From Escherichia phage SelmaRatti, in the sequence record MZ501103: a stretch of DNA of 64,000 bases. One strand, given 5' to 3'. The notes beneath the pieces are model-generated. The model did not search any database. It was given only the letters and a program-made list of their open reading frames with translations, and was not told the origin of the DNA. Both the position numbers and the translations under genes were made by a program. This document shows, in pieces, positions 1 to 64,000 of the stretch; positions within the stretch are counted from its first letter, which is position 1, and each line of letters begins with the position of its first letter.

Positions 1-221
1 CTAGCTAGCTGTTGGTTTATTTGCTCTACAGTAAGCTTAGCTTTATTACTACAATGTGGGCAACCACTACCCTTTCTTATATTATTTAGGTAAGCTTTCC
101 ATTGGTGGCCATTTAAGCATTTAAACATGGCTGGTGTTCTTATGTTAACCCATTCACTTACTATACTAAAGCCTCGTGACTCTAACTCTTTATTTATTTG
201 TTTTGCTGTTAACTTTTTCAC
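1..221 (-). CDS. T5orf172-type zinc-ribbon endonuclease-like paralog, partial (gene continues past window start)
   Basis: Minus-strand translation from GTG at 221 gives VKKLTAKQINKELESRGF...GHQWKAYLNNIRKGSGCPHCSN, the same GHxW/GCPxC repeat as 9649-10512 and 24387-25076. Confidence 0.45.
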   Translation of the reverse strand, partial: MKKLTAKQINKELESRGFSIVSEWVNIRTPAMFKCLNGHQWKAYLNNIRKGSGCPHCSNKAKLTVEQINQQLA

Positions 222-240
222 TATACTTTATATACAACAA

Positions 241-262
241 AGGAGAGCCGAAGCTCTCCTTT
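241..262. terminator. symmetric GC hairpin (AGGAGAGC-CGAA-GCTCTCCT) followed by T-run, bidirectional terminator candidate
   Basis: Perfect inverted repeat followed by TTTTCTTT; lies just beyond the stop of the minus-strand gene 269-559. Confidence 0.55.
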
Positions 263-268
263 TCTTTA

Positions 269-559
269 TTATTTTTTACCTACTGGCGTAGCTCTATCAA
301 GTTCACTAGACAATGAAGTGATACGTTTTACCTTATTTACCGGGATGAATCGGAAGCTATCATTAGTACGGCTAAATACTAGAATCTCGTCGTCTTTTGG
401 TTGGCGAATACGCTCCTGGGCGAATCGTTTACTGAGATACTTATCAGAAAAGTCCATAGTACCTTGAAGATACGTAGTACCTTTTTGACGTAATTTCTCA
501 TAATGAAGGTAGAACTCGTTATGAGCTTCACATGCGGAGATGATTTCTTGTTTATTCAT
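269..559 (-). CDS. hypothetical protein (96 aa)
   Basis: ORF in minus-strand gene array. Confidence 0.5.
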   Translation of the reverse strand: MNKQEIISACEAHNEFYLHYEKLRQKGTTYLQGTMDFSDKYLSKRFAQERIRQPKDDEILVFSRTNDSFRFIPVNKVKRITSLSSELDRATPVGKK

Positions 560-574
560 GCAAAAATCCCCTTA

Positions 575-985
575 TTACTTAGTGATAGCTCGGATTGCTT
601 CTGCCAGATGAGCAGCCGCTTTACCAGTCAGTTTGTCGATAATTGCATCATCCAGAAAATCTGGTGCTAGGCCAGCATCAGAGAATGCTGAACGAAGATC
701 GGCATGAGCTTGGGCTTTAGAAGTGCGAGAACCACCAGAAGCTTTTTCTCCAGTAGATGCGCTAGATTTAGAAGCAGAGCCAGCAGCTTTCTTGATGTAC
801 AAACCTGCTTTAGTCAGCTTCATACGAAAACCGTTCGGAGTTACACCATTTTCCTGGGCAATTTCGCTAACAATTTCCATGCTAACACCCGGACGTTCAT
901 CCTCTGGGAATTGCTCCATACGAGCAACGTATTCGGAAGACATTTTTTCGAACAGTTCATCAGTCCACTGAGTTGGAGTAGTCAT
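575..985 (-). CDS. hypothetical protein (136 aa)
   Basis: ORF; antisense ORFs 704-1006 and 723-971 considered spurious. Confidence 0.55.
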   Translation of the reverse strand: MTTPTQWTDELFEKMSSEYVARMEQFPEDERPGVSMEIVSEIAQENGVTPNGFRMKLTKAGLYIKKAAGSASKSSASTGEKASGGSRTSKAQAHADLRSAFSDAGLAPDFLDDAIIDKLTGKAAAHLAEAIRAITK

Positions 986-1091
986 ATTTTATATTTCCTT
1001 AATTAAGAATTAAACAGAATAGTTCTTTCAAACTATGAGAATATTATATCAAGAATTATAGGATTAAGCAACTGAAATTTTTCGGTAATTG

Positions 1092-1346
1092 CTACACATC
1101 TAGTTCAACAATCTCCCAATCGTCGGCCAGAGCCTCGTCTAGGGTAAGGTTTACTTGACGGATAAGTGGGGATTCCATACCGTTCTCCCACACATGTTCA
1201 GTCACTGTACCCTGCTCTACGTTAAATTCTAAAACCACTGTAAAGTGTTTATTATTTTCCCAGCTATCCCGCTGGAGATATTTTACATCCCCATCTTTCA
1301 GTAAATCTGTTAGCTTACTCACGGCGTTTTCCTTTTTCTTTATCAA
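1092..1346 (-). CDS. hypothetical protein (84 aa)
   Basis: ORF, overlaps upstream gene end. Confidence 0.4.
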   Translation of the reverse strand: MIKKKENAVSKLTDLLKDGDVKYLQRDSWENNKHFTVVLEFNVEQGTVTEHVWENGMESPLIRQVNLTLDEALADDWEIVELDV

Positions 1347-2019
1347 GTTTCAGGGCAGCCTTGACAGCTTCGTTAATCAACGTAATAATTTCTTCACGAG
1401 TCCATTTATATCCTAGAGATTTTACGTCAACCCCTAGCTTTTCCAGATGTTTAACAGAGGCCAACTCGTAATTCATATAGTGGACGTTCTGTTGTTTGCC
1501 TTCCGATAGAAGCCATACACGGTAACAACCAACAGGATTATCCATTGCTTTTTTGATTTCACCGATACACTGGTATCCAGGAACCCAAACAAGCTCACCA
1601 ACTGCAAATTCTTCTGCTACAGCATCATCAGGAATAATTGGAGGATTCAATGGATCTACAATATCGTTCAAACGAAGTAGAGCACCGTATCGTTCCAGAA
1701 CAGATTTAACCATTGCTACAGAGCGATAATTACGATCGGCAATTTCTTCGAAAGAATCACCAGATAAATACTGCTCAATAACGTTAGCTAACTCGATGCC
1801 TTCAATGAGTGTGCCACGTTTCTTTTTCTTCATTTCGGCAACTTGAATCTGGCGATCTTGCCACTCCTCAATCATCCTTTCCATAGTTGGATTGGACGAT
1901 ACGCCGAGCATTTCACATGCTGCTTTCTTAGTACCACCGTTCTCCAGATGCTCTATAACCTTTTTAAAGACTTCATCTGGGATTTCATGGATATGTTTCT
2001 TTCTACGAGAACCAGCCAT
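1315..2019 (-). CDS. hypothetical protein, possible HTH DNA-binding N-terminus (234 aa)
   Basis: ORF; N-terminal segment GGTKKAACEMLGVSSNPTMERMIEEW looks like a helix-turn-helix. Confidence 0.55.
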   Translation of the reverse strand: MAGSRRKKHIHEIPDEVFKKVIEHLENGGTKKAACEMLGVSSNPTMERMIEEWQDRQIQVAEMKKKKRGTLIEGIELANVIEQYLSGDSFEEIADRNYRSVAMVKSVLERYGALLRLNDIVDPLNPPIIPDDAVAEEFAVGELVWVPGYQCIGEIKKAMDNPVGCYRVWLLSEGKQQNVHYMNYELASVKHLEKLGVDVKSLGYKWTREEIITLINEAVKAALKLDKEKGKRRE

Positions 2020-2087
2020 ATTTAAACTCCTCTCTCAAATTTATGAATCTATTATACAGAAATTTTTTGAACTATGCAAATAAATTT

Positions 2088-2330
2088 TTATGATTCCTTG
2101 AGCAAAGAAGCAAGTTCAGCATAGACTTTATCTAATTCAAAGCCGATGCGAAGAGACACGTTTGTTTTCCGTTGTTTAAGTAACCACTCGGATATGTTAG
2201 GGATGCCAGCTAGTCTAGCAGGAACCACCCTACATAGCTTTTCCGAAGTGTCGTAAACAGGAAATTTATGTTCTTTTACTGGAAACTTCCTTGTTTCCCA
2301 TTTTTTATTCTTCACTGTCATTTCTAGCAC
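2088..2330 (-). CDS. hypothetical protein (80 aa)
   Basis: ORF. Confidence 0.4.
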   Translation of the reverse strand: MLEMTVKNKKWETRKFPVKEHKFPVYDTSEKLCRVVPARLAGIPNISEWLLKQRKTNVSLRIGFELDKVYAELASLLKES

Positions 2331-5094
2331 CTAGCTCCGCCATTGCTTCATCATGCATATGTTTCTCCTCATCAGTCATAAACTTATACGGGATTGGCAT
2401 ACACTCGATTTTACAATAAGTCCTGTACCAGTCTACAATATTCTCCGTGTTCATATCCTTGCCAATACCCATCATACCAAGATACATTCTTGCATATTTT
2501 GGGTTAGCACTCTGACCTGTTTTAAGGAAGAAATCTTTCTTCTTACCTTTCAGAGCTTCTATGAATGGTTTGATAGTGACATTTGAACACTTCTTAATAT
2601 CTTCCCAGAACATCTCGTGCATCTTATGGAAGAATGCAGCTCGATCATTAGGTTTATCCTTGATATATTGTTCAACATGCTCAACTGTTACATCTTTAAT
2701 AGACTCAAGATGATAGTAGCGAACAAGAAGTAGTTTAGCTTCATACGCATCTGCATGGCGTGGAGCACAATAATCAGGAGTTGAATACAAAATAGCTTTG
2801 ATTCGCTCTTCCGTATATTCCTTCCCAGCACCTTCGATAGTTCCCCAGCTTTCACTGAAAATATCAATAGTTGCACCCTGATCAAGCAAGTAATAGCGTA
2901 GAGTACTAGTATAGTTTCTAGATTCCAGCTCCCTGCGACGTGCATATAGTTGCTGTGCTAACTCCAGCCAACCCTCATCAATGTTATATTGCTCAGAACC
3001 TGCGGAGAATCCACTCGTAGATTTATCAATAAAATAATAGATATTCTGAGCACCACGGTCGCGCCTGATTGCTTGAAAACGCATGTTTGGCGCTTGGTTA
3101 CTGGTTCTAGTGATAACGAATACGTTATCAAAATAGTTGAAGTCAACACCACTAGTTACGGATGGACTACATAATAAGCAATCAATTTGTTGATCAATCA
3201 GCTCATTAGTTGTGTAATCCAGAATACGTCTAATATCCACATCAGACGTAGAATTTGAGTGGATTTCCTTAACTAACGCACCCGTATTACGACGTAATGC
3301 CATACCCTTCTCATTCAGCTCATCAGGGCCACAATCAGATACCAGAATAGATTTCTCACCCATCTCTAGAGAAGTCTGAAGTGCAACCCAAATACTGGAT
3401 TCATCAGGAAACTCATAAGCATGAGCTTTTGACAGCATTTTACGGTGATGATTATAAAATGCAACCGGTTTATCAAACTCGATCAAAGAACCATATGCTT
3501 CAATTGTTTCTGCACTAATATCACCATCTGATAATATAATGATTTTTGCAGTTGCAAGAATATCCCGAAGAACCTGAATACATTCACGACGTTGTTTAAC
3601 AACCGGGGCGAATAATAGGTCGTTCATTACTGCATCACATTCATCGATAAAGATTGCATCAATTTGACCAATAAAACTCTTGAACTTATGCAAAGAGTGA
3701 ATAGTTGTGGACATACGGTCAATAGCACCACGCTTAAAATTAAGCATATCTACAGACTTATCATATTGTCCTGCACTAAATTTCTTAGCATTGGAAGATA
3801 CTAGCGCTCTAGTATTTGTAACTGCTAAAAAGTTGCCAGGAAGAACACCTGCGTCCAGCCATTTAGTTACTGCCGTAGTTTTACCAGTACCAAGACTTGC
3901 CTTAACAAAGGTTATGTGGCCTTTTGGAGGCACAATGTTAATCTTCAGGTATGGAACTTCTGGTGGAGAATCCACTTCTAATTTCTTGAGTGGAACACCC
4001 TTCAGATTTAATGGAATCTCACGTTTAGAATTATTAACAAACGCTTTGAGAGCCTGCTTACGACCGTTATTAAAGTAATCTTGAATATTACGACTGTTAT
4101 CTTTAGTTGCAATATATTCAGATAAAGCGGGTTTAATCTCACGTTCTAGCCATGCGAAATCAACACCATCCTCTAATGCTCTATGGTATAGTTTAGGGAT
4201 AATACGCAAGTACACCCCATCCTCAGCTTCTTCCAATTCGCTGATAGTTTCTTCTACTTTATCAGACGCGATCTTTTTGCCTTTAATTTGGTCAAGTAAG
4301 GAATAGAATTCCTCTTTGAACTCCCCTCTAGTTGTTTCATAGTCAACCAGATTATTAGGCAAATTTACCTTCGAACCTTTAACATACACCAGACGTGGCT
4401 TACTATCCGCTTTAAACGGATCAACAATACCATCACTAAATAAAGGATCGGCAAAATAATGGAGCTGGACAGATGAATAATAAGCTAAGTCGGCAATGTC
4501 AAAACCGAATTTTTGCTTACTACTATCATTGATAGACGTAAATAAGAACTTTAACTGACCTTGAGTTACCTTGACGTTAGATTCTAGCATTAAGTGCATT
4601 CGGATACCTGGTTTTAGGCCAGCCGAAGACGATGCATGAGCAATAAACCCTGCATCAAGAGGAAACATGTCCTCACTAATACTATTCAACATCTTAATAA
4701 TGTGACGGGCCATGCCTACAAGATTAAACTTGTCGTACCCACCGGTATCTAGGATACCATCCACGTCCATAGCAATAATATTGCTAGGGTTAGACACATT
4801 AAAGTTACCTTTCTTACGTCGCACATTATTTTTAGGTGCAAGACATCGACCTCGTACCGCAACGATATGAGGGTCAGACGTTAAACGTCTCATAAGTGGT
4901 AACATTTCGGCAAGGCTTTGCGGGTCGTGCTCTTCTATTACATCAAATTTGAAGGGCATAGAGGCTGGTTTACCTTCTGGATGCTCTTTCGAGAATCGCT
5001 TGGCAAAGGTATAATCTTCCGCTTTGATTTCTCGCCAAATACCTGTTGCTAAATCACGAGAAAATCCGGCGTGACCTTGAAGAATAGAAAACAC
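2305..5094 (-). CDS. large P-loop ATPase, SF2-helicase-like, possible replication-initiation or origin-binding protein (929 aa)
   Basis: Walker A SLGTGKTT and DExD-like Walker B IFIDECD in the central region; 2.8-kb ORF. Confidence 0.6.
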   Translation of the reverse strand: MFSILQGHAGFSRDLATGIWREIKAEDYTFAKRFSKEHPEGKPASMPFKFDVIEEHDPQSLAEMLPLMRRLTSDPHIVAVRGRCLAPKNNVRRKKGNFNVSNPSNIIAMDVDGILDTGGYDKFNLVGMARHIIKMLNSISEDMFPLDAGFIAHASSSAGLKPGIRMHLMLESNVKVTQGQLKFLFTSINDSSKQKFGFDIADLAYYSSVQLHYFADPLFSDGIVDPFKADSKPRLVYVKGSKVNLPNNLVDYETTRGEFKEEFYSLLDQIKGKKIASDKVEETISELEEAEDGVYLRIIPKLYHRALEDGVDFAWLEREIKPALSEYIATKDNSRNIQDYFNNGRKQALKAFVNNSKREIPLNLKGVPLKKLEVDSPPEVPYLKINIVPPKGHITFVKASLGTGKTTAVTKWLDAGVLPGNFLAVTNTRALVSSNAKKFSAGQYDKSVDMLNFKRGAIDRMSTTIHSLHKFKSFIGQIDAIFIDECDAVMNDLLFAPVVKQRRECIQVLRDILATAKIIILSDGDISAETIEAYGSLIEFDKPVAFYNHHRKMLSKAHAYEFPDESSIWVALQTSLEMGEKSILVSDCGPDELNEKGMALRRNTGALVKEIHSNSTSDVDIRRILDYTTNELIDQQIDCLLCSPSVTSGVDFNYFDNVFVITRTSNQAPNMRFQAIRRDRGAQNIYYFIDKSTSGFSAGSEQYNIDEGWLELAQQLYARRRELESRNYTSTLRYYLLDQGATIDIFSESWGTIEGAGKEYTEERIKAILYSTPDYCAPRHADAYEAKLLLVRYYHLESIKDVTVEHVEQYIKDKPNDRAAFFHKMHEMFWEDIKKCSNVTIKPFIEALKGKKKDFFLKTGQSANPKYARMYLGMMGIGKDMNTENIVDWYRTYCKIECMPIPYKFMTDEEKHMHDEAMAELGARNDSEE

Positions 5095-5712
5095 AACAAT
5101 ACTCCTGTGTTGGTTAATCGAAAATCTTTTCTTTAGGACTATTCAGAAAGAATAGAACAACTATTACTACTATTTACGTAAACATCAATTATCATCAAGC
5201 AATATGAATAAGTTATCATATCTCAGTGCTGTGCTCTCTTCGCTCATATACAGAATAGAACCTAGGTCATTGGCCGCTAAGCCGATTCTATTTGTCCTCA
5301 CTATCCTATTGGTAGGTGACTACTGTACGTGCCGCCATTCGCTGCTCTTTTCGTTCGCACCCCCATATAAAGCTCTGCCTATATAACGAGCTAAATATGC
5401 ACGGTTTGGATTTACCTTTCCGAATTCAGGGTACACAGATCACTTAATTGAAGATTAACTAATGCAATATAAACACTAGTAACAGTTAAAACAACCCTTA
5501 ATGGGGCAGCCTAACTGTTCCGTATCGCGGATTGTAAACAAGAAAAATTAGCAAAATCAATTTTTACTAATGTCTCTCAATTCAATATAAATATTATATC
5601 AAGATTTTGAGCACCGTGCAAGTAAATTTTTCCCAAAGGTGCTATCAGTGTCTTTGAGTACAGAGAAAACCGAGCCAAAATGACTCGGTAATCAGAGTTC
5701 AGCTAGTAAAAA

Positions 5713-6105
5713 TCATTCATCATTTAGGCCTGGAACATAAATCCCAATACGGTTTAATTGTTCTTTAGCTTCTTTGAGAATATCTGGAGTGTACTCCCAA
5801 ATATCATCTTTCACCTGTAAAAGATGGGGCGAACAACCGTCATCAGGCACACGACATATGGCAAAACCACGTGGATGGAACAAAGAGAAATTTAGGGAAA
5901 CAATTAAACCCATAGAGGACAATTCATTCCAGTCCATCTCCCATTCCCCGGCATATCCAGACAGGAAAACGCCAGTGCAGGGATCATCTATTTGCTGCTC
6001 TGGAAAAGTGAAGGAGGCTTGCTTTACCCCCAACCAACGTTGTAGCAGCTTCTCAGCACGCTTCACCAAACTAGGATCAATCTGGCGCCAATATACTTGT
6101 TCCAT
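5713..6105 (-). CDS. hypothetical protein (130 aa), tandem paralog of 6115-6543
   Basis: ORF; shares segment ELxxMGLxxxLNxxLFxP with neighbour. Confidence 0.55.
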   Translation of the reverse strand: MEQVYWRQIDPSLVKRAEKLLQRWLGVKQASFTFPEQQIDDPCTGVFLSGYAGEWEMDWNELSSMGLIVSLNFSLFHPRGFAICRVPDDGCSPHLLQVKDDIWEYTPDILKEAKEQLNRIGIYVPGLNDE

Positions 6106-6114
6106 TCTGCCTCC

Positions 6115-6543
6115 TTAAGCAGTTAAACCTGGGATCATATACCCGAAACGGCGAAGTTTCTGAATCCCCTCATTCACTTCTTCCGGTGAGTAAGACCAAC
6201 CATAACGTTCATTAACCTGAAAACCAGGAGATTCACTAGTTTTATAGTTAACAACTAGGCGATGCTTAGCAGGCATAAACAGCTTATAGTTTAACGCAAA
6301 AACTAAGCCCATTTCGTCTAACTCTTTCCAGCCCACAATCTCTTCAAGACCATCCTCTACCTGCACAATTAAACCAATACAGGGGGCCTCATCAATATCA
6401 TCCTTAAAAGCAAAGGAGATTTCGTTATTCTCACACCATATTTTCAAAGAGTTAATAGCCTCATTATACAGGCTAGCTGGGAGAGTACGCCAAAAGTTAA
6501 CCAAAATTGGGTTAGCTTCTTTAGAGAATACATTATTGAACAT
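6115..6543 (-). CDS. hypothetical protein (142 aa), tandem paralog of 5713-6105
   Basis: ORF; WKELDEMGLVFALNYKLFMP similar to neighbour. Confidence 0.55.
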   Translation of the reverse strand: MFNNVFSKEANPILVNFWRTLPASLYNEAINSLKIWCENNEISFAFKDDIDEAPCIGLIVQVEDGLEEIVGWKELDEMGLVFALNYKLFMPAKHRLVVNYKTSESPGFQVNERYGWSYSPEEVNEGIQKLRRFGYMIPGLTA

Positions 6544-6545
6544 AT

Positions 6546-6995
6546 TTACACCTTAAATTGTTGTAAGGATTTACACATTTCAATATCTGGGCTAAATTCT
6601 AGCATATAGCTAACAGCTTTTAAATCTTGAAGATTTATCCCAGTCCTACCGTTGACTATAACCGTTGGATACTGATACATCATAGCACCAGCACGCTCAA
6701 TAAGGTCATCAACGTTAGTAGTCAAATTTACTACTTGACCAGGATATTTCTTATACCATTCCCCAATACGCAAGTGTGCAAGGTTAGGTTCAACAGTTTC
6801 TAGCTCTTCACGTCGCTTGTTGTAAAACATATGGGTTTTATGATAAAAGTTACCACGAAAGGCATGAATATTACATACCTCTTCTAAGTCATAATCATCC
6901 CACAATGCTTTACCACTAGCAGTATCAGTACGGAAGGCTCGTACACCACTTTCAACACTCAAACCTACACCACTGATAATAATTAATCTACGCAT
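6546..6995 (-). CDS. truncated Sir2-like (sirtuin N-terminal half) protein, probably non-catalytic (149 aa)
   Basis: ISGVGLSVESGVRAFR matches sirtuin GAGIS.ESGIP.FR; TTNVDDLIERAG matches TQNID.LHERAG; the expected catalytic His position reads VIVNG (Asn); no zinc-ribbon or C-terminal half. Confidence 0.45.
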   Translation of the reverse strand: MRRLIIISGVGLSVESGVRAFRTDTASGKALWDDYDLEEVCNIHAFRGNFYHKTHMFYNKRREELETVEPNLAHLRIGEWYKKYPGQVVNLTTNVDDLIERAGAMMYQYPTVIVNGRTGINLQDLKAVSYMLEFSPDIEMCKSLQQFKV

Positions 6996-7209
6996 TTTTC
7001 ACCTGTTCTCTAAAGTTTTGCCCAATACTGTCTAACAGCTCAGCTAATTCTTTATTGCCTTTCTCCATTAAGGTATTAGCAATAACTTCTAGCATAGTAG
7101 CGCAGGATTCAACACCATCCTTATAGCCAGTTTCCCAGTGCTGCATTAATGCGTTTTCCAAAGCGGTGTTTAAATCACTGCCTGGTAGCATCGGCTTCGA
7201 GAATGCCAT
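6988..7209 (-). CDS. hypothetical protein (73 aa)
   Basis: ORF. Confidence 0.45.
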   Translation of the reverse strand: MAFSKPMLPGSDLNTALENALMQHWETGYKDGVESCATMLEVIANTLMEKGNKELAELLDSIGQNFREQVKNA

Positions 7210-7381
7210 AAAGTTTCTCCTCTAGTTCCATAACACGATTTTCATAAGAGGCACGCAACTTTTCAATTGCCAGTGCACGCACTGTAACCTCATTAGAATT
7301 AATAGCTAATTGGGCCAGATCTTCTGTTTCCATACGTCCGTTGTAAATTAAGCGATATTTAAGATGTTTTACGTTTTTCAT
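7175..7381 (-). CDS. hypothetical protein (68 aa)
   Basis: ORF. Confidence 0.4.
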   Translation of the reverse strand: MKNVKHLKYRLIYNGRMETEDLAQLAINSNEVTVRALAIEKLRASYENRVMELEEKLYGILEADATRQ

Positions 7382-7773
7382 ACTTTTAGCTCCGCCCCAA
7401 TATCCTCATAGAAGTAATCGTAGTAAACTTGCTTAATATGATGCTTAATAACAGAGGAGAAATCCTCTGTGCCATTAGAGGTAACATTAAATACTTGTAA
7501 GTGGTTCCAATACACAAATTCTAGAGTCTCTTTTAAGTCTTCAGGTTCTTCGTATATAGGATTATAGACAGTAATATCTAATTCTTGCTCTACAAAGTCG
7601 CCTAGTAATGTAGGATACCCAATACCTTCTAGTAATGAGTAATCACCCGTAGCAGCAAAAATAGCTTCCTGAATAGTATCTACCCCTAAGTGATAATGTC
7701 CTAACTTAGATACAACAATAAATGGTTTTAGTTCCATATACCCTCCTCTCAAATTTATAAATCTATTATACAT
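7378..7773 (-). CDS. hypothetical protein (131 aa)
   Basis: ORF. Confidence 0.5.
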   Translation of the reverse strand: MYNRFINLRGGYMELKPFIVVSKLGHYHLGVDTIQEAIFAATGDYSLLEGIGYPTLLGDFVEQELDITVYNPIYEEPEDLKETLEFVYWNHLQVFNVTSNGTEDFSSVIKHHIKQVYYDYFYEDIGAELKV

Positions 7774-7835
7774 ATATTTTTAGCTGAAAGCAAATAAAAT
7801 AAAAGCCAGGTCGACTAGCAACCTGGCTGATTAGC

Positions 7836-9662
7836 TTATTTAAGATTTAAGTGTTTTACTCTACCAAGCACTTCTTTTTGTTTCCCAGAATTGAAAGGCC
7901 TACTGCCCGGGGATCCCAGGTACCCGCAAACCCTACGTGTAACCTCTATTTCTTCAGATCCACAACCCGGACATACAAACCCACGTTCAGAAGCAACAGA
8001 TTCACCCATATATCCGCAGTTGAAACACTCATCAATTGGTATATTAACACCAATATAATGGCTACATTCTAGCCCCTTATCCACCACATACTCAAGAGCT
8101 TTGTGGAACTTTTTCATTTGAGGTAGTTCCACAAATGATATATTACCACCATTAGCTATTTTGGTAAAATGAGCTTCGTACTCAAATTTAGTATCTGGGG
8201 CTACTTTCTCTCTTACGTCCAAATGGTGACTATTAGTAAGATAGCCTTTATCTGTTAACCAAGAATACTCTGGGAACCTACGTTCTAGTAATTTATTAAA
8301 ACGATTACATAGAGACTCACTAGGAGTAGCATACAAGCTAAACCCAAGATTAGTCTCATTAGCTTTAACTTCGCAACGATTTTTTAGGTGAGTGAGAACT
8401 TCCTCTGTAAATTCAATACAATCCCTATGGGTTTGTGGTAGACCAAACATTATTTGGCACATCTCATAGACCCCAATGTATCCAAGAGATACAGAAGATC
8501 TACCCTCAAAAATAGGCCATACATACTCTTCCCCATCTAAACGCACACCAAAACCCCCGTGCATATAAAGAATAGGGGCTTGTTTAGCCTTCACTTTCTT
8601 AAGTCTATTTAAGAAAAAATCATGAGCTTCAAAAGCCTCATCCACATATTTGTCCAGAATATCCCAGAAATCTTCAAAAACCCCATCTGCCTCAGCAGCA
8701 ACCATAGGTAGATTAATAGACACTACACCTAAATTATTGCGCCCTGCAATTTCTCCGGAGGGGATAGCAGATAAAAAGCTACGACAACCCATAGGTGCTT
8801 TAAAATCACCAGTAACAGCTACAACTTTCTCGTAACTTAAATAGTCCGGGTACATACGGGTAGCAGAACACTCAAGTGCTAGCTGTTTTATATCGTAGTT
8901 AGGGTCGCCTGGATTTTTATTTAACCCTTCTTTAACTGAGAATACTAGTTTAGGGAAGATAGGGGTTGACTCAGCAGCACCTAAACCTTTAATACGGTTT
9001 TGGAGGATGGCTTTCTGAATCATCCTTTCCTCCCACCCCTGTCCTAGCCCAAAGCCAAGCGTAACAAAAGGAGTCTGTCCATTAGAGTTAAATAATGAAT
9101 TAGTTTCATACTCTAGGGCTTGGAATGCGTCATAACACTCTTTTTCAGTAAGTTCAGTAGCATATACAGCAGCTTTCCTTTCATCCTTGAGCCAACGTAG
9201 ACCACGACCCAGATGTTTATTGTAAGACTTTCTGACATACGGGGCTAGAACCTCATCGATACGATCAATAGAGGTGCCACCATACTGAGCACCAGATACT
9301 TGGGCAATAATCTGAGCAGTGATTGCACATGCAGTAGTTATGGATTTAGGAGTTTCAATATTTGCATTACCAATTTTAGTACCATTCTTCAGCATGCTAC
9401 CAAGGTCTACTAAGCAACAGTTAGTGTACCCCTGTGCTCTGTAATCCATATCATGAATGTGTATCTTACCTAGATTATGGGCGTCTAACAGGTGTTTAGG
9501 TAACTCTTGCGATACTAAATACTTGTTAACTTCCCCAGCTAATAAGTCTCTTTGAGTATGGAACATCTCACTAGGTTTATTAGCATTATTATGCTGTAAA
9601 TCCTTATCCGCAGTTAGAGTGAGCAGACCTTTGCAATTCTCAATTAATTCATTCTCTGTCAT
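7836..9662 (-). CDS. nrdD: anaerobic ribonucleoside-triphosphate reductase (class III RNR)
   Basis: 608 aa; C-terminal glycyl-radical motif RVCGYLG preceded by Cys-rich zinc ribbon (CFNCGY...CPGCGS). Confidence 0.85.
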   Translation of the reverse strand: MTENELIENCKGLLTLTADKDLQHNNANKPSEMFHTQRDLLAGEVNKYLVSQELPKHLLDAHNLGKIHIHDMDYRAQGYTNCCLVDLGSMLKNGTKIGNANIETPKSITTACAITAQIIAQVSGAQYGGTSIDRIDEVLAPYVRKSYNKHLGRGLRWLKDERKAAVYATELTEKECYDAFQALEYETNSLFNSNGQTPFVTLGFGLGQGWEERMIQKAILQNRIKGLGAAESTPIFPKLVFSVKEGLNKNPGDPNYDIKQLALECSATRMYPDYLSYEKVVAVTGDFKAPMGCRSFLSAIPSGEIAGRNNLGVVSINLPMVAAEADGVFEDFWDILDKYVDEAFEAHDFFLNRLKKVKAKQAPILYMHGGFGVRLDGEEYVWPIFEGRSSVSLGYIGVYEMCQIMFGLPQTHRDCIEFTEEVLTHLKNRCEVKANETNLGFSLYATPSESLCNRFNKLLERRFPEYSWLTDKGYLTNSHHLDVREKVAPDTKFEYEAHFTKIANGGNISFVELPQMKKFHKALEYVVDKGLECSHYIGVNIPIDECFNCGYMGESVASERGFVCPGCGSEEIEVTRRVCGYLGSPGSRPFNSGKQKEVLGRVKHLNLK

Positions 9663-10512
9663 TGATTATTTCCTCGATAAACTTTATAGCTACTTTTGGT
9701 TCAATATTGAAGAATTCCGTAGCACCGTCAAAATCTTTGTACTGGCAATTCTGCTCTTTAAAGTAGTTATGGGCTAATTTTTCTATTAGAACTGCACCAC
9801 TATATTCTCCAATTTCAAATACTTTAATTATTTCCAAATCAGTAAGGTGGCTACTAGACCTAATATGTAGAAGTCTACGCTCTGGATTGTTAGATCTACC
9901 TATTTTAACTCCGTGTGATGGGCTATGCATAACATATATCTTAGTACTTTCTAAATCTCTATAACTACAGTAAGGACAACCATTCCCTCTTAATACAGAT
10001 CCTGGAGTAGCTTCCCACCTATGCCCTGCACCACAAAGAAAGGCGGTCTTAGTATTCGCATTACTATACTCACCCACTATTCTGATATTTCTGGCAGCAA
10101 GACGATCATTTATAGTATTAACACTAAGTTTCTGTTTATTAGCAGCACAAGATGGGCAGCCACTACCTCTATTAATTATACTATTAAGTGTAGTAGCCCA
10201 CTCATGACCACAAACACACCTAAATTTAGTATTTATATCAGCACTATTTTTATAGCCGTTCAACAATGTAATACCTCTGTCCTGTAATATAGTATTAATT
10301 TTATCAATATCTAGTTTACGGCTACTAATAGAGCAAGTATGACACTTGGTCTTTCCATTCCTAATGGCGTCAAATTTAGCTGTCCATTGATGACCGTATT
10401 CGCACTGATACGTATGCCTATACCTAGAATTTTGATATGGCTTATCCACCATAGTAAAACCACGCTCGGCTAGGCATTTATCTACTTCTTCTTGAGTTAA
10501 TTTTTTCGGCAT
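9649..10512 (-). CDS. T5orf172-type endonuclease-like protein with repeated zinc-ribbon modules
   Basis: Three repeats of GHxW...G.GCPxC plus C-terminal IYVMHS...KIGRSNNPERRL (GIY-YIG-like); start moved to Met15 (MPKKLTQEE) by paralog alignment and RBS GGAGA. Confidence 0.6.
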   Translation of the reverse strand: MPKKLTQEEVDKCLAERGFTMVDKPYQNSRYRHTYQCEYGHQWTAKFDAIRNGKTKCHTCSISSRKLDIDKINTILQDRGITLLNGYKNSADINTKFRCVCGHEWATTLNSIINRGSGCPSCAANKQKLSVNTINDRLAARNIRIVGEYSNANTKTAFLCGAGHRWEATPGSVLRGNGCPYCSYRDLESTKIYVMHSPSHGVKIGRSNNPERRLLHIRSSSHLTDLEIIKVFEIGEYSGAVLIEKLAHNYFKEQNCQYKDFDGATEFFNIEPKVAIKFIEEIINDRE

Positions 10513-10540
10513 TCCACTTCTCCACAGAATTTTTACACCT

Positions 10541-10569
10541 ATTATACTAAACATTATCCACTATGTCAA
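10541..10569 (-). promoter_or_regulatory. sigma70-type promoter (TTGACA-17-TATAAT) on minus strand
   Basis: Reverse complement reads TTGACATAGTGGATAATGTTTAGTATAAT upstream of the 10512 start. Confidence 0.55.
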
Positions 10570-10706
10570 TTAAAATTTTCTTTCGCCATCTAATACTGTA
10601 ATATTTCGCGTATAAATAAATGATTATCTAGTATCATATTTCTACCTTTATAAGCAAGTAAATTTTTTATTTAAAAGCAATATCATAGGTTTATTTAAAA
10701 TTATAC

Positions 10707-10735
10707 TTGCTTTTTGCTGTAAACCTTGTTATAAT
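10707..10735 (+). promoter_or_regulatory. T5-type early promoter (TTGCTT-17-TATAAT)
   Basis: ACTTGCTTTTTGCTGTAAACCTTGTTATAATAT upstream of phoH. Confidence 0.6.
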
Positions 10736-10811
10736 ATATTTGTAAGTTGATAAACAAGATCTCTTTGTTGATCCTCTGTTAGAAGCGAAGTACACTATAG
10801 GAGTGTTATTT

Positions 10812-11564
10812 ATGGGAAAAGCACGTCAAAAAAGAGAGAACCGCAATGGTTCAAGAAAGCGTGGCAACAAATATGAGAATAACGTAATTCAGGCTGATTT
10901 TTCTAATGATTACGCTAACCCAGTTGCTAAATCCCTAGTAGGTAAAAACCGAGAGCAAAAATCATATATCAATATGATCAAGAACAACACAGTGACTGTG
11001 GGTATTGGTGAGCCAGGTACTGGTAAAACCTTTATCCCGTCTGTTCTTGCAGCTCAGGAACTCGTAGACATTCACTCAGATATTGAGCAAGTGATTCTAG
11101 TCCGTCCTAATGAACCTCTAGGTAAGTCTCTTGGTATGCTTCCTGGTGATCTAGCAGAAAAGCTAGAGCCTTGGTTAGAGCCAATAGCTGATGGTATGAA
11201 ATGGGCCATCGGTGATCATGCCTATAATGGGTATGTCGAACGTCAGAAAATTAAATTTTTGGCTGTAGAACATGCTCGTGGCAGAACTTTCAACAACTCC
11301 TATGTAATTGTCGATGAAGCTCAGAATATTTCCGTTGAGGCAATGATTTGTCTCCTAACTCGTGTAGGACAAGACTGCCGTTTAATTATCTGTGGAGATA
11401 TAGCTCAGAAAGACATTAAAGGTGACTCAGGTCTAGCACTCCTTATGGAAGTCTATGAAAAATACGAAAATGCCCCATTCTCAATGATCGAATTGATTGA
11501 TAACGTTCGTTCTGTTGAGTCTAAAGCATTCTATGATATTTTTAAAGACATGGGGAAGGTGTAA
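10812..11564 (+). CDS. phoH: PhoH-like ATPase
   Basis: Walker A GEPGTGKTF; start placed at ATG 10812 after RBS AGGAG rather than the GTG at 10803. Confidence 0.8.
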   Translation: MGKARQKRENRNGSRKRGNKYENNVIQADFSNDYANPVAKSLVGKNREQKSYINMIKNNTVTVGIGEPGTGKTFIPSVLAAQELVDIHSDIEQVILVRPNEPLGKSLGMLPGDLAEKLEPWLEPIADGMKWAIGDHAYNGYVERQKIKFLAVEHARGRTFNNSYVIVDEAQNISVEAMICLLTRVGQDCRLIICGDIAQKDIKGDSGLALLMEVYEKYENAPFSMIELIDNVRSVESKAFYDIFKDMGKV

Positions 11565-11565
11565 T

Positions 11566-11763
11566 ATGGGAGACGTTGTACATCTACACCGAAAAACTAA
11601 AATACATCGTACTTCACTGAGTGCTGCTAATATGATTACACGTAAGGAAGGGGAAGAAAGTCCTAAGACTACCCTAGCGTGGAAAATTGTAACCTCAAAT
11701 CCAAATCGGCCCTTCAATTATAATGAACTAAGTACCTCAATAGATATTCTGCTGAGAACTTAA
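11566..11763 (+). CDS. hypothetical small protein (65 aa)
   Basis: ORF with RBS GGGGAAGGTG; the longer ORF-track version overlaps phoH. Confidence 0.4.
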   Translation: MGDVVHLHRKTKIHRTSLSAANMITRKEGEESPKTTLAWKIVTSNPNRPFNYNELSTSIDILLRT

Positions 11764-11907
11764 GTGGCCAAAAACTAGACTGACAACACAGAAGGCCTGG
11801 GTATGAAAATGCTCGGGCCTTTTCTATCAGAAAATTTTATTTGCCAAATGACTGAGAATAAAGTAAACTATTTCCTAAATCCTGATAACTATAAAAAGGA
11901 AAGCCAA

Positions 11908-14900
11908 ATGAGCCATCGCATTGAAAAAGTAATTAAACGTGACGGTACTGTAGAAGACTTTGCTCCTGAAAAACTCAATGGTTGGGCAGAGTATGGTTGC
12001 AAAACAGTTGATGTAAGTTGGTCAGCCATTACTATGGCTGCTCAAAAAACCCTACCTAAAGGGGTTGTAGATTCCGACACTCTTATGGACGCATTAATTA
12101 AAGCTGCTGAAAGTCTTATCAAAGATAACCCAGCATACGATGTGCCAGCAAAGGAATTACGTCTTGCGCAAATGCGTAAGCGCCTTTATGACTCTTTCGA
12201 ACCACCTTCTCTACGCTTCTTCCATGACCACATGGTTAGCGTAGGTACATGGGAAGACATGAGTGCATGGATTACCGATGAGCAATTTGAAGCTCTGAAT
12301 CAGGTTATCGACCATGATCGTGACCGTCTTTTTACTAGTGGTGGGCTGAAGCAGTTCTTTGATAAGTATTCACGTCGTAACATAGCCACTGGTGAAATTT
12401 ACGAAACCCCTCAATTCGCCTATATGGGTATGGCAATGGCGATGTTATCTCAACCTAACTGGACAATTCTAGATGCAATCGATCTCTACAATGCAATGTC
12501 GCTCCACAAGATCAACGTTCCTACGCCGCCATTGGTTGGCTTGCGCTCTAGTGACCGTGGATTTGCTAGTTGCTGCCTCGTGGATTCCACTGACACATTG
12601 GATTCAATCGACACAGCAGAGCACATCGTCTTCAAAATGGTCGCAGCCAGAGCGGGAATCGGGTATCATCTTGAAAGCAGATCAATTGCTGATCCGGTGC
12701 GAAATGGGGCATTCCCGCATTCCGGAAAACTGCCATATTATCGACACATTGACCGCTCAGTAAAGGCCAATACTCAGCAAACTCGTGGTGGTTCTGCTAC
12801 AGTGTCTTATCCATACTTCGACCCTGAAATCATTCAATTGATGCAGGTTAAGCAACAACGTGCTACAGATGAGAATAAAATCGATAAGATGGATTATTCT
12901 CTGAGCTTTAACAATCTTTTGTTAAAACGTTATCTTAAAAACGAAGATATTACGCTAATGTCATACTTCTATGCTCCAGAAGTTCATGAAGCGTTTTATA
13001 GTGATGACGAGGCTAAATTTGAAGAAATCTACGTGGCAGCGGAGAAACGTGTGGCATCTCTTACAAAAATCGACCACGAAGGAAAAACAGTTCCAGCAGC
13101 TCCTAAAGTCTCTGCAAAAGAAATCCTAGATACTTGGCTACGTATCCGAATGGAAACAGGACGTATGTACGCTCACCACATCGGGGAATCTAATCGTCAC
13201 GGTAACTTTCTTGATCCAATCCGTATGACTAACCTTTGTGTAGCTCCAGAAACAAAAATTTTAACCAAAAATGGTAACATAGAGATTATTGATTTAGTTG
13301 GTAAAGAAGTAGAGATTTGGAACGGGCAAGAATGGTCAACAGTTATCCCTGCTAAAACTGGGGAAGCTCAGGAGTTGATGAAAATCACATTCTCTGATGG
13401 ATCTACTATTGAATCTACTCTTTATCATAAGTTCTACCACCAGCCCAAATATGTAAGAGAGGATCGTAGTACCTCCTTCAAACAGGGTCTAGAAGAGGTA
13501 CGAGCAGTAGACTTGCAAGTAGGTATGAAAATGCCTAAATTTAGTAATCCTATTGTAGATCATGGAAATATGGTACTAAAATCTCCTTATACTAACGGTT
13601 TCTTCACTGGAGATGGAACTTATGGAAGACATGGAGAACCTAAGCTGTACTTCTATGAAAAAGGAGGCAAACTACCATTAGTGGATAAAATTGACGCAAA
13701 GATTCAGGGAAGTGGATTACTGGACAGCACAGGTAGACTGAGTTATATTGTTAAGTCTGATTTAATGCCGAAGTATTTTGTACCTGGCCCAGAATACACT
13801 ATTGATAGCCGTATCAAATGGTTAGAGGGATATTTAGATGCAGATGGCTGCATACAGAAAAATGGCACAACCCCTAGTATTGTGGTTGCTTCGGCAGAGC
13901 CTGATTTTCTAAGTAAAGTGAAGGATTTGTTACTAGAATTGGGGATTACTAGCAAGATTATTTTAGGACGCCAAGAAGGTGACTACGAGTTACCAGATGG
14001 TACTGGTAGTAGTAGTAAACTATACCACTGCAAGGAGACTAGTAGGCTTATTGTGGGGAGTAGTGGCTTCTGGAAACTTAAAGATTTAGGACTCTCTTTG
14101 GATAAAGAGAAACTCTTAAACCTAACACGCCCCAATAGAGACGCAACCCGTTTTGTAACTGTAACTAACGTTGAGTTTACTGGTCGTATTAGTGATACCT
14201 ATTGCTTTACAGAACCTAAATTAAACTTGGGTGTATTTAATGGCATTTTAGCTGGTAACTGTGTAGAGATTACTCAGCCTACACGCCCGTTCCACCACAT
14301 CACAGAGCTGTATAAGACAAAAGAGCAGCTTGATCAAATGAAGCCGGAGGATATTGGTGAAGTATCTCTGTGTAACTTAGGTGGTGTTGTACTTGGACGC
14401 ATGGAATCTCTGGCTGAGTGGGAAAAAACTTGCTACATCCTTCTGAAATTCGTTGATACAATTATTGAAATTCAGGATTATCCGTTCCCAACTATGGAAT
14501 ATACGGCTAAGAAACGTCGTAATGTTGGTATTGGCCTGATGAACGCAGCAGGTGCAATGGCAGCAGAAGGTCTGGCTTATGAAGGTATTGAAGCCCGTAA
14601 CTGGATTCACCGTGAGGCTGAAAAACTGTCTTACTTCCTGCATAAAGCCTCTGTACGCCTAGCTAAAGAACAGGGCGCATGTGAGTGGTTTGATCGTACT
14701 AAACCATCTAAAGGAATTCTGGTAATCGACACTTACAAGAAAACTGTTGATGAACTGGTATCCGTAGGTCTAGAAATGGATTGGGAATCTCTGCGTGCAG
14801 ATATTCTGAAATACGGTATGCGTAACTCTGTTCTGACTGCGCAGATGCCTGGAGAAAGCTCTTCTGTACTATTGGGTGTTACCAACTCAATTGAGCCACC

Positions 14901-15264
14901 TCGTAAGATTGTATCTATCAAGGGTAGTGCAGTGAATAAAGTAATTGCAATTGCTCCAGGTGCAACCGATTGGGATACTCTCATGAGCTATAAACTGGCC
15001 TATGATATTGATCGCACTGAGTGGATCAAGTGGAACGCCGTTTACCAAAAATTCTTGAGTCAGTCATCAAGTTTCCAGATGTATTATGATTACTCTAAAT
15101 TCGAGAATGAAATCATCCCTGGCCCAGTAGTAGTTCGTGACTTTATGACTGCGGTTAAGTATGGTATAAAAACCTGGTATTATGCTAACTTTAACACTGC
15201 GAATGGTGGAGGAGCTGGTGAAGAGGCGGCAACAGGTTGTGCATCAGGCGGTTGTCAGTTATAA
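11908..15264 (+). CDS. nrdA: ribonucleoside-diphosphate reductase large subunit (class Ia), intein-containing
   Basis: ATP-cone-like N-terminus after ATG 11908 (MSHRIEKVIKRDGT); active-site NLC/VEI split by an insert; exteins sum to about 777 aa. Confidence 0.85.
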   Translation: MSHRIEKVIKRDGTVEDFAPEKLNGWAEYGCKTVDVSWSAITMAAQKTLPKGVVDSDTLMDALIKAAESLIKDNPAYDVPAKELRLAQMRKRLYDSFEPPSLRFFHDHMVSVGTWEDMSAWITDEQFEALNQVIDHDRDRLFTSGGLKQFFDKYSRRNIATGEIYETPQFAYMGMAMAMLSQPNWTILDAIDLYNAMSLHKINVPTPPLVGLRSSDRGFASCCLVDSTDTLDSIDTAEHIVFKMVAARAGIGYHLESRSIADPVRNGAFPHSGKLPYYRHIDRSVKANTQQTRGGSATVSYPYFDPEIIQLMQVKQQRATDENKIDKMDYSLSFNNLLLKRYLKNEDITLMSYFYAPEVHEAFYSDDEAKFEEIYVAAEKRVASLTKIDHEGKTVPAAPKVSAKEILDTWLRIRMETGRMYAHHIGESNRHGNFLDPIRMTNLCVAPETKILTKNGNIEIIDLVGKEVEIWNGQEWSTVIPAKTGEAQELMKITFSDGSTIESTLYHKFYHQPKYVREDRSTSFKQGLEEVRAVDLQVGMKMPKFSNPIVDHGNMVLKSPYTNGFFTGDGTYGRHGEPKLYFYEKGGKLPLVDKIDAKIQGSGLLDSTGRLSYIVKSDLMPKYFVPGPEYTIDSRIKWLEGYLDADGCIQKNGTTPSIVVASAEPDFLSKVKDLLLELGITSKIILGRQEGDYELPDGTGSSSKLYHCKETSRLIVGSSGFWKLKDLGLSLDKEKLLNLTRPNRDATRFVTVTNVEFTGRISDTYCFTEPKLNLGVFNGILAGNCVEITQPTRPFHHITELYKTKEQLDQMKPEDIGEVSLCNLGGVVLGRMESLAEWEKTCYILLKFVDTIIEIQDYPFPTMEYTAKKRRNVGIGLMNAAGAMAAEGLAYEGIEARNWIHREAEKLSYFLHKASVRLAKEQGACEWFDRTKPSKGILVIDTYKKTVDELVSVGLEMDWESLRADILKYGMRNSVLTAQMPGESSSVLLGVTNSIEPPRKIVSIKGSAVNKVIAIAPGATDWDTLMSYKLAYDIDRTEWIKWNAVYQKFLSQSSSFQMYYDYSKFENEIIPGPVVVRDFMTAVKYGIKTWYYANFNTANGGGAGEEAATGCASGGCQL
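13237..14259 (+). mobile_element. intein with LAGLIDADG homing-endonuclease domain inside nrdA
   Basis: 341 aa in frame; starts with Cys after NL, ends in Asn followed by Cys of CVEI; motifs GFFTGDGT and LEGYLDADGC. Confidence 0.75.
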
Positions 15265-15272
15265 TAAAAACA

Positions 15273-15300
15273 AGGAGATCTTCGGGTCTCCTTTTTCTTT
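15273..15300 (+). terminator. rho-independent terminator after nrdA
   Basis: AGGAGA-TCTTCGGG-TCTCCT hairpin then TTTTTCTTT. Confidence 0.7.
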
Positions 15301-15310
15301 GAAATTTTAC

Positions 15311-15339
15311 TTGCTAATCGCTACCAGATTTGCTATAAT
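15311..15339 (+). promoter_or_regulatory. T5-type early promoter (TTGCTA-17-TATAAT)
   Basis: TTACTTGCTAATCGCTACCAGATTTGCTATAATATT upstream of nrdB. Confidence 0.65.
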
Positions 15340-15370
15340 ATTCCTGAAATAGTGAGAAAGAGGAAAATCA

Positions 15371-16516
15371 ATGACTACTTTACTAAACCTGAATTGGGAT
15401 CATACTAATGCTGACCTTTTCCTGGGAGATTCTCTCGGTATCGCAGATTATGTACGTGTAGCACATCCAGAACTAGAACGTCTGGCGTTATTAGCTCGCT
15501 CTCAATTTTGGACTGAAACTGAAATCAGTCTGGAAGCAGATAAGAAACAATGGCCTAATCTCCCACGAGAAATTCAGGAAATTACCCTCCTGAACTTAGC
15601 ATGGCAGACTCAAACAGATTCTTTCATTAGTCGCGCGCCTGAAGCAGCTATTATGCCGCTTGTAAGTCGTCCAGAATTGGAAGGCATGCTCAAACAGTGG
15701 AGCTATTTTGAAGACCTGCATAGTCGTGCTTATAGCAATATTATTCGTAATGTTCTGACTGATCCAGCAGAATTTATTGATTCTGTAACCAAAAACCAAG
15801 AAGCATTCGCACGCATCGCTGATTCTGTTGAACTATTCGATGAACTGTACCAGTTAGGTCAGTATTTCATCGCAGTACGCGATCATCGTGGTGACAATAC
15901 ATATCCAGAAACTGAGTTCCCTGAAGTTAAACGTGAAACTCAGGCTAAGCTATTAGACGCTTACTTTGCGATCTATGGTCTGGAAGCAATGCAGTTTTAC
16001 GCATCCTTTGCATGTACCTTTGCATTAGCAGAGAACGATATTCTGCAAGGTATTGCTAAAAATCTGCAATTAATCGCTAAAGATGAAGCTCTGCACACTC
16101 AGATGTCCAAAGCAATCATCCAGATTATGTTCCAGCAGTTTGACAAAGATCTGGTGGATGAAGCAGTGGCTAAAGCACCAGCACAGCTCCTGAAAACTCT
16201 GAAAACTGAAATTGAATGGGGTCACTTCATTTTCAAAGGTCGTAGTCTTATTGGCTTGAATGCAGAACTTCTAGAAGAATATCTGTACTTTGTGGGGCGT
16301 AATGCATTTATGCACATCGGTGTAGAATGGCCTAGTCATTTACCAGCAATCACTAAGAACCCCATTCCGTGGATCATGAACTGGCTGGATACCACTTCTT
16401 TACAGCCTGCTCCACAAGAAATCCAGATCGGTGCAGCATATCGTGTAGGTCAAGTCACCGAAACCTCTACTGATACTCTGAAAGATCTGGGTAATGAATT
16501 TGGAGATTTCTTATGA
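15371..16516 (+). CDS. nrdB: ribonucleoside-diphosphate reductase small subunit
   Basis: 381 aa directly downstream of nrdA; length and position typical of class Ia beta subunit. Confidence 0.8.
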   Translation: MTTLLNLNWDHTNADLFLGDSLGIADYVRVAHPELERLALLARSQFWTETEISLEADKKQWPNLPREIQEITLLNLAWQTQTDSFISRAPEAAIMPLVSRPELEGMLKQWSYFEDLHSRAYSNIIRNVLTDPAEFIDSVTKNQEAFARIADSVELFDELYQLGQYFIAVRDHRGDNTYPETEFPEVKRETQAKLLDAYFAIYGLEAMQFYASFACTFALAENDILQGIAKNLQLIAKDEALHTQMSKAIIQIMFQQFDKDLVDEAVAKAPAQLLKTLKTEIEWGHFIFKGRSLIGLNAELLEEYLYFVGRNAFMHIGVEWPSHLPAITKNPIPWIMNWLDTTSLQPAPQEIQIGAAYRVGQVTETSTDTLKDLGNEFGDFL

Positions 16517-17046
16517 TTACAGCAATGTATGCAGTTGGGCCGAATGGAGAGTTCGGCCTCCGAGGTAAACTTCCCTGGGGTTCCTTCAAAGAAGAACTAG
16601 ATGCTTTCTATTCTCAACTGGACGTGTTGAATCCAGATAACATCATCATTGGTGCGGGTACTTATTTAGCACTTCCAGAAGTTGTTCGGCAACGTATGAT
16701 TGGAGAATCTGACCTCTTTATTCGTGCGGATCGTCCTCTGCCTGATGATATTAAACATGGTATTTACACTCCAATTTCTAAGATTGGGGATACATTACCT
16801 ACATTCTTAAAAGATCAACAGACAGTGGTTTTAGGTGGCGCAACATTACTGTACGAAATGTATATTCATGGACATATTGAAAGTGCTTTTGTATCAACAA
16901 TCTTTAGTAATCAAAAACTAGAGGCAGATGTACATCTGGATAATATGATTCTAGATTACAACTATGAATCTACTCGTTTAGTTTACGCAACCGGCGCAAA
17001 CAGTGATAACAGCCTGCGATTTGTACAGGAATTGGTTACTTATTAA
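16513..17046 (+). CDS. frd: dihydrofolate reductase
   Basis: 177 aa; start overlaps nrdB stop (ATGA); N-terminus MITAMYAVGPNGEFGLRGKLPW is DHFR-like. Confidence 0.75.
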   Translation: MITAMYAVGPNGEFGLRGKLPWGSFKEELDAFYSQLDVLNPDNIIIGAGTYLALPEVVRQRMIGESDLFIRADRPLPDDIKHGIYTPISKIGDTLPTFLKDQQTVVLGGATLLYEMYIHGHIESAFVSTIFSNQKLEADVHLDNMILDYNYESTRLVYATGANSDNSLRFVQELVTY

Positions 17047-17879
17047 TGAAACAGTATATTGATTTAATTAATAAAGTTTTATCTGAGGGAACTCACGTGT
17101 CTGACCGGACAGGTGTAGGTACTATCTCTTCCCTAAATAATATTGTCTCTTTTGACCTTACTAAAGGGTTTCCAGCAGTAACAACAAAAGCACTAGCGTG
17201 GAAATCCGTGGTAGGGGAGTTGTTGTGGTTCCTCTCAGGATCCACTAACTTGTATGATCTAGAAGAGTATACTCATGGGACTAGAGGAGAGAAGCGTACT
17301 ATCTGGCATCCTAATTATGAAAAACAAGGGGTCGAAAAAGGCTACACTGAAGGTTATCTGGGATATATTTATGGGAAAACCTGGAGAGACTTCTTCGGCA
17401 CAGACCAGATTATGAAACTAATCGAGGATATCAAATCCGATACTTTTCATAATAGAAAAATGGTAGTCTCAGCATGGAATCCTGCAAAACTTGACGACGT
17501 TGTGCTTTCCCCCTGCCACGTAATGTTCTCCGTAAACCAAAGAGATGGACACCTACACTTAACATGGTACCAGGTTAGTTGTGATGTATTTCTGGGATTA
17601 CCATTTAATATAGCTAGCTATGCCTTACTCTGTCATATTTTAGCTGCACTCACAGGAAAGAAACCTGGGTCAGTAACGGGACATCTTGTGGACACTCATA
17701 TTTACTTAAATCACCTAGACCAAGTAAAGGAGCAAGTAACTAGAGAACCCCTGGAGCTACCTAGACTAGTGCTACCAAACTTCTCTTCCTTAGAAGATCT
17801 TCTGGCCCTAACACCCAAAGACTTTATCCTGGAAGAATATAAACATCACCCTAAATTAACTGGTAAAATGGCAGCATGA
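17046..17879 (+). CDS. thyA: thymidylate synthase
   Basis: 277 aa; catalytic-Cys region LSPCHVMFSVNQ and LGLPFNIASYALL. Confidence 0.85.
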   Translation: MKQYIDLINKVLSEGTHVSDRTGVGTISSLNNIVSFDLTKGFPAVTTKALAWKSVVGELLWFLSGSTNLYDLEEYTHGTRGEKRTIWHPNYEKQGVEKGYTEGYLGYIYGKTWRDFFGTDQIMKLIEDIKSDTFHNRKMVVSAWNPAKLDDVVLSPCHVMFSVNQRDGHLHLTWYQVSCDVFLGLPFNIASYALLCHILAALTGKKPGSVTGHLVDTHIYLNHLDQVKEQVTREPLELPRLVLPNFSSLEDLLALTPKDFILEEYKHHPKLTGKMAA

Positions 17880-18649
17880 TTTACATCTATAGTATAACTC
17901 AGTTATCTACTGGAAGACAGTACGTTGGATCGACTAAGGATATTGAGGCTAGAAAGCGTAAACATTTTTACTCACTAAGTAAGGGGAACCACCATAACGC
18001 TTTTCTACAGAGAGCTTATGATAAAACCGGAAAGCAAGACTTTGTATTTGACATCTTAGATACTACTGAAGAAGTAGATCAGCAGTTCCTACTAGAAGAA
18101 GAGTGGGCTAAGGAGCTGGGAGCAGAGTTCAACATAGGTAGTTACGGTGGTGGGGATAATCTCACAAATAATCCTCGAAGAGAGGAGATTATTAAGAGAA
18201 TTGGTGAGAGTGTTAGAAAGCATATAGCGTCCTTATCTGAAGAAGAAAGAAAAGCCCGGTGGAGTAGACCAGGTGAGCTAAACTATAACTGGAAGGGAGG
18301 AGTATCTACTCGCTCAAAAACATGTATTGATTGTGGTTCCCTACTAGCCCTTAATAACACTAATGGGGAGTACTGTAATAGTTGCAGGGATCGAACAGGT
18401 GAGAATAACCCCTTTTATGGGAAGAAGCATACTGAAGAGGCTCTGAGCAAGATGTCTCAGGCTTCTAAGCAGTACCAAGAAAGTATTAGAGAGGGAAAGA
18501 CACCCCTTCCTACCCACTTTAAGGCAGTACGTGTGGATGGTGTGGAATACGTTAGTATGAGTGCAGCAGCTATAGCATTGGGGTGTTCCACAGCGACTAT
18601 AGGTAATAGAGTTCGTTCACCTAAGTTCCCGACGTATGAGTTTGTATAA
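17876..18649 (+). CDS. GIY-YIG homing endonuclease
   Basis: N-terminal IYIYSITQLSTGRQYVGSTKDIEARKRKHF; overlaps thyA stop. Confidence 0.75.
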   Translation: MIYIYSITQLSTGRQYVGSTKDIEARKRKHFYSLSKGNHHNAFLQRAYDKTGKQDFVFDILDTTEEVDQQFLLEEEWAKELGAEFNIGSYGGGDNLTNNPRREEIIKRIGESVRKHIASLSEEERKARWSRPGELNYNWKGGVSTRSKTCIDCGSLLALNNTNGEYCNSCRDRTGENNPFYGKKHTEEALSKMSQASKQYQESIREGKTPLPTHFKAVRVDGVEYVSMSAAAIALGCSTATIGNRVRSPKFPTYEFV

Positions 18650-18658
18650 TTTAAATAG

Positions 18659-18682
18659 CCCTTCGGGGCTATTATATTTAAA
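18659..18682 (+). terminator. rho-independent terminator
   Basis: TAGCCC-TTCG-GGGCTA hairpin followed by T-rich tract. Confidence 0.65.
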
Positions 18683-18751
18683 TTTCATTTGCTTATTTAG
18701 TGAAATTTAAATATAATATACTCAATTAATAAACAAAGGATAAATACGAAT

Positions 18752-19261
18752 ATGATTAATCCAAAAGTAGCTAATGCCTATATTAAGTACAAAGAAGGGA
18801 CAGCTTCAAAAGAGCAGCTAAAGTTGCTGCTAGATGTAATAGCCCAAACGTTCCATTATATGGAACTACATGCACTAAATAGTGATGAGGACTGCCAGCT
18901 AGTCATTCGTTATGATGGAGTAGGTCAGGAAGAGGAATGGCCGGACTATCTAGCAGAGGAGATAGATAGTATAGAGTGTGATGAATCTTTAACTGCTGAG
19001 GAAACAGCACAGAAGGTTCAAAGAGTACTAGATGAATATTATAAAACCAAACCTAAGAGGGGTGCAACCTGTTCCATAGAAACTCTCACACCTTGTGAAG
19101 ATGATATTCAAGAGGTAACTGAGTGGTTCTCAGAGTTTAAAGAATATACCCACTACTTTAGTGAGCCAGCTTTTCTCTCACTATTAGCACTACCTAGAAT
19201 GTATAAACCAGCAGATAGTGAACCATCACATTGGCCTGAAGATACCTACGAAGGGGAATAA
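18752..19261 (+). CDS. hypothetical acidic protein (169 aa)
   Basis: ORF downstream of promoter-like TTTGCTT...TATAAT. Confidence 0.55.
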   Translation: MINPKVANAYIKYKEGTASKEQLKLLLDVIAQTFHYMELHALNSDEDCQLVIRYDGVGQEEEWPDYLAEEIDSIECDESLTAEETAQKVQRVLDEYYKTKPKRGATCSIETLTPCEDDIQEVTEWFSEFKEYTHYFSEPAFLSLLALPRMYKPADSEPSHWPEDTYEGE

Positions 19262-19263
19262 TA

Positions 19264-19740
19264 ATGTCGGTTTTCCACGTTTACACAGATGGGGCTTGTA
19301 AGGGTAATCCGGGTTTAGGTGCTTGGGGTTTCGTAGTTTATGATCCTAATGACGAACGTTTAGGTTCTAAGTCGGGTTTCAGCCCAAAAACTACAAATAA
19401 TGAAATGGAACTCACAGCTATTGTTGAAGTTCTGCGCTGGGCCACTAAGAATGATAAACGCCCAGTTATAATTTACACTGACTCTGCATACTGTAAAAAT
19501 GGTATGGAGAGTTGGGTATTTGCCTGGCAAAAGAAAGGATGGAAAAAAGCAGATGGTGAGGCCCCTCTTAATCTAGAACTATGGAAAGAGGCATTTTCTT
19601 TACTACAGAAATATATAAACTTCCATGACACTACGCCTACTTTTATAAAAGTCAAAGGTCACTCAGGGGACCCTAGAAATGATGAAGTAGATGCTCTATG
19701 TAACACAGTTATTACTGAGCAAGAACTTGCTGAGATGTAA
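19264..19740 (+). CDS. rnh: ribonuclease H
   Basis: VFHVYTDGACKGNPGLGAWGFVV and TNNEMEL RNase H1 motifs. Confidence 0.85.
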   Translation: MSVFHVYTDGACKGNPGLGAWGFVVYDPNDERLGSKSGFSPKTTNNEMELTAIVEVLRWATKNDKRPVIIYTDSAYCKNGMESWVFAWQKKGWKKADGEAPLNLELWKEAFSLLQKYINFHDTTPTFIKVKGHSGDPRNDEVDALCNTVITEQELAEM

Positions 19741-19760
19741 TAAATAAATTAAAAATCTTC

Positions 19761-19789
19761 TTGCTTAAAGCCCTCTAATTTAGTATAAT
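19761..19789 (+). promoter_or_regulatory. T5-type early promoter
   Basis: TTGCTT-17-TATAAT. Confidence 0.6.
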
Positions 19790-19816
19790 ATTCGTATTGA
19801 AAGTGAGGAGGGCTTT

Positions 19817-20095
19817 ATGCGAATTTATAACTCAAATTCATTAGGATTTAAACCGTTGAGAAAACGTGCACAATCACCTCGTCAAATAAGAAAGGCTAAT
19901 ATTGGTGAGCCAGAAACACGTCTCCCACCTCCTCCAGAACAACGTTTAGTTTATCTGGATGAAGAATTAGCTGAACGCGAAAGAAAAGCTCAAGAAGAGA
20001 TTGAGCGTAAGAAAATGTGTACTGCTCCAGCGTATAATAAAGGAGCGTATCAATATGTTTCCGATGCAGAACAAGCCAAGATGGTTGGTAGATAA
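19817..20095 (+). CDS. hypothetical protein (92 aa)
   Basis: ORF after promoter and RBS GAGGAGGG. Confidence 0.5.
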   Translation: MRIYNSNSLGFKPLRKRAQSPRQIRKANIGEPETRLPPPPEQRLVYLDEELAERERKAQEEIERKKMCTAPAYNKGAYQYVSDAEQAKMVGR

Positions 20096-20178
20096 TTTTT
20101 AAAAAATTCAGTTGCTAAACGCTTCAAATTCTCGTATAGTATACTTCATAAATTGATAAACAAAAAGGAAAACAAATA

Positions 20179-20694
20179 ATGGCTAAGCAGAAAAACGCAA
20201 AAACTCAAGCAGCTACTACAGTTAAAACTTTCCCGCAGACTGAGGCTAACCGCAAAGCTCGTCTGGAACGCCACCTGCGCAAGCACCCTACTGATGCTCA
20301 AGCTGCACAGGCACTGAATCGTCCGGCTCCTATTCGTCAAAAGCCGAAGGCTAAGAATGCTACTCGTTCTGTAGCCCGCCTTGTGACCTATGTACAGGGT
20401 TATGGTCACAAATCTGTTCCAGTAACACTGAGTTTCAATGCTGGAGCTGAATTGTTCTCTCGTAATGGCATGGCCATGAAAGATTATGAGAAAGCAGTTA
20501 ACCAGAAGCGTAAACCAACGGCAGATGTACTGCGTGATGCTCGTGGACAGTTTGGTTCTGTTAAGCCAAATATCTTCGGTGTAGAGTATAGCAAAGATAA
20601 CGTTCGTGCTCTGTGCTACGGTGTAGGGATTAAATTCACGGGCGATTCTGCTCGTAAATCTGCTAAACCAGCTCGTAAACGTAAAGCGAAGTAA
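20179..20694 (+). CDS. hypothetical basic protein (171 aa), possible nucleic-acid binder
   Basis: ORF; Lys/Arg-rich termini. Confidence 0.55.
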   Translation: MAKQKNAKTQAATTVKTFPQTEANRKARLERHLRKHPTDAQAAQALNRPAPIRQKPKAKNATRSVARLVTYVQGYGHKSVPVTLSFNAGAELFSRNGMAMKDYEKAVNQKRKPTADVLRDARGQFGSVKPNIFGVEYSKDNVRALCYGVGIKFTGDSARKSAKPARKRKAK

Positions 20695-20700
20695 TAGATA

Positions 20701-20726
20701 AGAGGGGCTTTCGCCCCTCTTAGTTT
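20701..20726 (+). terminator. rho-independent terminator
   Basis: AGAGGGGC-TTTC-GCCCCTCT hairpin then TAGTTT. Confidence 0.65.
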
Positions 20727-20735
20727 GGAGAAACT

Positions 20736-20957
20736 ATGCGTAATTTTGTAGTAAAGAATGATTTTAACCGTGCTAGCACTCATAAGTCTGCTAGAGATTA
20801 CACACGACTTTCTAGTCATGAGATAATGGATTTAGCAGTGGATGAGTTAGACTTAGATGACCTCTCTATGGAAGAGAACTGGGATGTCAGTGAAGATATG
20901 CTTCCTGGTTTTAAAGACCCCAAGAAGTGGGAGTCTATTAAAGAGACAACTCTTTAA
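20736..20957 (+). CDS. hypothetical protein (73 aa)
   Basis: ORF. Confidence 0.45.
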   Translation: MRNFVVKNDFNRASTHKSARDYTRLSSHEIMDLAVDELDLDDLSMEENWDVSEDMLPGFKDPKKWESIKETTL

Positions 20958-20985
20958 TAGTTTTCTACACAATAAAGGATAAGTT

Positions 20986-21687
20986 ATGAAAGTAAAACCA
21001 TTTGGTATGCTAGATATTGAATCTCTAGGAACTCCAGGAGATTGTGGTACTACTCATATTGTAATGCCTTCTTTCGCTTTTGTGGCTATGCACGGAATTG
21101 ATAAAGATCCTGGTCTAGTGTTTGTTACTTTAGATGTACAAGATCAGCTTAATTCTGGAGCTAAAGTTACGGCATCTACTCTAGCATTCTGGATGGATCA
21201 AGCTAAACATAGCCCGTCTGCTGTCCACATTATGGAAGCTATGAAGGAACGTAATCCAAAACTGATTGCCTTCCAAAATGGTAAACATTATTGCACTAAT
21301 AAATTAGGCTCAAACTATGCTGCCTTCTCTATGGCTAAAAACATTATGGAATCGGCTCTAGGAGAGAATGCTCTATACTACGGCAATGGCCCGGAGTTTG
21401 ATATGACTATCTACTCTGCAAATACGTTCCACGCGGGAACTCACGAAGAGGTAGTTCCGTGGAAATTCTGGAACTTAGGTAATGTTCGATCTATACGCAA
21501 TCTTTGGATGCAGGCTGGCTATAGTTATAAAGATCTAGAAGCCGAAGGTATTAGCTGGGCAATAGCTAAAATGGAGAAGATGGACACCATTCGTTATGGG
21601 ATCTATCCGGTTAAGCATGATCCAGCATTCGATGCCTTAGTTGAGAGCTATTGTATTGCAGCTATGATCGAAAAAATGAAAATTTGA
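20986..21687 (+). CDS. hypothetical protein (233 aa)
   Basis: ORF with RBS AAAGGA. Confidence 0.55.
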   Translation: MKVKPFGMLDIESLGTPGDCGTTHIVMPSFAFVAMHGIDKDPGLVFVTLDVQDQLNSGAKVTASTLAFWMDQAKHSPSAVHIMEAMKERNPKLIAFQNGKHYCTNKLGSNYAAFSMAKNIMESALGENALYYGNGPEFDMTIYSANTFHAGTHEEVVPWKFWNLGNVRSIRNLWMQAGYSYKDLEAEGISWAIAKMEKMDTIRYGIYPVKHDPAFDALVESYCIAAMIEKMKI

Positions 21688-21774
21688 TTTGCTTCCGGCT
21701 CCAAAATTCTGTATAATATATTCATAAATTTGAGAAAACAATAAAAAAAAGAAAACAATAAAAGGAAAACAAAT

Positions 21775-21957
21775 ATGCCAGTATCTAAAAATGTTCGTAA
21801 AAATGGTAAGAAAGCTACTCGTAACCTGGGTATCCGTCGTATGGCTGAACGTCAATCAGGTGTCCAGAAAATCTTTGATCTGCTAAATCGTGCTAATCCT
21901 AAAATTGATAACAGTAACGATACTGTTCTGCGCACTCTGCTGGCAATTGGTCTGTAA
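21775..21957 (+). CDS. hypothetical small basic protein (60 aa)
   Basis: ORF after T5-type promoter at about 21690-21725. Confidence 0.45.
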   Translation: MPVSKNVRKNGKKATRNLGIRRMAERQSGVQKIFDLLNRANPKIDNSNDTVLRTLLAIGL

Positions 21958-22010
21958 TAAACCAAGTTTAAACAAATTCAAATCTCAAATTTCATATAAG
22001 GAAGCAAATA

Positions 22011-22649
22011 ATGACTACTAGTATTTCTAAAACTCGCGCTCTGGCAACTATCAAATCTCTGGAAGCTAAAATCCGTAAAGCTACTGAACAACAGCTTCTG
22101 ATCGCTGTTGGTGAAGGTAAGGATAAAAATAAGGTTGTAGTTGGCGCTGCAATCGAAGTAGACGATCTGTCTGCTCGTATTAAGACTGATTTCCAGTCTC
22201 TGCTGGATATGATGTCCCAGCGTGATCGTATCAAAGCTGCTCTGATTAAAAGCAATGCTGAAACAATCGTTGAGATTGGCTCTCGTAAGATGACTGTTGC
22301 GGAAGCAATTGAAGCTAAGCGTTCTATGGAACTTAAAGCCCAACTGCTGGATAACATGCGTAAGCAGTTCCATGCCGCTACGGTTAAGTTTAATACGCAG
22401 AAAGCACAGTTTGATGCTAAATATGAGCGTTTGCAGGATAGCATGGCTACCCGCGATAAGAAAACTTCCGAAGATGAAGTTAAAATGCAGCTCAACCTGC
22501 TGGAACTCAAGAATACTCCATTCTTGATTGACCCGCTGGAACTGGAAAAGCTGATTAAGCAGCACGACGAGGAATACCAGGACTTTGCAACAAATGTTGA
22601 CTTTGTTCTGTCCGAGTCTAACGCCTCTACCTTTATTGAAGTAGAGTAA
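22011..22649 (+). CDS. hypothetical protein (212 aa)
   Basis: ORF with RBS AAGGAAG; antisense ORFs 21978-22790 and 21992-22510 rejected. Confidence 0.55.
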   Translation: MTTSISKTRALATIKSLEAKIRKATEQQLLIAVGEGKDKNKVVVGAAIEVDDLSARIKTDFQSLLDMMSQRDRIKAALIKSNAETIVEIGSRKMTVAEAIEAKRSMELKAQLLDNMRKQFHAATVKFNTQKAQFDAKYERLQDSMATRDKKTSEDEVKMQLNLLELKNTPFLIDPLELEKLIKQHDEEYQDFATNVDFVLSESNASTFIEVE

Positions 22650-23091
22650 TAATTTAAAAGCTAGTAAATCGGTAGACGAAAGCCCAAGCATCTTACCTCG
22701 CAGCAGCGGTTGAAATACGAGGTTAAATAAGACCGCTGACCATACTATAAAGTATAATCTATTGGAGATTATGTTTATTACATCAGACACTTAATCTGAC
22801 ACGTAAAAACAAAGCGTCGTTGATATTACCGACACAACTTCAAAGATCAACATTTAAGTATGAAAGCTGAAAAGTTTAAAGAACTCAAACTTCTAAACTT
22901 CTAAAGCTAAAAGATGCAAAGTATTCGTTGATGATTCAAACCCTAGATCAAAGGTACATGGCTCGTAAGATATGGCCTGTGGCGCCTCTAGGCTGTTTAT
23001 CGGTTTACTAGTTTCACAATTTAAAAATGTATTTGCTAATCTACTAAATTATATGTATAATATATTTTTAAATTGATGAAACGAGGCTATT

Positions 23092-23913
23092 ATGGGTAAA
23101 TTACAAAAACAAATACTACCATATATAGATTATATTCGAGAAATTATAAAATATAATCCTTATACCGGTAAATTATTTTATAAGCCTAATAAATACAAGA
23201 ATAAAACTTGGCACACCCTATATGCTGGGAGAGAAATATGTAGTAAGAACTCTAATGGGTACATCAGAGTTAGCTTGCTCTTAGGTAATAAACCCACAAT
23301 TATTTATGGGCACCGAATAGCGTGGTTGCTCCATTATGGTGAAGAGCCACCTGATATGATCGACCATATAAATACCATACCGTGGGATAACAGAATTCTT
23401 AATCTAAGAGAGACAAATTTTAAGTTAAATAGGATTAATACTGATAAAACCGTAGGTGTAGAACTCCTCTCCGAGGGTTTTGTGTATAGCATTACATTAG
23501 GTGGAAAGTTTTTCGTATCTCCTGGCTTCACCACTTTCGAACAAGCTAAAGGGGAAAGAGAAAAACTAGTAAATGGTTTATGTAATGCAGAAATTGGGAA
23601 GCAGACCAATATTCTAATAGACGATGTTAGAGATCTACCTGAAATGTCCATTATTTGTCGTACAGTTATAGGTGCGCTGGAACTATCAGATATGTTTAGT
23701 TTCACAGGATCCTATTTATTTATGGACTCAGATTTAGGGGATCCAGAGGTACAAGGAAAAGATTTATTAGATCATATACTATTTTTAGGTCAAAGACCAC
23801 TAAAAGTGGTTCTAGTAACATCTAATCCTGTTGACGCAGAGTACATGAGAGGAACCCTTACGTCTTATGGATACCGAGAAAATCCCAATAGATTAGAATA
23901 TGATCTATTTTAA
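23092..23913 (+). CDS. HNH homing endonuclease
   Basis: GHRIAWLLHYGEEPPDMIDHINTIPWDNRILNLRE HNH-type motif. Confidence 0.65.
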   Translation: MGKLQKQILPYIDYIREIIKYNPYTGKLFYKPNKYKNKTWHTLYAGREICSKNSNGYIRVSLLLGNKPTIIYGHRIAWLLHYGEEPPDMIDHINTIPWDNRILNLRETNFKLNRINTDKTVGVELLSEGFVYSITLGGKFFVSPGFTTFEQAKGEREKLVNGLCNAEIGKQTNILIDDVRDLPEMSIICRTVIGALELSDMFSFTGSYLFMDSDLGDPEVQGKDLLDHILFLGQRPLKVVLVTSNPVDAEYMRGTLTSYGYRENPNRLEYDLF

Positions 23914-23925
23914 GGAGTAAAAAGA

Positions 23926-24375
23926 ATGAAGGCAGCTTTGCTTTTAGTAGCTGCCCTTACCTTCAGCTTTAGTAGTCAGGCATCGCACGATGCAAAAGAA
24001 ATAGATTGCATTGCTAAAAATATCTATTTCGAAAGTCGTGGTGAGGGCATAAAGGGAATGACGGCGATTGCACATGTTACTAAAAACCGTGTAAACTCCG
24101 GTAAATTCCCAGATTCCTACTGTAAAGTATTATATCAGTCTAACCAGTTCTCTTGGGTATCTAAGAGACCAAAAGTTGATAAAACTGATGAGGCTTGGCA
24201 AACCGCCAAGAATTTAGCTAGAGTGATATACTACGTTGATTTACCACAAGATCCTACACATGGAGCACTATACTTCCATAGTGGTAAAGATAAACCTTAC
24301 TGGACAAAGAAGTTTAAGAAAACAACTAAGATTAAGGGACATACGTTTTATAAACCTGTTGTCACTAAAACTTAA
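23926..24375 (+). CDS. secreted SleB/CwlJ-like cell-wall hydrolase
   Basis: Signal peptide MKAALLLVAALTFSFSSQA; AKNIYFESRGEG...AIAHVTKNRV...FP.S.C.VLYQSNQFSWV. Confidence 0.75.
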   Translation: MKAALLLVAALTFSFSSQASHDAKEIDCIAKNIYFESRGEGIKGMTAIAHVTKNRVNSGKFPDSYCKVLYQSNQFSWVSKRPKVDKTDEAWQTAKNLARVIYYVDLPQDPTHGALYFHSGKDKPYWTKKFKKTTKIKGHTFYKPVVTKT

Positions 24376-24386
24376 AAATTTATTAA

Positions 24387-25076
24387 ATGAAAAAATTAAC
24401 ACAGGAAGAAGTAGAGAGTTACCTAGTTAGTAGAGGCTTATTCACTAATGATAAGTATACTAATACTAGGACTAAAATGCAGTTCTGTTGCACCTATGGA
24501 CATGTTTTTAATGCTACCCTAAATAATATTAGGAACGGAAGAGGTTGTCCCTACTGCTATGGAAATGTTAGGTACACTCAAGAACAAGTATCTGAATATT
24601 TGCGTAGTTTAGGATATTACACCATTACCAAATATATAAATAATAACTCTAAGCTACAACTTACTTGTAGTAAGGGGCATGTATGGATTACCACTTTTAG
24701 TGCCATAAAAAATATGGGTAATAGATGCCCTGAGTGCTCCAATATATGGAGCGATGGTGGGATACTTTATATAATAACTAGTTCATTAGGTACAAAAATA
24801 GGAATTACTAATTCTCCTGCTCGTAGGTTAAGGGATTTGATTACTGCATCCGGGGATCCCACAGCTAAGTATTATGGTCATTATACATATGGTAGCTCTT
24901 CTAAATCAGAAACCCTTGCTTTAGAGAAGAAGGCACATATGTATTTTAAAAGTCATAATTGTGGTTATAGTGGATTTGCTGGATCTACTGAATACTTTAA
25001 TATTTCCACCGAAGAGGCAGAAGAATTCCTCTTGAAAGAGGGGGCCACAATAGTACAGAAAGAGGGTGGTTTATGA
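24387..25076 (+). CDS. T5orf172-type endonuclease-like protein
   Basis: Paralog of 9649-10512: GH.W/GCPxC zinc ribbons plus ILYIITSSLGTKIGITNSPARRL. Confidence 0.6.
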   Translation: MKKLTQEEVESYLVSRGLFTNDKYTNTRTKMQFCCTYGHVFNATLNNIRNGRGCPYCYGNVRYTQEQVSEYLRSLGYYTITKYINNNSKLQLTCSKGHVWITTFSAIKNMGNRCPECSNIWSDGGILYIITSSLGTKIGITNSPARRLRDLITASGDPTAKYYGHYTYGSSSKSETLALEKKAHMYFKSHNCGYSGFAGSTEYFNISTEEAEEFLLKEGATIVQKEGGL

Positions 25077-25242
25077 AGAACTTGATCGTCATTGGTGTTA
25101 ATACTCGCGGTATTCGTACTACGAAAACTGTTAAAACTTCCAACGTTGCTGAGATCACTACGAACCCTAAGAAGTTTGATTTCGCTAAAGTCTCGGCAGT
25201 TATGACAGAACAATCTTTTAACCAAGCACTGGGAATTAAATA

Positions 25243-25686
25243 ATGGAAGAGAATATTCTAGATGTTTTGCGTAGGGCTTTGCAGGGATCTAAGGTTGATG
25301 GTTCTGATAAAGAAGTAGCTAAAAGCTACCAGACCATAATCGGAGATCTTCAGCGTGTTGATAAAGACTTCATTACTTCTGAACAGTTTGTATCTTATCT
25401 AAAAGCTCAACTGAAAAGCATTAATCAGACGAAAGCTAAACTTCACGGTCAAGACCTTGATAATTATAGCTTGCAGTCTGCTCAGTATGAATATATACTG
25501 AACAAATGGTTACAGCAGTATTTGCCACCTCAGTTATCTGATTCTGAGATTCGCAAATACTTTGCAGAATTAGTTAAGTTGAACCCTGGGATTACAAAAG
25601 GTATGCTGATGAAAGCGATTAAGGAAGAATTTCCTGGGCGTTATGATGGTGGTACTGCTGCTCAGATTGCTGGCGAATTTAATTAA
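25243..25686 (+). CDS. GatB/YqeY-domain protein
   Basis: C-terminal LPPQLSDSEIRKYFAELVKLNPGITKGMLMKAIKEEFPGRYDGGTAAQIAGE resembles YqeY. Confidence 0.55.
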   Translation: MEENILDVLRRALQGSKVDGSDKEVAKSYQTIIGDLQRVDKDFITSEQFVSYLKAQLKSINQTKAKLHGQDLDNYSLQSAQYEYILNKWLQQYLPPQLSDSEIRKYFAELVKLNPGITKGMLMKAIKEEFPGRYDGGTAAQIAGEFN

Positions 25687-25694
25687 AAATTTAC

Positions 25695-25723
25695 TTGCTA
25701 AATGCTTATAAATTCTGTATAAT
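25695..25723 (+). promoter_or_regulatory. T5-type early promoter
   Basis: TTGCTA-17-TATAAT followed by the recurrent CATAAATT box. Confidence 0.65.
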
Positions 25724-25800
25724 ATATTCATAAATTAGAGAGTAATTCTTCTCTAATTTATTAAATAGTGGGGTGTGGAAATCACTTATGTAGTAACACT

Positions 25801-25872
25801 GCCGTCCTAGTATAATTGGTATTATCAAGCCGTAACTGGTGGAAGATGTAGGTTCGAATCCTACGGTCGGTA
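25801..25872 (+). pseudogene. tRNA-like element, degenerate (no clean anticodon arm)
   Basis: Perfect T-arm GTAGG-TTCGAAT-CCTAC and 6/7 acceptor pairing, but D and anticodon stems do not fold canonically. Confidence 0.35.
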
Positions 25873-26375
25873 AGAACTGGATAACTGATGCTTTTAACGT
25901 AAAAGCTTCCGAGGTTAGTTGCGCACTGCCTAAACCACGCGGTAGTTGGTTCCAGACTAACCAACCAGTCTGCTGAATAGTTTTATTACGATTTAACTAT
26001 GTCCAGGCTAAAGAAGAACTTTAGAAGGTATTTCTAGGGTAGTGAAGTTCTTTCTCCATATCGGAGTAGTTTTTCAGGCTATCCACAAAGTGGGAAATGC
26101 TGACATGAGAGATGTCACTAATGGTGCACAATAGCACAGGTAATTCGCGATAACTCCTGTTGAGTAGCAGCAAAAGGCGGGAAGTCATGACCCCAAGCCT
26201 AACCGAGTCCTCAATATACCGCAGGACATAACCACTAAGTCACCCTGACTTAAACTGGAAAATAATAGACGTTACCGTATTTTGTCTTGAAATACTTAAT
26301 GAGTGAGACTTATGACTCTCCCGGTATCGTCTGTATTTTTAAGAGTTTTTACGAGAGTTCTTAAAAATACTTAAA

Positions 26376-26450
26376 CGGGGTGTAGTCTAAGGGAGAGGCA
26401 GGAGTCTTCTAAATTCCTTTATGCAGGTTCGAATCCTGTCACCTCGGCCA
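26376..26450 (+). tRNA. tRNA-Arg(TCT)
   Basis: Hand-folded cloverleaf: acceptor CGGGGTG/CACCTCG, anticodon loop CTTCTAA, T-loop TTCGAAT, encoded CCA. Confidence 0.65.
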
Positions 26451-26484
26451 ATTTTATTAACTGTAACTAAAACAAAGGAAATAT

Positions 26485-27432
26485 ATGTTTAATACTAAAA
26501 ATATGAAAGAACTAACTTCTGAGCAGAAAGTAATTCGTACTATTAAACGTTGGGGGATTGGTGCTGTAGTTGGTTTAGCAGGTTTAATCCTAGCTTTTAA
26601 TTCATATACTATTGTTTCTGATGGTACGGTTAAAACTCAAACATTCCTGGGTAAAGTAGACCCTAATCCAGTATTACCTGGTTTCCATATTGTAAACCCG
26701 TTTGCATCTTTCGATACTTTCAGTACAAAAGATATTGCTGTAAAATTAGATAAACTTCAGGTTCCTAGTCAGGATAAGTTTAAATCCACTGTTGACCTGA
26801 CTGTTATGTTACAATTTGATGGTTCTAAGGCACCGATCAACCGTATTAATGCAGGTACTCAGGATCAGGCTCTAGATAAGTACGTAACTGAAAAATTACT
26901 GTCCACTATTCGTGAGTTCGGTAAGTCTGTACCTAAAGCACAAGATTTATTTGATGCTAAAATTCAGGCTCAATTGCAAACTGCAATTCAACAGGAAGTT
27001 GAAGAGTATGCACGCCCATATGGTTACACAGTTAAGCAGGTATTCCTTCAGGATATTACTTTGCCACCGGTAATCATGGAACAGGTACAGAATACCAAAG
27101 TTCGTGAAGAACAGGTTAATGCTGCTAAAGCTGAATTAGCTCGTGTTGAACAGGAAGCACAGCAAAAAGTTAAACAAGCAGAAGCAGATCGTGAAGCTCG
27201 CAACAACCAAGCTATCGCTAATGAACGTGACGCAGATGCTAAACTGTACGCAGCTAAGAAAGAAGCTGAAGCTAACGCCGCACTGCAACGTACCATTACT
27301 CCTGAGATGATTCGTTGGAAACAACTGGAAGTTGAGATGATTCGTGCTCAGAAATATCAAGGTGGTGTGCCGCAGACTGTGGTTGGCACTGGTTACGATG
27401 GCCAGATGATTATGGATATGCGTAATAAGTAA
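26485..27432 (+). CDS. SPFH/band-7 (prohibitin/HflKC-like) membrane protein
   Basis: N-terminal TM helix, SPFH-like core, long Ala/Glu/Gln coiled coil. Confidence 0.7.
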   Translation: MFNTKNMKELTSEQKVIRTIKRWGIGAVVGLAGLILAFNSYTIVSDGTVKTQTFLGKVDPNPVLPGFHIVNPFASFDTFSTKDIAVKLDKLQVPSQDKFKSTVDLTVMLQFDGSKAPINRINAGTQDQALDKYVTEKLLSTIREFGKSVPKAQDLFDAKIQAQLQTAIQQEVEEYARPYGYTVKQVFLQDITLPPVIMEQVQNTKVREEQVNAAKAELARVEQEAQQKVKQAEADREARNNQAIANERDADAKLYAAKKEAEANAALQRTITPEMIRWKQLEVEMIRAQKYQGGVPQTVVGTGYDGQMIMDMRNK

Positions 27433-27571
27433 TATCCACGCGTAATATTCGAAGTAAGCCCTGTGTTTCCTGGAGAGCGCAGGCAATTAAATGAATTTAT
27501 ATAAAATTTTGCTTGTTTTTGCGCGTAAAATTTTATATAATATTTACTCAAATTTGGAAGAATACGTTAAC

Positions 27572-27943
27572 ATGAATACTAATAAGAAAGGAAATATAGG
27601 GCTAGGAAGTGCGATTGCTCACTTTACTAGTAAAGGTTTGATTGTTTCACTACCTTTAAATGACAGTCAAGATTACGATCTAATCGTAGATATGGGGGGT
27701 ACTCTAAATAAAGTTCAGGTGAAATATACCTCCCAAAAGGCACCCTCTGGTAGTTATATTCTAGCTATGAGAAGTACAAGTGGCACTTCTAGAGTAGCGT
27801 ATAAGACTCTTAATGAAACTAATATTGATTTAGTGTTTGTGTATACTGATCAGTATCAGTTGTTAATTCCAATTAAGAAATTAACTAATAAAAATCAAAC
27901 TACCCTTACTAAAGAATTAGTACAAGAATTCCGAGTTATATAA
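27572..27943 (+). CDS. hypothetical protein, possible PD-(D/E)xK-like fold (123 aa)
   Basis: Start moved to ATG 27572 downstream of a T5-type promoter; DYDLIVDMGG...KVQVK resembles D-x-D/E-x-K. Confidence 0.4.
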   Translation: MNTNKKGNIGLGSAIAHFTSKGLIVSLPLNDSQDYDLIVDMGGTLNKVQVKYTSQKAPSGSYILAMRSTSGTSRVAYKTLNETNIDLVFVYTDQYQLLIPIKKLTNKNQTTLTKELVQEFRVI

Positions 27944-27945
27944 AA

Positions 27946-28035
27946 GGAAGAATACGTTAAAAGGTAAACGAGCTGATTGCTAATCAGTAGCTCTGAAATA
28001 TAGCCTTGTGGGTTCGATTCCCACTTCTTCCGCCA
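27946..28035 (+). tRNA. tRNA-Ser(GCT), long variable arm
   Basis: Acceptor GGAAGAA/TTCTTCC, D-stem CGTT/AACG, anticodon loop TTGCTAA, T-arm GTGGG-TTCGATT-CCCAC, CCA encoded. Confidence 0.7.
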
Positions 28036-28041
28036 AACATA

Positions 28042-28116
28042 GGGTCGGTAGCTTAAAGTTAAAGCGGTGGCCTCATAAGCTAACGAGTAGGAGTTAGATT
28101 CTCCTCCGACCCACCA
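28042..28116 (+). tRNA. tRNA-Met or Ile2 (CAT)
   Basis: Acceptor GGGTCGG/CCGACCC, anticodon loop CTCATAA, unusual T-loop TTAGATT, CCA encoded. Confidence 0.6.
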
Positions 28117-28291
28117 AATTAAGGAAATAAGATGTATAGACATCCACCTCCGCCAACACGTCGTTCTAGAGAAGTTATCCTCATGGAATTGACTAAAAAC
28201 TTCAAGGCAACTCTTGAAGATAGAGATTTAGGCACAGATGAAGATGTTGATTTCATCTGTAAACTATTAAAAATGAAACTGGAGAAACAAC

Positions 28292-28498
28292 ATGGCTAAT
28301 CCTGAAATTACCGCACAACGTTTCATGCTTAAAGGCATGATTGCTGAGGCAGGTATGACTCAAGAAGTTGTAGATTTTCAAAAGCAATTCCTCAATATTC
28401 TCACTCAAGCCAAAGAGCTAGGAGAGAAAGAACATGGAGCAGCAATTATGGCTATATCTCTTATTAGTCTAGACTTGGCTGAAGAATCAGGAGTTTAA
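28292..28498 (+). CDS. hypothetical protein (68 aa)
   Basis: ORF with RBS GGAGAAA. Confidence 0.45.
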   Translation: MANPEITAQRFMLKGMIAEAGMTQEVVDFQKQFLNILTQAKELGEKEHGAAIMAISLISLDLAEESGV

Positions 28499-28528
28499 CT
28501 CCTCCAAGCAGAAATTTTAAAAATGTAC

Positions 28529-28558
28529 TTGCCTTTTGCTTTAAATTTCTGATATAAT
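28529..28558 (+). promoter_or_regulatory. T5-type early promoter
   Basis: TTGCCT-18-TATAAT then ATAAATTGATGAG. Confidence 0.6.
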
Positions 28559-28587
28559 AGTTATATAAATTGATGAGAGGAATCAGA

Positions 28588-28863
28588 ATGTCAAAACGTG
28601 TTACAGCAACTGGTATTGAAAGTGTAATCTGCAAATCCTGGGAAGACAGGGAAGGTGAGATTGAATGGCTTTATTTCTATGATGTAGAACTTCTACCGGA
28701 AGTTAAAGCTAAATGTATTGAAGCTGGTATGGCTCCTGATGCTACTGCTGATGTTGAGATTATCATGAATAAGCTAGAGGGTCTGGTAATCACTGTTAGT
28801 GATGAGGGCGAAGAAGTCTTCGAACTTCCGTTCTCCTTAACTGTCACTCCTAAGTTCGACTAA
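28588..28863 (+). CDS. hypothetical protein (91 aa)
   Basis: ORF; start at ATG 28588 after RBS GAGG. Confidence 0.5.
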   Translation: MSKRVTATGIESVICKSWEDREGEIEWLYFYDVELLPEVKAKCIEAGMAPDATADVEIIMNKLEGLVITVSDEGEEVFELPFSLTVTPKFD

Positions 28864-28991
28864 CTAATACAGCACTGAGCAAGTTCTTCAAAATTTTACT
28901 TGCTCAGTGCCATAAAACTTGATATAATAGTTATCTAATTTGGAAACATATTTAAAAGTGTTTAAACTAGTATTTGAATACTTTTAAATGT

Positions 28992-29075
28992 GCATCGTTG
29001 GCAGAATGGCTATTGCAGCGGTCTGTAAATCCGTGCCCTTCGGGGTTGGTGGTTCAAATCCATCACGATGCACCA
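28992..29075 (+). tRNA. tRNA-Tyr(GTA), long variable arm
   Basis: Acceptor GCATCGT/ACGATGC, anticodon loop CTGTAAA, variable hairpin GCCCTTCGGGGT, T-arm GGTGG-TTCAAAT-CCATC, CCA. Confidence 0.65.
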
Positions 29076-29434
29076 AATTAAAGGAGCTGCTGATGCATCC
29101 TGAAAACTTCTTTATTTACTGCGAGGATAAGTAGCTGAAACGTAGAATTAACAAAGTCTATCATTATCGTGCTAGTCAACAGCCTTATATATACGCTTTT
29201 GACGGTGATCACATTCCACTAGAACAATTATCCTGTGATTACATGATATTGAAGAACTTTGACGAGACAAAGATCTCAAGCGTTCATAATCGACAGAATC
29301 CATTAACGTGGAAATATAAGAAGAAAAAGAAAGGCATCAAATTCTTAAAAAATGTAGTTGCTTAGTTTCCAAAAGTTCTGTATAATAATTACATAAATTG
29401 AACTGGAGAAGCAACATGACAGAACAAGGTAAAT

Positions 29435-29507
29435 CGACCGTTGGCTGAATTGCTTAGGTGAAGGATTGCAAATCCTTTTTATGTGAGTTCAAATCTCATG
29501 CGGTCGT
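29435..29507 (+). tRNA. tRNA-Cys(GCA)
   Basis: Anticodon arm AAGGA-TTGCAAA-TCCTT, T-arm GTGAG-TTCAAAT-CTCAT, acceptor 6/7 pairs; D-arm irregular. Confidence 0.55.
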
Positions 29508-29517
29508 CTAAATTTTA

Positions 29518-29600
29518 GGGTCGTTAGCCAAGTGGTTTGGCGGCGGATTGTTAATCCGTGTCGAAAGACAACGTAGGTTCGATTCCTGCACCCGCTGCCA
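29518..29600 (+). pseudogene. tRNA-Asn(GTT)-like, aberrant (about 14-nt extra segment, non-pairing acceptor)
   Basis: D-arm GCCA/TGGC and anticodon arm GCGGA-TTGTTAA-TCCGT fold well, but 3-prime ACCCGCT does not pair with 5-prime GGGTCGT. Confidence 0.4.
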
Positions 29601-29620
29601 TCTTAATAGAGGATTTCGAA

Positions 29621-29785
29621 ATGAAAGTATTTCGATTAGTAGTAAGTGATCGACGTTCTAGCAAAGATCGTTCGAAGTATACCTTAGCCCACTATGGTAA
29701 AGATGAAAAAGAAGTAATGGTGGAGTTTGGGATTAATCATCGCTACTTAGAAGTTTACTCTATTAAGGAAGTTTATCCGTATTAA
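29621..29785 (+). CDS. hypothetical small protein (54 aa) between tRNA genes
   Basis: ATG 29621 after RBS AGAGGA; ORF-track start lies inside the upstream tRNA-like element. Confidence 0.4.
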   Translation: MKVFRLVVSDRRSSKDRSKYTLAHYGKDEKEVMVEFGINHRYLEVYSIKEVYPY

Positions 29786-29863
29786 GGGTCGTTAGCTCAA
29801 TTGGTTAGTAGCACTTGCCTTTTAAGCAATAGGTTGAAGGTTCGAGTCCTTCACTACCCACCA
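29786..29863 (+). tRNA. tRNA-Lys(TTT)
   Basis: Acceptor GGGTCGT/ACTACCC (one mismatch), anticodon loop CTTTTAA, T-arm GAAGG-TTCGAGT-CCTTC, CCA. Confidence 0.65.
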
Positions 29864-29870
29864 AATTTTT

Positions 29871-29944
29871 GCTCGGTTAGTTTAATGGGAGAACCCCGTC
29901 TTTACACGGCGGTTGCGATAGTTCGATTCTATCACCGAGTACCA
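29871..29944 (+). tRNA. tRNA-Val(TAC)
   Basis: Acceptor GCTCGGT/ACCGAGT, anticodon loop TTTACAC, T-arm GATAG-TTCGATT-CTATC, CCA. Confidence 0.6.
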
Positions 29945-29969
29945 ATTAACTCAAAATAAGGAATTGCAA

Positions 29970-30329
29970 ATGCAATTATCAAGCAAGATTCAAGGTTATT
30001 TCGGTCATGTGACAATGGAGTTCGCTATCTCTAAAGGTTGGGATTTCGAGCAAGATCTAGCTGAGTTCTACAAAGATATTGATCTGAACGTACCGTATAT
30101 GGGACTTTCTACTGGTCAGGAGATCACAGAAGCCGATGTATTCAAGGCAAGTCAAGGTGAGATAACACCTAGTTTTGCCACTTTTTGGAGTGGCTTCACA
30201 ATTAAAGAAGAAGCTCCAGATGATGATGTATTTATGCAAAGCATGCACTCTGGGAGTTCTGATATGTTATTTGTTAAAGATGTACGACATATCCAAGAAG
30301 TGGTAAAAACGTATTTGCAAAATGCTTAA
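29970..30329 (+). CDS. hypothetical protein (119 aa)
   Basis: ORF; ATG 29970 after RBS TAAGGAA. Confidence 0.5.
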   Translation: MQLSSKIQGYFGHVTMEFAISKGWDFEQDLAEFYKDIDLNVPYMGLSTGQEITEADVFKASQGEITPSFATFWSGFTIKEEAPDDDVFMQSMHSGSSDMLFVKDVRHIQEVVKTYLQNA

Positions 30330-30876
30330 TTTCTTGTTATAATATTTATATAAATTGATGCGAAAATAGCTGCCTAGATACCAGGTGTATGACGTCTACA
30401 CTAGCAGAGCTACCGAAAAAGAGATCCTCAGGATAAACGTCGTAGCAAAATTAGTCTGGTATCCATCAATTTAGTTCACTAAGGTATTAGCTCGACCTAG
30501 GACTGGCTGCCAAAAAGCACGACCCCTACGACTCGGGAGAAGTTCTAGATTAGTCCACTAGATTCAGCGGCAACTGAATAGTGTATCGGGTTTGTGAAGA
30601 GCGGCTATCCTCTACTGGCTAATGTATGAGGTTAGTACGCACACCGAGCTAATAGCCTTAGTAAACTAAAGAATTTGGGCGAATAGTGTCAGCGGGAGCA
30701 CACCAGACTTGCAATCTGGGAGGGAGGGTTCGAGCCACTCTTTGTCCACCAAATTAAAAAGAATGCGCGCGATTGACGGAATAGGTATACGTGTAAGCCT
30801 TAGAAGTTGAATTTTGAGGGTTCGAATCCCATCGAGGCGTAACTGCCTGGTGTGATAGAGGCATCATCTTATTATT

Positions 30877-30967
30877 GGAAGAGCAAATCGAATTGGCGAC
30901 GAAAACCGCTGGGAAAGTGGCTGACTGGTAAAACGGCTTGAGAGTTCAAATCTCTCCTCTTCCGCCA
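30877..30967 (+). tRNA. type-II-length tRNA-like gene, anticodon unresolved (possibly Ser or Leu)
   Basis: Perfect acceptor GGAAGAG/CTCTTCC and T-arm GAGAG-TTCAAAT-CTCTC with CCA; internal arms not resolved by hand. Confidence 0.45.
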
Positions 30968-30979
30968 AACAATTTATAA

Positions 30980-31074
30980 GGTAGGTCAATCCAACGGCTG
31001 GCGATGGACTCCGACTTGAAATCGGTTGATCGTAGTGATACGGTGTAAGGGTTCGATCCCCTTACCTACCTCCA
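30980..31074 (+). tRNA. tRNA-Ser(TGA)-like, long variable arm
   Basis: Acceptor GGTAGGT/ACCTACC, T-arm AAGGG-TTCGATC-CCCTT, anticodon stem-loop CCGA-CTTGAAA-TCGG, CCA. Confidence 0.55.
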
Positions 31075-31440
31075 AATCTTGAAGTATGCCGGAATCGGTA
31101 GACGGGGCTTCCTAAAGGGCGTAAGGGGAACATCCACTCCTCATAAGATACCCGAAAACGAGGCTGAGATAAATGGTCTATCTCGTGAAGGTTCAAGTCC
31201 TTCTGCTTCTTGATACCTCTATGGCTCAAAGTGTAACGGTGCTATTTGATGCTCTTAGTAAGACTTTCCCGACATGCGTTCGGGGGTAAGCTGCTAAGAC
31301 TAGAGTAGAAGAGTTTCGGAGAGCCGCCACAATTGAAAATTCGTACTCGTCTTGAGCTGCGTGCAATAGGAGATAACTTGATTAGTATTCTAGAACATGC
31401 TAATTGAGGAAGGTTTCTCTAACCCTGCGAGTTTTCAATT

Positions 31441-31531
31441 GTGGCTATATCATAATTGGTTAATGATCCTGATTGTGAATCAGGCCTTCCAAGCCTCGCT
31501 GAGTAGGGTTCGATTCCCTCTAGCAGCTCCA
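31441..31531 (+). tRNA. tRNA-His(GTG)-like with unusually long extra arm
   Basis: D-arm TCAT/ATGA, anticodon arm CCTGA-TTGTGAA-TCAGG, T-loop TTCGATT, CCA; 19-nt variable region and one acceptor mismatch. Confidence 0.45.
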
Positions 31532-31548
31532 ACTTTAAGGAAACATTT

Positions 31549-31770
31549 ATGCACGTTTTTGAGTTTAGTGATAAAAGTAACAATAAACGAGTTATTGTTA
31601 TTGGAGAAACATACCGAGCTTATGAACAAACTGACGGCTCTGTTATCTTGAATGATGAGAAAGCTGGTTTCAGTTTCTATCCTGACGAACCTTATGAAGA
31701 GTTTCGTACTAAGTTTCTTTTACCAGACTGGCTAGCAGTAGCCGAGCAACGAGAATCCAAAGATGGCTGA
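31549..31770 (+). CDS. hypothetical protein (73 aa)
   Basis: ORF with RBS AAGGA immediately after tRNA-like gene. Confidence 0.5.
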   Translation: MHVFEFSDKSNNKRVIVIGETYRAYEQTDGSVILNDEKAGFSFYPDEPYEEFRTKFLLPDWLAVAEQRESKDG

Positions 31771-32285
31771 TAATCTAAAATTAAGGTTGACAAACAAAAG
31801 AAATACGTTGAGGTTGAATTAGGCGAATAACGCTTAAAGCTAACTTTCGAGTTTCTTCAGCAGTTGGCTATGACAGTTATGACTGATAAGTCTCCTGTTA
31901 TTGAAAAAGAAATCCCGTTGAAATAATGGGATCATCGCTCTTAAAGCATTGCCGGAGATGCAACGGTCTTGTAAACCGTGGAACGGGCGTGACAGCAGGA
32001 AGTAGACTGCAACTCCATGCTATCCAGGAGTATAAATGTAGAAGCTAAGACTTTAGATAGCCATTGTCTTAGCGTGAGCAATCACGTAGTTGCAACAGAC
32101 CAGGGGGATCGCAACGTTAAAATCAAAGCTCCTGTACTTATTAAACTTAATGGGACTATCAATCCACAAGCCGGACTACGAGCGATTATCGGGTATTCAC
32201 TTAATAAGCAAGCCTGCCTTCCAGTTTTTATCTTGCTTCTGGGTTAACAAAAAGCTGAGCCAAATTCTAACATCAGGGAGATCTA

Positions 32286-32654
32286 ATGAAAGCGTATCAA
32301 AACCTTAAATCTGGCGTAATTAACATTGTTCATAACAATCAGATCATTCAACTATGTTCTAAAGATGGTGAACTTAAACAGAAAGTTCTAGTCGAAGATC
32401 TAGAAGGTATCACACCTCACTTTGACCCTGAGGCCTTTCGCATTGTAGATGTGGAAGTGATTCCTCAAATCGAGGGAGGTCAGCACCTAAATGTCAATGT
32501 GTTAAGTCGTGATCAGCTTTTGGATGCACAGAAACATCCTGAAAAATACCCTCAATTAACTATCCGTGTTTCAGGGTATGCTGTACGTTTTAACTCACTG
32601 ACGCGTGAACAGCAGAACGACGTTATTAGTCGTACATTTACTCAGGCGATGTAA
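32286..32654 (+). CDS. GrcA/YfiD-like autonomous glycyl-radical cofactor
   Basis: [11 protein letters not shown]...[36 protein letters not shown] matches the PFL C-terminal glycyl-radical domain. Confidence 0.8.
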
Positions 32655-32735
32655 TGGGGCTTGGATACGGTTTCTACGAACTACGTAAGGTAGTCGAGCA
32701 AACTCCATTTATCTCCCAAGTTTTAGGAGAAATGT

Positions 32736-32981
32736 GTGGATCGAGCATTAAGACGTCATCACCGGCAACGTGTAAAGAACAACCGCAAGAAGTATTGGAC
32801 AGTCTTCCCACATGAAGAAAGCCCTAAGCGGTTAGGTATTATCACTACTACTCCTTGCATCTGTTCTTGTTGGATGTGCGGGAATCCTCGCAAACACTTT
32901 AAGAATAGTAAAGCAGGGATGAAAACCTCGGAGATTAGGAAAATGGTGGATGGTAAGCTTTGGCGTGATCATGTGAAATAG
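32736..32981 (+). CDS. hypothetical Cys-rich basic protein (81 aa), GTG start
   Basis: RBS AGGAG 6 nt before GTG; CICSCWMCG cluster. Confidence 0.45.
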   Translation: MDRALRRHHRQRVKNNRKKYWTVFPHEESPKRLGIITTTPCICSCWMCGNPRKHFKNSKAGMKTSEIRKMVDGKLWRDHVK

Positions 32982-33240
32982 TTTGCTCTTTTTCCTGATG
33001 ATGATGTATCATGTATGGCAGTGAAGCCTTGAGCCTTGAGCTTTCGCTTTAATGCATTGTGAAATTTTTATAGATTCACAATGACATTAAGGCCACGCTC
33101 CACCGAAAGGTGATAATGGCAAGAGATTTGGATGAGGCTCGACAGGAAACTGTCGGGCCTTTTCTATATACAGGTAAATAATTTATGTATAACAAAATTC
33201 ATCCACATTAGGTTAATTTAAAAGACTTAATGGAGGTAAT

Positions 33241-33588
33241 ATGAGCCGTACTTATCGTAGACAATCTGGTGATCAGTGGTGGAAGTCTAAAGCTAATTAC
33301 ACCCAGGGATATACTTTCCTCAAAGCAAGTGGCTACTACATTCGTGTTATTTATGCTAAATCCTGGGATGAGGTAGAACAGGAAATGGAAGAAGCAACCA
33401 TTAGTAATGAGAAAAAGGATGGTTATAACTGGAATTCTGTTAGTAAGAATGTTAAGTGGCATTCTAATAAAATGGTTCGTCAAGGAAATCGTCAAGAACT
33501 CCACCGCGTGATGAAAGATCCAGAAAATTATGACTATAATCGCGATCATGACATGCGTAAGCGTGGATTATGGTGGTGCTATGATTGA
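33241..33588 (+). CDS. hypothetical protein (115 aa)
   Basis: ORF with RBS GGAGG. Confidence 0.5.
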   Translation: MSRTYRRQSGDQWWKSKANYTQGYTFLKASGYYIRVIYAKSWDEVEQEMEEATISNEKKDGYNWNSVSKNVKWHSNKMVRQGNRQELHRVMKDPENYDYNRDHDMRKRGLWWCYD

Positions 33589-34102
33589 GAACAAAATGGA
33601 AGAATGGAAAATCATCGAGAATTTTCCATCTTATGAGGTTTCTAGCTTAGGTAGGGTTAGAAACTTAAAAACAGGAAAAATCCGAAAACCCGTAGTACAT
33701 CACAGTGGATACTTACAACTAAACCTAGTAAAGAAAGATGGGTCTAAAAAGACTGTGTATATCCATAGGGTAGTGGCCTTTGCTTTCTGCAATCCTCCTA
33801 AAAACTGGAAAGAATTAACTGTCAATCATAAAGATGGAAATAAGGAAAATGTAGAGGCTACTAACCTAGAGTGGATTAGTATGTCAGATAATTTAAAACA
33901 CACAAGACTTACTGGTTTAAATCATATAGATGGTGAAATGAACGGTAGGGCTTTATTAACAGCAGAACAGGTTCTTTGGATACGGAATGTTTATATACCC
34001 AGGGACAAGGAATTTGGGCAGAAAGCCCTTGCAGAAAAATTCAATGTTAGCAAAGCCACTATAAGCCATATAATAACACGTAGGACTTGGACAGAAATTT
34101 AA
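33581..34102 (+). CDS. HNH homing endonuclease
   Basis: ELTVNHKDGNKENVEATNLEW HNH motif; start at ATG 33581 overlapping upstream stop. Confidence 0.65.
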   Translation: MIENKMEEWKIIENFPSYEVSSLGRVRNLKTGKIRKPVVHHSGYLQLNLVKKDGSKKTVYIHRVVAFAFCNPPKNWKELTVNHKDGNKENVEATNLEWISMSDNLKHTRLTGLNHIDGEMNGRALLTAEQVLWIRNVYIPRDKEFGQKALAEKFNVSKATISHIITRRTWTEI

Positions 34103-34170
34103 ATAATTCATTTGCTAAACCTCTCTTTTCTTGCTATAATATGTTTATAAATTGATGAGAGAGGTTTGAA

Positions 34171-34452
34171 ATGAAAACTCGTCTAGATTGTGCTGTTCAT
34201 GTTCTTGAACATGATGTTGTGGGAACCTGTATGTCTTACCACGAAGCAGGTCGCTTAATTAAAGAACGTGTGGCAGATGTGTGCGGATTGAAGATTACTG
34301 TTAAGGAAGCTGATGATCTTTTAGGTCAAGCACTAGAGAAAACCGAAATGTTTCTCTGCGATTCTTGTTCTTGGTGGTGTGAAGCTCACGAACGTTCTTT
34401 CAACGATTATGATGTATGTCGTGATTGTAGTGGGGAGGATGAAGATGAATAA
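34171..34452 (+). CDS. hypothetical Cys-rich acidic protein (93 aa)
   Basis: ORF after T5-type promoter; CDSCSWWCEAH and CRDC pairs. Confidence 0.5.
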   Translation: MKTRLDCAVHVLEHDVVGTCMSYHEAGRLIKERVADVCGLKITVKEADDLLGQALEKTEMFLCDSCSWWCEAHERSFNDYDVCRDCSGEDEDE

Positions 34453-34744
34453 GTTTATTATTGCACTGATGATCTCCGCAGTTAGTTTCGGTTCTCTGGC
34501 ATCTACCAAAGTTTCTATGAAAAACGGGAATGTTAGGATACAACAGAACGGCATTATTACCGAGTATGGTAAAGTTCGTGATGTTAAAGAACGTAATGGT
34601 AAAGTAGAAATCTATACTAATAAAAACTTCTCTACTCCAGCCGTTACTATTAGCAAACACGGTGAAATAACCACTCAACGTACTAATAGCTCCGGTTCTT
34701 TTACTTGTCGTTATGATTGCGACTTTGAAGGTGAAGATGAATAA
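34445..34744 (+). CDS. secreted protein with signal peptide (99 aa)
   Basis: MNKFIIALMISAVSFGSLA signal-peptide-like N-terminus. Confidence 0.5.
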   Translation: MNKFIIALMISAVSFGSLASTKVSMKNGNVRIQQNGIITEYGKVRDVKERNGKVEIYTNKNFSTPAVTISKHGEITTQRTNSSGSFTCRYDCDFEGEDE

Positions 34745-35132
34745 TTTAGACCCTAGAATTAAATTTGCTATTACAGAAATCCAAGATCAAATTGATGAGG
34801 ACTTCACTGTTTGGTCAAGGTCTGGTAATGGAGAATATTGCCAGCTTTATAGCATGAAAATGGGTATCTCAATTGAGCTTAATATCAACTCTGAAGGTAG
34901 AGTAGAAGCCCAACCTATGTTTAGTATTCCAGGCTTCTCTGGATTTGTTGCAGGTATGAAATTGTGTCTACCAAATAACCATCTTCATCGAGTTATTTGT
35001 CAACTAGAGACTATTAAACACTTCTTACCAGAAGATAACATTAATGACCACTACCATGAAGTAGTAGCAGCTCATATGATGAAAGAATGCAAACGTCGGA
35101 GAGAAGAACGTGAAAAAGCTAAACATCAATAG
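34737..35132 (+). CDS. hypothetical protein (131 aa)
   Basis: ORF; start inferred at ATG 34737. Confidence 0.45.
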   Translation: MNNLDPRIKFAITEIQDQIDEDFTVWSRSGNGEYCQLYSMKMGISIELNINSEGRVEAQPMFSIPGFSGFVAGMKLCLPNNHLHRVICQLETIKHFLPEDNINDHYHEVVAAHMMKECKRRREEREKAKHQ

Positions 35133-35406
35133 CACAGTGCAGATTCCAGCAACTAAGGATATTTTAACATTCCTACGTAGTGAAAACACTCAGTTTTGGC
35201 ACGACTATATTCAGGAAAATAAAAATAATCCAGATATAGTGGCTTTTGCCAAAAAACGTATTGGTGAATATAAAGATCCAGAGATTAAAGATGGGATGAT
35301 TACCATGCAATTATGGATAGCTATGAAAACCTTTGGACCCACTATGAGTCTAGGATTTACTCCACTGTTTACTAATATTCTAATTAATGAAAAGGATCTG
35401 AAATGA
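35110..35406 (+). CDS. hypothetical protein (98 aa)
   Basis: ORF. Confidence 0.45.
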   Translation: MKKLNINSTVQIPATKDILTFLRSENTQFWHDYIQENKNNPDIVAFAKKRIGEYKDPEIKDGMITMQLWIAMKTFGPTMSLGFTPLFTNILINEKDLK

Positions 35407-35687
35407 TTATCTCTCCGTTTGCTCTTTGGTTCGTCATTGGCTCTGTGGTTGCTATTTACAGCTGTGTTGACGATGTGTTCTTCTCGAAAAACAAGGCTGT
35501 ATTATTAGAGCATCTGTGGCGAACTTCCCCAGATACTTTAATCTTCTTTGGTGCGGAAAAGGGATACAAGATCGCCCTAGTGATATTTATTATAATTGAC
35601 ACATTATTAGGGCCAGTAGCTCTCTACGGATTCTATCGTAAAACCCGCAAGATGAAACAACTCAAAGCTAAATACTTTGGGAAGTAA
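35403..35687 (+). CDS. hypothetical membrane protein (94 aa)
   Basis: Two hydrophobic helices. Confidence 0.5.
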   Translation: MIISPFALWFVIGSVVAIYSCVDDVFFSKNKAVLLEHLWRTSPDTLIFFGAEKGYKIALVIFIIIDTLLGPVALYGFYRKTRKMKQLKAKYFGK

Positions 35688-35797
35688 AGAATTCGCGTAG
35701 GACCGAGTTGCGTCACCTGCAACTGTTACGGATAAGGGAGTCGTGCCCCTTAGTGCGGTAAGTGGTGAGTTGGTCGCTGACCTTAACTGGAGATGAT

Positions 35798-36142
35798 ATG
35801 ACTATAGTATTAATTCTTGTTACCACTTGGTTTTTAATTGGTGCTGGGTATGCAGTAGATGTACTTAGACATTTGGACGAATATTCTGCTGAATGGTTCA
35901 TCAAATACCTTCGTATCGACAACAAGGAACATGAATTTAAAGATGAAAAGCAGAAAAAGGCAGTAGAGAAAATGACAGCCAAAGAATGTTTATTCTACAT
36001 GCGTATTATAGGATTCTTTGGGTTATTAATTGCTGGCCCAATTGGTTCTACTATTGCTCCGTACAAAGAAACAGTTGCTGACATCAAATTATGGAGAAAT
36101 GCAGGGGTACTACGCAAAGCTAGAGAAACTAATATTACATAA
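35798..36142 (+). CDS. hypothetical membrane protein (114 aa)
   Basis: ATG 35798; MTIVLILVTTWFLIGAGYAV TM helix. Confidence 0.5.
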   Translation: MTIVLILVTTWFLIGAGYAVDVLRHLDEYSAEWFIKYLRIDNKEHEFKDEKQKKAVEKMTAKECLFYMRIIGFFGLLIAGPIGSTIAPYKETVADIKLWRNAGVLRKARETNIT

Positions 36143-36296
36143 GATTGACACTAAGTCAACTTACTAGCAAAAGCAAATAATGACAAAGCCCAGCCTGCAC
36201 TTTTGCGACTGGGCTATTTTTGTAATAAAATTTTAGTTGCATAGATGCCCAAACTTTTGTATAATATACTCATAGATTGAGGCAATAGGATTAAAT

Positions 36297-36995
36297 ATGA
36301 GAATCATTTCTAAATTCGCAGATGTGTATGATTTGCAGAACAGTTTGTTTGATCCCGATCGTGTTTGGGAGCGTAAAACTGAAGAGTTACTAGTTAAGGT
36401 AACTGATGATGCAGAAAAGAACATTGTGCATACTCGCCAAGTATTTCGTGAGGGTTCACTATCTTTCCGTGGTGACTTCGAATACTTCGTAAACCCACTG
36501 TTTATTGCAGGTGAAGTTTACTGGCTACACGAGCTGTACTGCTGGCACCCAGCATTTAGTTTCAAAACGTTCAACCTCGACACTATGTTCGATAAAATGG
36601 AAGAGATGGGATTGCATGCTCGCTCCTACTTAATGGATAAGAGTCGTGGAGATGTTCGTGAAACAATGCGTGATTTGCTCGTTGAAGCAAAACCTAAAGC
36701 AGAACGTATCTTGTCCGAACTGCGTGTACCGATTGCATATGTGAAAGGTATTAAGAAGAACGATAACGATGATGTTCGTAACTTCGTGATTCAGACTAAC
36801 ATTCGTTTCCATCAGTCAGGTATTCCGTGGCAGGAAATTGAAAGTAACTTATACCGTTTACACCAGATGATCGAGCAATATATCTGGGGCGTGTTAGGAA
36901 CCGGTGAACCAAATACTATTACGATTTCCGATAAGGATCGCTTAGCTGCACATGGATTTGATACGATTACATCATTCAGGAATATGAAAAGATGA
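36297..36995 (+). CDS. hypothetical protein (232 aa)
   Basis: ORF after T5-type promoter near 36245-36275. Confidence 0.55.
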   Translation: MRIISKFADVYDLQNSLFDPDRVWERKTEELLVKVTDDAEKNIVHTRQVFREGSLSFRGDFEYFVNPLFIAGEVYWLHELYCWHPAFSFKTFNLDTMFDKMEEMGLHARSYLMDKSRGDVRETMRDLLVEAKPKAERILSELRVPIAYVKGIKKNDNDDVRNFVIQTNIRFHQSGIPWQEIESNLYRLHQMIEQYIWGVLGTGEPNTITISDKDRLAAHGFDTITSFRNMKR

Positions 36996-37435
36996 TAAAA
37001 AACTTTATTAGTTCCCTATGGCAAGGTAAGTGGTATATCCTGGGAGCAGGTCTAGCGATAGGCATCGGGTTCGGTGCTTATCACTTAGTAGATAAAGTGG
37101 AGACTCTAGCAGGAGATCTTGCGGTAGCTACTAAAAAGATTACGTCCCTAGAGACTTCCCTTAATAATATGAAAGCTGAGAGTAAACTTCGTGAAACTCG
37201 TATGAATCAGTATTTCACAATGAATAATGTTTCCCAAGCAGATCTAGACAAGAAGATTAATCAGCTTGATAAGGCACTTAGTCGTCAAGATATTATAGCT
37301 GCAAAGCCTGGATTGGTTACATTAATTGCTAAAAAGCAGAGTAAAGAATTTGAGGAGAGATTAGCATGTCTTTCTGGAAGTGTGGAATACTGCTCGCAGC
37401 CGCAATCACAATCACAGGCTGTGCACAAGAAATAA
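36992..37435 (+). CDS. i-spanin (Rz-like) candidate
   Basis: N-terminal TM helix then coiled coil; 3-prime end overlaps the lipoprotein gene in another frame. Confidence 0.6.
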   Translation: MIKNFISSLWQGKWYILGAGLAIGIGFGAYHLVDKVETLAGDLAVATKKITSLETSLNNMKAESKLRETRMNQYFTMNNVSQADLDKKINQLDKALSRQDIIAAKPGLVTLIAKKQSKEFEERLACLSGSVEYCSQPQSQSQAVHKK

Positions 37436-37719
37436 AGCCAGAACCTACACATGAGCTACCAACAGCTCACGTAGATTGGCCTAAAGGACTTCAACCTTGT
37501 AGCTTTGACTTTAAGTTTGAAAAGAAATTAGCTACAAATGGGGAAGATGGCGTAGTAGTAGTCGTACCATATAAAGATTGGAATATGTTGGCAAAATGCC
37601 GTGAGGCAGAATATTCATATATTTCACGGCTGACAAGTATGGTTTGCTTCTATCGCCAAGATTTACAAGAAAAACGTTGCTTAGTTTACTATCCACCAAT
37701 TAACAATAGGAAAGATTAA
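37366..37719 (+). CDS. o-spanin (Rz1-like) lipoprotein candidate
   Basis: Signal peptide with lipobox ITGC; gene overlaps upstream TM/coiled-coil gene. Confidence 0.6.
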   Translation: MSFWKCGILLAAAITITGCAQEIKPEPTHELPTAHVDWPKGLQPCSFDFKFEKKLATNGEDGVVVVVPYKDWNMLAKCREAEYSYISRLTSMVCFYRQDLQEKRCLVYYPPINNRKD

Positions 37720-38471
37720 TGTCAGTATTAGTCGGTTTACATGGCGAGGCAGGTGCGGGAAAAGATACCGTTGCAAAATTAATTATCGATTGGTGTAATA
37801 ACACGTATCCAACGTGTTTATCCAGTCGTTACAGTTTTGCTAAGCCCGTTTATGAACTTGCATCCGTAATTCTCGGTGTAACTCCAGAGTTTCTAGGAGA
37901 GCGCAGGGGAAAAGAGGTTGACCAATGGTTTACGGTCACACAATCTCAATTGGAGCGAGCCAGAGATGTGTGGTTTAAGTACGGTATCGATAAGTTTGAA
38001 GACTTCTCGTACGTTTGGCCTATTTTTGAGGAAAAATATCTTAATCCTCAACAACTTATCTCAGAGAATAAAGAAGACGGACTTTATAGTTTATTTATTT
38101 CTCCGAGAAAAATGTTACAGCTCGTAGGAACAGAGCTAGGAAGGCAGCTGGTGCATGAACGCATTTGGCTCATAATTCTGGAGCAATCCATCGCTAAAGA
38201 CGACCCAGATGTCGCCGTAATAACAGATGTGAGATTCCCCAATGAAGGAGAGTTACTAAGAGAAACAAACCATTTAGATATGGATTCTTTGATATTAAAT
38301 GTAGTACCCGCTGAGCAGAAGTTCACTATTAAATCAGATCATCCATCTGAAAGTGGTATTCCTGCAAAATATATTACTCACGAATTAGTTAATAAATTCG
38401 ATGGTATCAATAACCTTAAACTAGAAGTTTATAACTTCTGTGACTTAGAGCTAAAACCACTAGTTGGATAA
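37719..38471 (+). CDS. deoxynucleoside monophosphate kinase-like P-loop kinase
   Basis: P-loop GEAGAGKDT near N-terminus; 250 aa. Confidence 0.6.
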   Translation: MSVLVGLHGEAGAGKDTVAKLIIDWCNNTYPTCLSSRYSFAKPVYELASVILGVTPEFLGERRGKEVDQWFTVTQSQLERARDVWFKYGIDKFEDFSYVWPIFEEKYLNPQQLISENKEDGLYSLFISPRKMLQLVGTELGRQLVHERIWLIILEQSIAKDDPDVAVITDVRFPNEGELLRETNHLDMDSLILNVVPAEQKFTIKSDHPSESGIPAKYITHELVNKFDGINNLKLEVYNFCDLELKPLVG

Positions 38472-38483
38472 TCAAGGATCGCT

Positions 38484-39080
38484 ATGACTAATAAAAAAGA
38501 AGAAAAGACTAACCTGTTTCACTCCATTCGCCAATCTAATGAGTATACCTTTTTCTTTGATGAAGAATTAGGTCCGCCGGATGAATACCGTGATTTATCA
38601 ATGGTACTTATGCAAGCAAATGAGAACGACGAAATTAATCTGATGATTAATGGTCCAGGTGGTTATGTTGATACTGCTGCACAGTTATCTAACTTAATTG
38701 CTAATTGCCGTGGAACAGTTATAGGGCATCTGGTTGGTCCTAGTGCTTCTGCTTACTGCACAATCTTCCTATCTTGCCACGGTTGGGTAGTACATCCGCA
38801 TGCTACGCTAATGGGACACACGTTCTCTGGGGGGTTCTGCGAGAAAGGTCAAGAAATCAAGAAAGCCTATGAATCTTACAACAAGTTCGTAGAAGATATG
38901 ATGCTAGATGTCTACTATCCATTCTTCTCAATAGATGAAATCGACGAGATGGTAAAAGACAACAAAAATATCTATCTAGATAGCAAGGAAATCCATAAGC
39001 GTATTGAAATCTTGGCAAAATATCGATCTGAGCAATATAATAAAGCCCAGTTACCTCAATTCGAGGAGCATAAAGAATAG
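38484..39080 (+). CDS. ClpP/S14-S49-like serine peptidase homolog
   Basis: MINGPGGYVDTAAQLSNLIANCRGTVIGHLVGPSASAYCTIF resembles the ClpP INSPGG core. Confidence 0.55.
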   Translation: MTNKKEEKTNLFHSIRQSNEYTFFFDEELGPPDEYRDLSMVLMQANENDEINLMINGPGGYVDTAAQLSNLIANCRGTVIGHLVGPSASAYCTIFLSCHGWVVHPHATLMGHTFSGGFCEKGQEIKKAYESYNKFVEDMMLDVYYPFFSIDEIDEMVKDNKNIYLDSKEIHKRIEILAKYRSEQYNKAQLPQFEEHKE

Positions 39081-39092
39081 TAAGTAGTTTTA

Positions 39093-39124
39093 AGCCAGGG
39101 TTTAACGACCCTGGCTTTTCTTTT
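39093..39124 (+). terminator. rho-independent terminator
   Basis: AGCCAGGG-loop-CCCTGGCT hairpin then TTTCTTTT. Confidence 0.7.
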
Positions 39125-39145
39125 AAGAAAAATAAGGAAAAATAA

Positions 39146-39682
39146 ATGTTAACACAGAAGGAATTAAAAAGAAAGATAGAGTACAACCCAGAAACAGGAG
39201 AGTTCTTTAGGAAGCTGAAAAGTGGTAAAAAGTTAATAAATAATAGACCTAACAAAGATGGGTATATTTTAATAGGAGTTGCAGGGGGTGGAGTGCCACA
39301 ACAACTAGCCCATCGATTAGCTTTCCTTTACATGACTGGAAAAATACCAAAAATCGTTGACCATATTAATAGAAATACAGGAGATAATCGTTGGTGTAAT
39401 CTTAGAGACGCTACTCCACAACAAAACAGCAGAAATAGAAAGTCTAATAATAAGTCAGGATACTTAGGTGTATTTTGGAGTAAGGTTGCACAAAAATGGC
39501 AAGTACAAGTAACTGGATCAAACGAAGAGCTAGTATACGGAGGGTTATTCGAATACTTGGAACTGGATAAAGCAGTCGAAAAAGCAAATGAGCTAAGATT
39601 ACAGTACCATGGTTCTAGGGCAATGGTAGAGGTTTTCGATAATACACGACCGTTACCGCCTATTAAGGGATTAAATATGTGA
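39146..39682 (+). CDS. HNH homing endonuclease with AP2-like DNA-binding domain
   Basis: VDHINRNTGDNRWCNLRDATPQQN HNH motif; paralogs at 41873, 45342, 60574. Confidence 0.7.
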   Translation: MLTQKELKRKIEYNPETGEFFRKLKSGKKLINNRPNKDGYILIGVAGGGVPQQLAHRLAFLYMTGKIPKIVDHINRNTGDNRWCNLRDATPQQNSRNRKSNNKSGYLGVFWSKVAQKWQVQVTGSNEELVYGGLFEYLELDKAVEKANELRLQYHGSRAMVEVFDNTRPLPPIKGLNM

Positions 39683-39811
39683 TCCAACCCCCGGATATAA
39701 AGTATACTTGACATTACGCAAAAAATTTTGTGCTCCAGAAGTGATCTTTAAAAACACATTGTAATTTTCCTCCAAAATTAGTATAATGGTATTGGTTAGA
39801 GGAGGTTACAA

Positions 39812-40468
39812 TTGGAAAAGTTCTTACAATTATTAACGGTACTGCTCCAAGAAGCGAAAGATCCAGCATCGCTTCTTAAACGTCTGCTAACTATCTTAGT
39901 TGCTGTCATTATTTTCTTGTTTGTAAGTAACACTAGCGAGGTGATGTCATTTTTAAAGACTTTCTCCACGTCTTCGGTTTTACAGGATGTTCAAACCCAA
40001 AGGATAGATAACTTTCCTAATGTAGCACGAGAAAAGAGCATGGTACTCTTTTCTCAAACGGGTGCGGATGCTGTTTTTGTCGTCAAGTATAAACCCGATG
40101 CCATTAATGATTATTCTAACATTATTGCATGGGAAAGCAATGCGCAATTAGATAGGGCTGACTTGGCCGATAAAGCGGTAAATAAAACGTCTGAGCTATA
40201 TAGACGTCACTTGGAAGGCTTTAACTACGCATCGGATTTAAGTGTAAAAGTAAATAAATACATGGGGTTAAATATACCTGCGTTTAAGAACGTTACTTTT
40301 AATTACATATACACTTGTCCGTATTTCAATCTAAACAATATCTATGCTGGATATATTGGTATTGCTTGGAAAGATAATCCTGTAGATGCAGCCGATTCTG
40401 AACAGTTCAAGGAATATTTAGCAAAGCTCTGTTCCCCACAACAGAGATCTTTAGGTAGGTCAATATGA
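39812..40468 (+). CDS. holin candidate (218 aa)
   Basis: TM segment LLTILVAVIIFLFV; directly upstream of and overlapping the endolysin gene. Confidence 0.55.
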   Translation: MEKFLQLLTVLLQEAKDPASLLKRLLTILVAVIIFLFVSNTSEVMSFLKTFSTSSVLQDVQTQRIDNFPNVAREKSMVLFSQTGADAVFVVKYKPDAINDYSNIIAWESNAQLDRADLADKAVNKTSELYRRHLEGFNYASDLSVKVNKYMGLNIPAFKNVTFNYIYTCPYFNLNNIYAGYIGIAWKDNPVDAADSEQFKEYLAKLCSPQQRSLGRSI

Positions 40469-40878
40469 GTTTTAAATTTGGTAAAAATAGCGAAAAACAA
40501 TTAGCTACTGTTAAGCCAGAGCTACAAAAAGTAGCTCGTAGGGCTTTAGAATTATCTCCATATGATTTCACGATCGTACAGGGTATTCGTACAGTAGCAC
40601 AAAGTGCCCAGAATATTGCTAATGGTACTTCATTTTTAAAAGATCCTAGTAAAAGCAAGCATATTACTGGGGATGCTCTTGATTTTGCTCCATATATTAA
40701 TGGCAAAATTGATTGGAATGACTTAGAAGCATTTTGGGCAGTTAAAAAGGCTTTTGAACAAGCTGGTAAAGAGCTAGGCATTAAACTTCGTTTTGGTGCT
40801 GATTGGAATGCTTCGGGAGACTATCACGATGAAATAAAACGTGGTACCTATGATGGCGGTCATGTAGAACTAGTTTAA
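40465..40878 (+). CDS. endolysin, M15-family L-alanyl-D-glutamate peptidase-like
   Basis: 137 aa; HITGDALDF and DGGHVEL zinc-peptidase motifs. Confidence 0.75.
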   Translation: MSFKFGKNSEKQLATVKPELQKVARRALELSPYDFTIVQGIRTVAQSAQNIANGTSFLKDPSKSKHITGDALDFAPYINGKIDWNDLEAFWAVKKAFEQAGKELGIKLRFGADWNASGDYHDEIKRGTYDGGHVELV

Positions 40879-40888
40879 TTAATAACTT

Positions 40889-40914
40889 AGGCGGGAATAT
40901 TCCCGCCTTTTTAG
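40889..40914 (+). terminator. rho-independent terminator
   Basis: GGCGGGA-ATAT-TCCCGCC hairpin then TTTTT. Confidence 0.7.
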
Positions 40915-40955
40915 GCAAAGGGGGCTTTAATAATTTTTGAAGATAGGAGAAAGCC

Positions 40956-41372
40956 ATGTTTGCAGAACTATTCACTATGATGCTGCTAGGTATCTGGAAA
41001 ATAAGTCTAGTAGTATTCGTTTTAATGATAGTCTTTACTATCCTTGCATTAACTACCCGAAATAGCTTATTAATAAAGGTTATTCACGGACTAGAGTATA
41101 TAATTATGGGTTCATTCGGCGTTTGTAAATGCAATTGCCATAGAGATACGAAATATTGTTGGTTATGGATGGAACTAGAGAATCCTATATCCATAGCTTT
41201 GGCTGTTTCATTCGGTATGATTCTTATGGCCCTTACTCTAGCATTAATACCTTTGATGTTAGCTGGAGGAGTTACAGCGTATTTCACCCTTTTCTCCCCA
41301 ATAACTATGTACTCAATTTACCCAATAACTATGTATCTAGTTAGGAAAAGATTTATACATGTAGTAGATTAA
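40956..41372 (+). CDS. hypothetical polytopic membrane protein (138 aa)
   Basis: Several hydrophobic helices. Confidence 0.5.
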   Translation: MFAELFTMMLLGIWKISLVVFVLMIVFTILALTTRNSLLIKVIHGLEYIIMGSFGVCKCNCHRDTKYCWLWMELENPISIALAVSFGMILMALTLALIPLMLAGGVTAYFTLFSPITMYSIYPITMYLVRKRFIHVVD

Positions 41373-41447
41373 GATAAAAAAGTAGTTGACTTTTAGCCCT
41401 AGTTATTATATAATATATACATAAATTAGTTAAGAGAGGTATATATT

Positions 41448-41876
41448 ATGTCTGATCGTTTCTACACTCAAATGGCTGAACATTTTCGTATACCACATTA
41501 CGAGCTAAACATTGCACTCCGTGATCATGACTCTCCTGAGTACAAAAAGCTCGAAAAGAAAGCGGAAAAATCTATTGATACAAAGGTAGGTGCATCTATG
41601 TCTAAGGGCAAAAAGTTAACTCGTCTTGATCTTAATAAAATTTTAACTGAACTTTTGGGTACTGATATTGAAGGTGCTAAATTACCGCTTCTTGTACTAG
41701 AGACTATGATTAAAAAGGTCAAAAATAAAGAGTATAAAAAGGTAGAAGTCCCAGAAGGAAGATTGAAGGCTCCTTATCAGGAAGCATTAACCGAGTGTTT
41801 GGGTGTAAATCTTGATCTGAGCACCGCAACCGTAAAAACTATGAAAAACTTCTTAGAGGCCATTAATAAATTGTGA
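41448..41876 (+). CDS. hypothetical protein (142 aa)
   Basis: ORF after T5-type promoter. Confidence 0.5.
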   Translation: MSDRFYTQMAEHFRIPHYELNIALRDHDSPEYKKLEKKAEKSIDTKVGASMSKGKKLTRLDLNKILTELLGTDIEGAKLPLLVLETMIKKVKNKEYKKVEVPEGRLKAPYQEALTECLGVNLDLSTATVKTMKNFLEAINKL

Positions 41877-42379
41877 TTACTATGGAAAGATTATTAGAGG
41901 TACTAGAATATCATGAAGATGGTACTCTAACCTGGAAACCTAGACCGGAAGGTACAAGAGGTTGGAATACTAGCCTTAACAATATGCCTGCTGGGTCTAT
42001 TAATGCTGATGGCTATCTAATGCTCTCTATTGATGGAGAACGAATACTTGCGCATAGAGCAATCTTCTTTATGCACAAAGGCTATTTACCTGATATAGTA
42101 GATCATGATGATACCAATACGCTAAACAATCGTATTGGTAACTTAATAGAAGCTACAAAAGCTCAAAATGCTTTTAATAGGAAATCGGCTAATAAAAATA
42201 ACCTATTGGGATTAAAAAACATATCTCAAAGAGGGAAGTCTTTTAGAGTAAAAATCTCTAGGGCAGGAATCAATTATATGAAAACGTGCAGTTCTTTGGA
42301 AGAAGCAATTGCATGGAGAGATAAAAAACTAGAAGAACTCCACGGTGAGTTTGCCAGCAAAGGAAATAAAAATGTCTAA
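41873..42379 (+). CDS. HNH homing endonuclease (AP2-like)
   Basis: IVDHDDTNTLNNRIGNLIEATKAQN; paralog of 39146 and 45342. Confidence 0.65.
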   Translation: MITMERLLEVLEYHEDGTLTWKPRPEGTRGWNTSLNNMPAGSINADGYLMLSIDGERILAHRAIFFMHKGYLPDIVDHDDTNTLNNRIGNLIEATKAQNAFNRKSANKNNLLGLKNISQRGKSFRVKISRAGINYMKTCSSLEEAIAWRDKKLEELHGEFASKGNKNV

Positions 42380-42662
42380 ATTAGTCTATCTATTAAAAGG
42401 TTCCACTTGTAACCCATGTAAACTTTTCGAACCAGTATTTGATAAAGTAGTCAGCGACTATAATTTGGAAATCCATAAAGAGACTGATAATACAGAATTA
42501 ATGCAGAAATTTGGTGTGCGCCAAGTTCCTGTAGTAGTTCTGGCAGATCGCTTACCTAATGGTCGAGTAGAAGCTAACCATATTTTGATTGGACGTCAGC
42601 TTCGTAAAGAAACTATGCACGAAGCTATTAAAAATTTCCTGGATGATAACCCAGAGGATTAA
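42372..42662 (+). CDS. thioredoxin-fold protein (CxxC)
   Basis: GSTCNPCKLFEP active-site-like motif; start at ATG 42372. Confidence 0.55.
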   Translation: MSKLVYLLKGSTCNPCKLFEPVFDKVVSDYNLEIHKETDNTELMQKFGVRQVPVVVLADRLPNGRVEANHILIGRQLRKETMHEAIKNFLDDNPED

Positions 42663-42668
42663 TAAACA

Positions 42669-42700
42669 AAGCCTGATCAGCTAAGATCAGGCTTTTATTT
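42669..42700 (+). terminator. rho-independent terminator
   Basis: AAGCCTGATC-loop-GATCAGGCTT hairpin then TTTATTTT. Confidence 0.7.
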
Positions 42701-42759
42701 TACTTGCTTTTTACTAAAAATTTTGGTATAATACTTATATAAATTGATAGGAGGATTAA

Positions 42760-43005
42760 ATGTTAGCAGAGCAAGCAAAACGTTTAGCTAGGATAAATAG
42801 AGTTGCACTCTTTAAGAGCCGAAAGAAAACGTATAGATGGGTTGAGCGGAGGATAGTATCTTCTGTAGAGGCTGGGGGTTCTTTTATACAATTTAATCGT
42901 GATGAAATTAGTTATGAAGCTATAAAAGCCCTCTATAAAGATGGTTATACTCTCCAATTATCTAATGAGTATGGCACAACTATTTTAACTGTTATTTGGG
43001 AATAA
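42760..43005 (+). CDS. hypothetical protein (81 aa)
   Basis: ORF after T5-type promoter. Confidence 0.5.
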   Translation: MLAEQAKRLARINRVALFKSRKKTYRWVERRIVSSVEAGGSFIQFNRDEISYEAIKALYKDGYTLQLSNEYGTTILTVIWE

Positions 43006-43007
43006 TT

Positions 43008-43871
43008 ATGAAAAAAGAATTTAATGTGCATAAAACACTAGTAGTACCTGATGATGTTAATTTATTCTTTGTTGGTGATATTCATGGATGCAACGATTTA
43101 CTAGAAGATGCACTACAATTAGCTGGCTATAACGGCAAGAAAGACTGCGTTGTATGCGTGGGGGATTTAATTGATCGAGGCACGCAGAACCTACAAGTTT
43201 TAGCCAAATTCCTGTATAATCCACGCTTTATCAGTGTCCGTGGAAACCACGACCAGTTTATGATTGTGGGAGATTGGGCTAACTGGATGTATAATGGTGG
43301 TATGTGGGCTATGAATGAACTAGATGCAGATACCATTAAAAATATTGCCGAAGATATGGCTGAAAAACTTCCAGTATTTCTGACTGTGCTGCATCGTGGC
43401 AAGAAATTTGGTGTTGTTCATGGTGGTGTACCTTTTACATACAAAGAATGTGGTAACGAAGTAGAAACCCAAGTATGGGATAATCTTATTGCGCAAGTAG
43501 AAGCAGCTAAGGAAGACCCACATGACCATCCGGGATACCATGTTGAACCATATTTATGGGATCGAGATGTAATCCAAGAAATAGGCTTCTACTTGTCCAA
43601 AAATGGTGAGGAACACCCATATTTCCAGCGTTATGCAGGATTTAAAGAAAAATACATGGTAGAAGTGCCAGAAGTTAAGGGGGTAGATTTTGTGTTCCAC
43701 GGACACACTGGGGTTCCTTACCCACTTCTTTATAAAAACCGTGTTTATCTTGATACTGGCGGTGTTTTCAACGGGCAGTTGACGGTTGCGCAAGTTAATG
43801 ATGAAACTGGCAAAATCACAACATTTACCACGCTTCGCGAAGATAGCTGTGGCATACAGAGGATTCTTTAA
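43008..43871 (+). CDS. Ser/Thr protein phosphatase (calcineurin-like metallophosphatase)
   Basis: GDIHG, GDLIDRG and GNHD motifs. Confidence 0.8.
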   Translation: MKKEFNVHKTLVVPDDVNLFFVGDIHGCNDLLEDALQLAGYNGKKDCVVCVGDLIDRGTQNLQVLAKFLYNPRFISVRGNHDQFMIVGDWANWMYNGGMWAMNELDADTIKNIAEDMAEKLPVFLTVLHRGKKFGVVHGGVPFTYKECGNEVETQVWDNLIAQVEAAKEDPHDHPGYHVEPYLWDRDVIQEIGFYLSKNGEEHPYFQRYAGFKEKYMVEVPEVKGVDFVFHGHTGVPYPLLYKNRVYLDTGGVFNGQLTVAQVNDETGKITTFTTLREDSCGIQRIL

Positions 43872-44392
43872 TGAAAGTCTGCTTTTGGAGCGATCTACAC
43901 TTAGGACATGAAAATATTACTAAATTCAGACCAATCTTCTCTACTATGGAAGAGCATGATGAATTTATTATGGATACTATTACATCCATGAAAGATAAGC
44001 GTACAGTATTTTATATTTTAGGGGATGCATTTGTATCTAGAAATGGTTTGGAGAAATTCGAAAAACTCTTTAGTAATGTTAGAACTACATTAGTTTTGGG
44101 GAACCACGACTTAGAACGAGAAGGGTTATCTTTCAAAGACTTAGTGGGAGTTGTAGATAACGTACAATCCCTAGTTAAGTATAAAAACTTTTGGCTTTCC
44201 CATGCTCCAGTACATCCAGAAGAGTTAAGGGGCAAGAAGAACTTACATGGGCATACTCACTTTGAGTTAATGGGGGACCACCGTTATATTAACGTTTGTG
44301 TAGAGTATGCAAAATCACCAGTACGCCTGGAAGACATCATGAATGGTAAGTACACTTCTCATGATAAAACTAGCTGGATGTTAAATGTCTAA
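43871..44392 (+). CDS. metallophosphoesterase
   Basis: SDLHLGH, GDAF, GNHD and GHTH motifs. Confidence 0.65.
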   Translation: MKVCFWSDLHLGHENITKFRPIFSTMEEHDEFIMDTITSMKDKRTVFYILGDAFVSRNGLEKFEKLFSNVRTTLVLGNHDLEREGLSFKDLVGVVDNVQSLVKYKNFWLSHAPVHPEELRGKKNLHGHTHFELMGDHRYINVCVEYAKSPVRLEDIMNGKYTSHDKTSWMLNV

Positions 44393-44500
44393 GTATATAG
44401 CTGAGGTTATTATTAAACGAATTATACAGGCGATAGCAATACTTATAATCATTTGTATTGCTATTGGCACAGGATTAGGCATTTTAATTGAAAGTTTTAT

Positions 44501-44529
44501 TTGCTAAAATGCCTAAGTTTCTGTATAAT
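44501..44529 (+). promoter_or_regulatory. T5-type early promoter
   Basis: TTGCTA-17-TATAAT then TTTATAAATTGATGAG. Confidence 0.65.
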
Positions 44530-44559
44530 TACTTTATAAATTGATGAGAAGGAATCAAA

Positions 44560-44991
44560 ATGAACAAAGTTGATAAAGCTCTAGTTTTCGCAGCAGCAGA
44601 TAAGTTTGAACAAGTTAAGGCAACTTTCCGAACCTTGTTCCAGTCTTACGTTCAGGATAAGTCTAATCCTATCTCTGAACGTTTGATGGTCTGGGAATGT
44701 CATGCATGCAATGCCTTATTAATTGCTGATTATCGTAGCGATATAGATAAAGATCTGTGCGAAATTCTTATCGCTGAGGAGGCAGAACGTTATCAGTTAA
44801 TCTCTTTCCAAGATTTGGCAGAGCATATCATTCCCGATGATCTTTGGGATAAATACTATGGTGATCCTGAAGATGAAGGAATGACTCCAGAAGCATGCAT
44901 TGAGCTGATCTGCAAAGATCATCCTGAAATTGCAGAGAAATTTGAAAAAGTTTTTGCTTCTGAGTTCTCCGGCGTTGTTAACGATTGGTAA
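44560..44991 (+). CDS. hypothetical acidic protein (143 aa)
   Basis: ORF. Confidence 0.5.
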   Translation: MNKVDKALVFAAADKFEQVKATFRTLFQSYVQDKSNPISERLMVWECHACNALLIADYRSDIDKDLCEILIAEEAERYQLISFQDLAEHIIPDDLWDKYYGDPEDEGMTPEACIELICKDHPEIAEKFEKVFASEFSGVVNDW

Positions 44992-45051
44992 GTAATTAAA
45001 AAATTCAGTTGCTTTAAGCCTTAAAATTCTGTATAATAAGTTCATAAATTA

Positions 45052-45345
45052 ATGAGAGAGGAAATTCTAATGGAAAACATGACTAAAGACTTCGACGCCT
45101 CTAACCTTACCAAGACTGAAATGGCCAATGTATTAGCAATTCTTCTCGACATGCAAGGATTTGAGGGGCAACTGATGAAAATGTCCATCCCAGCAATGAA
45201 AAAGATGTATGATTCTCTTAATAAGAACGCTATGGCCTTTAACTTAGCGAAACAAGAGGCACGATTTGCTAAAGAGCATCAAGCAGTGGCAGAACGCCGA
45301 GCAGCTAGCTTTGAGCGTGAAGTCAAGCAATTAAAGAAAAAATGA
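45052..45345 (+). CDS. hypothetical protein (97 aa)
   Basis: ORF after T5-type promoter. Confidence 0.5.
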   Translation: MREEILMENMTKDFDASNLTKTEMANVLAILLDMQGFEGQLMKMSIPAMKKMYDSLNKNAMAFNLAKQEARFAKEHQAVAERRAASFEREVKQLKKK

Positions 45346-45878
45346 TAACACAAGAAAGATTAAAAGAGCTATTTGAATACCGCCAGGAAACGGGCGAGTT
45401 TATAAGGAAAGTCAGTAGAGGGCGAGGTAAAGCAGGTAGTATTGCTGGTAGTCCTGATAAGGATGGTTATATATTTATTGGAATAAATAGAAAAAGATAT
45501 GCAGCCCATAGATTAGCCTTTTTGTATATGGAGGGGTATATTCCAAATCTAGTACACCACTTAAATAATATAAGAAAAGATAATAGATGGTGTAATTTAA
45601 AAGATTGTACGTCCCAAGAGAATAATCGTAGCAAAATCGCTCAATCTAATTCGGGGTACTTAGGAATTACTTGGAAAAAAGATAGACAACAATGGAGAGT
45701 CCAGGTCAGAAGCGCCGAAAGTATTACAGTACACGGAGGCTACTTTAGGTATCTAGATTTAGAGTTGGCAGTTCAAAGAGCTAATGAACTACGTTTAGAA
45801 CTACATGGGGCTAACGCTGTTATAGAAACTTTTGATCATACAAAACCCTTACCTACTTTAGAGGAATTAAATAAATGA
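45342..45878 (+). CDS. HNH homing endonuclease (AP2-like)
   Basis: LVHHLNNIRKDNRWCNLKDCTSQENN; paralog of 39146. Confidence 0.7.
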   Translation: MITQERLKELFEYRQETGEFIRKVSRGRGKAGSIAGSPDKDGYIFIGINRKRYAAHRLAFLYMEGYIPNLVHHLNNIRKDNRWCNLKDCTSQENNRSKIAQSNSGYLGITWKKDRQQWRVQVRSAESITVHGGYFRYLDLELAVQRANELRLELHGANAVIETFDHTKPLPTLEELNK

Positions 45879-46156
45879 TTACAGAAATTTTAATTGGGTT
45901 ACTAATTCTTACTACGCTAGTAGCGATTGGTGGAGTTATTGGGGTTGTAAACGCACGAAAAAACATGGAAAGTATGCTCATTACTAATGATGGATTACAC
46001 CACCGTTTGCTAGAGCAAGAGCAAGATATTGAATTAGCACAAAGACGCTCAGATATTCTTAAAGAAAAATTAAATAATATAGAAGCAATAATTGGGAATA
46101 ATAAATTACCCGCTAAAGTAATGCGTACACAGATAATCACGGAGATTAAAAAATGA
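45875..46156 (+). CDS. hypothetical membrane protein (93 aa)
   Basis: N-terminal TM helix. Confidence 0.45.
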   Translation: MITEILIGLLILTTLVAIGGVIGVVNARKNMESMLITNDGLHHRLLEQEQDIELAQRRSDILKEKLNNIEAIIGNNKLPAKVMRTQIITEIKK

Positions 46157-46395
46157 TGTTTATTCTAGCATTTTATATAATCGTGGTAGGGGTTCTAGTT
46201 ACTAAGTACCATACATGGGCACCAAAGAATGTAGCTAAGGTAGCATTATTTGTTATTCCAGTTCCCCTTGTTATATTTTCTATGCTACTAGTGATGTTAA
46301 TCGGTAAAGTGACGAAGACCGATGTTAAGCGCATTGCTGACGAATTGCAACAGTCCTGTGATATGATTGAGGATATTATTAAAGATGAAACTTAA
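46153..46395 (+). CDS. hypothetical membrane protein (80 aa)
   Basis: Two TM helices. Confidence 0.45.
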   Translation: MMFILAFYIIVVGVLVTKYHTWAPKNVAKVALFVIPVPLVIFSMLLVMLIGKVTKTDVKRIADELQQSCDMIEDIIKDET

Positions 46396-46711
46396 TTTCA
46401 ATGAGTTAAATACTTTGCATGAGCTGTTACAGTTTGTAAATAATAATATTAGTATTCCAGATGATACACTAGAAGTTCTCATGTTAATAGAGAAAAAGGT
46501 AGGGGTTGAAATTGAGGATTCTTGGAAACCACTTTCTACATTAACACCTCTCAAAATGAAGGTGGTTGTTAAAAATATTGAAACTGGAGAAGAACGTGAG
46601 ATGGTTCGTACAGAACTAGCGAATAGTTACTCTCCAACGTCTGTAGTGATGCAACATGATGGTGTTTCCGAAGTTCTACAGACAGCTAATTACGTATGGC
46701 GTCTCCCATGA
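46367..46711 (+). CDS. hypothetical protein (114 aa)
   Basis: ORF; true start may be the internal Met. Confidence 0.45.
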   Translation: MRILLKMKLNFNELNTLHELLQFVNNNISIPDDTLEVLMLIEKKVGVEIEDSWKPLSTLTPLKMKVVVKNIETGEEREMVRTELANSYSPTSVVMQHDGVSEVLQTANYVWRLP

Positions 46712-46810
46712 TTGATTTAGTACCAATTACTGCTGGGCTAATAGCATTATTAGTGCTAGCAGTTTTCATTATTGTGGAGCAGGCCAAAGTAATAAGGAGA
46801 CTTAAAAACA

Positions 46811-47011
46811 ATGATAAAACGTATTGTTTATCAGACACCAAAGATTGTAACTGAGTATTTTGTATTACTGCCTCAGATTGTATTTCTAACAGCATTATTT
46901 AATATACTTTTTCGACATCTAGGAATAACGGAAAATATATTCTATACTTCTGGGTTACTTCCTTTTATGTACGAAGGCATCATTATGGCAATTAACGGGG
47001 TTCGTAAATGA
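46811..47011 (+). CDS. hypothetical small membrane protein (66 aa)
   Basis: Hydrophobic ORF; an unlisted 49-aa TM ORF lies at 46708-46857. Confidence 0.4.
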   Translation: MIKRIVYQTPKIVTEYFVLLPQIVFLTALFNILFRHLGITENIFYTSGLLPFMYEGIIMAINGVRK

Positions 47012-47469
47012 CAGCACTACAACAACTACAGAATTACTGGTTTGATAACCAATTTAACGATCTCTTCATCCAGTTGTTTGTCGAAACGAACGGACGCTTC
47101 AACTACCGATTCTTTAATAAGTTTCACGAAACAAAATTCTCACATACAGAAATTAATGCAGCAATCCAAGACCTAACTGGTTCTAAAGTAATTCAGTATC
47201 GTGAAGTAGACTTCACACCAGATTGTTTTGGGTTTGAATTGTTTAAGAAAGCGTATAAATTTGGTAAGTTTGAGGATGCTCGTCAATGGGTTCATGATTT
47301 CTGGTACAACACCGATATTGTCCCTAGTCGCGTGCTGATTCTTAACTGGATTGCTAAGCAACATCCACCTAAAACGCAATCATCCTTCTTACCGACTGAC
47401 ACAGGAAACCTCTACCATGACAGAAAAGAAAAATCCATTATTGGAGCAGATGAAGGAGTGGGAGAGTAA
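47008..47469 (+). CDS. hypothetical protein (153 aa)
   Basis: ORF. Confidence 0.5.
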   Translation: MTALQQLQNYWFDNQFNDLFIQLFVETNGRFNYRFFNKFHETKFSHTEINAAIQDLTGSKVIQYREVDFTPDCFGFELFKKAYKFGKFEDARQWVHDFWYNTDIVPSRVLILNWIAKQHPPKTQSSFLPTDTGNLYHDRKEKSIIGADEGVGE

Positions 47470-47788
47470 TATTGAAACTGGTCTAATAGACGGTGAAGAT
47501 ATTGTCAACTCCATGCTAGAAGTAACAGTAGATAATATTAATCCTATTTTGGCTGGAGAAACCTCAGATCTTATAGGACTCTCTAGCACATTTGATTCTT
47601 TGGCTAAATTAGCTTTAGACGATGAAGAGATAACTAAAGAAGATCTCGCTACAGCTATGAATATGGCTATTAATGCTTACATCGGTAAACGTACTGATGA
47701 ACTTGGTAAACAGATCAATAAGCGTGATGCTACGCTAGGTCTTATGGAAACGGCCACTATGTTAAGAAGTGGTAAACAACTTCATTAA
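47351..47788 (+). CDS. hypothetical acidic protein (true start probably internal Met near 47417)
   Basis: ORF overlapping upstream gene. Confidence 0.45.
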   Translation: MLSNIHLKRNHPSYRLTQETSTMTEKKNPLLEQMKEWESNIETGLIDGEDIVNSMLEVTVDNINPILAGETSDLIGLSSTFDSLAKLALDDEEITKEDLATAMNMAINAYIGKRTDELGKQINKRDATLGLMETATMLRSGKQLH

Positions 47789-47794
47789 TTTTAG

Positions 47795-47828
47795 GAGGCC
47801 AGAACAACTAAGTCCTGGCCTTTTATGT
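47795..47828 (+). terminator. rho-independent terminator
   Basis: GGCCAG-loop-CTGGCC hairpin then TTTTATGTTTT. Confidence 0.65.
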
Positions 47829-47844
47829 TTTCAAGGAACTTCAA

Positions 47845-48048
47845 ATGCAAGTATATGTCCTTACTAGAGATATAAATGAGTATAATCAGGATGGTGAGTA
47901 TTTTGTAAAAGTATTCGCTGAAAAGCCAAGTAAACAACAATTATTAGATGCGGGGGTACCCGAAGACCAGGCTAAGTGTATACTACAAGATAAAGAGTTT
48001 ACCGGGGATGCTTACGAATGTTTCTACCTTAACTGTGAGACTATTTAA
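47845..48048 (+). CDS. hypothetical protein (67 aa)
   Basis: ORF. Confidence 0.45.
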   Translation: MQVYVLTRDINEYNQDGEYFVKVFAEKPSKQQLLDAGVPEDQAKCILQDKEFTGDAYECFYLNCETI

Positions 48049-48490
48049 TATGAGAGAGAAAGTAAATGAATTATTAATCGAGGAAGCTAACAACTTTCCA
48101 ATAAATAGATTCATTAAATCGGATGGATCTATTAATAGAACTAAGATTAAGCAGCTACATCCCGACTTTCAACAAGAAGCACTAAACCTTATATTTATCA
48201 AGAAAGCTGTTGCAGTTCATGGAGCTTTCTTTGGGTATGAACGTGTAAATTATAAGACAATGCAACAGCAAGTCGAGATCTACTGCCCGGACCATGATGG
48301 TTATTACTGGCAAACTGCTAGATCTCATTTAGAAGGGCACGGTTGTCGACTGTGTGCACACAAGGTTGTGCAGCGTGTCACGGATTATGGAACTTATACC
48401 GTGCCATCATGTTACCATAAATTTGTAATTGACGATAATCATATAGTTTGGTATAATAAGTTTTCAAAGTTAAGAATGGAGATAAAATAA
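47948..48490 (+). CDS. hypothetical protein with Cys/His cluster (true start probably Met near 48050)
   Basis: CPDHDGYYWQTARSHLEGHGCRLCAHK putative zinc-binding segment. Confidence 0.45.
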   Translation: MRGYPKTRLSVYYKIKSLPGMLTNVSTLTVRLFNMREKVNELLIEEANNFPINRFIKSDGSINRTKIKQLHPDFQQEALNLIFIKKAVAVHGAFFGYERVNYKTMQQQVEIYCPDHDGYYWQTARSHLEGHGCRLCAHKVVQRVTDYGTYTVPSCYHKFVIDDNHIVWYNKFSKLRMEIK

Positions 48491-48670
48491 TGGAAACACT
48501 TTTTTAATGCTCGTAGGTTCGTTAGTAGTTATATTAGCACTTCTACTAATCTGCAATATTCTTAATAATAAGAATTTAGAGTTAAAGTGTGAGAACCAAA
48601 TCCTTAATCGTGAACTTACACAATATAATGTAGCAGCTCGCAAGCTGTTAGACAAACTGGAGAATAAATA

Positions 48671-49282
48671 ATGTTTACACAACAAACCATTAAAGTAGTA
48701 GCAGATCATGAACTCGACACATGGGATTACAGCTTTAAAGATCTGACTGCTACAGTACAGTTTAAATCTATGCAACTGTCGTTTTTGCACACTGATCTTC
48801 AAGGTTGTAAAGAGTTTCAGGCTAAGCTCATCGATGCTCGTAAGATTTTTGGTACGGCTCGCATCCCGGCTGATAACCTGATTAATGCACTAATCGATGC
48901 AGGGTACAAACTCGTGAAGACCGAGGTGAACCGCCCTAGTACTCCAGTGACTATTAGAGATCCGTGGCAGTCAGGGACAATCTCAATGCTGAATAACTCC
49001 GATAAAAGATTAATGTCGGATATGCACAATGTTCATTGTGGTGGTGTGGTAAGCAATACGCAATCATATAAGTTTGGTGAAGATTGCGGCCCTTCTGTAC
49101 AGCTGCAACATACCCAAGAGGCTTTTGAATCTGATATGCGAAGCGTAGCACCTGAGGATGCTGGAGTTTCTAGGAGTTCTGTTTGTACTATTCATTTTAA
49201 TAATCTTAGGCCTGGGAATATAAATGATACTATCCTTGAAGCGTTGGGGGCTGCTCTTAATGAAGATAAGAGAGGTAGTTAA
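48671..49282 (+). CDS. hypothetical protein (203 aa)
   Basis: ORF. Confidence 0.5.
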   Translation: MFTQQTIKVVADHELDTWDYSFKDLTATVQFKSMQLSFLHTDLQGCKEFQAKLIDARKIFGTARIPADNLINALIDAGYKLVKTEVNRPSTPVTIRDPWQSGTISMLNNSDKRLMSDMHNVHCGGVVSNTQSYKFGEDCGPSVQLQHTQEAFESDMRSVAPEDAGVSRSSVCTIHFNNLRPGNINDTILEALGAALNEDKRGS

Positions 49283-49629
49283 TGATATTTGGTAAAACAA
49301 AAATAACTTCTGCTGGTGACGATTTAATTACTCTTAGTCTCTACTATAAAGATGAAAATGTAGAATTAGAAACATTAGAGTATATTCTAATAACTACTAA
49401 TAAGCCAAAAATAGGAGAGTTATTTGATATAATATCTATAGTCTCTGCTAGGGAAGATATTCCAAGTATAACACCAAAGAATATAGCTCACTTAGCACAA
49501 CAATTAGGAATCCTATGGTATAAAGTAGATCTTCCAGCTAAAGAAAGAACCAAAGGAACCTTTGCAGAAGTTGCAAGAAAACCTAAGCCAGAAAAGAAAG
49601 AAACAGGGGAGCAAGCGTCTGATATATGA
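49282..49629 (+). CDS. hypothetical protein (115 aa)
   Basis: ORF. Confidence 0.5.
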   Translation: MIFGKTKITSAGDDLITLSLYYKDENVELETLEYILITTNKPKIGELFDIISIVSAREDIPSITPKNIAHLAQQLGILWYKVDLPAKERTKGTFAEVARKPKPEKKETGEQASDI

Positions 49630-50339
49630 TTAAAGAAGCTGAAAAATTAAAACGTCTCATCCAGTTAGCGCGTGGTGCTACACAAAAGAGTCTTTCACAG
49701 CTAACTGATGAAGAAAAATATGCAGTAATGTTTTTAGGAGATCATTATCCTGCTAAGTGGGATAAGGGTAAGATCAAATATGATCGTGATGCAAAACAAG
49801 TAGTTTGGTCAGGCTCATATGTAGAGGTGAATAAAGCATTAAAGGCTTTAGATCCTGCAGCAAAAGGTTTCTCTTCTAATGCTATTCATATTCTAATTGA
49901 TGAAGATCTCCCAAGATTTAAGGAAGCATCATTTAAAGAAGCATTAGCTAGCGAAGATCTTATTCCTTTCAAACATGGCAAATATGCACATCTTCCTCCA
50001 CTAGAAAAAGAGAAACCAACTCTAGTTAAAGATGAAGTTTATCGTGGGATTGGCACAATGCTAGCGAGTTTGACTGTAGCTCTCCATAAAGATCTAGAGT
50101 TAACGCCCTTAGAAAATGCTGTGCATTTCATGTGCCATAAATATGAGGATACATTTAAAGAACTATGTAAGTCGCTAGGAATGCCAAGTTACACGATATT
50201 AAACTACGCTCCTGAGTATACTAGAGCAGCTCGCGGAACTATGGATTACGATGATACAGGATCAACTGCTTCCTATTTAGCAACTTATATCTACTTCGCA
50301 TCCTTAGGTATCAAACTCAAATCCAAGAAGGAGGAATAA
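49626..50339 (+). CDS. hypothetical protein (237 aa)
   Basis: ORF. Confidence 0.55.
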   Translation: MIKEAEKLKRLIQLARGATQKSLSQLTDEEKYAVMFLGDHYPAKWDKGKIKYDRDAKQVVWSGSYVEVNKALKALDPAAKGFSSNAIHILIDEDLPRFKEASFKEALASEDLIPFKHGKYAHLPPLEKEKPTLVKDEVYRGIGTMLASLTVALHKDLELTPLENAVHFMCHKYEDTFKELCKSLGMPSYTILNYAPEYTRAARGTMDYDDTGSTASYLATYIYFASLGIKLKSKKEE

Positions 50340-50356
50340 AAGTTAACAAAATTTTC

Positions 50357-50386
50357 TTGACAACTCATTGCGGCACATGTTATAAT
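50357..50386 (+). promoter_or_regulatory. sigma70-type promoter (TTGACA-18-TATAAT)
   Basis: TTCTTGACAACTCATTGCGGCACATGTTATAATAATC; no ORF follows. Confidence 0.65.
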
Positions 50387-50393
50387 AATCTCA

Positions 50394-50560
50394 TAGATTA
50401 ACAACTACTCTAGTTGATTAACTCTAGGGGCGATGATTATTACACGAATGTCTCGTATAGCTTGCGGCTGAGCAACAGCGGTATGACGGCATGAGTACTC
50501 ACGTAATTAATCACGCGCCCCCAGGAGAGACTCTCATGAAATTGGGGGTCTCTTTTTCTT
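50394..50560 (+). ncRNA. candidate small non-coding RNA (about 165 nt) bounded by promoter and terminator
   Basis: Strong promoter at 50357-50386 and terminator hairpin AGAGAC...GTCTCT plus TTTTTCTTT at 50525-50560, with no ORF of 20 codons or more between. Confidence 0.45.
50525..50560 (+). terminator. rho-independent terminator
   Basis: GAGAGACTC-loop-GGGGGTCTCT then TTTTTCTTT. Confidence 0.65.
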
Positions 50561-50639
50561 TATATTATTTAAATATTTAAATATTTTTAATGGCAATATC
50601 TGTGTTCAAGATGATACACCGGTTGCCGCTCATCTGCTA

Positions 50640-51300
50640 GGATGGCACAACACTTTCTAGTAGACTCCTAAGTTTCTAGGAAAACTCTCACTTTCTAGGG
50701 CAGTTTCTCTCCAACGTTACATATCCTAGGCCGGTTTTCCTATACAGGGCGGTTATGGGGAGGGCGGTTATTTCTAGAAGACATTTTTTGAAAACATTTT
50801 TCCAGAAATTACTGTCGGATTTGCACCTTGTGTTTCTAGAAATTTATGGTCGGATTTGCACAATCGCCTAAGTTTTTAGGAACATATAATCTCCTGAAAA
50901 TGGCAGCATTATTTCGGGCCGAAGGCCCATGATTGCCTGAGTTTTTAGGGCCACAGAAATTTTCACTTGTCAAGCTATTTTGCCCCATTTTGCTAATAAA
51001 ATTTTACTTTTTCTGCACCTATCTCAAATTAACCCAAATTATCTCAACTCTTCCCCAAAATCCCCGCAAATCGGGTGCCCCGCACCAAACATGCGCCCCT
51101 CTCACAGTTCCCTCAAATTTCTCTCGCTATCTCACCTTCACTACAAACCTATACAATCACACACCATCTCATCGAAGTCACAAAAATTTCATCGGATTCG
51201 CACAGCTCAACACATGTCGGATTTGCACATACTCTAGCTAATTCCACAGGATTCGAACGCAGTTCGTGATTGCTGGAGTTTTTAGGGAGACAGATTCGTC
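50640..51300. repeat. dispersed short repeat family, about 8 copies of (A/G)GTTT(C/T)TAGG
   Basis: Copies near 50646, 50663, 50684, 50774, 50833, 50871, 50942, 51283. Confidence 0.55.
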
Positions 51301-51415
51301 ACTCTCACGAATTTATAAATTTTTTTCGGGTCGGATTTGCACACTACCAAAAATTGTCGGATTTGCACATACATGCCCGCACGTAACACCCGTGGAGCAT
51401 TGTCGGATTTGCACA
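50814..51415. repeat. iteron-like direct repeats, 7 copies of GTCGGATTTGCACA
   Basis: Copies at 50814, 50849, 51192 (variant TCGGATTCGCACA), 51216, 51330, 51356, 51402, all same orientation. Confidence 0.8.
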
Positions 51416-51420
51416 AAAGC

Positions 51421-51438
51421 GCAGGGCAATTGCCCTGC
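51421..51438. repeat. perfect 18-bp palindrome GCAGGGCAATTGCCCTGC
   Basis: Exact reverse-complement symmetry. Confidence 0.8.
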
Positions 51439-51443
51439 TCGCC

Positions 51444-51615
51444 TGAATGCGAATGATAATGAGAATCAATCTCGTTTAAAAAGCTGAATGCGAATGATAA
51501 TGATTCGCATTTAAGAAAGGGAATGAGAACTATTCAAGAAGTGAAATGATTCTCATTTAAAAAGTGGAGTGATTATCGGTTAGCTAGTGAAATGCGAATG
51601 ATAATGATTCGCATT
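51444..51615. repeat. three copies of AATGCGAATGATAATGA, two forming palindromes AATGCGAAT-N7-ATTCGCATT
   Basis: Copies at 51444, 51485, 51591; related half-sites AATGATTCTCATT at 51543. Confidence 0.75.
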
Positions 51616-51648
51616 TAAAAATGGAAGTGAGAAACACTATTATTTAAG

Positions 51649-51730
51649 TTATCCACAGACTTATCAACAGCACGATTTGACTTGACAGAATCCTAGCCAT
51701 TTTGAGGCGTTATTAACAGACTTATCCACA
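51649..51730 (+). promoter_or_regulatory. cluster of DnaA-box-like 9-mers (TTATCCACA x2, TTATCAACA, TTATTAACA)
   Basis: Exact consensus TTATCCACA at 51649 and 51722; one-mismatch boxes at 51661 and 51710. Confidence 0.6.
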
Positions 51731-51738
51731 GCTTATCC

Positions 51739-51758
51739 TACTGTATAAATATACAGTA
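51739..51758. promoter_or_regulatory. LexA-box-like palindrome TACTGTATAAATATACAGTA
   Basis: CTGT-N8-ACAG with AT-rich spacer, matching the SOS-box consensus. Confidence 0.6.
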
Positions 51759-51998
51759 TTCCTATGTAGTGAATAATTCTAATATAGGCCTAAAACGTCC
51801 TGAATCGCATTCTAACGCGTTTAATTTTGGTGGAGGTATTTTAATATGGGGAAATTTGAGGAAGGCCATAAAAGGTGGGGCCAGTAGTTGCGCCCCGTGA
51901 TTATTAGTGGTAGATATATTTTTGCCAATAGCGGCGGATACTGTCGCCACCAGCGGAATCATTCACAGCCTCAACATTACCCGCGAAAATATATAATC

Positions 51999-52343
51999 TC
52001 ATTGTGCCACCTTTCGAAACGCTATTTCAATACTATCCGCAGTGGATTGAATATATGCGCCTTTCATTATCAGGCGCTCGGTGCATATCTTGCGAAAAAT
52101 GTTGATAAAATCATCTTCATTTTCTGCAATTAATGCCTCACCCATAACCTGAACGTCACAAGACCCAAAAGTTAAAAATTGAAACGCTAGTTCACGGGCG
52201 ACAACGGCAGAAATTTTATAATGCGCCTTACCCTCATAAATATTAACCACGCCTTTATAAACTGGTGAAAGCTGATTTAAATAGTTTGCTAATAATGCCG
52301 GACGGCAATTAGCAACAAAACGATTGCCCTCATAAATAACCAT
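51999..52343 (-). CDS. hypothetical protein (114 aa), last gene of the inverted-repeat-flanked module
   Basis: ORF with strong SD GGGAGG. Confidence 0.55.
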   Translation of the reverse strand: MVIYEGNRFVANCRPALLANYLNQLSPVYKGVVNIYEGKAHYKISAVVARELAFQFLTFGSCDVQVMGEALIAENEDDFINIFRKICTERLIMKGAYIQSTADSIEIAFRKVAQ

Positions 52344-52466
52344 TTTATAACCTCCCGATCAGATAGCCTGATAAAAGCATAAAGATACCCAACGAAAGAG
52401 GGTCATTCTTAAATAAGGTGGCGATAAAACCGCCAGCCATTGCAAGGAGAACAACAATAACGCTTT

Positions 52467-52679
52467 TCATAGTACCCCACGAAACGCAGCGTAAAAGGTG
52501 GCAAAATGTTTAACCGTTTCAGCGATCACGTTGCCGCGCTTATCAAATTTTTTCTCGGTAACACGAAAGGCATTTTTGTTACGTGCTACATATTCGATTT
52601 TACAATCTGGACGCTCGAACGTGTTAACATCCACCAGCTTAAAGCCTTTCGAACGTGCAAGAGAAACGTTGCGTATCAT
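52467..52679 (-). CDS. hypothetical basic protein (70 aa)
   Basis: ORF with SD AAGGAG. Confidence 0.5.
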   Translation of the reverse strand: MIRNVSLARSKGFKLVDVNTFERPDCKIEYVARNKNAFRVTEKKFDKRGNVIAETVKHFATFYAAFRGVL

Positions 52680-52681
52680 TT

Positions 52682-52864
52682 TTATTCTCCTTTACTAATC
52701 ATGCAGCCCAGCAGATAAGAAAATACAGCAATGCCAGCGCCAATAGTAACCATTGGTTTTGTATTTACTAAACCGCAATAAGAATCTTGAATACCATAAG
52801 CGGTGGCGAAAAGAGTCAGAATAGCGCCCAAGATACCCGCCAGAATAGCTCGAAAAATAACCAT
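52682..52864 (-). CDS. small two-helix membrane protein (60 aa)
   Basis: MVIFRAILAGILGAILTLFATAYG and VTIGAGIAVFSYLLGCMI hydrophobic helices; SD AGGGGA. Confidence 0.5.
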   Translation of the reverse strand: MVIFRAILAGILGAILTLFATAYGIQDSYCGLVNTKPMVTIGAGIAVFSYLLGCMISKGE

Positions 52865-52913
52865 TTTTATTTCCCCTAGTTAGTGGGTGATACTGTATAT
52901 CCCCCGTTATTAC

Positions 52914-53144
52914 TTACATTAAAATAATTTTTGCAGCTTGTTTTTTGGTGCAATGTTCCGCTTTCAATTCATCCAGCAAAAAACCAGCCGTTGGCTGATC
53001 AATTTGATCATTATCATAAAGCGCCTGAATGGTAGTGTAAGTTTTAGCAATGCCGTATTCTTGCACCATTTCATGAATGATGACGCGGTTAGATACCCAG
53101 CCTTGCGCGGTGAACAGATGACTAGCAGAAGAATAAGCAACCAT
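52914..53144 (-). CDS. hypothetical protein (76 aa)
   Basis: Start set at the Met preceded by SD GGAGG rather than the longer ORF-track start at 53201. Confidence 0.5.
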   Translation of the reverse strand: MVAYSSASHLFTAQGWVSNRVIIHEMVQEYGIAKTYTTIQALYDNDQIDQPTAGFLLDELKAEHCTKKQAAKIILM

Positions 53145-53261
53145 TTTAAGCCTCCAAATTTTTGGGAAAATTTTCAGTCCACCGTTTCGGTGTAAAGGCA
53201 TTATAACAAAAAAGGCCGCCGATTATGGCGACCTTTACAAAACTTTACATTAGGTTAATTA

Positions 53262-54236
53262 TTACTCGCTTTCGCTGTTTTGGGTAAAGGTGGAAATATC
53301 AATACCTTTCACCATTTCATCAATCATTTCAGCGATATTAAAACTTTGCACCATTTCCAGCATTGCCGCCTCCATAGCCGCTCCTGCTACCGCTTTCGCT
53401 TTCGCATTAGTCGGGGCGTACTGGTCAACCGCTACACTCAGCAGGTTAGCGATCACTACACGACCAATCGGCGTATCAATATACCCTTTAATCATAAACG
53501 GTGCTTTTTTAGCCGCTACTTTCGTAATTTGAGTCAGTGCAATTTTACCCGCTTCCAGTTTTGCAGCGTTTACAACAGCAGACTTATTGGCGGCAACGAT
53601 AGAAGATACTTTAGTCATGATATTTCCTTTATTTTCAGTAGTTTGAGTGCTAGAATTTACAGCATATTTTTTCGTGTTGTCAATAGGCTGATTTTCCTCC
53701 TTCCAGAAGGAAAAGCCCGCGCTTTCGATAACCCCATCATATATGTATGGGTATATTTCCGACGGTAGCAAAAAATTGCCATCATCATCAAAGGCCATTA
53801 CAGCCGCCAGACGATAACCGTCACTAATTGACCGATTCCAGCCAACGGATAAATAACTCCAAAATGAATCAAGAAAGTTTTCAACGTCATAAAGGTCCTT
53901 ATCATAAGGCTCATAATTTTCTATCGAAAAAGCTTCTAAGCCCACCCCAGTATCATAGGCTTTTACTGTGCTACCTTTTACAATTATAAAATCAGCATCC
54001 AGCCCCCTACTAGAAAGTAGGTGATTATCTCGATTATATAAAACAAGCGTTGCCCCTTGCTTGTACAGTTGCAAAAAACTACTCATATCATAGGCGTCAT
54101 ATTCATCAAAAAAGTTTTGATGAATAGTTTCAGCCTTGTTAACAAAGTGTTTGATGATGGATGTTCTGCTACCATCCAGCAGGTTACACAGCGAACTTTT
54201 TAAGACGGCTGCGTTATCTGGTTTATATAGCCTCAT
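53262..54236 (-). CDS. hypothetical protein (324 aa) with Ala/Lys-rich amphipathic helical C-terminus
   Basis: SD GGGAGG; C-terminal 130 aa of repeated amphipathic/hydrophobic helices (GRVVIANLLSVAVDQ, AVAGAAMEAAMLEMV). Confidence 0.6.
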   Translation of the reverse strand: MRLYKPDNAAVLKSSLCNLLDGSRTSIIKHFVNKAETIHQNFFDEYDAYDMSSFLQLYKQGATLVLYNRDNHLLSSRGLDADFIIVKGSTVKAYDTGVGLEAFSIENYEPYDKDLYDVENFLDSFWSYLSVGWNRSISDGYRLAAVMAFDDDGNFLLPSEIYPYIYDGVIESAGFSFWKEENQPIDNTKKYAVNSSTQTTENKGNIMTKVSSIVAANKSAVVNAAKLEAGKIALTQITKVAAKKAPFMIKGYIDTPIGRVVIANLLSVAVDQYAPTNAKAKAVAGAAMEAAMLEMVQSFNIAEMIDEMVKGIDISTFTQNSESE

Positions 54237-54351
54237 TTGTTGGCCTCCCTCGTTAATCGGTAGAAGAATGATAATGGTATTTTCTTTCTAGGGCAAGTAT
54301 TATTTTACCTTTTTATTTTCCTTGCCTAACGCCTAGTTTTATGCTAACCGC

Positions 54352-54423
54352 GCAGCGGTGTAATAAAGAGCAAAACACGGCGAAGCCACCAGGCCGACGC
54401 GTCGAGGCTTTACTTTAATATTA
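54352..54423 (-). promoter_or_regulatory. structured 5-prime leader candidate (long imperfect inverted repeat) upstream of the 324-aa gene
   Basis: GCAGCGGTGTAATA pairs with TATTACACCGCAGC across about 45 nt containing the palindrome GACGCGTC. Confidence 0.35.
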
Positions 54424-54497
54424 CACCGCAGCGTTTTGCTCGTTAGAAAGCGATTTAGGCCGCGTAAAATTGATTGCAGTTGTTAACACTACCTTTC

Positions 54498-54517
54498 TAC
54501 CCTGTATATTTATACAG
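54498..54517. promoter_or_regulatory. LexA-box-like palindrome CCCTGTATATTTATACAGTA
   Basis: CTGT-N8-ACAG; reverse complement nearly identical to the box at 51739. Confidence 0.6.
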
Positions 54518-54526
54518 TAGGAAAAC

Positions 54527-54596
54527 CTGTGGATAAGCCCTTATATCACCACCTATTGTGTCAAATCATTTTGTGCTGTGGATAACTTTGTGGATA
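54527..54596 (-). promoter_or_regulatory. cluster of three DnaA-box consensus 9-mers (TGTGGATAA on plus strand)
   Basis: Exact TTATCCACA on minus strand at 54527-54535, 54576-54584, 54588-54596. Confidence 0.65.
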
Positions 54597-54635
54597 ACTT
54601 AAATGATAGTGGTTCTCACTTAAACCGATAGTTTC

Positions 54636-54716
54636 TTATAGTTATTATTATAGTAGTGATTATTTTTATAGTTATTATTTTTATAGTTATTATTTTTATA
54701 GTTATTATTTCTATTT
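54636..54716. repeat. AT-rich tandem repeat, about 4 units of ATAGTTATTATTTTT
   Basis: Head-to-tail units; roughly 90 percent A+T; 40 bp from the DnaA-box cluster. Confidence 0.75.
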
Positions 54717-55453
54717 AATTTATAAGTATATTATATAATATGAAATAGTTAGTTGGCTAATGAGATTTTCCGGGATTAGTAGTCTGCTAATAGTTCAGGC
54801 TGTTACAATCCACCAGCATGATTATCATCCTAGCAATTATTAGTCTGCTATCTTTCTAATACACAACAACAAATAAAAGTCAATTAATTTATTTCATAAA
54901 ATAACTCAATGCCCCTTGATTTTAAAAAGTCAATACCTTTTACAACTATTTTTCAATTTTGCTTTTGTTAAATATTTGTTAAATCGAAAATGAGCCGCCT
55001 AAAACGCCCTAGAAAGCGGTAAAATTTTCAGGTATGCCATTGCATAGCCTACCCTCGTTTATCGTCACCACGAGCTTTTTAGATTTTGTCAAGTAGGGGA
55101 GAGCAAATATAAATGAAAAAATTACTTGCCTATTTGCTTTGTTTTGTGGTATTCGCGCGCCCGTTTCTTTTAATTTTAGGCCGTCACCGCACGCCATCCG
55201 GTGAATCGTGTCTTTACGTTTCTTTACAAAAATAAGGTTGCGCCATTTTCGGGAATCCCCTATTATTTATCACGTAGGGCGGCAATGACGAACTACACGG
55301 CGGGAAGTTTACCGCCGCGCTCTTTAAAAATTGGGTATATCTTAAAGTCTATCGGCGGTAAACTTATCTATTATAAGGAATCGACGATATGAAACAAACT
55401 TTATTAATCACCGGTAAACCAGCCAAAAATTGGATGGCAATACTAGAAAGCTG

Positions 55454-55481
55454 TTGACAATAGCTCAACAATCCGTAAAAT
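55454..55481 (+). promoter_or_regulatory. sigma70 promoter (TTGACA-16-TAAAAT), pre-early operon P1
   Basis: Near-consensus -35 and -10 elements. Confidence 0.6.
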
Positions 55482-55587
55482 ATCGATTCACGCAGTACAA
55501 GAAAGGTAGCCAGCAAGGTTTAGAAATGGTCTGGCGAAATATTATGATTGACTTGAAAGAAAATCATAAAAAACTGCAAAAAATTGT

Positions 55588-55616
55588 TTGACAACCTAGC
55601 CGATAGGCTTTAAGAT
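55588..55616 (+). promoter_or_regulatory. sigma70 promoter (TTGACA-17-TAAGAT), pre-early operon P2
   Basis: Consensus -35 with 17-bp spacer, about 140 bp upstream of first pre-early ORF. Confidence 0.6.
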
Positions 55617-55754
55617 GTACCCCGTAGTAACTGCTCTTTAACGACTTGGAAAACGATAATGTTTAGGCTAACTCCTAGTGGATTTTTTCTTATTATCTGC
55701 TACTTTCTAGCAGATAATGCGGAACAATCCATCAAATAACTTGGAGTTTATACC

Positions 55755-56006
55755 ATGAAAAACGTTATTACCGCGCCTAAAATTGGTCAATCCGTCTTCA
55801 TTCCTTTCGTTACTAAAACGGATGAATTAACCGGAAAAGCCGAACGTATTAAAGGTGCGGCGCTTATGCCGTTCGATACAATCGATGCGGTATACGCTGA
55901 AACGGAACGTAGTAACAACGGAAAAACTATTTATAGCGTTCGGGTTAAATCTGGCGACGCTGTAAAGGTTGTTCAACGTAACGAAAAATGGGAAGCCGTA
56001 GCGTAA
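55755..56006 (+). CDS. hypothetical pre-early protein (83 aa)
   Basis: ORF with conserved TGGAGTT RBS context. Confidence 0.55.
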   Translation: MKNVITAPKIGQSVFIPFVTKTDELTGKAERIKGAALMPFDTIDAVYAETERSNNGKTIYSVRVKSGDAVKVVQRNEKWEAVA

Positions 56007-56100
56007 TAGTGTTACTTTATATTCCTCTGTTTCAGGGGAATATAATAATTAACATTAGGTTAATCTAATCCCTTAAATTAAATTAATTGGAGTTATAATC

Positions 56101-56517
56101 ATGGCTAACGTTAAAACCGAAAAATCTGCAAAATTCGCATGGAATGAAGAAAACACCCAGCAGGCTGTTACCATGTATCAGCAGCTCATCAATGAAAACG
56201 GCTTGGAGTTCGCCAACAGCGACGGCCTGAGAGAGATCGCAAAAGCAGTGGGCGCGGCTTCTCCCGTATCCGTTCGGTCAAAATTGTCCAGAGCGAAAGT
56301 CTATCAAAAAAGCGATAAGCCTCGCAAGGTTGGCGGCGGCAGTTCAATTCGCAAGGCGCACTATGTACGCGTTATTGCAAAACATGCTATTGATTCCGGC
56401 ATTATCAAAGACGCTGACGATTTAGCAAGCCTTGAAATCGCAAAATTGGAAACGCTGGACGCCGTGGCGCAACTATTGGGCGTTGCCGATGAAGTAAAGC
56501 AGGCCGCAGGTGAATAA
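56101..56517 (+). CDS. hypothetical pre-early protein (138 aa)
   Basis: ORF with TGGAGTTATAATC-ATG context. Confidence 0.55.
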   Translation: MANVKTEKSAKFAWNEENTQQAVTMYQQLINENGLEFANSDGLREIAKAVGAASPVSVRSKLSRAKVYQKSDKPRKVGGGSSIRKAHYVRVIAKHAIDSGIIKDADDLASLEIAKLETLDAVAQLLGVADEVKQAAGE

Positions 56518-56574
56518 ATTTAATTAGCTGGGAATATTCCCCGCTATAATTTCCCTTTGACTGGAGTTATTAAA

Positions 56575-56772
56575 ATGATCTTTTACCCCACTGAATCGCT
56601 AATTTTAGGCTTATTTATTATGGCGGCCTCATTATTATTTGCTTATTTTCAAAATGATTTAGATTCGTATTATTTTAAGCGAAAAGCTAAATTGGCAAAG
56701 CGTTTAGGTCTGATTTGTTTTATTGCCGCCATTGCTCTTGGTGTAAGTTCAAGCCTAATGCCTATTAGTTAA
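56575..56772 (+). CDS. small membrane protein (65 aa)
   Basis: ATG 56575 after CTGGAGTT RBS; two TM helices. Confidence 0.5.
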   Translation: MIFYPTESLILGLFIMAASLLFAYFQNDLDSYYFKRKAKLAKRLGLICFIAAIALGVSSSLMPIS

Positions 56773-56869
56773 ATATTGCAAATTATAACGCCACTCATTT
56801 GCGGCGTTATATCTGGCAATATTTGCCAATAACAAACGTTTTTAATCCCTTCAATGGAGTTTTATTACT

Positions 56870-58534
56870 ATGGTTATTTCCGCAGAAAAACAAATCCAGA
56901 TTCTCAACCTTGCCGCTGATTTTAATTTTTATGGTAAACGTCTGCGCGCTACTAAGCTGGAAGTTTGTGACGATATATCAAAAGCTGTTTATGATACGCC
57001 GAAACATTCCACCGCTATTTGTGACTGGCTGGAAGCAAATAAGCCAGCGAAACCGAAAGCGGCAAAAGCTGAAAAGGCGATTAAAAACGATGATCGCCCC
57101 GAAGCGGCTGGGATTGTTTCTAGTACGGTGGAGCAATGGGAAGTAAAACAAGGTAAACGCTTTATTATTACATCGATTCAGAATAATACGTTCCCACATA
57201 AAAACTTTTTAGCCTCGCTTGAACAATATGCCCAGTTTATCGGCGCTGATTTGCTTGTTTCTAAGTATATTTATAATAAAAACGGATTCCAAAATGGAGA
57301 AGGGGCAGACGGTATCAAATATGATTCCGCATTTGATAAATATATCTGCGAGAAAAATGTATTTTTAAACAATCGCCGTTTTGCTTTCATGGCTGAAATT
57401 AATGTTTTGCCAACCGCAGATTATCCGCTTTCTGGATTCGCTGAAACTGCAACGGCTTTAAATATTGAAGGGCTGGCAATTGGTCACGCTAAAATTACCG
57501 CCGAAAGCGTGCCAGCTTTAAAAGGTGGAGTAGTGCGCCGTATGTATTCAACCGGAACGGCAACGTTAAAAAACTACATTCAGCAGAAAGCAGGACAAAA
57601 GGCCGGGGCGCTGCATAATTTCGGGGCGCTTATTGTTGAGTTCGACGACGACGGGGAATTTTTTGTTCGCCAGCTTGAAACGATGGACGAAAGCGGCGTT
57701 TTTTACGATTTGAATATTTACGCCACTCCCACCGGATGCTATGAAACAACGGGGCACGTTTTAGGTTTACAATATGGCGATATTCACGCCGAAAAATTAG
57801 ATGATGATTGTGCCGTTGCGTCATGGGCTGGCGAAAATAGCTTGCTTGATATTTTAAAGCCTAAATATCAGTTTGTGCATGACGTGCATGATTTTACATC
57901 GCGCAATCACCACAACCGCGCGTCTGGTGTATTCCTAGCGAAACAGTATGCAGCCGGACGTGATAAAGTTCTGGATGATCTCATCGACACGGGGCGCGTG
58001 CTGGAATCAATGGAACGCGATTTCTCGCAAACAATCATCGTGGAGTCTAACCATGATCTGGCGCTTTCCCGCTGGCTGGATGATCGTAATGCTAACATTA
58101 AAGACGACCCAGCAAACGCGGAACTATATCACCGCCTTAATGCTGCAATCTATGAAGCTATTGCAGAAAAAGACGACACTTTCAACGTGCTAGATTATGC
58201 GCTGCGCAAGGTTGCAGGCTGTGAATTTAACGCCATTTTCCTTACTACTGATCAATCTTTCAAGATTGCAGGCATTGAATGCGGCGTACACGGTCACAAT
58301 GGCATTAACGGAAGCCGTGGCAATCCGAAACAGTTTAAGAAATTGGGCAAATTAAACACCGGACACACTCACACGGCTAGTATTTACGGCGGCGTATATA
58401 CCGCTGGCGTGGCTGGTTCCCTTGATATGGGTTACAACGTTGGCGCGTCAAGCTGGACGCAAACGCATTTAATTACCTATGCGAACGGCCAGCGCACTTT
58501 GATTGACTTTAAAAACGGCAAATTTTTCGCGTAA
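56870..58534 (+). CDS. A1: A1-like pre-early protein, SbcD/Mre11-like metallophosphoesterase
   Basis: 554 aa; phosphoesterase motifs GDIH, HDVHD, ESNHD, GVHGHNG, GHTHT; position in pre-early operon upstream of dmp. Confidence 0.6.
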   Translation: MVISAEKQIQILNLAADFNFYGKRLRATKLEVCDDISKAVYDTPKHSTAICDWLEANKPAKPKAAKAEKAIKNDDRPEAAGIVSSTVEQWEVKQGKRFIITSIQNNTFPHKNFLASLEQYAQFIGADLLVSKYIYNKNGFQNGEGADGIKYDSAFDKYICEKNVFLNNRRFAFMAEINVLPTADYPLSGFAETATALNIEGLAIGHAKITAESVPALKGGVVRRMYSTGTATLKNYIQQKAGQKAGALHNFGALIVEFDDDGEFFVRQLETMDESGVFYDLNIYATPTGCYETTGHVLGLQYGDIHAEKLDDDCAVASWAGENSLLDILKPKYQFVHDVHDFTSRNHHNRASGVFLAKQYAAGRDKVLDDLIDTGRVLESMERDFSQTIIVESNHDLALSRWLDDRNANIKDDPANAELYHRLNAAIYEAIAEKDDTFNVLDYALRKVAGCEFNAIFLTTDQSFKIAGIECGVHGHNGINGSRGNPKQFKKLGKLNTGHTHTASIYGGVYTAGVAGSLDMGYNVGASSWTQTHLITYANGQRTLIDFKNGKFFA

Positions 58535-58591
58535 TTAAATTATTTCCCTAGCGGCTTGAAATATAGCCGCTATTATAGGAGCTAAATTAGA

Positions 58592-58849
58592 ATGAAAGTT
58601 ACATTACCCAAAACATTGGACGAAAAAGTATTCATTTCACCGGATGAAATGGAATCCGGTGAAGTTTACAGCTTCGGGCCTATCCTAGCCGCCAAAACTA
58701 ATACGGATGGCATTATTACGGTCAATTATCGTGATAATGATATTGTTCCTTTTGAAGATGATGACGCTTTTTATGAGTGGCTAATCGTTAATAATTTACC
58801 CGTAGACGGTGAATTAACGCCATATCAAATGCAAATTATCATTAAATAA
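58592..58849 (+). CDS. hypothetical pre-early protein (85 aa)
   Basis: ORF with RBS AGGAG. Confidence 0.5.
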   Translation: MKVTLPKTLDEKVFISPDEMESGEVYSFGPILAAKTNTDGIITVNYRDNDIVPFEDDDAFYEWLIVNNLPVDGELTPYQMQIIIK

Positions 58850-58860
58850 AGGTATCAATA

Positions 58861-59151
58861 ATGAAAATTAATTTACCTAGTAGTGAGTTTTCCCCTAAAT
58901 CCCTTTTATTAGATGATATTATTAATCAATATTCTTACATAAACGGGGAAGTATATCGCGCTTGTTCTGACTTCCTAGATTATCCCGATTATCCAATCTA
59001 TAAGGGTGATTTCATTATACCTGTTTATAATGGTGTGCTAGTAGTATGTAAAGCTGGGGCTATTGTTATAGATAGCTGCACATTATCACAAGAAACGTTT
59101 AAAGTGCCGATAGAGTTAACTAATTATTCTACTAGTATCACAGTACAATAA
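58861..59151 (+). CDS. hypothetical pre-early protein (96 aa)
   Basis: ORF. Confidence 0.5.
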   Translation: MKINLPSSEFSPKSLLLDDIINQYSYINGEVYRACSDFLDYPDYPIYKGDFIIPVYNGVLVVCKAGAIVIDSCTLSQETFKVPIELTNYSTSITVQ

Positions 59152-59187
59152 ATTAAGTCCCTTATTAAATTAATTGGAGTCATAAAC

Positions 59188-59583
59188 ATGGATAAATCTA
59201 ACCGTATCCCATTCGATCGCGCTCAGTCTTCTATTGTTCTGGTTTATTCTAATGGTGAACGTTACCACGTCGAGGCGGGGCACGTTATTGGTGAATTGCT
59301 AGACTTTAACGAGGCGCTACAGGTTACTACTTTCGCCTATACCACGGGCAAGGCAGCAAGCCGCATTAAAGCGAAAGGCGTTTATATTGATACCATGAAA
59401 CAAGAAACCATCATTATTGACGCTGTAAAATCAGGTCTAGCCTTTGCAGTAGTCGCACCTTGCCCCGCTTGCCTCGATGATCAATTGATTAGCGCAAAAG
59501 TATATACTTGTGCGGGTATTCGTTCCAATGTATCCGGTGAGGATGTTAGTTTTATCGCTGATGCGTTGGCTTATGGTCTTTAA
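59188..59583 (+). CDS. hypothetical pre-early protein (131 aa), possible A2-like partner
   Basis: ORF with TTGGAGTCATAAAC-ATG context; A2 assignment is positional guess only. Confidence 0.45.
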   Translation: MDKSNRIPFDRAQSSIVLVYSNGERYHVEAGHVIGELLDFNEALQVTTFAYTTGKAASRIKAKGVYIDTMKQETIIIDAVKSGLAFAVVAPCPACLDDQLISAKVYTCAGIRSNVSGEDVSFIADALAYGL

Positions 59584-59596
59584 TAGTTAATTTATT

Positions 59597-59620
59597 ATTG
59601 CCCGCTGATAAATAGCGGGC
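59597..59620 (+). terminator. hairpin, weak terminator or attenuator
   Basis: TTGCCCGCT-loop-AGCGGGCAA without a strong T-run. Confidence 0.35.
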
Positions 59621-59663
59621 AATGCTGAATTAATCTAATCCCTTAAATGGAGAACGTAACAAA

Positions 59664-60398
59664 ATGAATCAAGTTAAAACGAATATTACCCGCAATTTCC
59701 CGCATATTTCCCGCGTCATGATTTGGGACTTAGACGGCACTATCGTTAATTCATTCCATCGCGTAGCGCCTTGCTTTGATGATAACGGGAATCTAGATTT
59801 AAATAAGTATTCCCGCGAAGCCTGCAAACATAATTTAATAATGCAAGATACTTTATTGCCGCTTGTTACATATATGCGCCAGTGCATGAATGACGCAAAT
59901 ACTTTAAACATTATCTGTACAGCTCGACTGATGAGAAAGTCGGACTATTATTATTTGCGTAAACAAGGCTTACGAGGGGGTGTGAATAGTAATATCCGTG
60001 TATTTTCCCGCGATACACTACACAAATATTTTAAAGCTGATAAGGTTAGCGAAATATACCACAGCAAAGACGCAGTATATAAATCTTATTATTTTGAATT
60101 ATTTAAACAGTTATATCCGAACGCTGATTTTACAATGATTGATGATCATAAAGGCGTGCTATCAGCGGCGGCATCATACGGATTTAAAACGCTGGACGCG
60201 CAAGCCGTTAACGATATTCTATCAATCGGCGTGGCATTGATAGGTGAAACCTTTATCGATGAATCTCTTGAGGATGATAATGATTATCAGTTCCTAGCCG
60301 ACCGTCTGCAATTATGTTGGGAAGGTATGACCGAGGAAGAACGCGCAGAATATAGTTGCAGCCCGCAACAATATATTGAGAAACTAAAAGTTGCGTAA
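59664..60398 (+). CDS. dmp: 5-prime-deoxyribonucleotidase, HAD-family (Dmp-like)
   Basis: 244 aa; HAD motif I in VMIWDLDGTIVNS. Confidence 0.7.
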   Translation: MNQVKTNITRNFPHISRVMIWDLDGTIVNSFHRVAPCFDDNGNLDLNKYSREACKHNLIMQDTLLPLVTYMRQCMNDANTLNIICTARLMRKSDYYYLRKQGLRGGVNSNIRVFSRDTLHKYFKADKVSEIYHSKDAVYKSYYFELFKQLYPNADFTMIDDHKGVLSAAASYGFKTLDAQAVNDILSIGVALIGETFIDESLEDDNDYQFLADRLQLCWEGMTEEERAEYSCSPQQYIEKLKVA

Positions 60399-60417
60399 TA
60401 ATTAAAGTTGAAATTGT

Positions 60418-60451
60418 TTCACCCTGCAATTAAAATGGTTGCAGGGTGAAA
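60418..60451. terminator. long hairpin between convergent dmp and HNH genes
   Basis: TCACCCTGCAA-loop-TTGCAGGGTGA. Confidence 0.45.
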
Positions 60452-60573
60452 TAGTTAGCAGGGTAATAGTAACGGGGGTGGCGGTTAGGAGACTAAGTAT
60501 TCTCCCACTAGCCACTGCACCCACCCACGCGTACGTAATCCAAAGAATTTGGTAAAAGTCATTTTAGTGCTAA

Positions 60574-61071
60574 TTAATTATGATTTGCAAACTCGCCGTG
60601 ATAATGCTCCCTGGCTTTTTTAAGCTCTTTTTCAGCCTGCTCAATGGTTTTAAAAGTTCCTACGGTAATTCTATTGCCATTTACACGTAGTTTTGCTTCG
60701 AACTTTTCCTCCCCACGTTTATATACCCCCTTAACTCCGGTAGATTCATTTTTCCATCCCGAAGAGTTTTTGCCATTCTCTGCATTTGTTGCTTTACGCA
60801 GGTTATTCCACCTATTGTTGAAAGGGTCTTGATCTTTATGATCAATGAGAAACTCACTAGGATCTTCTCCTGTCATGTATAGATACGCTACCAGATGGGC
60901 CTTATATAACCCATTACTGCCCATTGATAGGGATATTCCTGAGCTATTTCTACTGCCTGCTGGCTTACCTTTACGACTCCCTGAGTTCCAAGTAAATATA
61001 CCCGTCTCTGGATCATAATCAAATTTCTTCTGGTATTCTGCTAAGGGGAGTAGAGGTTTATGATTTGCCAT
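60574..61071 (-). CDS. HNH homing endonuclease (AP2-like)
   Basis: LIDHKDQDPFNNRWNNLRKATNAEN HNH motif. Confidence 0.7.
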   Translation of the reverse strand: MANHKPLLPLAEYQKKFDYDPETGIFTWNSGSRKGKPAGSRNSSGISLSMGSNGLYKAHLVAYLYMTGEDPSEFLIDHKDQDPFNNRWNNLRKATNAENGKNSSGWKNESTGVKGVYKRGEEKFEAKLRVNGNRITVGTFKTIEQAEKELKKAREHYHGEFANHN

Positions 61072-61255
61072 CTATCTTGAATCTCCTCCGAGAACTTCTT
61101 GAATCATCATTCCACTCCCACTCGAACTCCGCACGTTTCTCGTCAAACTTCCGCTCCCTTTCCGCAGTATATTTACGATGCTTGTTAATAGCCGCAGTCA
61201 TTCCGAAAACTCCCGCGAGTATCCCAATAATAAAAGCAATTATAATACTAAACAT
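61058..61255 (-). CDS. small membrane protein (65 aa)
   Basis: N-terminal TM helix MFSIIIAFIIGILAGVFGMTAAI. Confidence 0.45.
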   Translation of the reverse strand: MFSIIIAFIIGILAGVFGMTAAINKHRKYTAERERKFDEKRAEFEWEWNDDSRSSRRRFKIDGKS

Positions 61256-61442
61256 CTAATTCCCTCTCAATTTGCAGAATACGGGTGCTGTCACAACGTT
61301 GCAGTAGTACTAGCTTTTCTAGAGTAACTTGTTGTTGTTTTACTTGAGCTTCTAGAGTTTTTAAGCGGAGATACACGATACGAGAGACAATGAAGATTGC
61401 CCAGACTAATATTACTATTAGTGTAACTGCCATTTCCATCAT
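61248..61442 (-). CDS. small membrane protein (64 aa)
   Basis: TM helix VTLIVILVWAIFIVS; overlaps neighbours. Confidence 0.45.
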   Translation of the reverse strand: MMEMAVTLIVILVWAIFIVSRIVYLRLKTLEAQVKQQQVTLEKLVLLQRCDSTRILQIERELDV

Positions 61443-61850
61443 TTACGTTTCTCCGTTAATAAAGTTTCAATTCTAGCTAAGTGATTATCTAAGATACATT
61501 GCCCAATAATCACAATCCCTAGCAACGCAATAAGTACCCATTCCATTAAATCCACCCCGCCATAGCTGCTAACCAAAAACCTGCGAAAATAAAGAATAGG
61601 ATAGTTCCGAACCCAAAGCTATTAATCCAGCTATCGTACACTTCTCCACGTCTGCTCTTTCTTTTGTTTGACATATCTTTCATGCTCCTATAAATATGGT
61701 ATTTAAAATATTCTATAATTTGTGCATAACCAACCGTGCCTGTGAACTCCTAAAAGGACTTCTACTTTTCTTACATAGTGGTTTCTGCCAATATACCATC
61801 CAAAAAATAAAAAATTTAGTTTACTTGGATGTCTTTTTGCTTTATACTAA

Positions 61851-62117
61851 TTACAGGTAGTTAGATTGCTCTAGTTTAAATTTACAATCACCATATTTAA
61901 GATCAAACTGACTGAGATCCCACCACCCAAACTTAGTACGGAGCTGTACTACTGGAAAGCGATCTCCCTTAATACGAACTTTTTGAACCTTGAGGCCGTA
62001 ATGTTCCTCTCCCGCACCTCCAAAAGATTTTACAAATCCCGTACAAAATGGTTTGGGGGCAGGTGCACAACCAGATAACATAACTGCGGCAACTAGTGCA
62101 ATTACAAACTTTTTCAT
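61851..62117 (-). CDS. llp: Llp-like lipoprotein (receptor-blocking superinfection-exclusion candidate)
   Basis: 88 aa; signal peptide with lipobox LSGC; divergent from the receptor-binding protein gene. Confidence 0.55.
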   Translation of the reverse strand: MKKFVIALVAAVMLSGCAPAPKPFCTGFVKSFGGAGEEHYGLKVQKVRIKGDRFPVVQLRTKFGWWDLSQFDLKYGDCKFKLEQSNYL

Positions 62118-62202
62118 ATTTATCTCTCCATTTCTATTTTATGAATATATTATAGCAAAGTAGAGAGATAAAAGCAAATACATTTTTATAATAGGAGATT
62201 AT

Positions 62203-63990
62203 ATGGGTTTTTTCGCTGGAAAATATAGTGATGGTAAGACCGTACTATCTTTAAATACTGAATCTGGGGGTGACATTAATGCCCACAAAACTCCTAATGC
62301 CAATACTATATTTCATTCTGATATGCCATTTGTTCTAGTTGAGAGTACGTATGAGAGTGCGTTAAGTAATGCTGGTAATGGGTTCTTTGTATGCCAAATG
62401 CCTTCTGTAATAGCCAATTTAAAGAGTAATGACCCTGGTATGGTTATACTAACCGCTGTTGAGATAAATGGTACACATAGAGCTTTTCTTAATGGTACTC
62501 AATCCCAGGTTGGACAATTTCTTACATTTTTTGAAGATCTCTCTATTGGCAGGGCTGGTGCTGAATTAGGTCTTACGTCAGCTTTTGCATCTGGTAATAG
62601 CTTAGCACATGGTACTTATACTTATAACTCCAGTCTAGGCCATGAAGAGTCAATAGCTAGGCAAGGTACTGGTGGTACTATATCACAGGCTTCTGGGTTT
62701 AACTTATACAGACCAAAAGGGGCGTACGCCGGTGAAGCTATAGGCAGAGCATGGACTTTAGCAGGATTTCCAGCAGGAGCGTCTACAGTACCTATAGACG
62801 GTGGTAATGCTGACTACTGGCACCCTAATTGGCAAGCCCCTATAGGAGCCGCTTATAGAGGACATAATTGGTTTTACGTTTGTAACTCTAATATACGTGG
62901 TTATGTAGGTAAAAAGGGCACAGTACCAGCTAATGTTAACTTATTGTATCAATCTCCTACTTACCCTGATAAGGTTTATATATGTAAAGGTTCAACATCT
63001 AACCTAGCAGCACAGGCCGCTAAGAAAGTGTATGTGCAGGATTGGTATAACATAACTCCTACCAAAGTTATTTGGTATGTACTTAATTTGAGGTATTCTA
63101 ACGGTAATATGGGTGTATCTGGTAACCCATTTACCGGATCAGATATACTTATAACTCCATCTAATTTTACTATAAAAGGGGTTAGTCTACCAAATACTGG
63201 ATATAAGTTTATCAACCAAAATGCTTTTGGTAATTTAGGCTATAGACCAGATATGGAGTACATTGGAAATAATGCAGCGTACACTGGAGCCTTTGGAGAC
63301 ACCACTGCGCGTTGTGAAATTGTAGGATCTAGTAACGGATCTTTATGGTCTCCTGTAGATTATGGAGGGGCTAAGTCTCAGATTAGTATTTACAAGTTCG
63401 GAGCTGGTAAGCAATGGTACGTAAACTCAAGTAATAACACTATAGGTAATGAGCATGGAGCTGTGTGGAGTCCTAGTACTGTACCTTTAAGACTATTTCC
63501 TAATAATGTTGCTAGTACCTACGTTGGTGATGATATAACCCCAGCGTATCCTGGAGCAGGTAACTACTATACGGCTCTAGCTACCATAGGACTAGGATTA
63601 CCTAATGCTAACGCAACGGTAATATTAACTACGGAAGTTATTATGGGTAATATTAATACGGCTGGAGGAGCCATACGCACATACGGTGGTACTGCTTGGC
63701 AAGTACAAGGAAGAAGACAGCATAGTTACACGGAAGGTGATGGAATATTCCATCAAATATTAACCTTACCTCCTGGATACTTAGTCCCTTATCACTCCAC
63801 TACTGCATACAGTTATACTCAAACTTGGGCAAGTAGACCTGATGAGTTAACATTTAGAAGAAACGGATATATTTATACTATTAAAAATCTAGGAAATGGT
63901 AATGCTGAATTGGGCGTAATTATTCATGCTGCTGAGGCTGCAGCTATTTTCCTACCTAGATTAAGAGTAACAGTTCAACGCCTTACCTAA
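62203..63990 (+). CDS. oad: receptor-binding tail protein, pb5/Oad-like
   Basis: 595 aa; N-terminus MGFFAGKYSDGKTVLSLNTESGGD; Gly/Asn/Tyr-rich; adjacent divergent lipoprotein. Confidence 0.55.
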   Translation: MGFFAGKYSDGKTVLSLNTESGGDINAHKTPNANTIFHSDMPFVLVESTYESALSNAGNGFFVCQMPSVIANLKSNDPGMVILTAVEINGTHRAFLNGTQSQVGQFLTFFEDLSIGRAGAELGLTSAFASGNSLAHGTYTYNSSLGHEESIARQGTGGTISQASGFNLYRPKGAYAGEAIGRAWTLAGFPAGASTVPIDGGNADYWHPNWQAPIGAAYRGHNWFYVCNSNIRGYVGKKGTVPANVNLLYQSPTYPDKVYICKGSTSNLAAQAAKKVYVQDWYNITPTKVIWYVLNLRYSNGNMGVSGNPFTGSDILITPSNFTIKGVSLPNTGYKFINQNAFGNLGYRPDMEYIGNNAAYTGAFGDTTARCEIVGSSNGSLWSPVDYGGAKSQISIYKFGAGKQWYVNSSNNTIGNEHGAVWSPSTVPLRLFPNNVASTYVGDDITPAYPGAGNYYTALATIGLGLPNANATVILTTEVIMGNINTAGGAIRTYGGTAWQVQGRRQHSYTEGDGIFHQILTLPPGYLVPYHSTTAYSYTQTWASRPDELTFRRNGYIYTIKNLGNGNAELGVIIHAAEAAAIFLPRLRVTVQRLT

Positions 63991-64000
63991 AGGAGGAAAT

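What the first reader, a model, noticed from the sequence alone, without database searches (positions are those of the whole stretch)
38484..39080. ClpP-like serine peptidase in the early region rather than the head-morphogenesis cluster
Seen in sequence: MINGPGG...GPSASAYCTIF resembles the ClpP/S49 core, yet the gene sits between dNMP kinase and an HNH endonuclease, not next to portal or capsid genes. Inference: either an early protease acting on host or phage regulatory proteins, or an inactive ClpP mimic that interferes with host ClpXP/ClpAP.
Basis: partly seen in the sequence, partly recalled or inferred. Interest (0 to 1): 0.5.

Follow-up and report, generated by a model that had tools for sequence, protein, structure and literature searches.

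The report
T5 early-region ClpP-like peptidase (T5.042)
This is the already-annotated "Clp protease" gene of T5-like phages: a real ClpP-fold peptidase homolog that is neither the head-maturation protease nor a standard ClpXP/ClpAP subunit, and whose function is still unknown.

The parts
38484..39080 (+). ClpP-like peptidase CDS, 198 aa; ortholog of T5 gene T5.042 and BF23 ORF45; PHROG 1827
   Evidence: ORF. Pfam PF00574 33.5 bits. phrog_1827 E 7e-90. 97% identical to T5.042, dN/dS 0.03-0.06. ClpP fold.
38748..38750 (+). Codon TCT = Ser89, the predicted nucleophile, in the motif GPSAS89A
   Evidence: Aligned to the ClpP catalytic Ser97. Conserved in 263 of 263 aligned family members.
38817..38819 (+). 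Codon CAC = His112, the predicted general base, in the motif LMGH112T
   Evidence: Aligned to ClpP His122. Conserved in 263 of 263.
38967..38969 (+). Codon AAT = Asn162, at the position of the ClpP catalytic Asp171, in the motif N160-K161-N162-I-Y-L
   Evidence: Five profile alignments to ClpP structures put the catalytic Asp on this column. In 165 family members the column is D 133, E 18, N 8, T 4, and every N belongs to the T5-close clade. T5 itself also has N.
38484..38540 (+). N-terminal 19 residues: short, predicted disordered or a small hairpin; no counterpart of the ClpP axial gating loops and helix A
   Evidence: AF2 pLDDT below 50 for residues 1-10 and 12-16. In the family-profile alignment the first 25 residues of mature E. 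coli ClpP are unaligned.
39092..39117 (+). Intrinsic terminator ending the transcription unit that contains clp
   Evidence: 11-bp stem with 6 GC pairs followed by a T-run. T5 has an annotated terminator at the same place, 21114-21143.
37719..38471 (+). dNMP kinase (dnk), immediately upstream in the same transcription unit
   Evidence: Pfam DNMK E 6.6e-11 and phrog_139. Same order in T5 and in the distant relatives L017 and Vibrio phage 234P1.
36992..37719 (+). Overlapping i-spanin (36992-37435) and o-spanin (37366-37719) pair upstream of dnk
   Evidence: ORFs. The o-spanin has a lipobox-like LLAAAITITGC. The T5 orthologs T5.045/T5.044 are annotated as Rz-like spanins. The L009 spanin matches window 37411-37683.
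39146..39682 (+). HNH_3 homing endonuclease inserted between the clp terminator and the holin promoter; not part of the conserved module
   Evidence: Pfam HNH_3 E 3.5e-14. Absent from most relatives, which show 82% coverage in two pieces, and absent at this site in T5.
39812..40878 (+). T-type holin (39812-40468) and M15 endolysin (40465-40878), the next transcription unit downstream
   Evidence: Pfam Phage_holin_T E 1.4e-113; phrog_465 endolysin E 2.2e-54. Same order in T5 and L017.

Best explanation
The gene is the ortholog of phage T5 gene T5.042. It is a non-structural, early-region member of a large phage-specific branch of the ClpP-fold serine peptidases. Shown: it has the ClpP fold with an invariant Ser89 and His112 and an intact GG oxyanion-loop motif, and it is under strong purifying selection. 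It has no counterpart of the N-terminal gating loops and helix A, and its positions matching the ClpX/ClpA docking pocket are mostly polar. Its third triad residue is Asn162 instead of Asp throughout the T5 clade. It is transcribed with the spanins and dNMP kinase and is followed by its own terminator. A separate S78 enzyme is the head protease. Inferred: it assembles into ClpP-like rings and works without an AAA+ unfoldase as an ungated, self-compartmentalised peptidase acting on peptides or unfolded and disordered proteins in the infected cell. This would be an accessory host-takeover or recycling function that is dispensable in the laboratory but kept in nature. In the T5 clade the Asp-to-Asn change probably lowers its activity or makes it conditional, rather than abolishing it. 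The label 'ATP-dependent' is unsupported.
For: Fold and homology. Identity with T5.042 and synteny. Active site: Ser and His are conserved in 263 of 263 relatives, and the third residue is D or E in about 92% of 165 relatives. In the Asn clade N56, G59, G60, S89, H112, N160 and N162 are all invariant, while only 85 of 198 positions are. dN/dS is 0.03-0.06. No gating loops and a polar docking pocket: with the pocket and loop definitions from 10.1101/2023.03.01.530711. That paper also states that removing the ClpP N-terminal loops lets the isolated peptidase degrade unfolded proteins. Curated clpP and head-maturation models both fail. Non-structural context held in all 19 sampled loci. A separate S78 prohead protease exists (PMC10644984). 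In ICP1, gp125 is the predicted capsid protease, while the homolog gp211 lies within the nucleotide-metabolism block gp176-gp211, a subset of which peaks mid-infection (PMC7567579). It is one of 8 core genes across 185 Tequintavirus genomes (PMC12639943).
Against: No biochemical data exist: oligomeric state, activity and substrates are all unknown. In Listeria ClpP1 a Ser-His-Asn triad is catalytically impaired unless the ring is templated by a partner (PMC9257651), so a stand-alone T5 enzyme might be nearly inactive. CRISPRi-ART knock-down of T5.042 had no fitness effect ('Not Fit', fitness -4.47, p 0.90; PMC11879866 supplement), so no phenotype anchors any function. Trace detection in purified BF23 virions (3 peptides) and the recurrent PhoH and lysis-gene neighbourhoods hint at more specific roles that this generic model does not explain. 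The claims about the N terminus and the pocket rest on alignment and a monomer AF2 model, not on an assembled structure.
Confidence: 0.45

Rival explanations
1. Listeria-ClpP1-like mode. The T5 protein forms heptamers that are inactive alone. They stack on a host ClpP heptamer to form a mixed tetradecamer. The host ring supplies ClpX/ClpA docking and templates the Ser-His-Asn site into an active geometry, so that host Clp proteolysis is re-tuned or poisoned during infection.
Against: Identity to E. coli ClpP is only about 16-22%, and no interface was tested. The wider family, which mostly has Asp, occurs in phages of many hosts and looks self-sufficient. The sensor residues next to the triad (Asp/Arg in ClpP) are Asn160 and Lys161 here. 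There are no interaction data.
Confidence: 0.15
2. Catalytically dead pseudo-protease. The Asn162 substitution has inactivated the enzyme in the T5 clade, and the protein is kept for a non-catalytic role such as a binding decoy, scaffold or chaperone-like cage.
For: Asp to Asn at the third triad position impairs ClpP catalysis in the documented Listeria case. The substitution is fixed across the clade, down to 56% identity. The gene is dispensable in the laboratory.
Against: Ser89, His112, the GG oxyanion motif and N56 all remain invariant in the Asn clade, while more than half of all positions vary. That is not expected if catalysis were lost long ago. LmClpP1 shows that a Ser-His-Asn ClpP site can be active when properly aligned.
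Confidence: 0.15
3. Partner of the phage PhoH ATPase. The family works with PhoH (or PIN-PhoH) as a two-component module, with PhoH supplying nucleotide-dependent substrate handling. In T5-likes the two genes have become unlinked.
For: PhoH is the immediate neighbour in four well-separated lineages: Barbavirus, L011, L013, where it is a PIN-PhoH downstream of clp in the opposite gene order, and Alteromonas V22 CDS-146/147. It lies within 8 kb in ICP1, Ab5, L012/L019 and L021. The clp proteins of these loci share only about 25-45% identity in most pairs. The window encodes PhoH at 10803-11564. Both genes are on the list of 8 Tequintavirus core genes.
Against: PhoH is a helicase-like P-loop ATPase and not an AAA+ unfoldase. 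In T5-likes the genes are 27 kb apart. Both genes are common residents of the same early metabolic gene blocks, so some of the proximity is expected. The sample is small and was not chosen at random.
Confidence: 0.1
4. Lysis-linked protease. It degrades or processes a component or regulator of the holin-endolysin-spanin pathway and so tunes lysis timing.
For: In Demerecviridae the gene is embedded in the lysis genes in the order spanins, dnk, clp, holin, endolysin. This holds in the window, T5, L017 at 39% identity and Vibrio 234P1. In the marine contigs L009/L010 a spanin overlaps clp, which is followed by an M15 endolysin.
Against: The L009 spanins are homologous to the T5 spanins, so this is one inherited module and not independent convergence. 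Most other lineages show no lysis genes nearby. The protein has no signal peptide or transmembrane segment, while the holin periplasmic domain, endolysin and spanins act in the envelope. Knock-down gave no fitness defect.
Confidence: 0.08
5. Virion-associated or tail-maturation protease. It could, for example, be the enzyme that cleaves the tape-measure protein pb2.
For: Clp was detected in purified BF23 virions. pb2 is cleaved during tail assembly, and the paper read names no protease for it. The best NCBIfam and several PHROG hits are ClpP-related head maturation proteases.
Against: The virion signal is trace (3 peptides, about 0.07% of the capsid-protein intensity) and comes alongside evident passengers such as DHFR. 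The gene lies in the early region, not the late region. The score is far below the curated head-maturation cut-off (41 against 120). Knock-down has no fitness cost.
Confidence: 0.04

Closest known systems
Phage T5 gene T5.042 (YP_006870, 'ATP-dependent protease'), equivalent to BF23 ORF45 'Clp protease'; PHROG 1827
   Same: 97% amino-acid identity. Same neighbours (spanins, dnk, terminator, holin, endolysin). Same Asn at the third triad position.
   Different: Essentially nothing. This window has an extra HNH homing endonuclease inserted just downstream.
Listeria monocytogenes ClpP1 (PDB 4jcq; Ser98-His123-Asn172)
   Same: ClpP fold, a natural Ser-His-Asn triad, and no chaperone-docking site. 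It is among the best structural and sequence matches.
   Different: Only 22% identity. LmClpP1 is a cellular paralog with a known partner ring (ClpP2), and no partner is known here. The phage protein also lacks the N-terminal region and has a different, long helical C terminus.
Canonical bacterial ClpP (E. coli ClpP, MEROPS S14, TIGR00493)
   Same: Same fold, with Ser and His in the same motifs (GxxxS, MxH), a GG oxyanion loop and a handle helix.
   Different: No N-terminal gating loops or helix A. The docking-pocket residues are replaced by polar ones. The catalytic Asp is Asn. The C terminus is different. It scores 15.8 bits against the 308.6-bit equivalog cut-off.
ClpP-related phage head maturation proteases (NCBIfam NF045542; PHROGs 1684, 94)
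   Same: These are the closest curated sequence families outside its own PHROG. They also lack ClpX-type features.
   Different: It is not in the head module, it scores well below the cut-off (41 against 120), and the genome has a dedicated S78 prohead protease.
Non-structural 'Clp protease' genes of other virulent phages (ICP1 gp211, Barbavirus gp072, Alteromonas V22 CDS-147, Pakpunavirus ORF46)
   Same: Same structural cluster in BFVD (TMq about 0.8, E 1e-14 to 1e-28) and the same early or metabolic genomic setting.
   Different: 25-40% identity. Most of the sampled homologs keep Asp (Glu in Pakpunavirus, Gln by alignment in Barbavirus). Several have C-terminal extensions (up to 326 aa) and a PhoH neighbour.

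Membership tests
Canonical ClpP (MEROPS S14; TIGR00493 clpP) | ClpP/crotonase-like alpha/beta fold with a handle helix | tested here: met
Canonical ClpP (MEROPS S14; TIGR00493 clpP) | Complete Ser-His-Asp catalytic triad | tested here: not met
   Ser89 and His112 are present. The Asp position is Asn162.
Canonical ClpP (MEROPS S14; TIGR00493 clpP) | N-terminal axial gating loops (residues 1-19) and helix A | tested here: not met
   Only 19 poorly structured residues precede the first core strand. E. coli ClpP residues 1-25 have no counterpart. Loop definition.
Canonical ClpP (MEROPS S14; TIGR00493 clpP) | Hydrophobic pocket that docks the IGF/LGF loops of ClpX/ClpA (Y60, Y62, F82, I90, M92, L114 and others) | tested here: not met
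   The aligned residues are N52, M54, N74, H82, V84 and H104. Family-wide these columns are mostly N, H, E, S or T. Pocket list.
Canonical ClpP (MEROPS S14; TIGR00493 clpP) | Curated sequence-model thresholds | tested here: inconclusive
   The Pfam PF00574 domain model passes (33.5 against 20.2). The NCBIfam equivalog TIGR00493 fails (15.8 against 308.6).
Canonical ClpP (MEROPS S14; TIGR00493 clpP) | Tetradecameric barrel and ATP-dependent degradation with an AAA+ partner | not testable with these tools
   No multimer modelling or biochemistry was available.
ClpP-related phage head maturation protease (NF045542) | Curated sequence threshold | tested here: not met
   41 bits against a cut-off of 120.
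ClpP-related phage head maturation protease (NF045542) | Encoded in the head module next to the portal, scaffold or capsid genes, and serving as the phage's capsid protease | tested here: not met
   It lies in the early region. The head module of Kenya-K18 at 100-106 kb has its own Peptidase_S78, E 1e-18. The window has no head genes.
S49 (SppA / lambda gpC) and NfeD/STOPP peptidases | Ser-Lys dyad and family sequence models; for NfeD, an operon with an SPFH/stomatin gene | tested here: not met
T5.042 orthologous group / PHROG 1827 | Full-length sequence match and conserved synteny | tested here: met
   phrog_1827 E 7e-90 over residues 1-197. 97% identity to T5.042. Same gene order.
Impaired-triad ClpP isoforms (Listeria ClpP1 type) | Natural Ser-His-Asn triad and absence of chaperone-docking elements | tested here: met
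   compared with PMC9257651.
Impaired-triad ClpP isoforms (Listeria ClpP1 type) | Inactive heptamer that is activated by stacking on a canonical ClpP ring | not testable with these tools
   Needs native mass spectrometry or SEC, co-expression with host ClpP, or multimer modelling.

The most novel reading that the evidence does not exclude
The phage ClpP-like family and phage PhoH form a previously unrecognised functional pair: a nucleotide-dependent processing or degradation module of virulent phages. T5-likes keep both genes as core genes although they are unlinked there. Alternatively, or in addition, the T5-clade Ser-His-Asn variant docks on the host ClpP ring, as Listeria ClpP1 does on ClpP2, and so hijacks host ClpXP/ClpAP.
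Probability: 0.12. Interest if true: 0.7.

Novelty: already known. Interest (0 to 1): 0.3.

Why it matters
The gene is one of only eight core genes shared at more than 80% identity by 185 Tequintavirus genomes, yet it has no assigned function and no laboratory phenotype. [quoted passage not shown] Three observations turn a vague annotation into specific, cheap experiments: the Ser-His-Asn site resembles Listeria ClpP1, the gating and docking elements have no counterpart, and relatives recurrently sit next to PhoH. PhoH is itself one of the most widespread phage genes of unknown function, so a real PhoH-ClpP-like link would be of wider interest.

Tried and rejected
1. Prohead protease: rejected. 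A separate S78 enzyme sits in the head module and the window has no head genes.
2. S49 or NfeD membership: rejected. The SPFH gene is present but 11 kb away.
3. Defence or anti-defence model match: PADLOC gave nothing for the window protein or for the bacterial homolog L014.
4. Literature: no paper contains 'T5.042' and none uses 'phage-encoded ClpP' or 'phage ClpP'. A PhoH + Clp protease search returned only gene lists. The 2026 T5 pre-early gene study does not mention it.
5. The search for related loci with the broad alignment A2 failed because no conserved 7-10 column stretch exists. I used the look-up of encoding contigs on 12 diverse homologs instead.
6. A compensating acidic residue near Asn162: position 158 is D, E, H or N within the clade, so it is not conserved.
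7. Independence of the lysis-gene embedding in L009/L010: rejected, because their spanins are homologous to T5's, so this is inherited synteny.

Full report
OBSERVATION. An ORF runs from 38484 to 39080 on the + strand and encodes 198 aa. It has an AAGGA ribosome-binding motif 6 nt upstream and is followed by a strong intrinsic terminator at 39092-39117. The flanking genes are as described: a dNMP kinase at 37719-38471 and an HNH_3 endonuclease at 39146-39682.

GENOME AND PRIOR KNOWLEDGE. The window is a T5-like phage (Demerecviridae, Tequintavirus). The region is 95% identical to Salmonella phage Kenya-K18, and 448 phage records match it. The protein is 97% identical to T5 gene T5.042. [quoted passage not shown] It is PHROG 1827 (E 7e-90). 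The feature is therefore already known and annotated. What is not known is its function. The BF23 study states that the function of the Clp protease (ORF45) 'is currently unknown' and lists it separately from the prohead protease ORF164 (PMC10644984). No paper in the library contains 'T5.042'. A genome-wide CRISPRi-ART screen scored T5.042 as 'Not Fit' (fitness -4.47, p 0.90), meaning it is dispensable under laboratory conditions (PMC11879866 supplement). It is nevertheless one of only eight core genes shared at more than 80% identity by 185 Tequintavirus genomes (PMC12639943). Its dN/dS against T5 and K18 is 0.03-0.06.

NOT THE HEAD PROTEASE. In Kenya-K18 the head module (major capsid, a 210-aa protein, decoration protein, portal, terminase) lies at 100-106 kb, while clp lies at 23 kb. 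The 210-aa protein is Peptidase_S78, the Caudovirus prohead serine protease (E 1e-18). The window contains no S78, capsid or portal homolog. In ICP1, which has a homolog (gp211), the predicted capsid protease is a different gene (gp125). gp211 lies within the nucleotide-metabolism block gp176-gp211, a subset of which peaks mid-infection (PMC7567579).

ANATOMY COMPARED WITH CANONICAL ClpP. (i) Ser89 (TCT, 38748-38750) and His112 (CAC, 38817-38819) align with the ClpP nucleophile and general base. They are conserved in 263 of 263 aligned family members. (ii) Five independent profile alignments to ClpP structures place the ClpP catalytic Asp, the D in '(R)D(Y/F)FL', on the family column 'nkDiyl'. 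In this window that residue is Asn162 (AAT, 38967-38969). Among 165 relatives the column is D in 133, E in 18, N in 8 and T in 4. Every Asn belongs to the T5-close clade, at or above 56% identity, while the next relatives (Pectobacterium and Klebsiella T5-likes, 52-61% identity) keep Asp. T5 itself has Asn. No conserved acidic residue lies nearby. (iii) The protein has only 19 residues, poorly structured in the model, before the first core strand. The first 25 residues of mature E. coli ClpP, which form the axial gating loops and helix A, have no counterpart. (iv) The residues that form the ClpX/ClpA (and ADEP) docking pocket in E. coli ClpP were taken from 10.1101/2023.03.01.530711. In this protein Y60, Y62, F82, I90, M92 and L114 correspond to N52, M54, N74, H82, V84 and H104. 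Across the family those columns are mostly N, H, E, S or T. (v) The C terminus is a long helix (residues 167-189) rather than the ClpP helix-strand ending. (vi) NCBI's curated models both fail: clpP equivalog 15.8 bits against 308.6, and ClpP-related head maturation protease 41 against 120. The protein is therefore a ClpP-fold homolog from a separate, phage-specific branch. In the viral structure library it falls in a tight cluster (E 1e-14 to 1e-28, TMq about 0.8). Named members come from T5-likes, Providencia PSTCR5, Barbavirus, Pseudomonas pf16, Alteromonas V22 and Aeromonas AhSzq-1, plus a 326-aa entry (F1D4W8) the same length as ICP1 gp211. The cluster is clearly separated from other ClpP-like viral proteins (E about 1e-9). 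A deep profile search shows that the family is large: 507 representatives at 50% identity with E at or below 1e-30.

PRECEDENT FOR Ser-His-Asn. Listeria monocytogenes ClpP1 naturally has Ser98-His123-Asn172. On its own it is an inactive heptamer, it cannot bind AAA+ chaperones, and it becomes active when ClpP2 templates its triad in a ClpP1/ClpP2 hetero-tetradecamer (PMC9257651). LmClpP1 (4jcq) is among the best sequence and structure matches of the T5-type protein and has the highest identity, 22%. The parallel is a lead, not a demonstration.

GENOMIC CONTEXT. In the window, and identically in T5, the order is T5.047 homolog, i-spanin and o-spanin, dNMP kinase, clp, terminator, then promoter, T-holin, M15 endolysin. 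Most relatives lack it. The order spanin, dnk, clp, holin, endolysin persists in a contig whose clp is only 39% identical and has Asp (L017). It persists partly in a Vibrio T5-like phage. Two marine contigs have a spanin overlapping clp, followed by an M15 endolysin. Their spanins are homologous to those of T5, so this is one old module rather than convergence. I sampled 19 loci from other lineages. In all of them the gene lies among early or metabolic genes (NrdAB, ThyA, DHFR, dCMP deaminase, ligases, Acb1) and never in a head module. A PhoH gene is the immediate neighbour in four well-separated lineages: Barbavirus, L011, L013 (as PIN-PhoH in the opposite gene order) and Alteromonas V22. PhoH lies within 8 kb in ICP1, Acinetobacter Ab5, L012/L019 and L021. 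In this window PhoH is present (10803-11564, Pfam E 4.6e-61) but 27 kb away.

HOW IT MOST LIKELY WORKS. Shown: the ClpP fold; invariant Ser, His and GG motif; strong purifying selection; no counterpart of the gating loops and polar docking-pocket positions; early-region, non-structural placement. Inferred: the protein forms ClpP-like rings and acts without an AAA+ partner as an ungated peptidase on peptides or unfolded proteins. Removing the N-terminal loops from ClpP has exactly this effect. Its role would be an accessory host-takeover or recycling function. In the T5 clade the Asp-to-Asn change attenuates or conditions its activity. I give this 0.45. The rivals are: activation by stacking on the host ClpP ring, as in Listeria ClpP1 (0.15); a catalytically dead protein kept for binding (0.15); a PhoH-partnered module (0.10); a lysis-linked protease (0.08); and a virion or tail maturation protease, for example for pb2 (0.04). 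For the last rival the evidence is trace detection in BF23 virions and a pb2 cleavage for which the paper read names no protease.

VERDICT. However, this is the long-annotated T5.042 gene, so the novelty rating is 'already known'. What this work adds is a sharper description. The gene is not a canonical ClpXP/ClpAP subunit, it has a clade-specific Ser-His-Asn site, and it belongs to a large non-structural phage family with recurrent PhoH and lysis-gene neighbourhoods. That description makes the open question of its function directly testable. Interest is 0.3.

Noticed in passing
Loci L005 (4198-5720), L011 (7235-8720), L013 (8001-10000); also L003, L006, L012, L019, L021; window PhoH at 10803-11564: Relatives of this ClpP-like gene are immediate neighbours of a PhoH (or PIN-PhoH) ATPase gene in four well-separated phage lineages, and lie within 8 kb of one in at least four more. 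In this T5-like window both genes exist but are 27 kb apart.
   Followed up: partly
L012 (6650-7111), L019 (6688-7188), L020 (7455-7985), L021 (5468-6007): An Acb1 (anti-CBASS phosphodiesterase, Pfam PF23474) gene lies 0-2 kb upstream of the ClpP-like gene in four metagenomic phage contigs, usually in the order DHFR, a small ORF, Acb1.
   Followed up: no
L014 (8001-8582), Motiliproteus MAG GCA_036960175.1: A bacterial member of the same family sits inside a type III CRISPR-Cas/CARF (Card1) island next to a leucine-rich-repeat protein. PADLOC models do not match it.
   Followed up: partly
window 39146-39682: The HNH_3 homing endonuclease between the clp terminator and the holin promoter is absent from most T5-like genomes. 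It is present in Kenya-K18 and phage smaug, so it looks like a recent mobile insertion.
   Followed up: partly
window 26485-27429: The window has an SPFH/stomatin-domain gene, 96% identical to Kenya-K18 K18_077. It is relevant because NfeD-type ClpP-fold proteases pair with SPFH proteins, but it is 11 kb from clp. One distant homolog (L016) has a Band_7 gene 3 kb downstream.
   Followed up: partly
window 23092-23913: This ORF combines an HNH_3 endonuclease domain with a cREC_REC (cyclic-phosphate processing receiver) domain, Pfam E 1.6e-12. That is an unusual fusion for a homing endonuclease.
   Followed up: no
window 55000-64000: The far end of the window runs through the terminal-repeat (pre-early) region and straight into the llp and receptor-binding-protein end of the late region. 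It matches Kenya-K18 114.9 to 106.4 kb at 85-89% identity. The source record therefore appears to have one repeat copy collapsed or to be circularly permuted.
   Followed up: partly
L005 (Barbavirus clp, 5037-5720) and L004 (Pakpunavirus ORF46, 5974-6522): At the third triad column, by profile alignment, the Barbavirus homolog shows Gln and the Pakpunavirus homolog shows Glu. Departures from Asp may therefore have arisen more than once in the family.
   Followed up: no

What the first reader, a model, noticed from the sequence alone, without database searches (positions are those of the whole stretch)
50357..50560. Promoter-to-terminator unit with no ORF: candidate small RNA
Seen in sequence: a near-consensus promoter (TTGACA-18-TATAAT, 50357-50386) is followed about 140 nt later by a hairpin plus T-run terminator (50525-50560), and no reading frame of 20 codons or more lies between. 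The intervening sequence is GC-richer than its surroundings. Inference: a discrete sRNA of about 165 nt expressed from an early-type promoter next to the iteron field.
Basis: inference. Interest (0 to 1): 0.6.

Follow-up and report, generated by a model that had tools for sequence, protein, structure and literature searches.

The report
Unannotated structured RNA gene in T5-like phages
Next to the terminal repeat of this T5-like phage lies a conserved, promoter-driven, non-coding, strongly folded RNA gene of about 170 nt whose tip sequence is swapped wholesale between related phages; it is unannotated and its function is unknown.

Summary
A 12/12 sigma-70 promoter with an extended -10 TG lies at 50357-50386. 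A strong hairpin plus U-run lies at 50523-50561. No conserved ORF lies between them.

The window is a T5-like phage (Demerecviridae). The unit is single-copy. It follows the stop codon of the last gene of an early operon and lies about 390 bp outside the left terminal repeat.

A counterpart exists at the same place in most of the ~450 T5-like records searched and in Klebsiella Sugarlandvirus. The promoter hexamers, their spacing, a 5' hairpin and a long-range closing helix are all kept. The apex of the central rod occurs as at least 11 mutually unalignable alleles that still fold. Compensatory changes, a sense-strand folding advantage and the lack of any shared ORF or Shine-Dalgarno motif argue for selection on an RNA. 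No Rfam family matches, and I found no report of it.

Caveats:
- Expression is untested.
- The terminator is strong only in this allele and absent in Sugarlandvirus.
- The hairpin also terminates the upstream operon.
- No target or partner was found.

Best reading: a genuine early ncRNA gene that most likely acts through its structure. A cis-acting role at the terminal-repeat boundary is the main rival.

The parts
49626..50339 (+). Last gene of the plus-strand early operon (237 aa, unknown function). Its stop codon lies 17 nt before the -35, with no terminator in between.
   Evidence: ORF; phrog_8993, unknown function; no Pfam match; annotated as a hypothetical protein in HdH2, Bf23 and K38.
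50340..50356 (+). A/T-rich stretch (AAGTTAACAAAATTTTC) upstream of the -35. It may act as an UP-like element (inference).
   Evidence: sequence read directly.
50357..50386 (+). Sigma-70 promoter: TTGACA, 18-nt spacer with extended -10 TG (50378-50379), TATAAT.
   Evidence: 12/12, with TG; the -35 and the spacing are kept in 21 versions with unrelated spacers; the -10/initial-transcribed signature TATAAT-NN-TYTCATA occurs 10 times in the window against 0.84 expected, which marks the phage's own promoter class.
50393..50393 (+). Predicted transcription start (an A, 7 nt after the -10).
   Evidence: Inferred from promoter geometry; the same position applies in all alleles.
50394..50426 (+). 5' hairpin that also pairs the extreme 5' end (UAGA with UCUA).
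   Evidence: minimum-free-energy fold; pairs 13-21 (CG/UA) and 14-20 (AU/UA) covary in the A/B family; other alleles have different stem sequences (AAAACAA/UUGUUUU, ACAAUAA/UUAUUGU, ACAUA/UAUGU, GUUAAU/AUUAAC).
50427..50521 (+). Central rod. The closing helix is GGGGCG (50427-50432) paired with CGCCCC (50516-50521). The basal stems are UGAUUA/UAAUCA and UUAC/GUAA. The type-specific apex is about 50443-50505.
   Evidence: folds; basal parts are 86-100% identical between alleles and the apex 36-69%; every allele folds as a rod.
50523..50561 (+). 3' hairpin containing the G-run (stem 50523-50536 / 50543-50556, loop 50537-50542) plus the U-run. It is an intrinsic terminator for the RNA and for the upstream operon.
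   Evidence: dG -17.1, 7 U in the next 10 nt; the HdH2 record annotates a terminator at the homologous position.
50562..50591 (.). AT-rich spacer with an overlapping palindrome (AAATATTTAAA).
50592..50651 (.). Nearly invariant 60-nt block found downstream of every Markadamsvirinae allele. Its function is unknown, and it is listed as context because it may not belong to the RNA.
50652..51740 (.). Context: the T5 'Repeat Region 3' / injection-stop region. It holds TTTCTAGR repeats, GTCGGATTTGCAC (7 copies), AGGGCGGTTAT (2 copies) and paired DnaA boxes at 51648-51671 and 51709-51732. The terminal-repeat boundary falls at about 50947/50948 by homology to T5 position 10219.
   Evidence: repeats; annotated terminal repeat and iss; alignment to T5; Davison preprint.

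Best explanation
This is a genuine ncRNA gene that is unannotated in every record inspected. It is conserved across T5-like phages (Markadamsvirinae and Sugarlandvirus).

How it is expressed (inferred): the unit lies in second-step-transfer DNA, so it can only be expressed after the rest of the genome has entered the cell. At that point host sigma-70 RNA polymerase fires a consensus early-type promoter. In this phage it makes an RNA of about 170 nt that is almost entirely base-paired. The RNA has a 5' hairpin that sequesters the 5' end, a ~95-nt rod closed by a long-range helix, and a terminator hairpin.

What the hairpin also does (inferred): it ends the upstream early operon and keeps early transcription out of the injection-stop region and terminal repeat.

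How the RNA acts (inferred, not shown): it acts in trans through its shape. The conserved basal stems would serve as a scaffold and the hypervariable apex as a specificity module, recognising a protein or forming a loop-loop contact with another RNA. It does not look like a seed-pairing, Hfq-type sRNA. The discrete, freely recombining apex alleles suggest diversifying or frequency-dependent selection, as expected for an anti-defence or phage-phage competition determinant.
For: Promoter:
- It scores 12/12 with TG.
- The -35 and the spacing are conserved across 21 versions with unrelated spacers, including a different genus.
- It carries the phage's own promoter signature.

Selection on an RNA:
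- All 10 allele representatives fold with z-scores of -3.0 to -6.4 and share the same three-domain architecture.
- The apex-only segments of 11 alleles have a mean z of -3.4, and 7 of 11 reach p <= 0.003.
- The sense strand is more stable than the antisense strand in 10 of 10 cases.
- In the T5-type family, 71 pairs are 99.8% paired, against 34-43% in the slid controls. There are 3 compensatory pairs, 3 wobble-compatible pairs and 1 broken pair.
- The 5' hairpin covaries.

Not coding:
- No frame has a Shine-Dalgarno motif and no peptide is shared.
- The conserved ATG is followed directly by TAA in type A2 and is absent in F1-F3.

Not a leader: every annotated gene downstream is on the opposite strand.

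Distribution:
- One copy per genome, outside the terminal repeat (places roughly equal records).
- The D core occurs in 141 records, C in 102 and E in 35. The A/B family accounts for about 100 or more of the 447 T5-like records.
- F-type sequences match 57 Klebsiella phage records.

Modular alleles:
- Basal parts are 86-100% identical between alleles, whereas the apex is 36-50% identical between types.
- The alleles are not linked to the promoter version, the 3' hairpin version or the neighbouring genes.
Against: - No transcript evidence was obtained here or found in the held literature.
- The apex of the window's own allele is not significantly structured on its own (z -0.8). Its overall score comes from the 5' hairpin, the basal stems and the terminator.
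- The terminator is not conserved. Other alleles score -4 to -12.6 kcal/mol with interrupted U-runs, and Sugarlandvirus has none. The 3' end, and therefore a discrete RNA, is uncertain in those phages.
- No target was found. There is no complementarity above chance within the 64-kb window, no type-specific complementarity within the 13-14 kb loci, and no match to 5,426 E. coli genomes.
- The three compensatory pairs in the T5 family belong to one lineage split. The family alignments hold only 6-13 distinct sequences, so covariation statistics are thin.
- Fixed synteny with the repeat region fits a cis-acting role equally well.
Confidence: 0.5

Rival explanations
1. A cis-acting transcription unit serving the terminal-repeat boundary. 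Here the function is the act of transcribing from a strong orphan promoter toward Repeat Region 3 and the terminal repeat. It could support concatemer processing or packaging, as with the T7 phiOL/phiOR promoters and the pause at the concatemer junction. It could instead provide origin activation or R-loop priming next to the DnaA boxes. On this view the folded RNA is a by-product or a pause/attenuation element.
For: - The unit always sits beside the repeat region and about 390 bp from the repeat boundary, while the upstream gene varies.
- It points into the repeat.
- Most alleles lack an efficient terminator, and Sugarlandvirus has none, so read-through is likely there.
- An AT-rich tract and an invariant 60-nt block follow the unit.
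- DnaA boxes and iteron-like repeats lie downstream.
- The T7 precedent is from my own knowledge.
Against: - This phage's allele has a strong terminator (dG -17.1 kcal/mol, 7 of 10 U) before the repeat region.
- GC skew across the unit is about zero, so the region is not prone to R-loops.
- Davison's preprint places the T5 replication origins near the genome centre.
- This model does not explain why a rod with compensatory changes and a sense-strand folding advantage is maintained.
Confidence: 0.22
2. An operon-end insulator or 3'-UTR stabiliser only. The hairpins exist to terminate and stabilise the upstream early mRNA. The convergent strong promoter blocks antisense read-through coming from the pre-early operon. 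The RNA itself has no function.
For: - There is no terminator between the stop codon (50339) and the promoter, so the operon must end at the 50523-50561 hairpin.
- The pre-early genes converge from the other side, with their own terminators at 51421-51511 on the minus strand.
Against: - A stabiliser needs no promoter, yet the -35, the spacing and the start site are conserved across genera.
- An insulator does not need a 95-150 nt rod kept by compensatory changes, nor a 5' hairpin placed at the promoter's own +2.
- T5-type phages already carry a separate hairpin between the T5.018 stop codon and the promoter.
Confidence: 0.13
3. A DNA-level element. The segment would be a palindromic cassette or recombination hot spot, possibly spread by neighbouring homing endonucleases, or a site for a DNA-binding protein. 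The RNA fold would then merely reflect the DNA inverted repeats.
For: - The alleles are discrete and shuffled independently of their flanks.
- Homing-endonuclease genes abut the promoter in GEC_vB_N5 and K7PH164C4.
- The closing helix contains CTAG-type motifs like the neighbouring TTTCTAGR repeats.
Against: - The sense strand folds better than the antisense strand in 10 of 10 alleles, and G-U pairs are tolerated or interconverted. A double-stranded DNA palindrome would be symmetric.
- In the A/B alleles the 3' arm of the closing helix has no CTAG.
- The conserved promoter would be unexplained.
Confidence: 0.08
4. It encodes a small protein, for example the 26- or 29-codon frames, or the CDSs called there in some GenBank records.
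For: - Frames of 26 and 29 codons exist.
- Gene callers have placed CDSs across the unit in K38, GEC_vB_N5, SEL21 and Roth49.
Against: - No frame has a Shine-Dalgarno motif.
- The peptides differ completely between alleles.
- The conserved ATG near the 3' end is followed by TAA in type A2 and is missing in F1-F3.
- The 'MIIT' frame varies from 12 to 43 codons.
Confidence: 0.02

Closest known systems
3'-UTR-embedded sRNA genes with their own promoter (enterobacterial 'type I' 3'-UTR sRNAs such as DapZ or MicL; from my own knowledge)
   Same: The promoter sits immediately after (or at the end of) the last gene of an operon. The sRNA shares the operon's intrinsic terminator. The RNA is short and non-coding.
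   Different: Those sRNAs carry a conserved single-stranded seed and act through Hfq. This RNA is almost fully paired and has no conserved unpaired stretch. No target complementarity was found. Its central part is replaced wholesale between close relatives.
phi29 pRNA (packaging RNA; Rfam RF00044)
   Same: Features from my own knowledge of phi29:
- The RNA is about 170 nt.
- It is made from a strong early promoter near a genome end.
- Sequence is very divergent among relatives while secondary structure is conserved.
- It acts through its shape and through loop-loop contacts.
   Different: No match to any Rfam model, even at E <= 10. T5-like phages package with a conventional terminase. Interlocking loops and a three-way junction were not identified. 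The resemblance is in anatomy only.
Orphan promoters flanking the T7 terminal repeat (phiOL/phiOR) and the concatemer-junction pause site
   Same: A strong promoter with no gene to serve lies next to a direct terminal repeat and points into it.
   Different: The T7 promoters use the phage polymerase and act in cis on DNA processing and replication. Here the promoter uses host sigma-70, a conserved RNA fold is present, and in this phage a strong terminator precedes the repeat.
Lambda oop RNA, and plasmid copy-control or immunity RNAs (ColE1 RNA I/II, P4 CI, P1/P7 c4)
   Same: These are short promoter-to-terminator RNAs next to iteron or origin-like DNA. In the plasmid and P1/P7 cases, loop sequence variants define specificity groups, which is reminiscent of the discrete apex alleles seen here.
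   Different: No antisense partner or cognate target was found nearby. The phage is virulent and has no immunity circuit. Davison's preprint places the T5 origins elsewhere on the genome.
T5 Repeat Region 3 / injection stop signal (Heusterspreute 1987; Wang 2005; Davison preprint 10.1101/866236)
   Same: It is immediately adjacent.
   Different: The described region ends at T5 position 10409. The unit lies at about 10645-10844, which is not covered by that description and carries no annotated feature in NC_005859 or AY692264.

Membership tests
Sigma-70 promoter of the T5 strong (early) class | -35 and -10 hexamers at 17 +/- 1 nt, with an extended -10 TG | tested here: met
   TTGACA-18-TATAAT, 12/12, with TG. 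The -35 and the spacing are conserved in 21 versions.
Sigma-70 promoter of the T5 strong (early) class | Phage-specific discriminator / initial-transcribed signature shared with other promoters of the genome | tested here: met
   TATAAT-NN-TYTCATA occurs at 10 sites against 0.84 expected. Klimuk et al. (PMC7472727) report ATATT in the discriminator of early promoters. Here it is AATCT, which is similar but not identical.
Sigma-70 promoter of the T5 strong (early) class | Activity and timing in vivo | not testable with these tools
   Early timing is inferred only from the unit's location outside the first-step-transfer DNA.
Intrinsic (Rho-independent) terminator | Stable G+C-containing hairpin followed directly by a U-run | tested here: met
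   In the window: dG -17.1 kcal/mol, with 7 U in the next 10 nt.
Intrinsic (Rho-independent) terminator | Feature kept in homologous units of relatives | tested here: not met
   Other alleles score -4 to -12.6 kcal/mol with interrupted U-runs. Sugarlandvirus versions have a 5-bp hairpin with only 2 U in the next 10 nt.
Any described RNA family (Rfam 15, including 6S RNA and phi29 pRNA) | Covariance-model score at or above the family's gathering threshold | tested here: not met
   Only tRNAs were found in the window. At E <= 10, 50200-51100 gave nothing but chance-level hits. Ten loci covering all alleles gave no hits.
tRNA / tmRNA | Cloverleaf detected by ARAGORN | tested here: not met
   No call at 50357-50560.
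Seed-pairing, Hfq-type trans-acting sRNA | Terminator hairpin with a U-tail | tested here: met
   (type A only).
Seed-pairing, Hfq-type trans-acting sRNA | Conserved single-stranded seed with complementary targets | tested here: not met
   The RNA is nearly fully paired. The conserved 5' nucleotides belong to the promoter-class signature and are themselves paired. No complementarity above chance was found in the window, no type-specific complementarity in the flanking loci, and no match to E. coli genomes. Short seeds of 6-8 nt were not assessed.
Seed-pairing, Hfq-type trans-acting sRNA | Hfq or ProQ binding | not testable with these tools
   This requires CLIP or pull-down experiments.
3'-UTR-derived sRNA with its own promoter | Lies downstream of the last CDS of an operon and shares its terminator | tested here: met
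   The stop codon is at 50337-50339, the -35 at 50357, and there is no intervening terminator.
R-loop / primer RNA at an origin (ColE1 RNA II, T4 oriF/oriG type) | G-rich transcript over a C-rich template, next to an unwinding element at a mapped origin | tested here: not met
   GC skew is about 0 across the unit, and only one G5 run is present. An AT-rich tract is present. Davison's preprint places the T5 origins near the genome centre.
Small-protein gene | Conserved ORF with a ribosome-binding site | tested here: not met
   with sequence comparisons.

The most novel reading that the evidence does not exclude
The locus is an RNA-based specificity determinant unique to T5-like phages. It would be a scaffold RNA whose hypervariable apex is under diversifying selection. 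Two mechanisms fit. It might neutralise or evade a variable host defence component. Alternatively, it might work at the genome end: it is the first promoter to enter with second-step-transfer DNA and lies about 390 bp from the terminase cut that defines the terminal repeat. In that case it could be a pRNA-like or T7-CJ-like cofactor for second-step transfer, repeat duplication or packaging. Either way, an untranslated RNA would become a player in the long-unsolved two-step injection and terminal-repeat biology of T5.
Probability: 0.2. Interest if true: 0.8.

Novelty: new member of a known kind. Interest (0 to 1): 0.58.

Why it matters
T5 is a classical model phage. Its promoters are used widely in biotechnology. 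Its two-step DNA injection, its temporal class switching with unmodified host sigma-70 polymerase, and the formation of its 10-kb terminal repeats all remain mechanistically open.

A conserved, strongly promoted, structured RNA has gone unannotated at the border between first-step and second-step DNA. It gives a concrete, easily mutable candidate to test in each of these processes.

The allele pattern is also unusual for a phage sRNA: a conserved scaffold with a freely exchanged, unalignable apex. It would be a tractable case of modular RNA evolution, or of an RNA-level arms race.

On the practical side, several hundred GenBank genomes could gain an ncRNA feature. Several of them could also lose spurious CDS calls placed across this unit.

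Tried and rejected
1. Known RNA family. I ran Rfam at gathering thresholds on the whole window, in E-value mode on 50200-51100, and at gathering thresholds on ten loci covering all alleles. I also ran ARAGORN. Nothing matched.

2. Mini-ORF from the conserved CUCAUGAAAUGGGGG motif (MKLG.../MKWG...). Rejected: type A2 reads ATG TAA, and F1-F3 have no ATG.

3. Conserved 5' end as an sRNA seed. Rejected: the sequence is the phage-wide promoter/initial-transcribed signature, and it is base-paired.

4. Antisense target in cis or nearby. The k-mer complement search of the 64-kb window gave chance-level hits. In the 13-14 kb loci, own-type and cross-type apex complementarity were indistinguishable.

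5. Energy-based duplex scan. It exceeded the time limit and was dropped.

6. Mimicry of, or antisense to, a host sequence. blastn against 5,426 E. coli genomes at E <= 10 found no match.

7. Partner gene by linkage. The RNA allele is not linked to the upstream gene, to the promoter version, or to the adjacent 3 kb of pre-early genes.

8. Column-wise covariation across all alleles. Abandoned because the closing helix is re-registered between types, and MAFFT misaligns the A and A2 apices. I used per-allele folding statistics and within-family counts instead.

9. Riboswitch-like terminator/antiterminator switch. The closing helix and the terminator coexist in the minimum-free-energy fold, so nothing forces an alternative structure.

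10. Literature. Eight full-text searches and four papers mention no RNA, promoter or terminator at this position. Davison 2015 (PMC4743489) is not held in the library.

Full report
**Context.** The 2-kb stretch around the finding matches 447 phage records at 80-93% identity, all of them T5-like (Demerecviridae). The best matches are Kenya-K38, HdH2 and BF23. The window's plus strand corresponds to the minus strand of records that start at the left end.

Annotated relatives show the layout in window orientation:
- a plus-strand early operon ending at 50339;
- the unit;
- about 390 bp of repeats;
- the left terminal repeat, whose pre-early genes all lie on the opposite strand.

In T5 (NC_005859) the repeat is 1-10219, the injection stop signal (iss) is 9140-10149, and the next gene, T5.018, is at 10936-11820. 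Homology to T5 position 10219 puts the repeat boundary at about window 50947/50948. The unit therefore lies in unique, second-step-transfer DNA. Consistent with this, it is single-copy in records that carry both repeats (places roughly equal records).

It contains TTTCTAGR repeats, seven GTCGGATTTGCAC copies and paired DnaA boxes at 51648-51671 and 51709-51732. That description ends at T5 position 10409. The T5 counterpart of the unit, at about 10645-10844 on the complement strand, has no annotated feature.

**Observation.** A perfect promoter alone is only mildly improbable: about 0.1 per window by my own rough composition-based estimate, which is not a tool result.

Mechanical ORF listing does find a 26-codon TTG frame between promoter and terminator, and a 29-codon ATG frame running through the terminator. 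GC content is 0.43 against 0.33-0.39 in the flanks.

**The promoter is real.** I collected the homologous position from GenBank, IMG/VR and metagenome loci. There are 21 promoter versions whose spacers are unrelated in sequence. The -35 is still TTGACA in 16, TTGACG in 3, TTGAAA in 1 and TTGCAT in 1, always 17-18 nt from the -10. The search pattern fixed the -10 and TG, so only the -35 and the spacing are independent evidence.

The sequence from the -10 into the transcript (TATAAT-NN-TYTCATA) occurs 10 times in the window against 0.84 expected. One of those sites lies just upstream of the tRNA cluster. This is the phage's own strong-promoter class. It also means the conserved first nucleotides of the RNA should not be read as an sRNA seed.

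**The transcribed part is a structured RNA family with exchangeable cores.** Every locus has a unit at this position, but the cores fall into discrete types:
- A (this window, BF23, HdH2, K38);
- A2;
- B;
- B';
- C;
- D (T5 itself);
- E;
- F1-F4 in Klebsiella Sugarlandvirus.

Core-specific searches find D in 141 records, C in 102 and E in 35. The A/B family query matched 206 records, 97 of them over at least 80% of its length. The F-type unit query matched 57 Klebsiella phage records.

Between types, the 5' part and the basal stems are 86-100% identical, whereas the apex is 36-50% identical after alignment, which makes it effectively unalignable.

All ten representatives nevertheless fold into the same three domains: a 5' hairpin that includes the 5' end, a long-range closing helix around a rod, and a 3' hairpin containing a G-run. 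Their z-scores against dinucleotide shuffles run from -3.0 to -6.4, and the window's is -6.2. The apical, type-specific segments alone have a mean z of -3.4, all eleven are negative, and seven reach p <= 0.003. The window's own apex is weak at z -0.8.

The sense strand is always more stable than the antisense strand, by 2.5-13 kcal/mol in 10 of 10 cases. A double-stranded DNA palindrome would not behave this way.

Within the T5-type family the consensus structure has 71 pairs. It is 99.8% paired, against 34-43% when the partners are slid. It shows three compensatory pairs, three wobble-compatible changes and a single break. These changes come from one lineage split, so the statistics are thin.

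The 5' hairpin covaries within the A/B family and has entirely different stem sequences in other types. A and A2 differ at about 20 apex positions, yet both remain rods, and this includes a G-C to C-G exchange.

**Not coding, not a leader, not a known family.**
- No frame has a Shine-Dalgarno motif and no peptide is shared.
- The ATG inside the conserved 3' motif is followed by TAA in A2 and is absent in F1-F3.
- All annotated downstream genes are on the other strand.
- Rfam has no match for any allele, and ARAGORN makes no call here.
- Neighbouring proteins have unknown function.
- Eight literature searches and four papers mention nothing at this position.

**What limits the sRNA reading.**
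- The promoter starts 17 nt after the upstream stop codon with no terminator in between. The hairpin is therefore also the operon terminator, and HdH2 annotates it as a terminator.
- Only type A has a strong intrinsic terminator. Other Markadamsvirinae alleles have hairpins of -4 to -12.6 kcal/mol with interrupted U-runs. The Sugarlandvirus version tested (F1) has a 5-bp hairpin followed by an A-rich tail.
- The RNA has almost no conserved single-stranded sequence.
- I found no complementary target in the window, none in the 13-14 kb flanks of five alleles when compared with cross-type controls, and no match to E. coli genomes.
- The alleles are not linked to the promoter version, the 3' hairpin version (K34 combines an A core with a B-type 3' end) or the adjacent pre-early genes. 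Linkage therefore reveals no partner gene.
- Homing-endonuclease genes abut the promoter in two relatives, which could drive this shuffling.

**Mechanism.** What is shown:
- a conserved promoter;
- a conserved fold on the sense strand;
- no coding capacity;
- a fixed position just outside the terminal repeat;
- modular alleles.

What is inferred: after second-step transfer, host polymerase makes an abundant, 5'-protected, almost fully paired RNA of about 170 nt. Its hairpin also insulates the repeat region from early transcription. The RNA most likely acts in trans through its structure, with a basal scaffold and a variable apex that sets specificity. I put this at about 0.5.

The main rival, at about 0.22, is a cis-acting role for transcription toward the repeat boundary, either packaging and processing as at the T7 concatemer junction or origin activation. 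Fixed synteny and the weak terminators of other alleles favour this. This allele's strong terminator, the near-zero GC skew, the reported central origins and the maintained rod all count against it.

The remaining readings are less likely: a pure insulator or 3'-UTR stabiliser (about 0.13), a DNA-level cassette (about 0.08) and a small protein (about 0.02).

**Verdict.** This is a new RNA family of a known general kind (a phage-encoded small RNA) with an unusual cassette-like apex, found in most of the T5-like records searched and unannotated in those inspected. Its function is unresolved, and the decisive tests are straightforward.

Noticed in passing
window 50592-50651: The 60-nt block GGCAATATCTGTGTTCAAGATGATACACCGGTTGCCGCTCATCTGCTAGGATGGCACAAC is almost invariant in every Markadamsvirinae locus, whichever RNA allele precedes it. 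It is the most conserved non-coding element of the region and its function is unknown. It is not present in the Sugarlandvirus loci.
   Followed up: partly
L063 342-698 (GEC_vB_N5); L070 1-280 (K7PH164C4): Homing-endonuclease genes (a GIY-YIG nuclease and a 'homing endonuclease') sit directly upstream of the unit's promoter in some relatives. They may drive the allele shuffling seen at this locus.
   Followed up: no
L003 3937-4056 (K38_017); L063 662-1012; L061 706-959; L066 381-563: Several GenBank records call short 'hypothetical protein' CDSs across the non-coding unit. They are not conserved between alleles and look spurious.
   Followed up: partly
window 1034, 2042, 21712, 25718, 29381, 36260, 36983, 45032, 50381, 62140: The promoter-class signature TATAAT-NN-TYTCATA occurs at 10 sites against 0.84 expected. 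The site at 25718 (+) lies just upstream of the tRNA cluster. The site at 2042 (-) reads TATAATAGATTCATA, which from memory resembles the classical PN25 'T5 promoter'.
   Followed up: partly
window 25801-31531: This is a tRNA cluster. Rfam lists 11 tRNAs and ARAGORN lists 10. The calls at 25801-25872 and 29518-29594 come only from Rfam. The call at 30980-31074 (Ser-tga) comes only from ARAGORN.
   Followed up: no
window 50975-51200: There is a strong C-over-G skew (about -0.6) in the first ~250 bp inside the terminal repeat. The tracts are C-rich, for example CCCCAAAATCCCCGCAAATCGGGTGCCCCGCACC.
   Followed up: no
window 51443-51633: A cluster of AATGCGAATGATAATGATTCGCATT palindromes and 67-nt direct repeats lies between the GTCGGATTTGCAC repeats and the paired DnaA boxes (51648-51671, 51709-51732). 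It corresponds to the IRD'-spacer-IRC' / DRE area that Davison describes for T5.
   Followed up: partly
L004 2905-2935 (T5, minus strand) and all type-D loci: T5-type phages carry an extra strong hairpin (TCTCGGTGCACAATACCTGTACCGAGA) between the T5.018 stop codon and the unit's promoter, with no U-run after it. The window's type A lacks it.
   Followed up: no

What the first reader, a model, noticed from the sequence alone, without database searches (positions are those of the whole stretch)
50640..51640. Dense iteron and palindrome field between the early genes and the pre-early region
Seen in sequence: seven same-orientation copies of GTCGGATTTGCACA (50814-51415), about eight copies of (A/G)GTTT(C/T)TAGG (50646-51290), a perfect 18-bp palindrome at 51421-51438 and three copies of AATGCGAATGATAATGA, two forming AATGCGAAT-N7-ATTCGCATT palindromes (51444-51615). 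No ORF over 100 aa overlaps the repeats. Established knowledge: repeats, palindromes and DnaA boxes are described for the T5 first-step-transfer injection-stop locus, and iterons mark plasmid and phage origins. Inference: this is the injection-stop and/or origin-like locus, with the 14-mer a candidate binding site for a phage or host protein.
Basis: partly seen in the sequence, partly recalled or inferred. Interest (0 to 1): 0.7.

Follow-up and report, generated by a model that had tools for sequence, protein, structure and literature searches.

The report
T5-type injection-stop and genome-end region
This repeat-filled non-coding stretch is this phage's copy of the long-described phage T5 "injection stop signal" region, so it is not new, although how the region works is still unknown.

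Summary
The window is a T5-like phage (Tequintavirus), read in reverse orientation relative to T5 records. Positions 50640-51640 are homologous to T5 "Repeat Region 3", the injection stop signal (iss), described in 1987, annotated repeat by repeat in 2005, and compared across 25 relatives in 2020.

- **14-mer:** it is T5 "direct repeat D".
- **18-bp palindrome:** it is T5 palJ and overlaps the major 7.9% nick site, GCGCAGGG.
- **AATGCGAAT palindromes:** they are T5 direct repeat C and palindromes E-I.

This position agrees with T5, with BF23 (PhageTerm) and with five other genomes.

The 14-mer is sharply bounded and always in one orientation. A shared core (ATTYGCAC) is kept across three Demerecviridae subfamilies, including Vibrio phages, and always near that boundary. 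Its flanks differ between lineages, while the DnaA boxes do not. This suggests a phage-encoded binding protein.

The injection-stop reading is supported by homology. The origin reading is not supported. The mechanism remains unproven, and a role in packaging or end formation for the 14-mer array is a serious rival. Novelty: already known. Interest: low to moderate.

The parts
50357..50386 (+). Perfect sigma-70 promoter (TTGACA, 18-nt spacer, TATAAT, with TG before the second hexamer). It lies downstream of the last early gene and drives the structured RNA unit listed next.
   Evidence: 12 of 12 hexamer matches. The extended -10 TGTTATAAT is conserved in relatives.
50393..50566 (+). Candidate structured non-coding RNA: a 5' hairpin, a long rod-like hairpin and an intrinsic terminator (50523-50556). 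The central part is hypervariable among relatives.
   Evidence: z = -6.2; six unrelated sequence variants at the same locus all fold the same way, with z from -5.1 to -7.7. There is no Rfam match.
50600..50660 (.). Conserved non-coding block at the early-gene side of the field, 92% mean identity.
50654..50698 (+). Three TTTCTAG motifs spaced 19 bp apart. T5's direct repeat D copy 9 would lie at about 50690 but is deleted in this phage.
50746..50771 (+). Two copies of AGGGCGGTTAT, 15 bp apart, nearly invariant in relatives.
50813..50862 (+). Two 14-mer iterons (T5 direct repeat D copies 8 and 7) that lie outside the terminal repeat, in unique DNA. They are 35 bp apart.
   Evidence: They are 92% and 100% conserved across the 15 aligned relatives.
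50893..51006 (.). Most conserved block of the whole intergenic region, close to 100% identity. It straddles the genome end and contains the hairpin GGGCCGAAGGCCC (50916-50928).
50947..50948 (.). Terminal-repeat boundary, which is the physical right end of the virion DNA (...GAGTTTTTA | GGGCCACAG...). The repeat runs from 50948 to about 60521, roughly 9.57 kb.
   Evidence: The T5 LTR end at 10139 maps to 50948. The BF23 PhageTerm boundary at 9743 maps to 50948 (PMC10644984). Six genome records end at 50947-50948. The left end was placed.
50950..51190 (+). Strand-asymmetric segment, C-rich and G-poor (19 G in 241 bases, GC skew -0.56 to -0.70), starting within a few bases of the repeat boundary. 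It contains T5 direct repeat A copies 2 and 3.
51190..51415 (+). Five 14-mer iterons inside the terminal repeat (T5 direct repeat D copies 6, 5, 3, 2 and 1). T5's copy 4 is replaced here by an unrelated small inverted repeat at 51296-51311.
51419..51426 (+). Major single-strand nick site 1 (7.9%), motif GCGCAGGG. The nick is expected between 51418 and 51419 on the + strand.
   Evidence: T5 annotations. Mapping. The same motif occurs on the + strand at 37901 and 27477, at the places homologous to T5 nicks 2 and 3.
51421..51438 (-). Perfect 18-bp palindrome, equal to T5 palJ. Its left arm is part of the nick motif. On the - strand it reads as a terminator-like hairpin facing the pre-early genes.
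   Evidence: HdH2 annotates a terminator at the homologous place.
51443..51633 (.). T5 direct repeat C and palindromes E-I (Davison's 66-bp DRE repeats), including the 9-N7-9 palindromes AATGCGAAT-N7-ATTCGCATT. They resemble Fur boxes (14-16 of 19 matches). The approximate shear point of first-step-transfer DNA (T5 9618) maps to about 51470.
   Evidence: Fur-box similarity. Shear point.
51626..51758 (+). T5 IR D'-spacer-IR C' module. It holds two pairs of DnaA boxes (TTATCCACA at 51649 and 51722; variants TTATCAACA and TTATTAACA) and the palindrome TACTGTATAAATATACAGTA.
   Evidence: Davison 2020.
54487..54621 (-). Inverted partner of the DnaA-box module (T5 Repeat Region 2, IR C-spacer-IR D), with three TTATCCACA boxes on the - strand.
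   Evidence: (arms of 67 and 51 nt, 85% and 82% complementary).

Best explanation
The field is this phage's copy of the large non-coding control region at the inner end of the T5-type terminal repeat (T5 'Repeat Region 3', annotated as the injection stop signal). It is a composite of adjacent cis elements.

Reading from the pre-early genes towards the early genes, the elements are:
1. Two pairs of host DnaA boxes, with an inverted partner 2.8 kb away.
2. A set of AT-rich 9-N7-9 palindromes.
3. The GCGCAGGG nick site inside an 18-bp palindrome.
4. Five copies of a 14-bp iteron.
5. A G-poor 240-bp stretch.
6. The physical end of the genome at 50947|50948.
7. Two more iterons in unique DNA.

Likely mechanism (inferred, not shown):
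- During infection the left end of the DNA enters first.
- Transfer pauses when the DnaA-box and palindrome modules have just reached the cell. These modules are probably held by host proteins or by DNA structure.
- The 14-mer array lies immediately distal to the pause point. It is the binding array of a phage-encoded, family-wide conserved protein. The pre-early DNA-binding protein A2, with A1, is the best candidate. This protein would act on the paused DNA to restart transfer.

Confidence by claim:
- Identity of the region with the T5 iss region: about 0.95.
- The 14-mer is a specific protein-binding site: about 0.8.
- That site serves injection pause or restart rather than end formation or packaging: about 0.4.
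For: Homology and published record
- 456 phage records match, nearly all T5-like. The best are HdH2 (91%) and BF23 (87%).
- T5 and S114 annotate the homologous stretch as the injection stop signal.
- T5's direct repeats D and C, palindromes, nick and LTR end map one for one onto the window.
- The inverted partner of the DnaA-box module is present.
- The field is better conserved (84% mean column identity, repeats 90-100%) than the flanking RNA unit (63%) or the neighbouring small ORFs. This agrees with Davison 2020.

The iteron
- The logo is sharply bounded: (G/A)TCGGATT(T/C)GCACA.
- There is no conservation in the flanks and there are no reverse copies among 134 sites.
- Spacing is conserved among close relatives.
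- The shared core (ATTYGCAC) is kept in a ~70%-identical relative, in Pectobacterium phage DU_PP_V, and in Vibrio phages BBMuffin and Skimmer, whose A1 is only 32-33% identical.
- In the Vibrio phages the iteron ends in GCACCT instead of GCACA and the 5' TCGG is only partly kept, while the true DnaA boxes remain TTATCCACA. That pattern is expected if the binder is phage-encoded and co-evolves with its site.

Candidate binder and position
- A2 (56101-56517) matches PHROG 1725 'DNA binding protein', and A1 matches 'DNA transfer protein'.
- The approximate shear point (T5 9618) maps to about 51470, so the iterons lie just distal to the pause.
Against: - No experiment has assigned a function to any of these repeats. 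The BF23 paper says functional studies are lacking, and a 2026 PNAS paper calls the mechanism poorly understood.
- At the pause the iterons would still be in the tail or envelope channel, so a cytoplasmic protein could not easily reach them.
- The array straddles the genome end and occurs at only one of the two repeat boundaries. That fits a packaging or end-formation signal at least as well.
- Copy number varies from 6 to 12. This phage lacks two of T5's nine copies in the field, so no single copy is essential.
- The A2 model gave no informative fold match.
Confidence: 0.75

Rival explanations
1. The 14-mer array and the near-invariant block around 50893-51006 are the packaging-initiation and end-formation signal of the phage.
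- The left end is injected first, so by analogy with other tailed phages the right end is packaged first (inference from memory, not checked here).
- Terminase would therefore start at the concatemer junction by cutting at 50947|50948.
- A small terminase or accessory protein bound to the same-orientation iterons on both sides of the cut would position the nuclease.
- The injection-stop function would then reside only in the DnaA-box and palindrome modules further in.
For: - The genome end maps inside the array in T5, in BF23 (PhageTerm) and in five other genomes.
- The 114 bp around the cut are the most conserved part of the intergenic region.
- Iterons flank the boundary in a ~70%-identical relative (6 inside, 3 outside) and in Vibrio phage BBMuffin (-234 to +205).
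- None occur near the other repeat boundary at about 60521.
- Repeated binding sites next to a cut site are the usual layout of lambda cosB and SPP1 pacL/pacR (established knowledge, recalled from memory).
Against: - In Vibrio phage Skimmer, a close relative of BBMuffin, the recorded boundary lies 57 bp beyond the last iteron. All eight copies are therefore on one side, so 'centred on the cut' is not robust, or one of the two records is imprecise.
- No T5 terminase recognition site has been defined in the papers I could read.
- The nearest inner iteron is 243 bp from the cut.
- Nothing links the small terminase to this motif.
Confidence: 0.3
2. The field is an iteron-type replication origin or partition site. 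A phage initiator would bind the 14-mers, host DnaA would bind the nearby boxes, and the AT-rich stretch at 50553-50600 would melt.
For: - Same-orientation iterons, DnaA boxes, an AT-rich run and a strong promoter all lie within 1.4 kb.
- This combination resembles plasmid oriV regions (established knowledge).
Against: - Spacing is irregular (25-344 bp), not the regular roughly 22-bp phasing of plasmid iterons.
- No Rep-like gene is adjacent.
- Davison 2020 cites electron-microscopy studies that place T5 origins near the genome centre, and notes that replication genes are not expressed during first-step transfer.
- The DnaA boxes are 230-330 bp from the nearest iteron, on its far side from the AT-rich run.
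Confidence: 0.07
3. The palindromes are mainly transcription terminators and RNA-level signals between the converging pre-early (- strand) and early (+ strand) transcription units, and the repeats have no DNA-level role.
For: - The scan calls palJ and one AATGCGAAT palindrome terminator-like on the - strand.
- HdH2 and T5 annotate terminators in the homologous region.
Against: - The 14-mers form no hairpins.
- The T-runs after the palindromes are weak.
- Termination does not explain the DnaA boxes, the nick motif, the genome end, or family-wide conservation of an asymmetric 14-mer.
Confidence: 0.1
4. The repeats are chance matches or part of an unrecognised protein-coding gene.
For: A 102-aa ORF with a TTG start overlaps two iterons.
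Against: - There are 10 iteron hits against 0.27 expected by chance.
- The ORF frame is broken in 9 of 15 relatives.
- The region is annotated as non-coding in T5, BF23 and S114.
Confidence: 0.01

Closest known systems
Phage T5 injection stop signal / 'Repeat Region 3' of the left terminal repeat (Heusterspreute 1987; Wang 2005, AY587007; Davison 2015 and 2020)
   Same: - Same position between pre-early and early genes.
- About 86% sequence identity.
- Same order of DnaA-box inverted repeats, direct repeat C palindromes, palJ with the nick, direct repeat D iterons and the LTR end.
- Same inverted partner in Repeat Region 2.
   Different: - This phage has 7 of T5's 9 direct repeat D copies in the field. 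Copies 4 and 9 are lost.
- palJ is a perfect 18-bp palindrome here but imperfect in T5.
- The RNA unit on the early-gene side has an unrelated central sequence.
Terminase recognition sites with repeated binding boxes next to the cut (lambda cosB R sites; SPP1 pacL/pacR)
   Same: Several short protein-site-like repeats lie within a few hundred bp of the physical genome end, on both sides of it, and at only one of the two repeat boundaries.
   Different: - No terminase binding has been shown.
- Distances to the cut are larger (86-467 bp).
- The phage has 9.6-kb direct terminal repeats rather than cohesive ends or headful packaging.
Iteron-type plasmid origins (pSC101, P1, RK2) and oriC-like DnaA-box clusters
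   Same: Same-orientation iterons together with DnaA boxes and an AT-rich run. The paired DnaA boxes, separated by 3 bp, recall oriC, as Davison 2020 noted.
   Different: - There is no adjacent initiator gene.
- Iteron spacing is irregular.
- The iteron is 14 bp rather than 17-22 bp.
- The literature places T5 origins elsewhere.
Repeat arrays beside the T7 terminal repeat at the concatemer junction
   Same: Arrays of short direct repeats sit next to a direct terminal repeat boundary in a phage that injects one defined end first (recalled from memory, not tested here).
   Different: The T7 repeats are short heptamer-like units next to a 160-bp repeat. There is no sequence relation and the phage family is different.

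Membership tests
T5 injection stop signal region (Repeat Region 3) | Lies in the large non-coding region at the inner end of the terminal repeat, between pre-early and early genes | tested here: met
   Early genes end at 50339 (+ strand) and pre-early genes start at 51999 (- strand). Neighbouring genes match T5, BF23 and HdH2. A1 and A2 were identified.
T5 injection stop signal region (Repeat Region 3) | Sequence homology to the T5 region annotated as iss | tested here: met
   About 86% identity to T5 in the BLAST match; 78% across the whole aligned 1.7-kb stretch, flanks included. The iss features of AY543070, AY692264 and S114 lie on the homologous stretch.
T5 injection stop signal region (Repeat Region 3) | Ordered set of named repeats: IR D'/C' with paired DnaA boxes, direct repeat C palindromes, palJ, direct repeat D | tested here: met
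   One-for-one mapping. Only direct repeat D copies 4 and 9 are missing.
T5 injection stop signal region (Repeat Region 3) | Inverted partner of the DnaA-box module in Repeat Region 2 | tested here: met
   Arms 51625-51691 / 54555-54621 and 51721-51771 / 54487-54537.
T5 injection stop signal region (Repeat Region 3) | Acts in cis to halt DNA transfer at about 8% of the genome | not testable with these tools
   Needs mapping of first-step-transfer DNA in infected cells.
T5 major nick site | GCGCAGGG on the nicked strand at the position homologous to a T5 major nick | tested here: met
   51419-51426 on the + strand. The same motif on the + strand at 37901 and 27477 matches T5 nicks 2 and 3.
Terminase recognition / genome-end site | Coincides with the physical end of the packaged DNA | tested here: met
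   T5, BF23 (PhageTerm) and five other genomes place the end at 50947|50948.
Terminase recognition / genome-end site | Specific binding and cutting by terminase subunits | not testable with these tools
   No terminase data are available, and the terminase genes are not in this window.
Iteron-type replication origin | Regularly phased iterons with an adjacent initiator (Rep) gene | tested here: not met
   Spacing is 25-344 bp. No Rep-like family was found among the 10 neighbouring proteins tested.
Iteron-type replication origin | Replication initiates at the locus | not testable with these tools
   The literature cited by Davison 2020 places origins near the genome centre.
DnaA box cluster | Matches to TT(A/T)TNCACA, clustered | tested here: met
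   All 5 TTATCCACA boxes in the window lie at 51649 and 51722 (+ strand) and at 54528, 54577 and 54589 (- strand). The 14-mer itself is only a near match (ATTTGCACA) and allows C at the normally invariant T4 position in 23% of copies, so it is not counted as a DnaA box.
Fur box | Close match to GATAATGATAATCATTATC; binding by Fur | tested here: inconclusive
   Matches of 14-16 out of 19. Six of the window's 15 positions at >=14/19 lie in 51440-51625, against 0.04 expected from local shuffles. Similar matches sit at the same relative place in three divergent enterobacterial relatives. The consensus was taken from memory, the test was post hoc, and binding was not tested.

The most novel reading that the evidence does not exclude
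The 14-mer would be the recognition site of a conserved Demerecviridae-encoded protein that marks the terminal-repeat boundary. That would make the array the undefined T5 packaging-initiation and end-formation signal. The pause of DNA entry would instead be set by host-factor sites further in: the invariant DnaA boxes, and the Fur-box-like palindromes that I found no report of in the searchable literature. Injection arrest and genome-end formation would then be two separable functions packed into one 1.2-kb region.
Probability: 0.25. Interest if true: 0.55.

Novelty: already known. Interest (0 to 1): 0.3.

Why it matters
How T5 stops DNA entry after 8% of the genome and then restarts it has been open since 1968, and this region is the accepted cis-acting candidate. 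Finding it again in another T5-like genome adds little on its own.

Three points from this check could sharpen experiments:
- **One short, well-defined target.** The 14-mer core is kept across three subfamilies while its flanks differ between lineages. It is therefore a good probe for pull-down experiments, and it points to a phage-encoded binder.
- **Two possible functions to separate.** The genome end lies inside the iteron array. Mutants need to be scored both for two-step transfer and for packaging.
- **Host mutants to test.** The invariant DnaA boxes and the Fur-box-like palindromes name specific host mutants that can be tested.

Tried and rejected
- **Rfam:** a search of 48000-54000 at a permissive threshold found nothing relevant.
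- **The 102-aa ORF:** rejected as a gene because its frame is not conserved.
- **14-mer as a DnaA box:** considered because ATTTGCACA is one mismatch from TT(A/T)TNCACA. Rejected because GTCGG is equally invariant and position 4 tolerates C.
- **TTTCTAGG as part of the nick signal:** considered because the motif sits next to the nick-2 site at 37888-37908. Rejected because nicks 1 and 3 lack it.
- **Fur-like box near the left genome end (60270):** it lies in dmp codons EDDNDYQF, so coding probably explains it.
- **'Iterons centred on the repeat boundary':** holds for the T5-likes and BBMuffin but not for Skimmer, so it is stated only as 'within about 560 bp'.
- **Consensus folding of the neighbouring RNA unit:** failed because the centre is unalignable. 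The variants were folded one by one instead.
- **A2 protein:** no hit in the local Pfam copy, although its homologues carry precomputed PF26822. The AlphaFold model (pLDDT 81) is all-helical and has no significant PDB match; the best E-value is 0.58, with weak Myb/HTH-like hits only.
- **Shared motif at the two cut sites:** comparison of the left and right repeat boundaries showed none.
- **Davison 2015:** the paper could not be retrieved.
Full report
**1. What the window is**

The 1.7 kb around the finding matches 456 phage records. Nearly all are T5-like (Tequintavirus and Epseptimavirus). The best are Escherichia phage HdH2 (91%) and BF23 (87%).

The window runs in reverse orientation relative to T5 records. 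Early genes on the + strand end at 50339 and pre-early genes on the - strand begin at 51999. Further right lie A2 (56101-56517), A1 (56870-58534) and dmp.

The left end of the terminal repeat maps to about 60521. It is followed directly by receptor-binding and Cor genes from the right end of the genome. The source is therefore an assembly in which the two terminal repeats were collapsed into one.

**2.

- **14-mer GTCGGATTTGCACA.** There are 5 exact copies and 2 degenerate copies in the field. All 10 window hits at <=2 mismatches are on the + strand between 48778 and 51415, against 0.27 expected.
- **(A/G)GTTT(C/T)TAGG.** There are 4 exact copies in the field, and 7 in the window against 0.86 expected. 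The count of about eight holds only for the looser TTTYTAG core.
- **Palindromes.** The 18-bp palindrome and the three AATGCGAATGATAATGA copies, two of them forming 9-N7-9 palindromes, are as described.
- **One correction.** A 102-aa ORF with a TTG start (50933-51241) overlaps two iterons. Its frame is broken in 9 of 15 relatives. It arises because this stretch has only 19 G in 241 bases.

**3. It is the T5 injection-stop region, already described**

T5 records annotate the homologous stretch as 'injection stop signal', and Salmonella phage S114 does the same. The Wang et al. record (AY587007) names each repeat. I aligned T5 to the window and transferred the names:

| T5 feature | Window coordinates |
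|---|---|
| Direct repeat D copies 4 and 9 | absent in this phage |
| palJ | 51421-51438 |
| Major nick 1 (7.9%) | GCGCAGGG at 51419-51426 |
| Direct repeat C, palindromes E-I | 51451-51620 |
| IR D'-spacer-IR C' with paired DnaA boxes | 51626-51758 |
| LTR end | 50948 |

The inverted partner of the DnaA-box module (T5 Repeat Region 2) is at 54487-54621.

Davison's 2020 preprint compares this region in 25 T5-like phages. It lists nine direct repeat D copies but assigns them no function. It proposes, without experiments, that membrane-bound DnaA holds the DnaA boxes and that A1/A2 cut to the right of them. The BF23 genome paper (2023) states that functional studies of these sites are lacking. 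Two 2026 papers still describe the mechanism as unknown.

**4.

- **The genome end is inside the field.** The T5 LTR end and the BF23 boundary determined with PhageTerm both map to window 50948. Six genome records (T5 and five others) stop at 50947-50948. Two iterons therefore lie in unique DNA and five lie inside the repeat. One of the AGTTTTTAGG motifs straddles the cut.
- **The most conserved block surrounds the end.** The 114 bp around the cut (50893-51006) are the most conserved part of the whole intergenic region.
- **A skewed segment starts at the boundary.** Immediately inside the repeat lies a 240-bp segment with GC skew of -0.56 to -0.70.
- **The palindrome overlaps the nick site.** The same motif, GCGCAGGG, occurs on the + strand at 37901 and 27477. 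These are the places homologous to T5 major nicks 2 and 3.

**5. The 14-mer looks like a protein-binding site conserved across the family**

- **Logo.** 134 copies from 16 phages give (G/A)TCGGATT(T/C)GCACA. Information content is near maximal at every position except the first and ninth, which allow two bases, and there is none in the flanks. There are no reverse copies.
- **Close relatives.** Spacing is conserved (35, about 343, 25 or 35, 81 or 71, 31, 26, 46). Copy number is 7-9.
- **More distant relatives.** A 122-kb contig at about 70% identity has 9 copies with different spacing, 6 inside and 3 outside its repeat. Pectobacterium phage DU_PP_V (Mccorquodalevirinae, A1 69% identical) has 6 copies. 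Vibrio phages BBMuffin and Skimmer (BBMuffin is classified in Ermolyevavirinae; A1 32-33% identical) have 7-8 same-strand copies of ATT(T/C)GCACCT. These lie in the same place relative to the gene order and within 560 bp of the recorded repeat boundary.
- **Inference.** In the Vibrio phages the neighbouring DnaA boxes are still exactly TTATCCACA, whereas the iteron's 3' end has changed from GCACA to GCACCT and its 5' TCGG is only partly kept. A host-factor site stays fixed while the iteron flanks differ between lineages. I take this as an argument that the iteron's partner is phage-encoded.
- **Candidates.** The pre-early DNA-binding protein A2 (PHROG 1725) and a terminase subunit. An AlphaFold model of A2 (pLDDT 81) is all-helical and has no significant match to solved structures, so this did not help.

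**6. How it most likely works**

Shown:
- Homology to the T5 region.
- The positions of the nick motif, the genome end and the DnaA boxes.
- The site-like character of the 14-mer.

Inferred:
- DNA entry pauses once the DnaA-box and palindrome modules have entered the cell. The approximate shear point, T5 9618, maps to about 51470.
- The iteron array just beyond the pause point is where a phage protein acts.

Two readings compete for the iterons:
- **Restart of transfer by A2/A1 (probability about 0.4).** The array's position next to the pause fits this reading.
- **Positioning of terminase for the cut at 50947|50948 (probability about 0.3).** The left end is injected first, so the right end is probably packaged first, by analogy with other tailed phages. 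That would make this boundary the packaging start. The facts that the array flanks the genome end, that it is absent from the other repeat boundary, and that the surrounding block is extremely conserved all fit this reading.

The two readings are not exclusive. Against a strict 'centred on the cut' picture, the Skimmer record has all of its iterons on one side.

An origin or partition role is unlikely. No initiator gene is adjacent, spacing is irregular, and the literature places T5 origins near the genome centre.

**7. Leads noticed along the way**

- **Fur-box-like palindromes.** The AATGCGAAT palindromes match the Fur-box consensus at 14-16 of 19 positions. Six of the window's 15 positions at >=14/19 lie in this 186-bp stretch, against 0.04 expected from local shuffles. 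Similar matches sit at the same relative place in three divergent enterobacterial relatives but not in the Vibrio phages. No paper in the searchable library contains both 'phage T5' and 'Fur box'. The consensus came from memory and the test was post hoc, so this is a lead only.
- **A candidate structured RNA.** Just left of the field, a perfect sigma-70 promoter (50357-50386) and a terminator (50523-50556) bracket a 174-nt unit that folds with z = -6.2. Relatives carry at least six unrelated central sequences at this locus. All fold into the same plan of a 5' hairpin, a long rod and a terminator, with z from -5.1 to -7.7. There is no Rfam match.

**8. Verdict**

It is already known and was catalogued in detail for T5 and its relatives. 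The origin reading is not supported. The open question is the mechanism, and re-finding the region does not change that. The new points here are modest refinements that suggest cleaner experiments: the genome end inside the array, family-wide conservation of the iteron core with lineage-specific flanks, and the Fur-like boxes. Interest 0.3.

Noticed in passing
window 50357-50566 (+): A perfect sigma-70 promoter and an intrinsic terminator bracket a unit of about 174 nt that folds into a 5' hairpin plus a long rod-like hairpin (z = -6.2). Relatives carry at least six unrelated central sequences at the same locus, and all fold the same way (z from -5.1 to -7.7). There is no Rfam match and no annotation in T5, BF23 or HdH2. 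This is a candidate hypervariable structured RNA.
   Followed up: partly
window 51443-51633; also L132 12609-12633, L076 1750-1861, L115 9813-9837: The AATGCGAAT-N7-ATTCGCATT palindromes and their neighbours match the Fur-box consensus GATAATGATAATCATTATC at 14-16 of 19 positions, far more often than local shuffles give. Similar matches sit at the same relative place in divergent enterobacterial relatives but not in Vibrio phages. No paper in the searchable library contains both 'phage T5' and 'Fur box'.
   Followed up: partly
window 60270-60294: A second Fur-box-like sequence (16 of 19) lies about 250 bp from the left genome end. It is conserved in T5, BF23, HdH2 and DT571/2, and one divergent relative (L115 197-221) has an 18 of 19 match. 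It falls in dmp codons EDDNDYQF, so coding may explain it.
   Followed up: partly
window 50950-51190: A 241-bp stretch starting within a few bases of the terminal-repeat boundary has only 19 G (GC skew about -0.6 to -0.7). The asymmetry is conserved in T5. No explanation was found.
   Followed up: no
window 27477, 37901, 51419 (+); 7100 (+): GCGCAGG(G) occurs on the + strand at the places homologous to T5 major nicks 3, 2 and 1. A fourth + strand copy at 7100 may be another nick site. Only one copy (20280) is on the - strand.
   Followed up: partly
window 49015-49028 and 48778-48791 (+): Degenerate 14-mer copies (GTCGGATATGCACA, GTCGTTTTTGCACA) lie inside the 203-aa early gene 1.8-2 kb from the array. 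The first is conserved in several relatives and corresponds to T5 'direct repeat D copy 10'.
   Followed up: partly
window 60574-61071 (-): A 165-aa ORF right next to the left terminal-repeat boundary. Its C-terminal region, read from the raw sequence, suggested an HNH/AP2-type homing endonuclease. Relatives annotate an HNH endonuclease within 59500-64000, and T5 has no similar sequence next to this boundary.
   Followed up: no
window 50948-60521 and beyond: The window reads from early genes through one copy of the terminal repeat straight into the receptor-binding and Cor genes of the right genome end. The source assembly is therefore circularly permuted, with the two roughly 9.6-kb repeats collapsed into one.
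   Followed up: yes
L131 13770 against L133 4590: Two closely related Vibrio phages (BBMuffin and Skimmer) record their terminal-repeat boundary about 300 bp apart relative to nearly identical iteron arrays. Either one record is imprecise or the cut site has moved.
   Followed up: no
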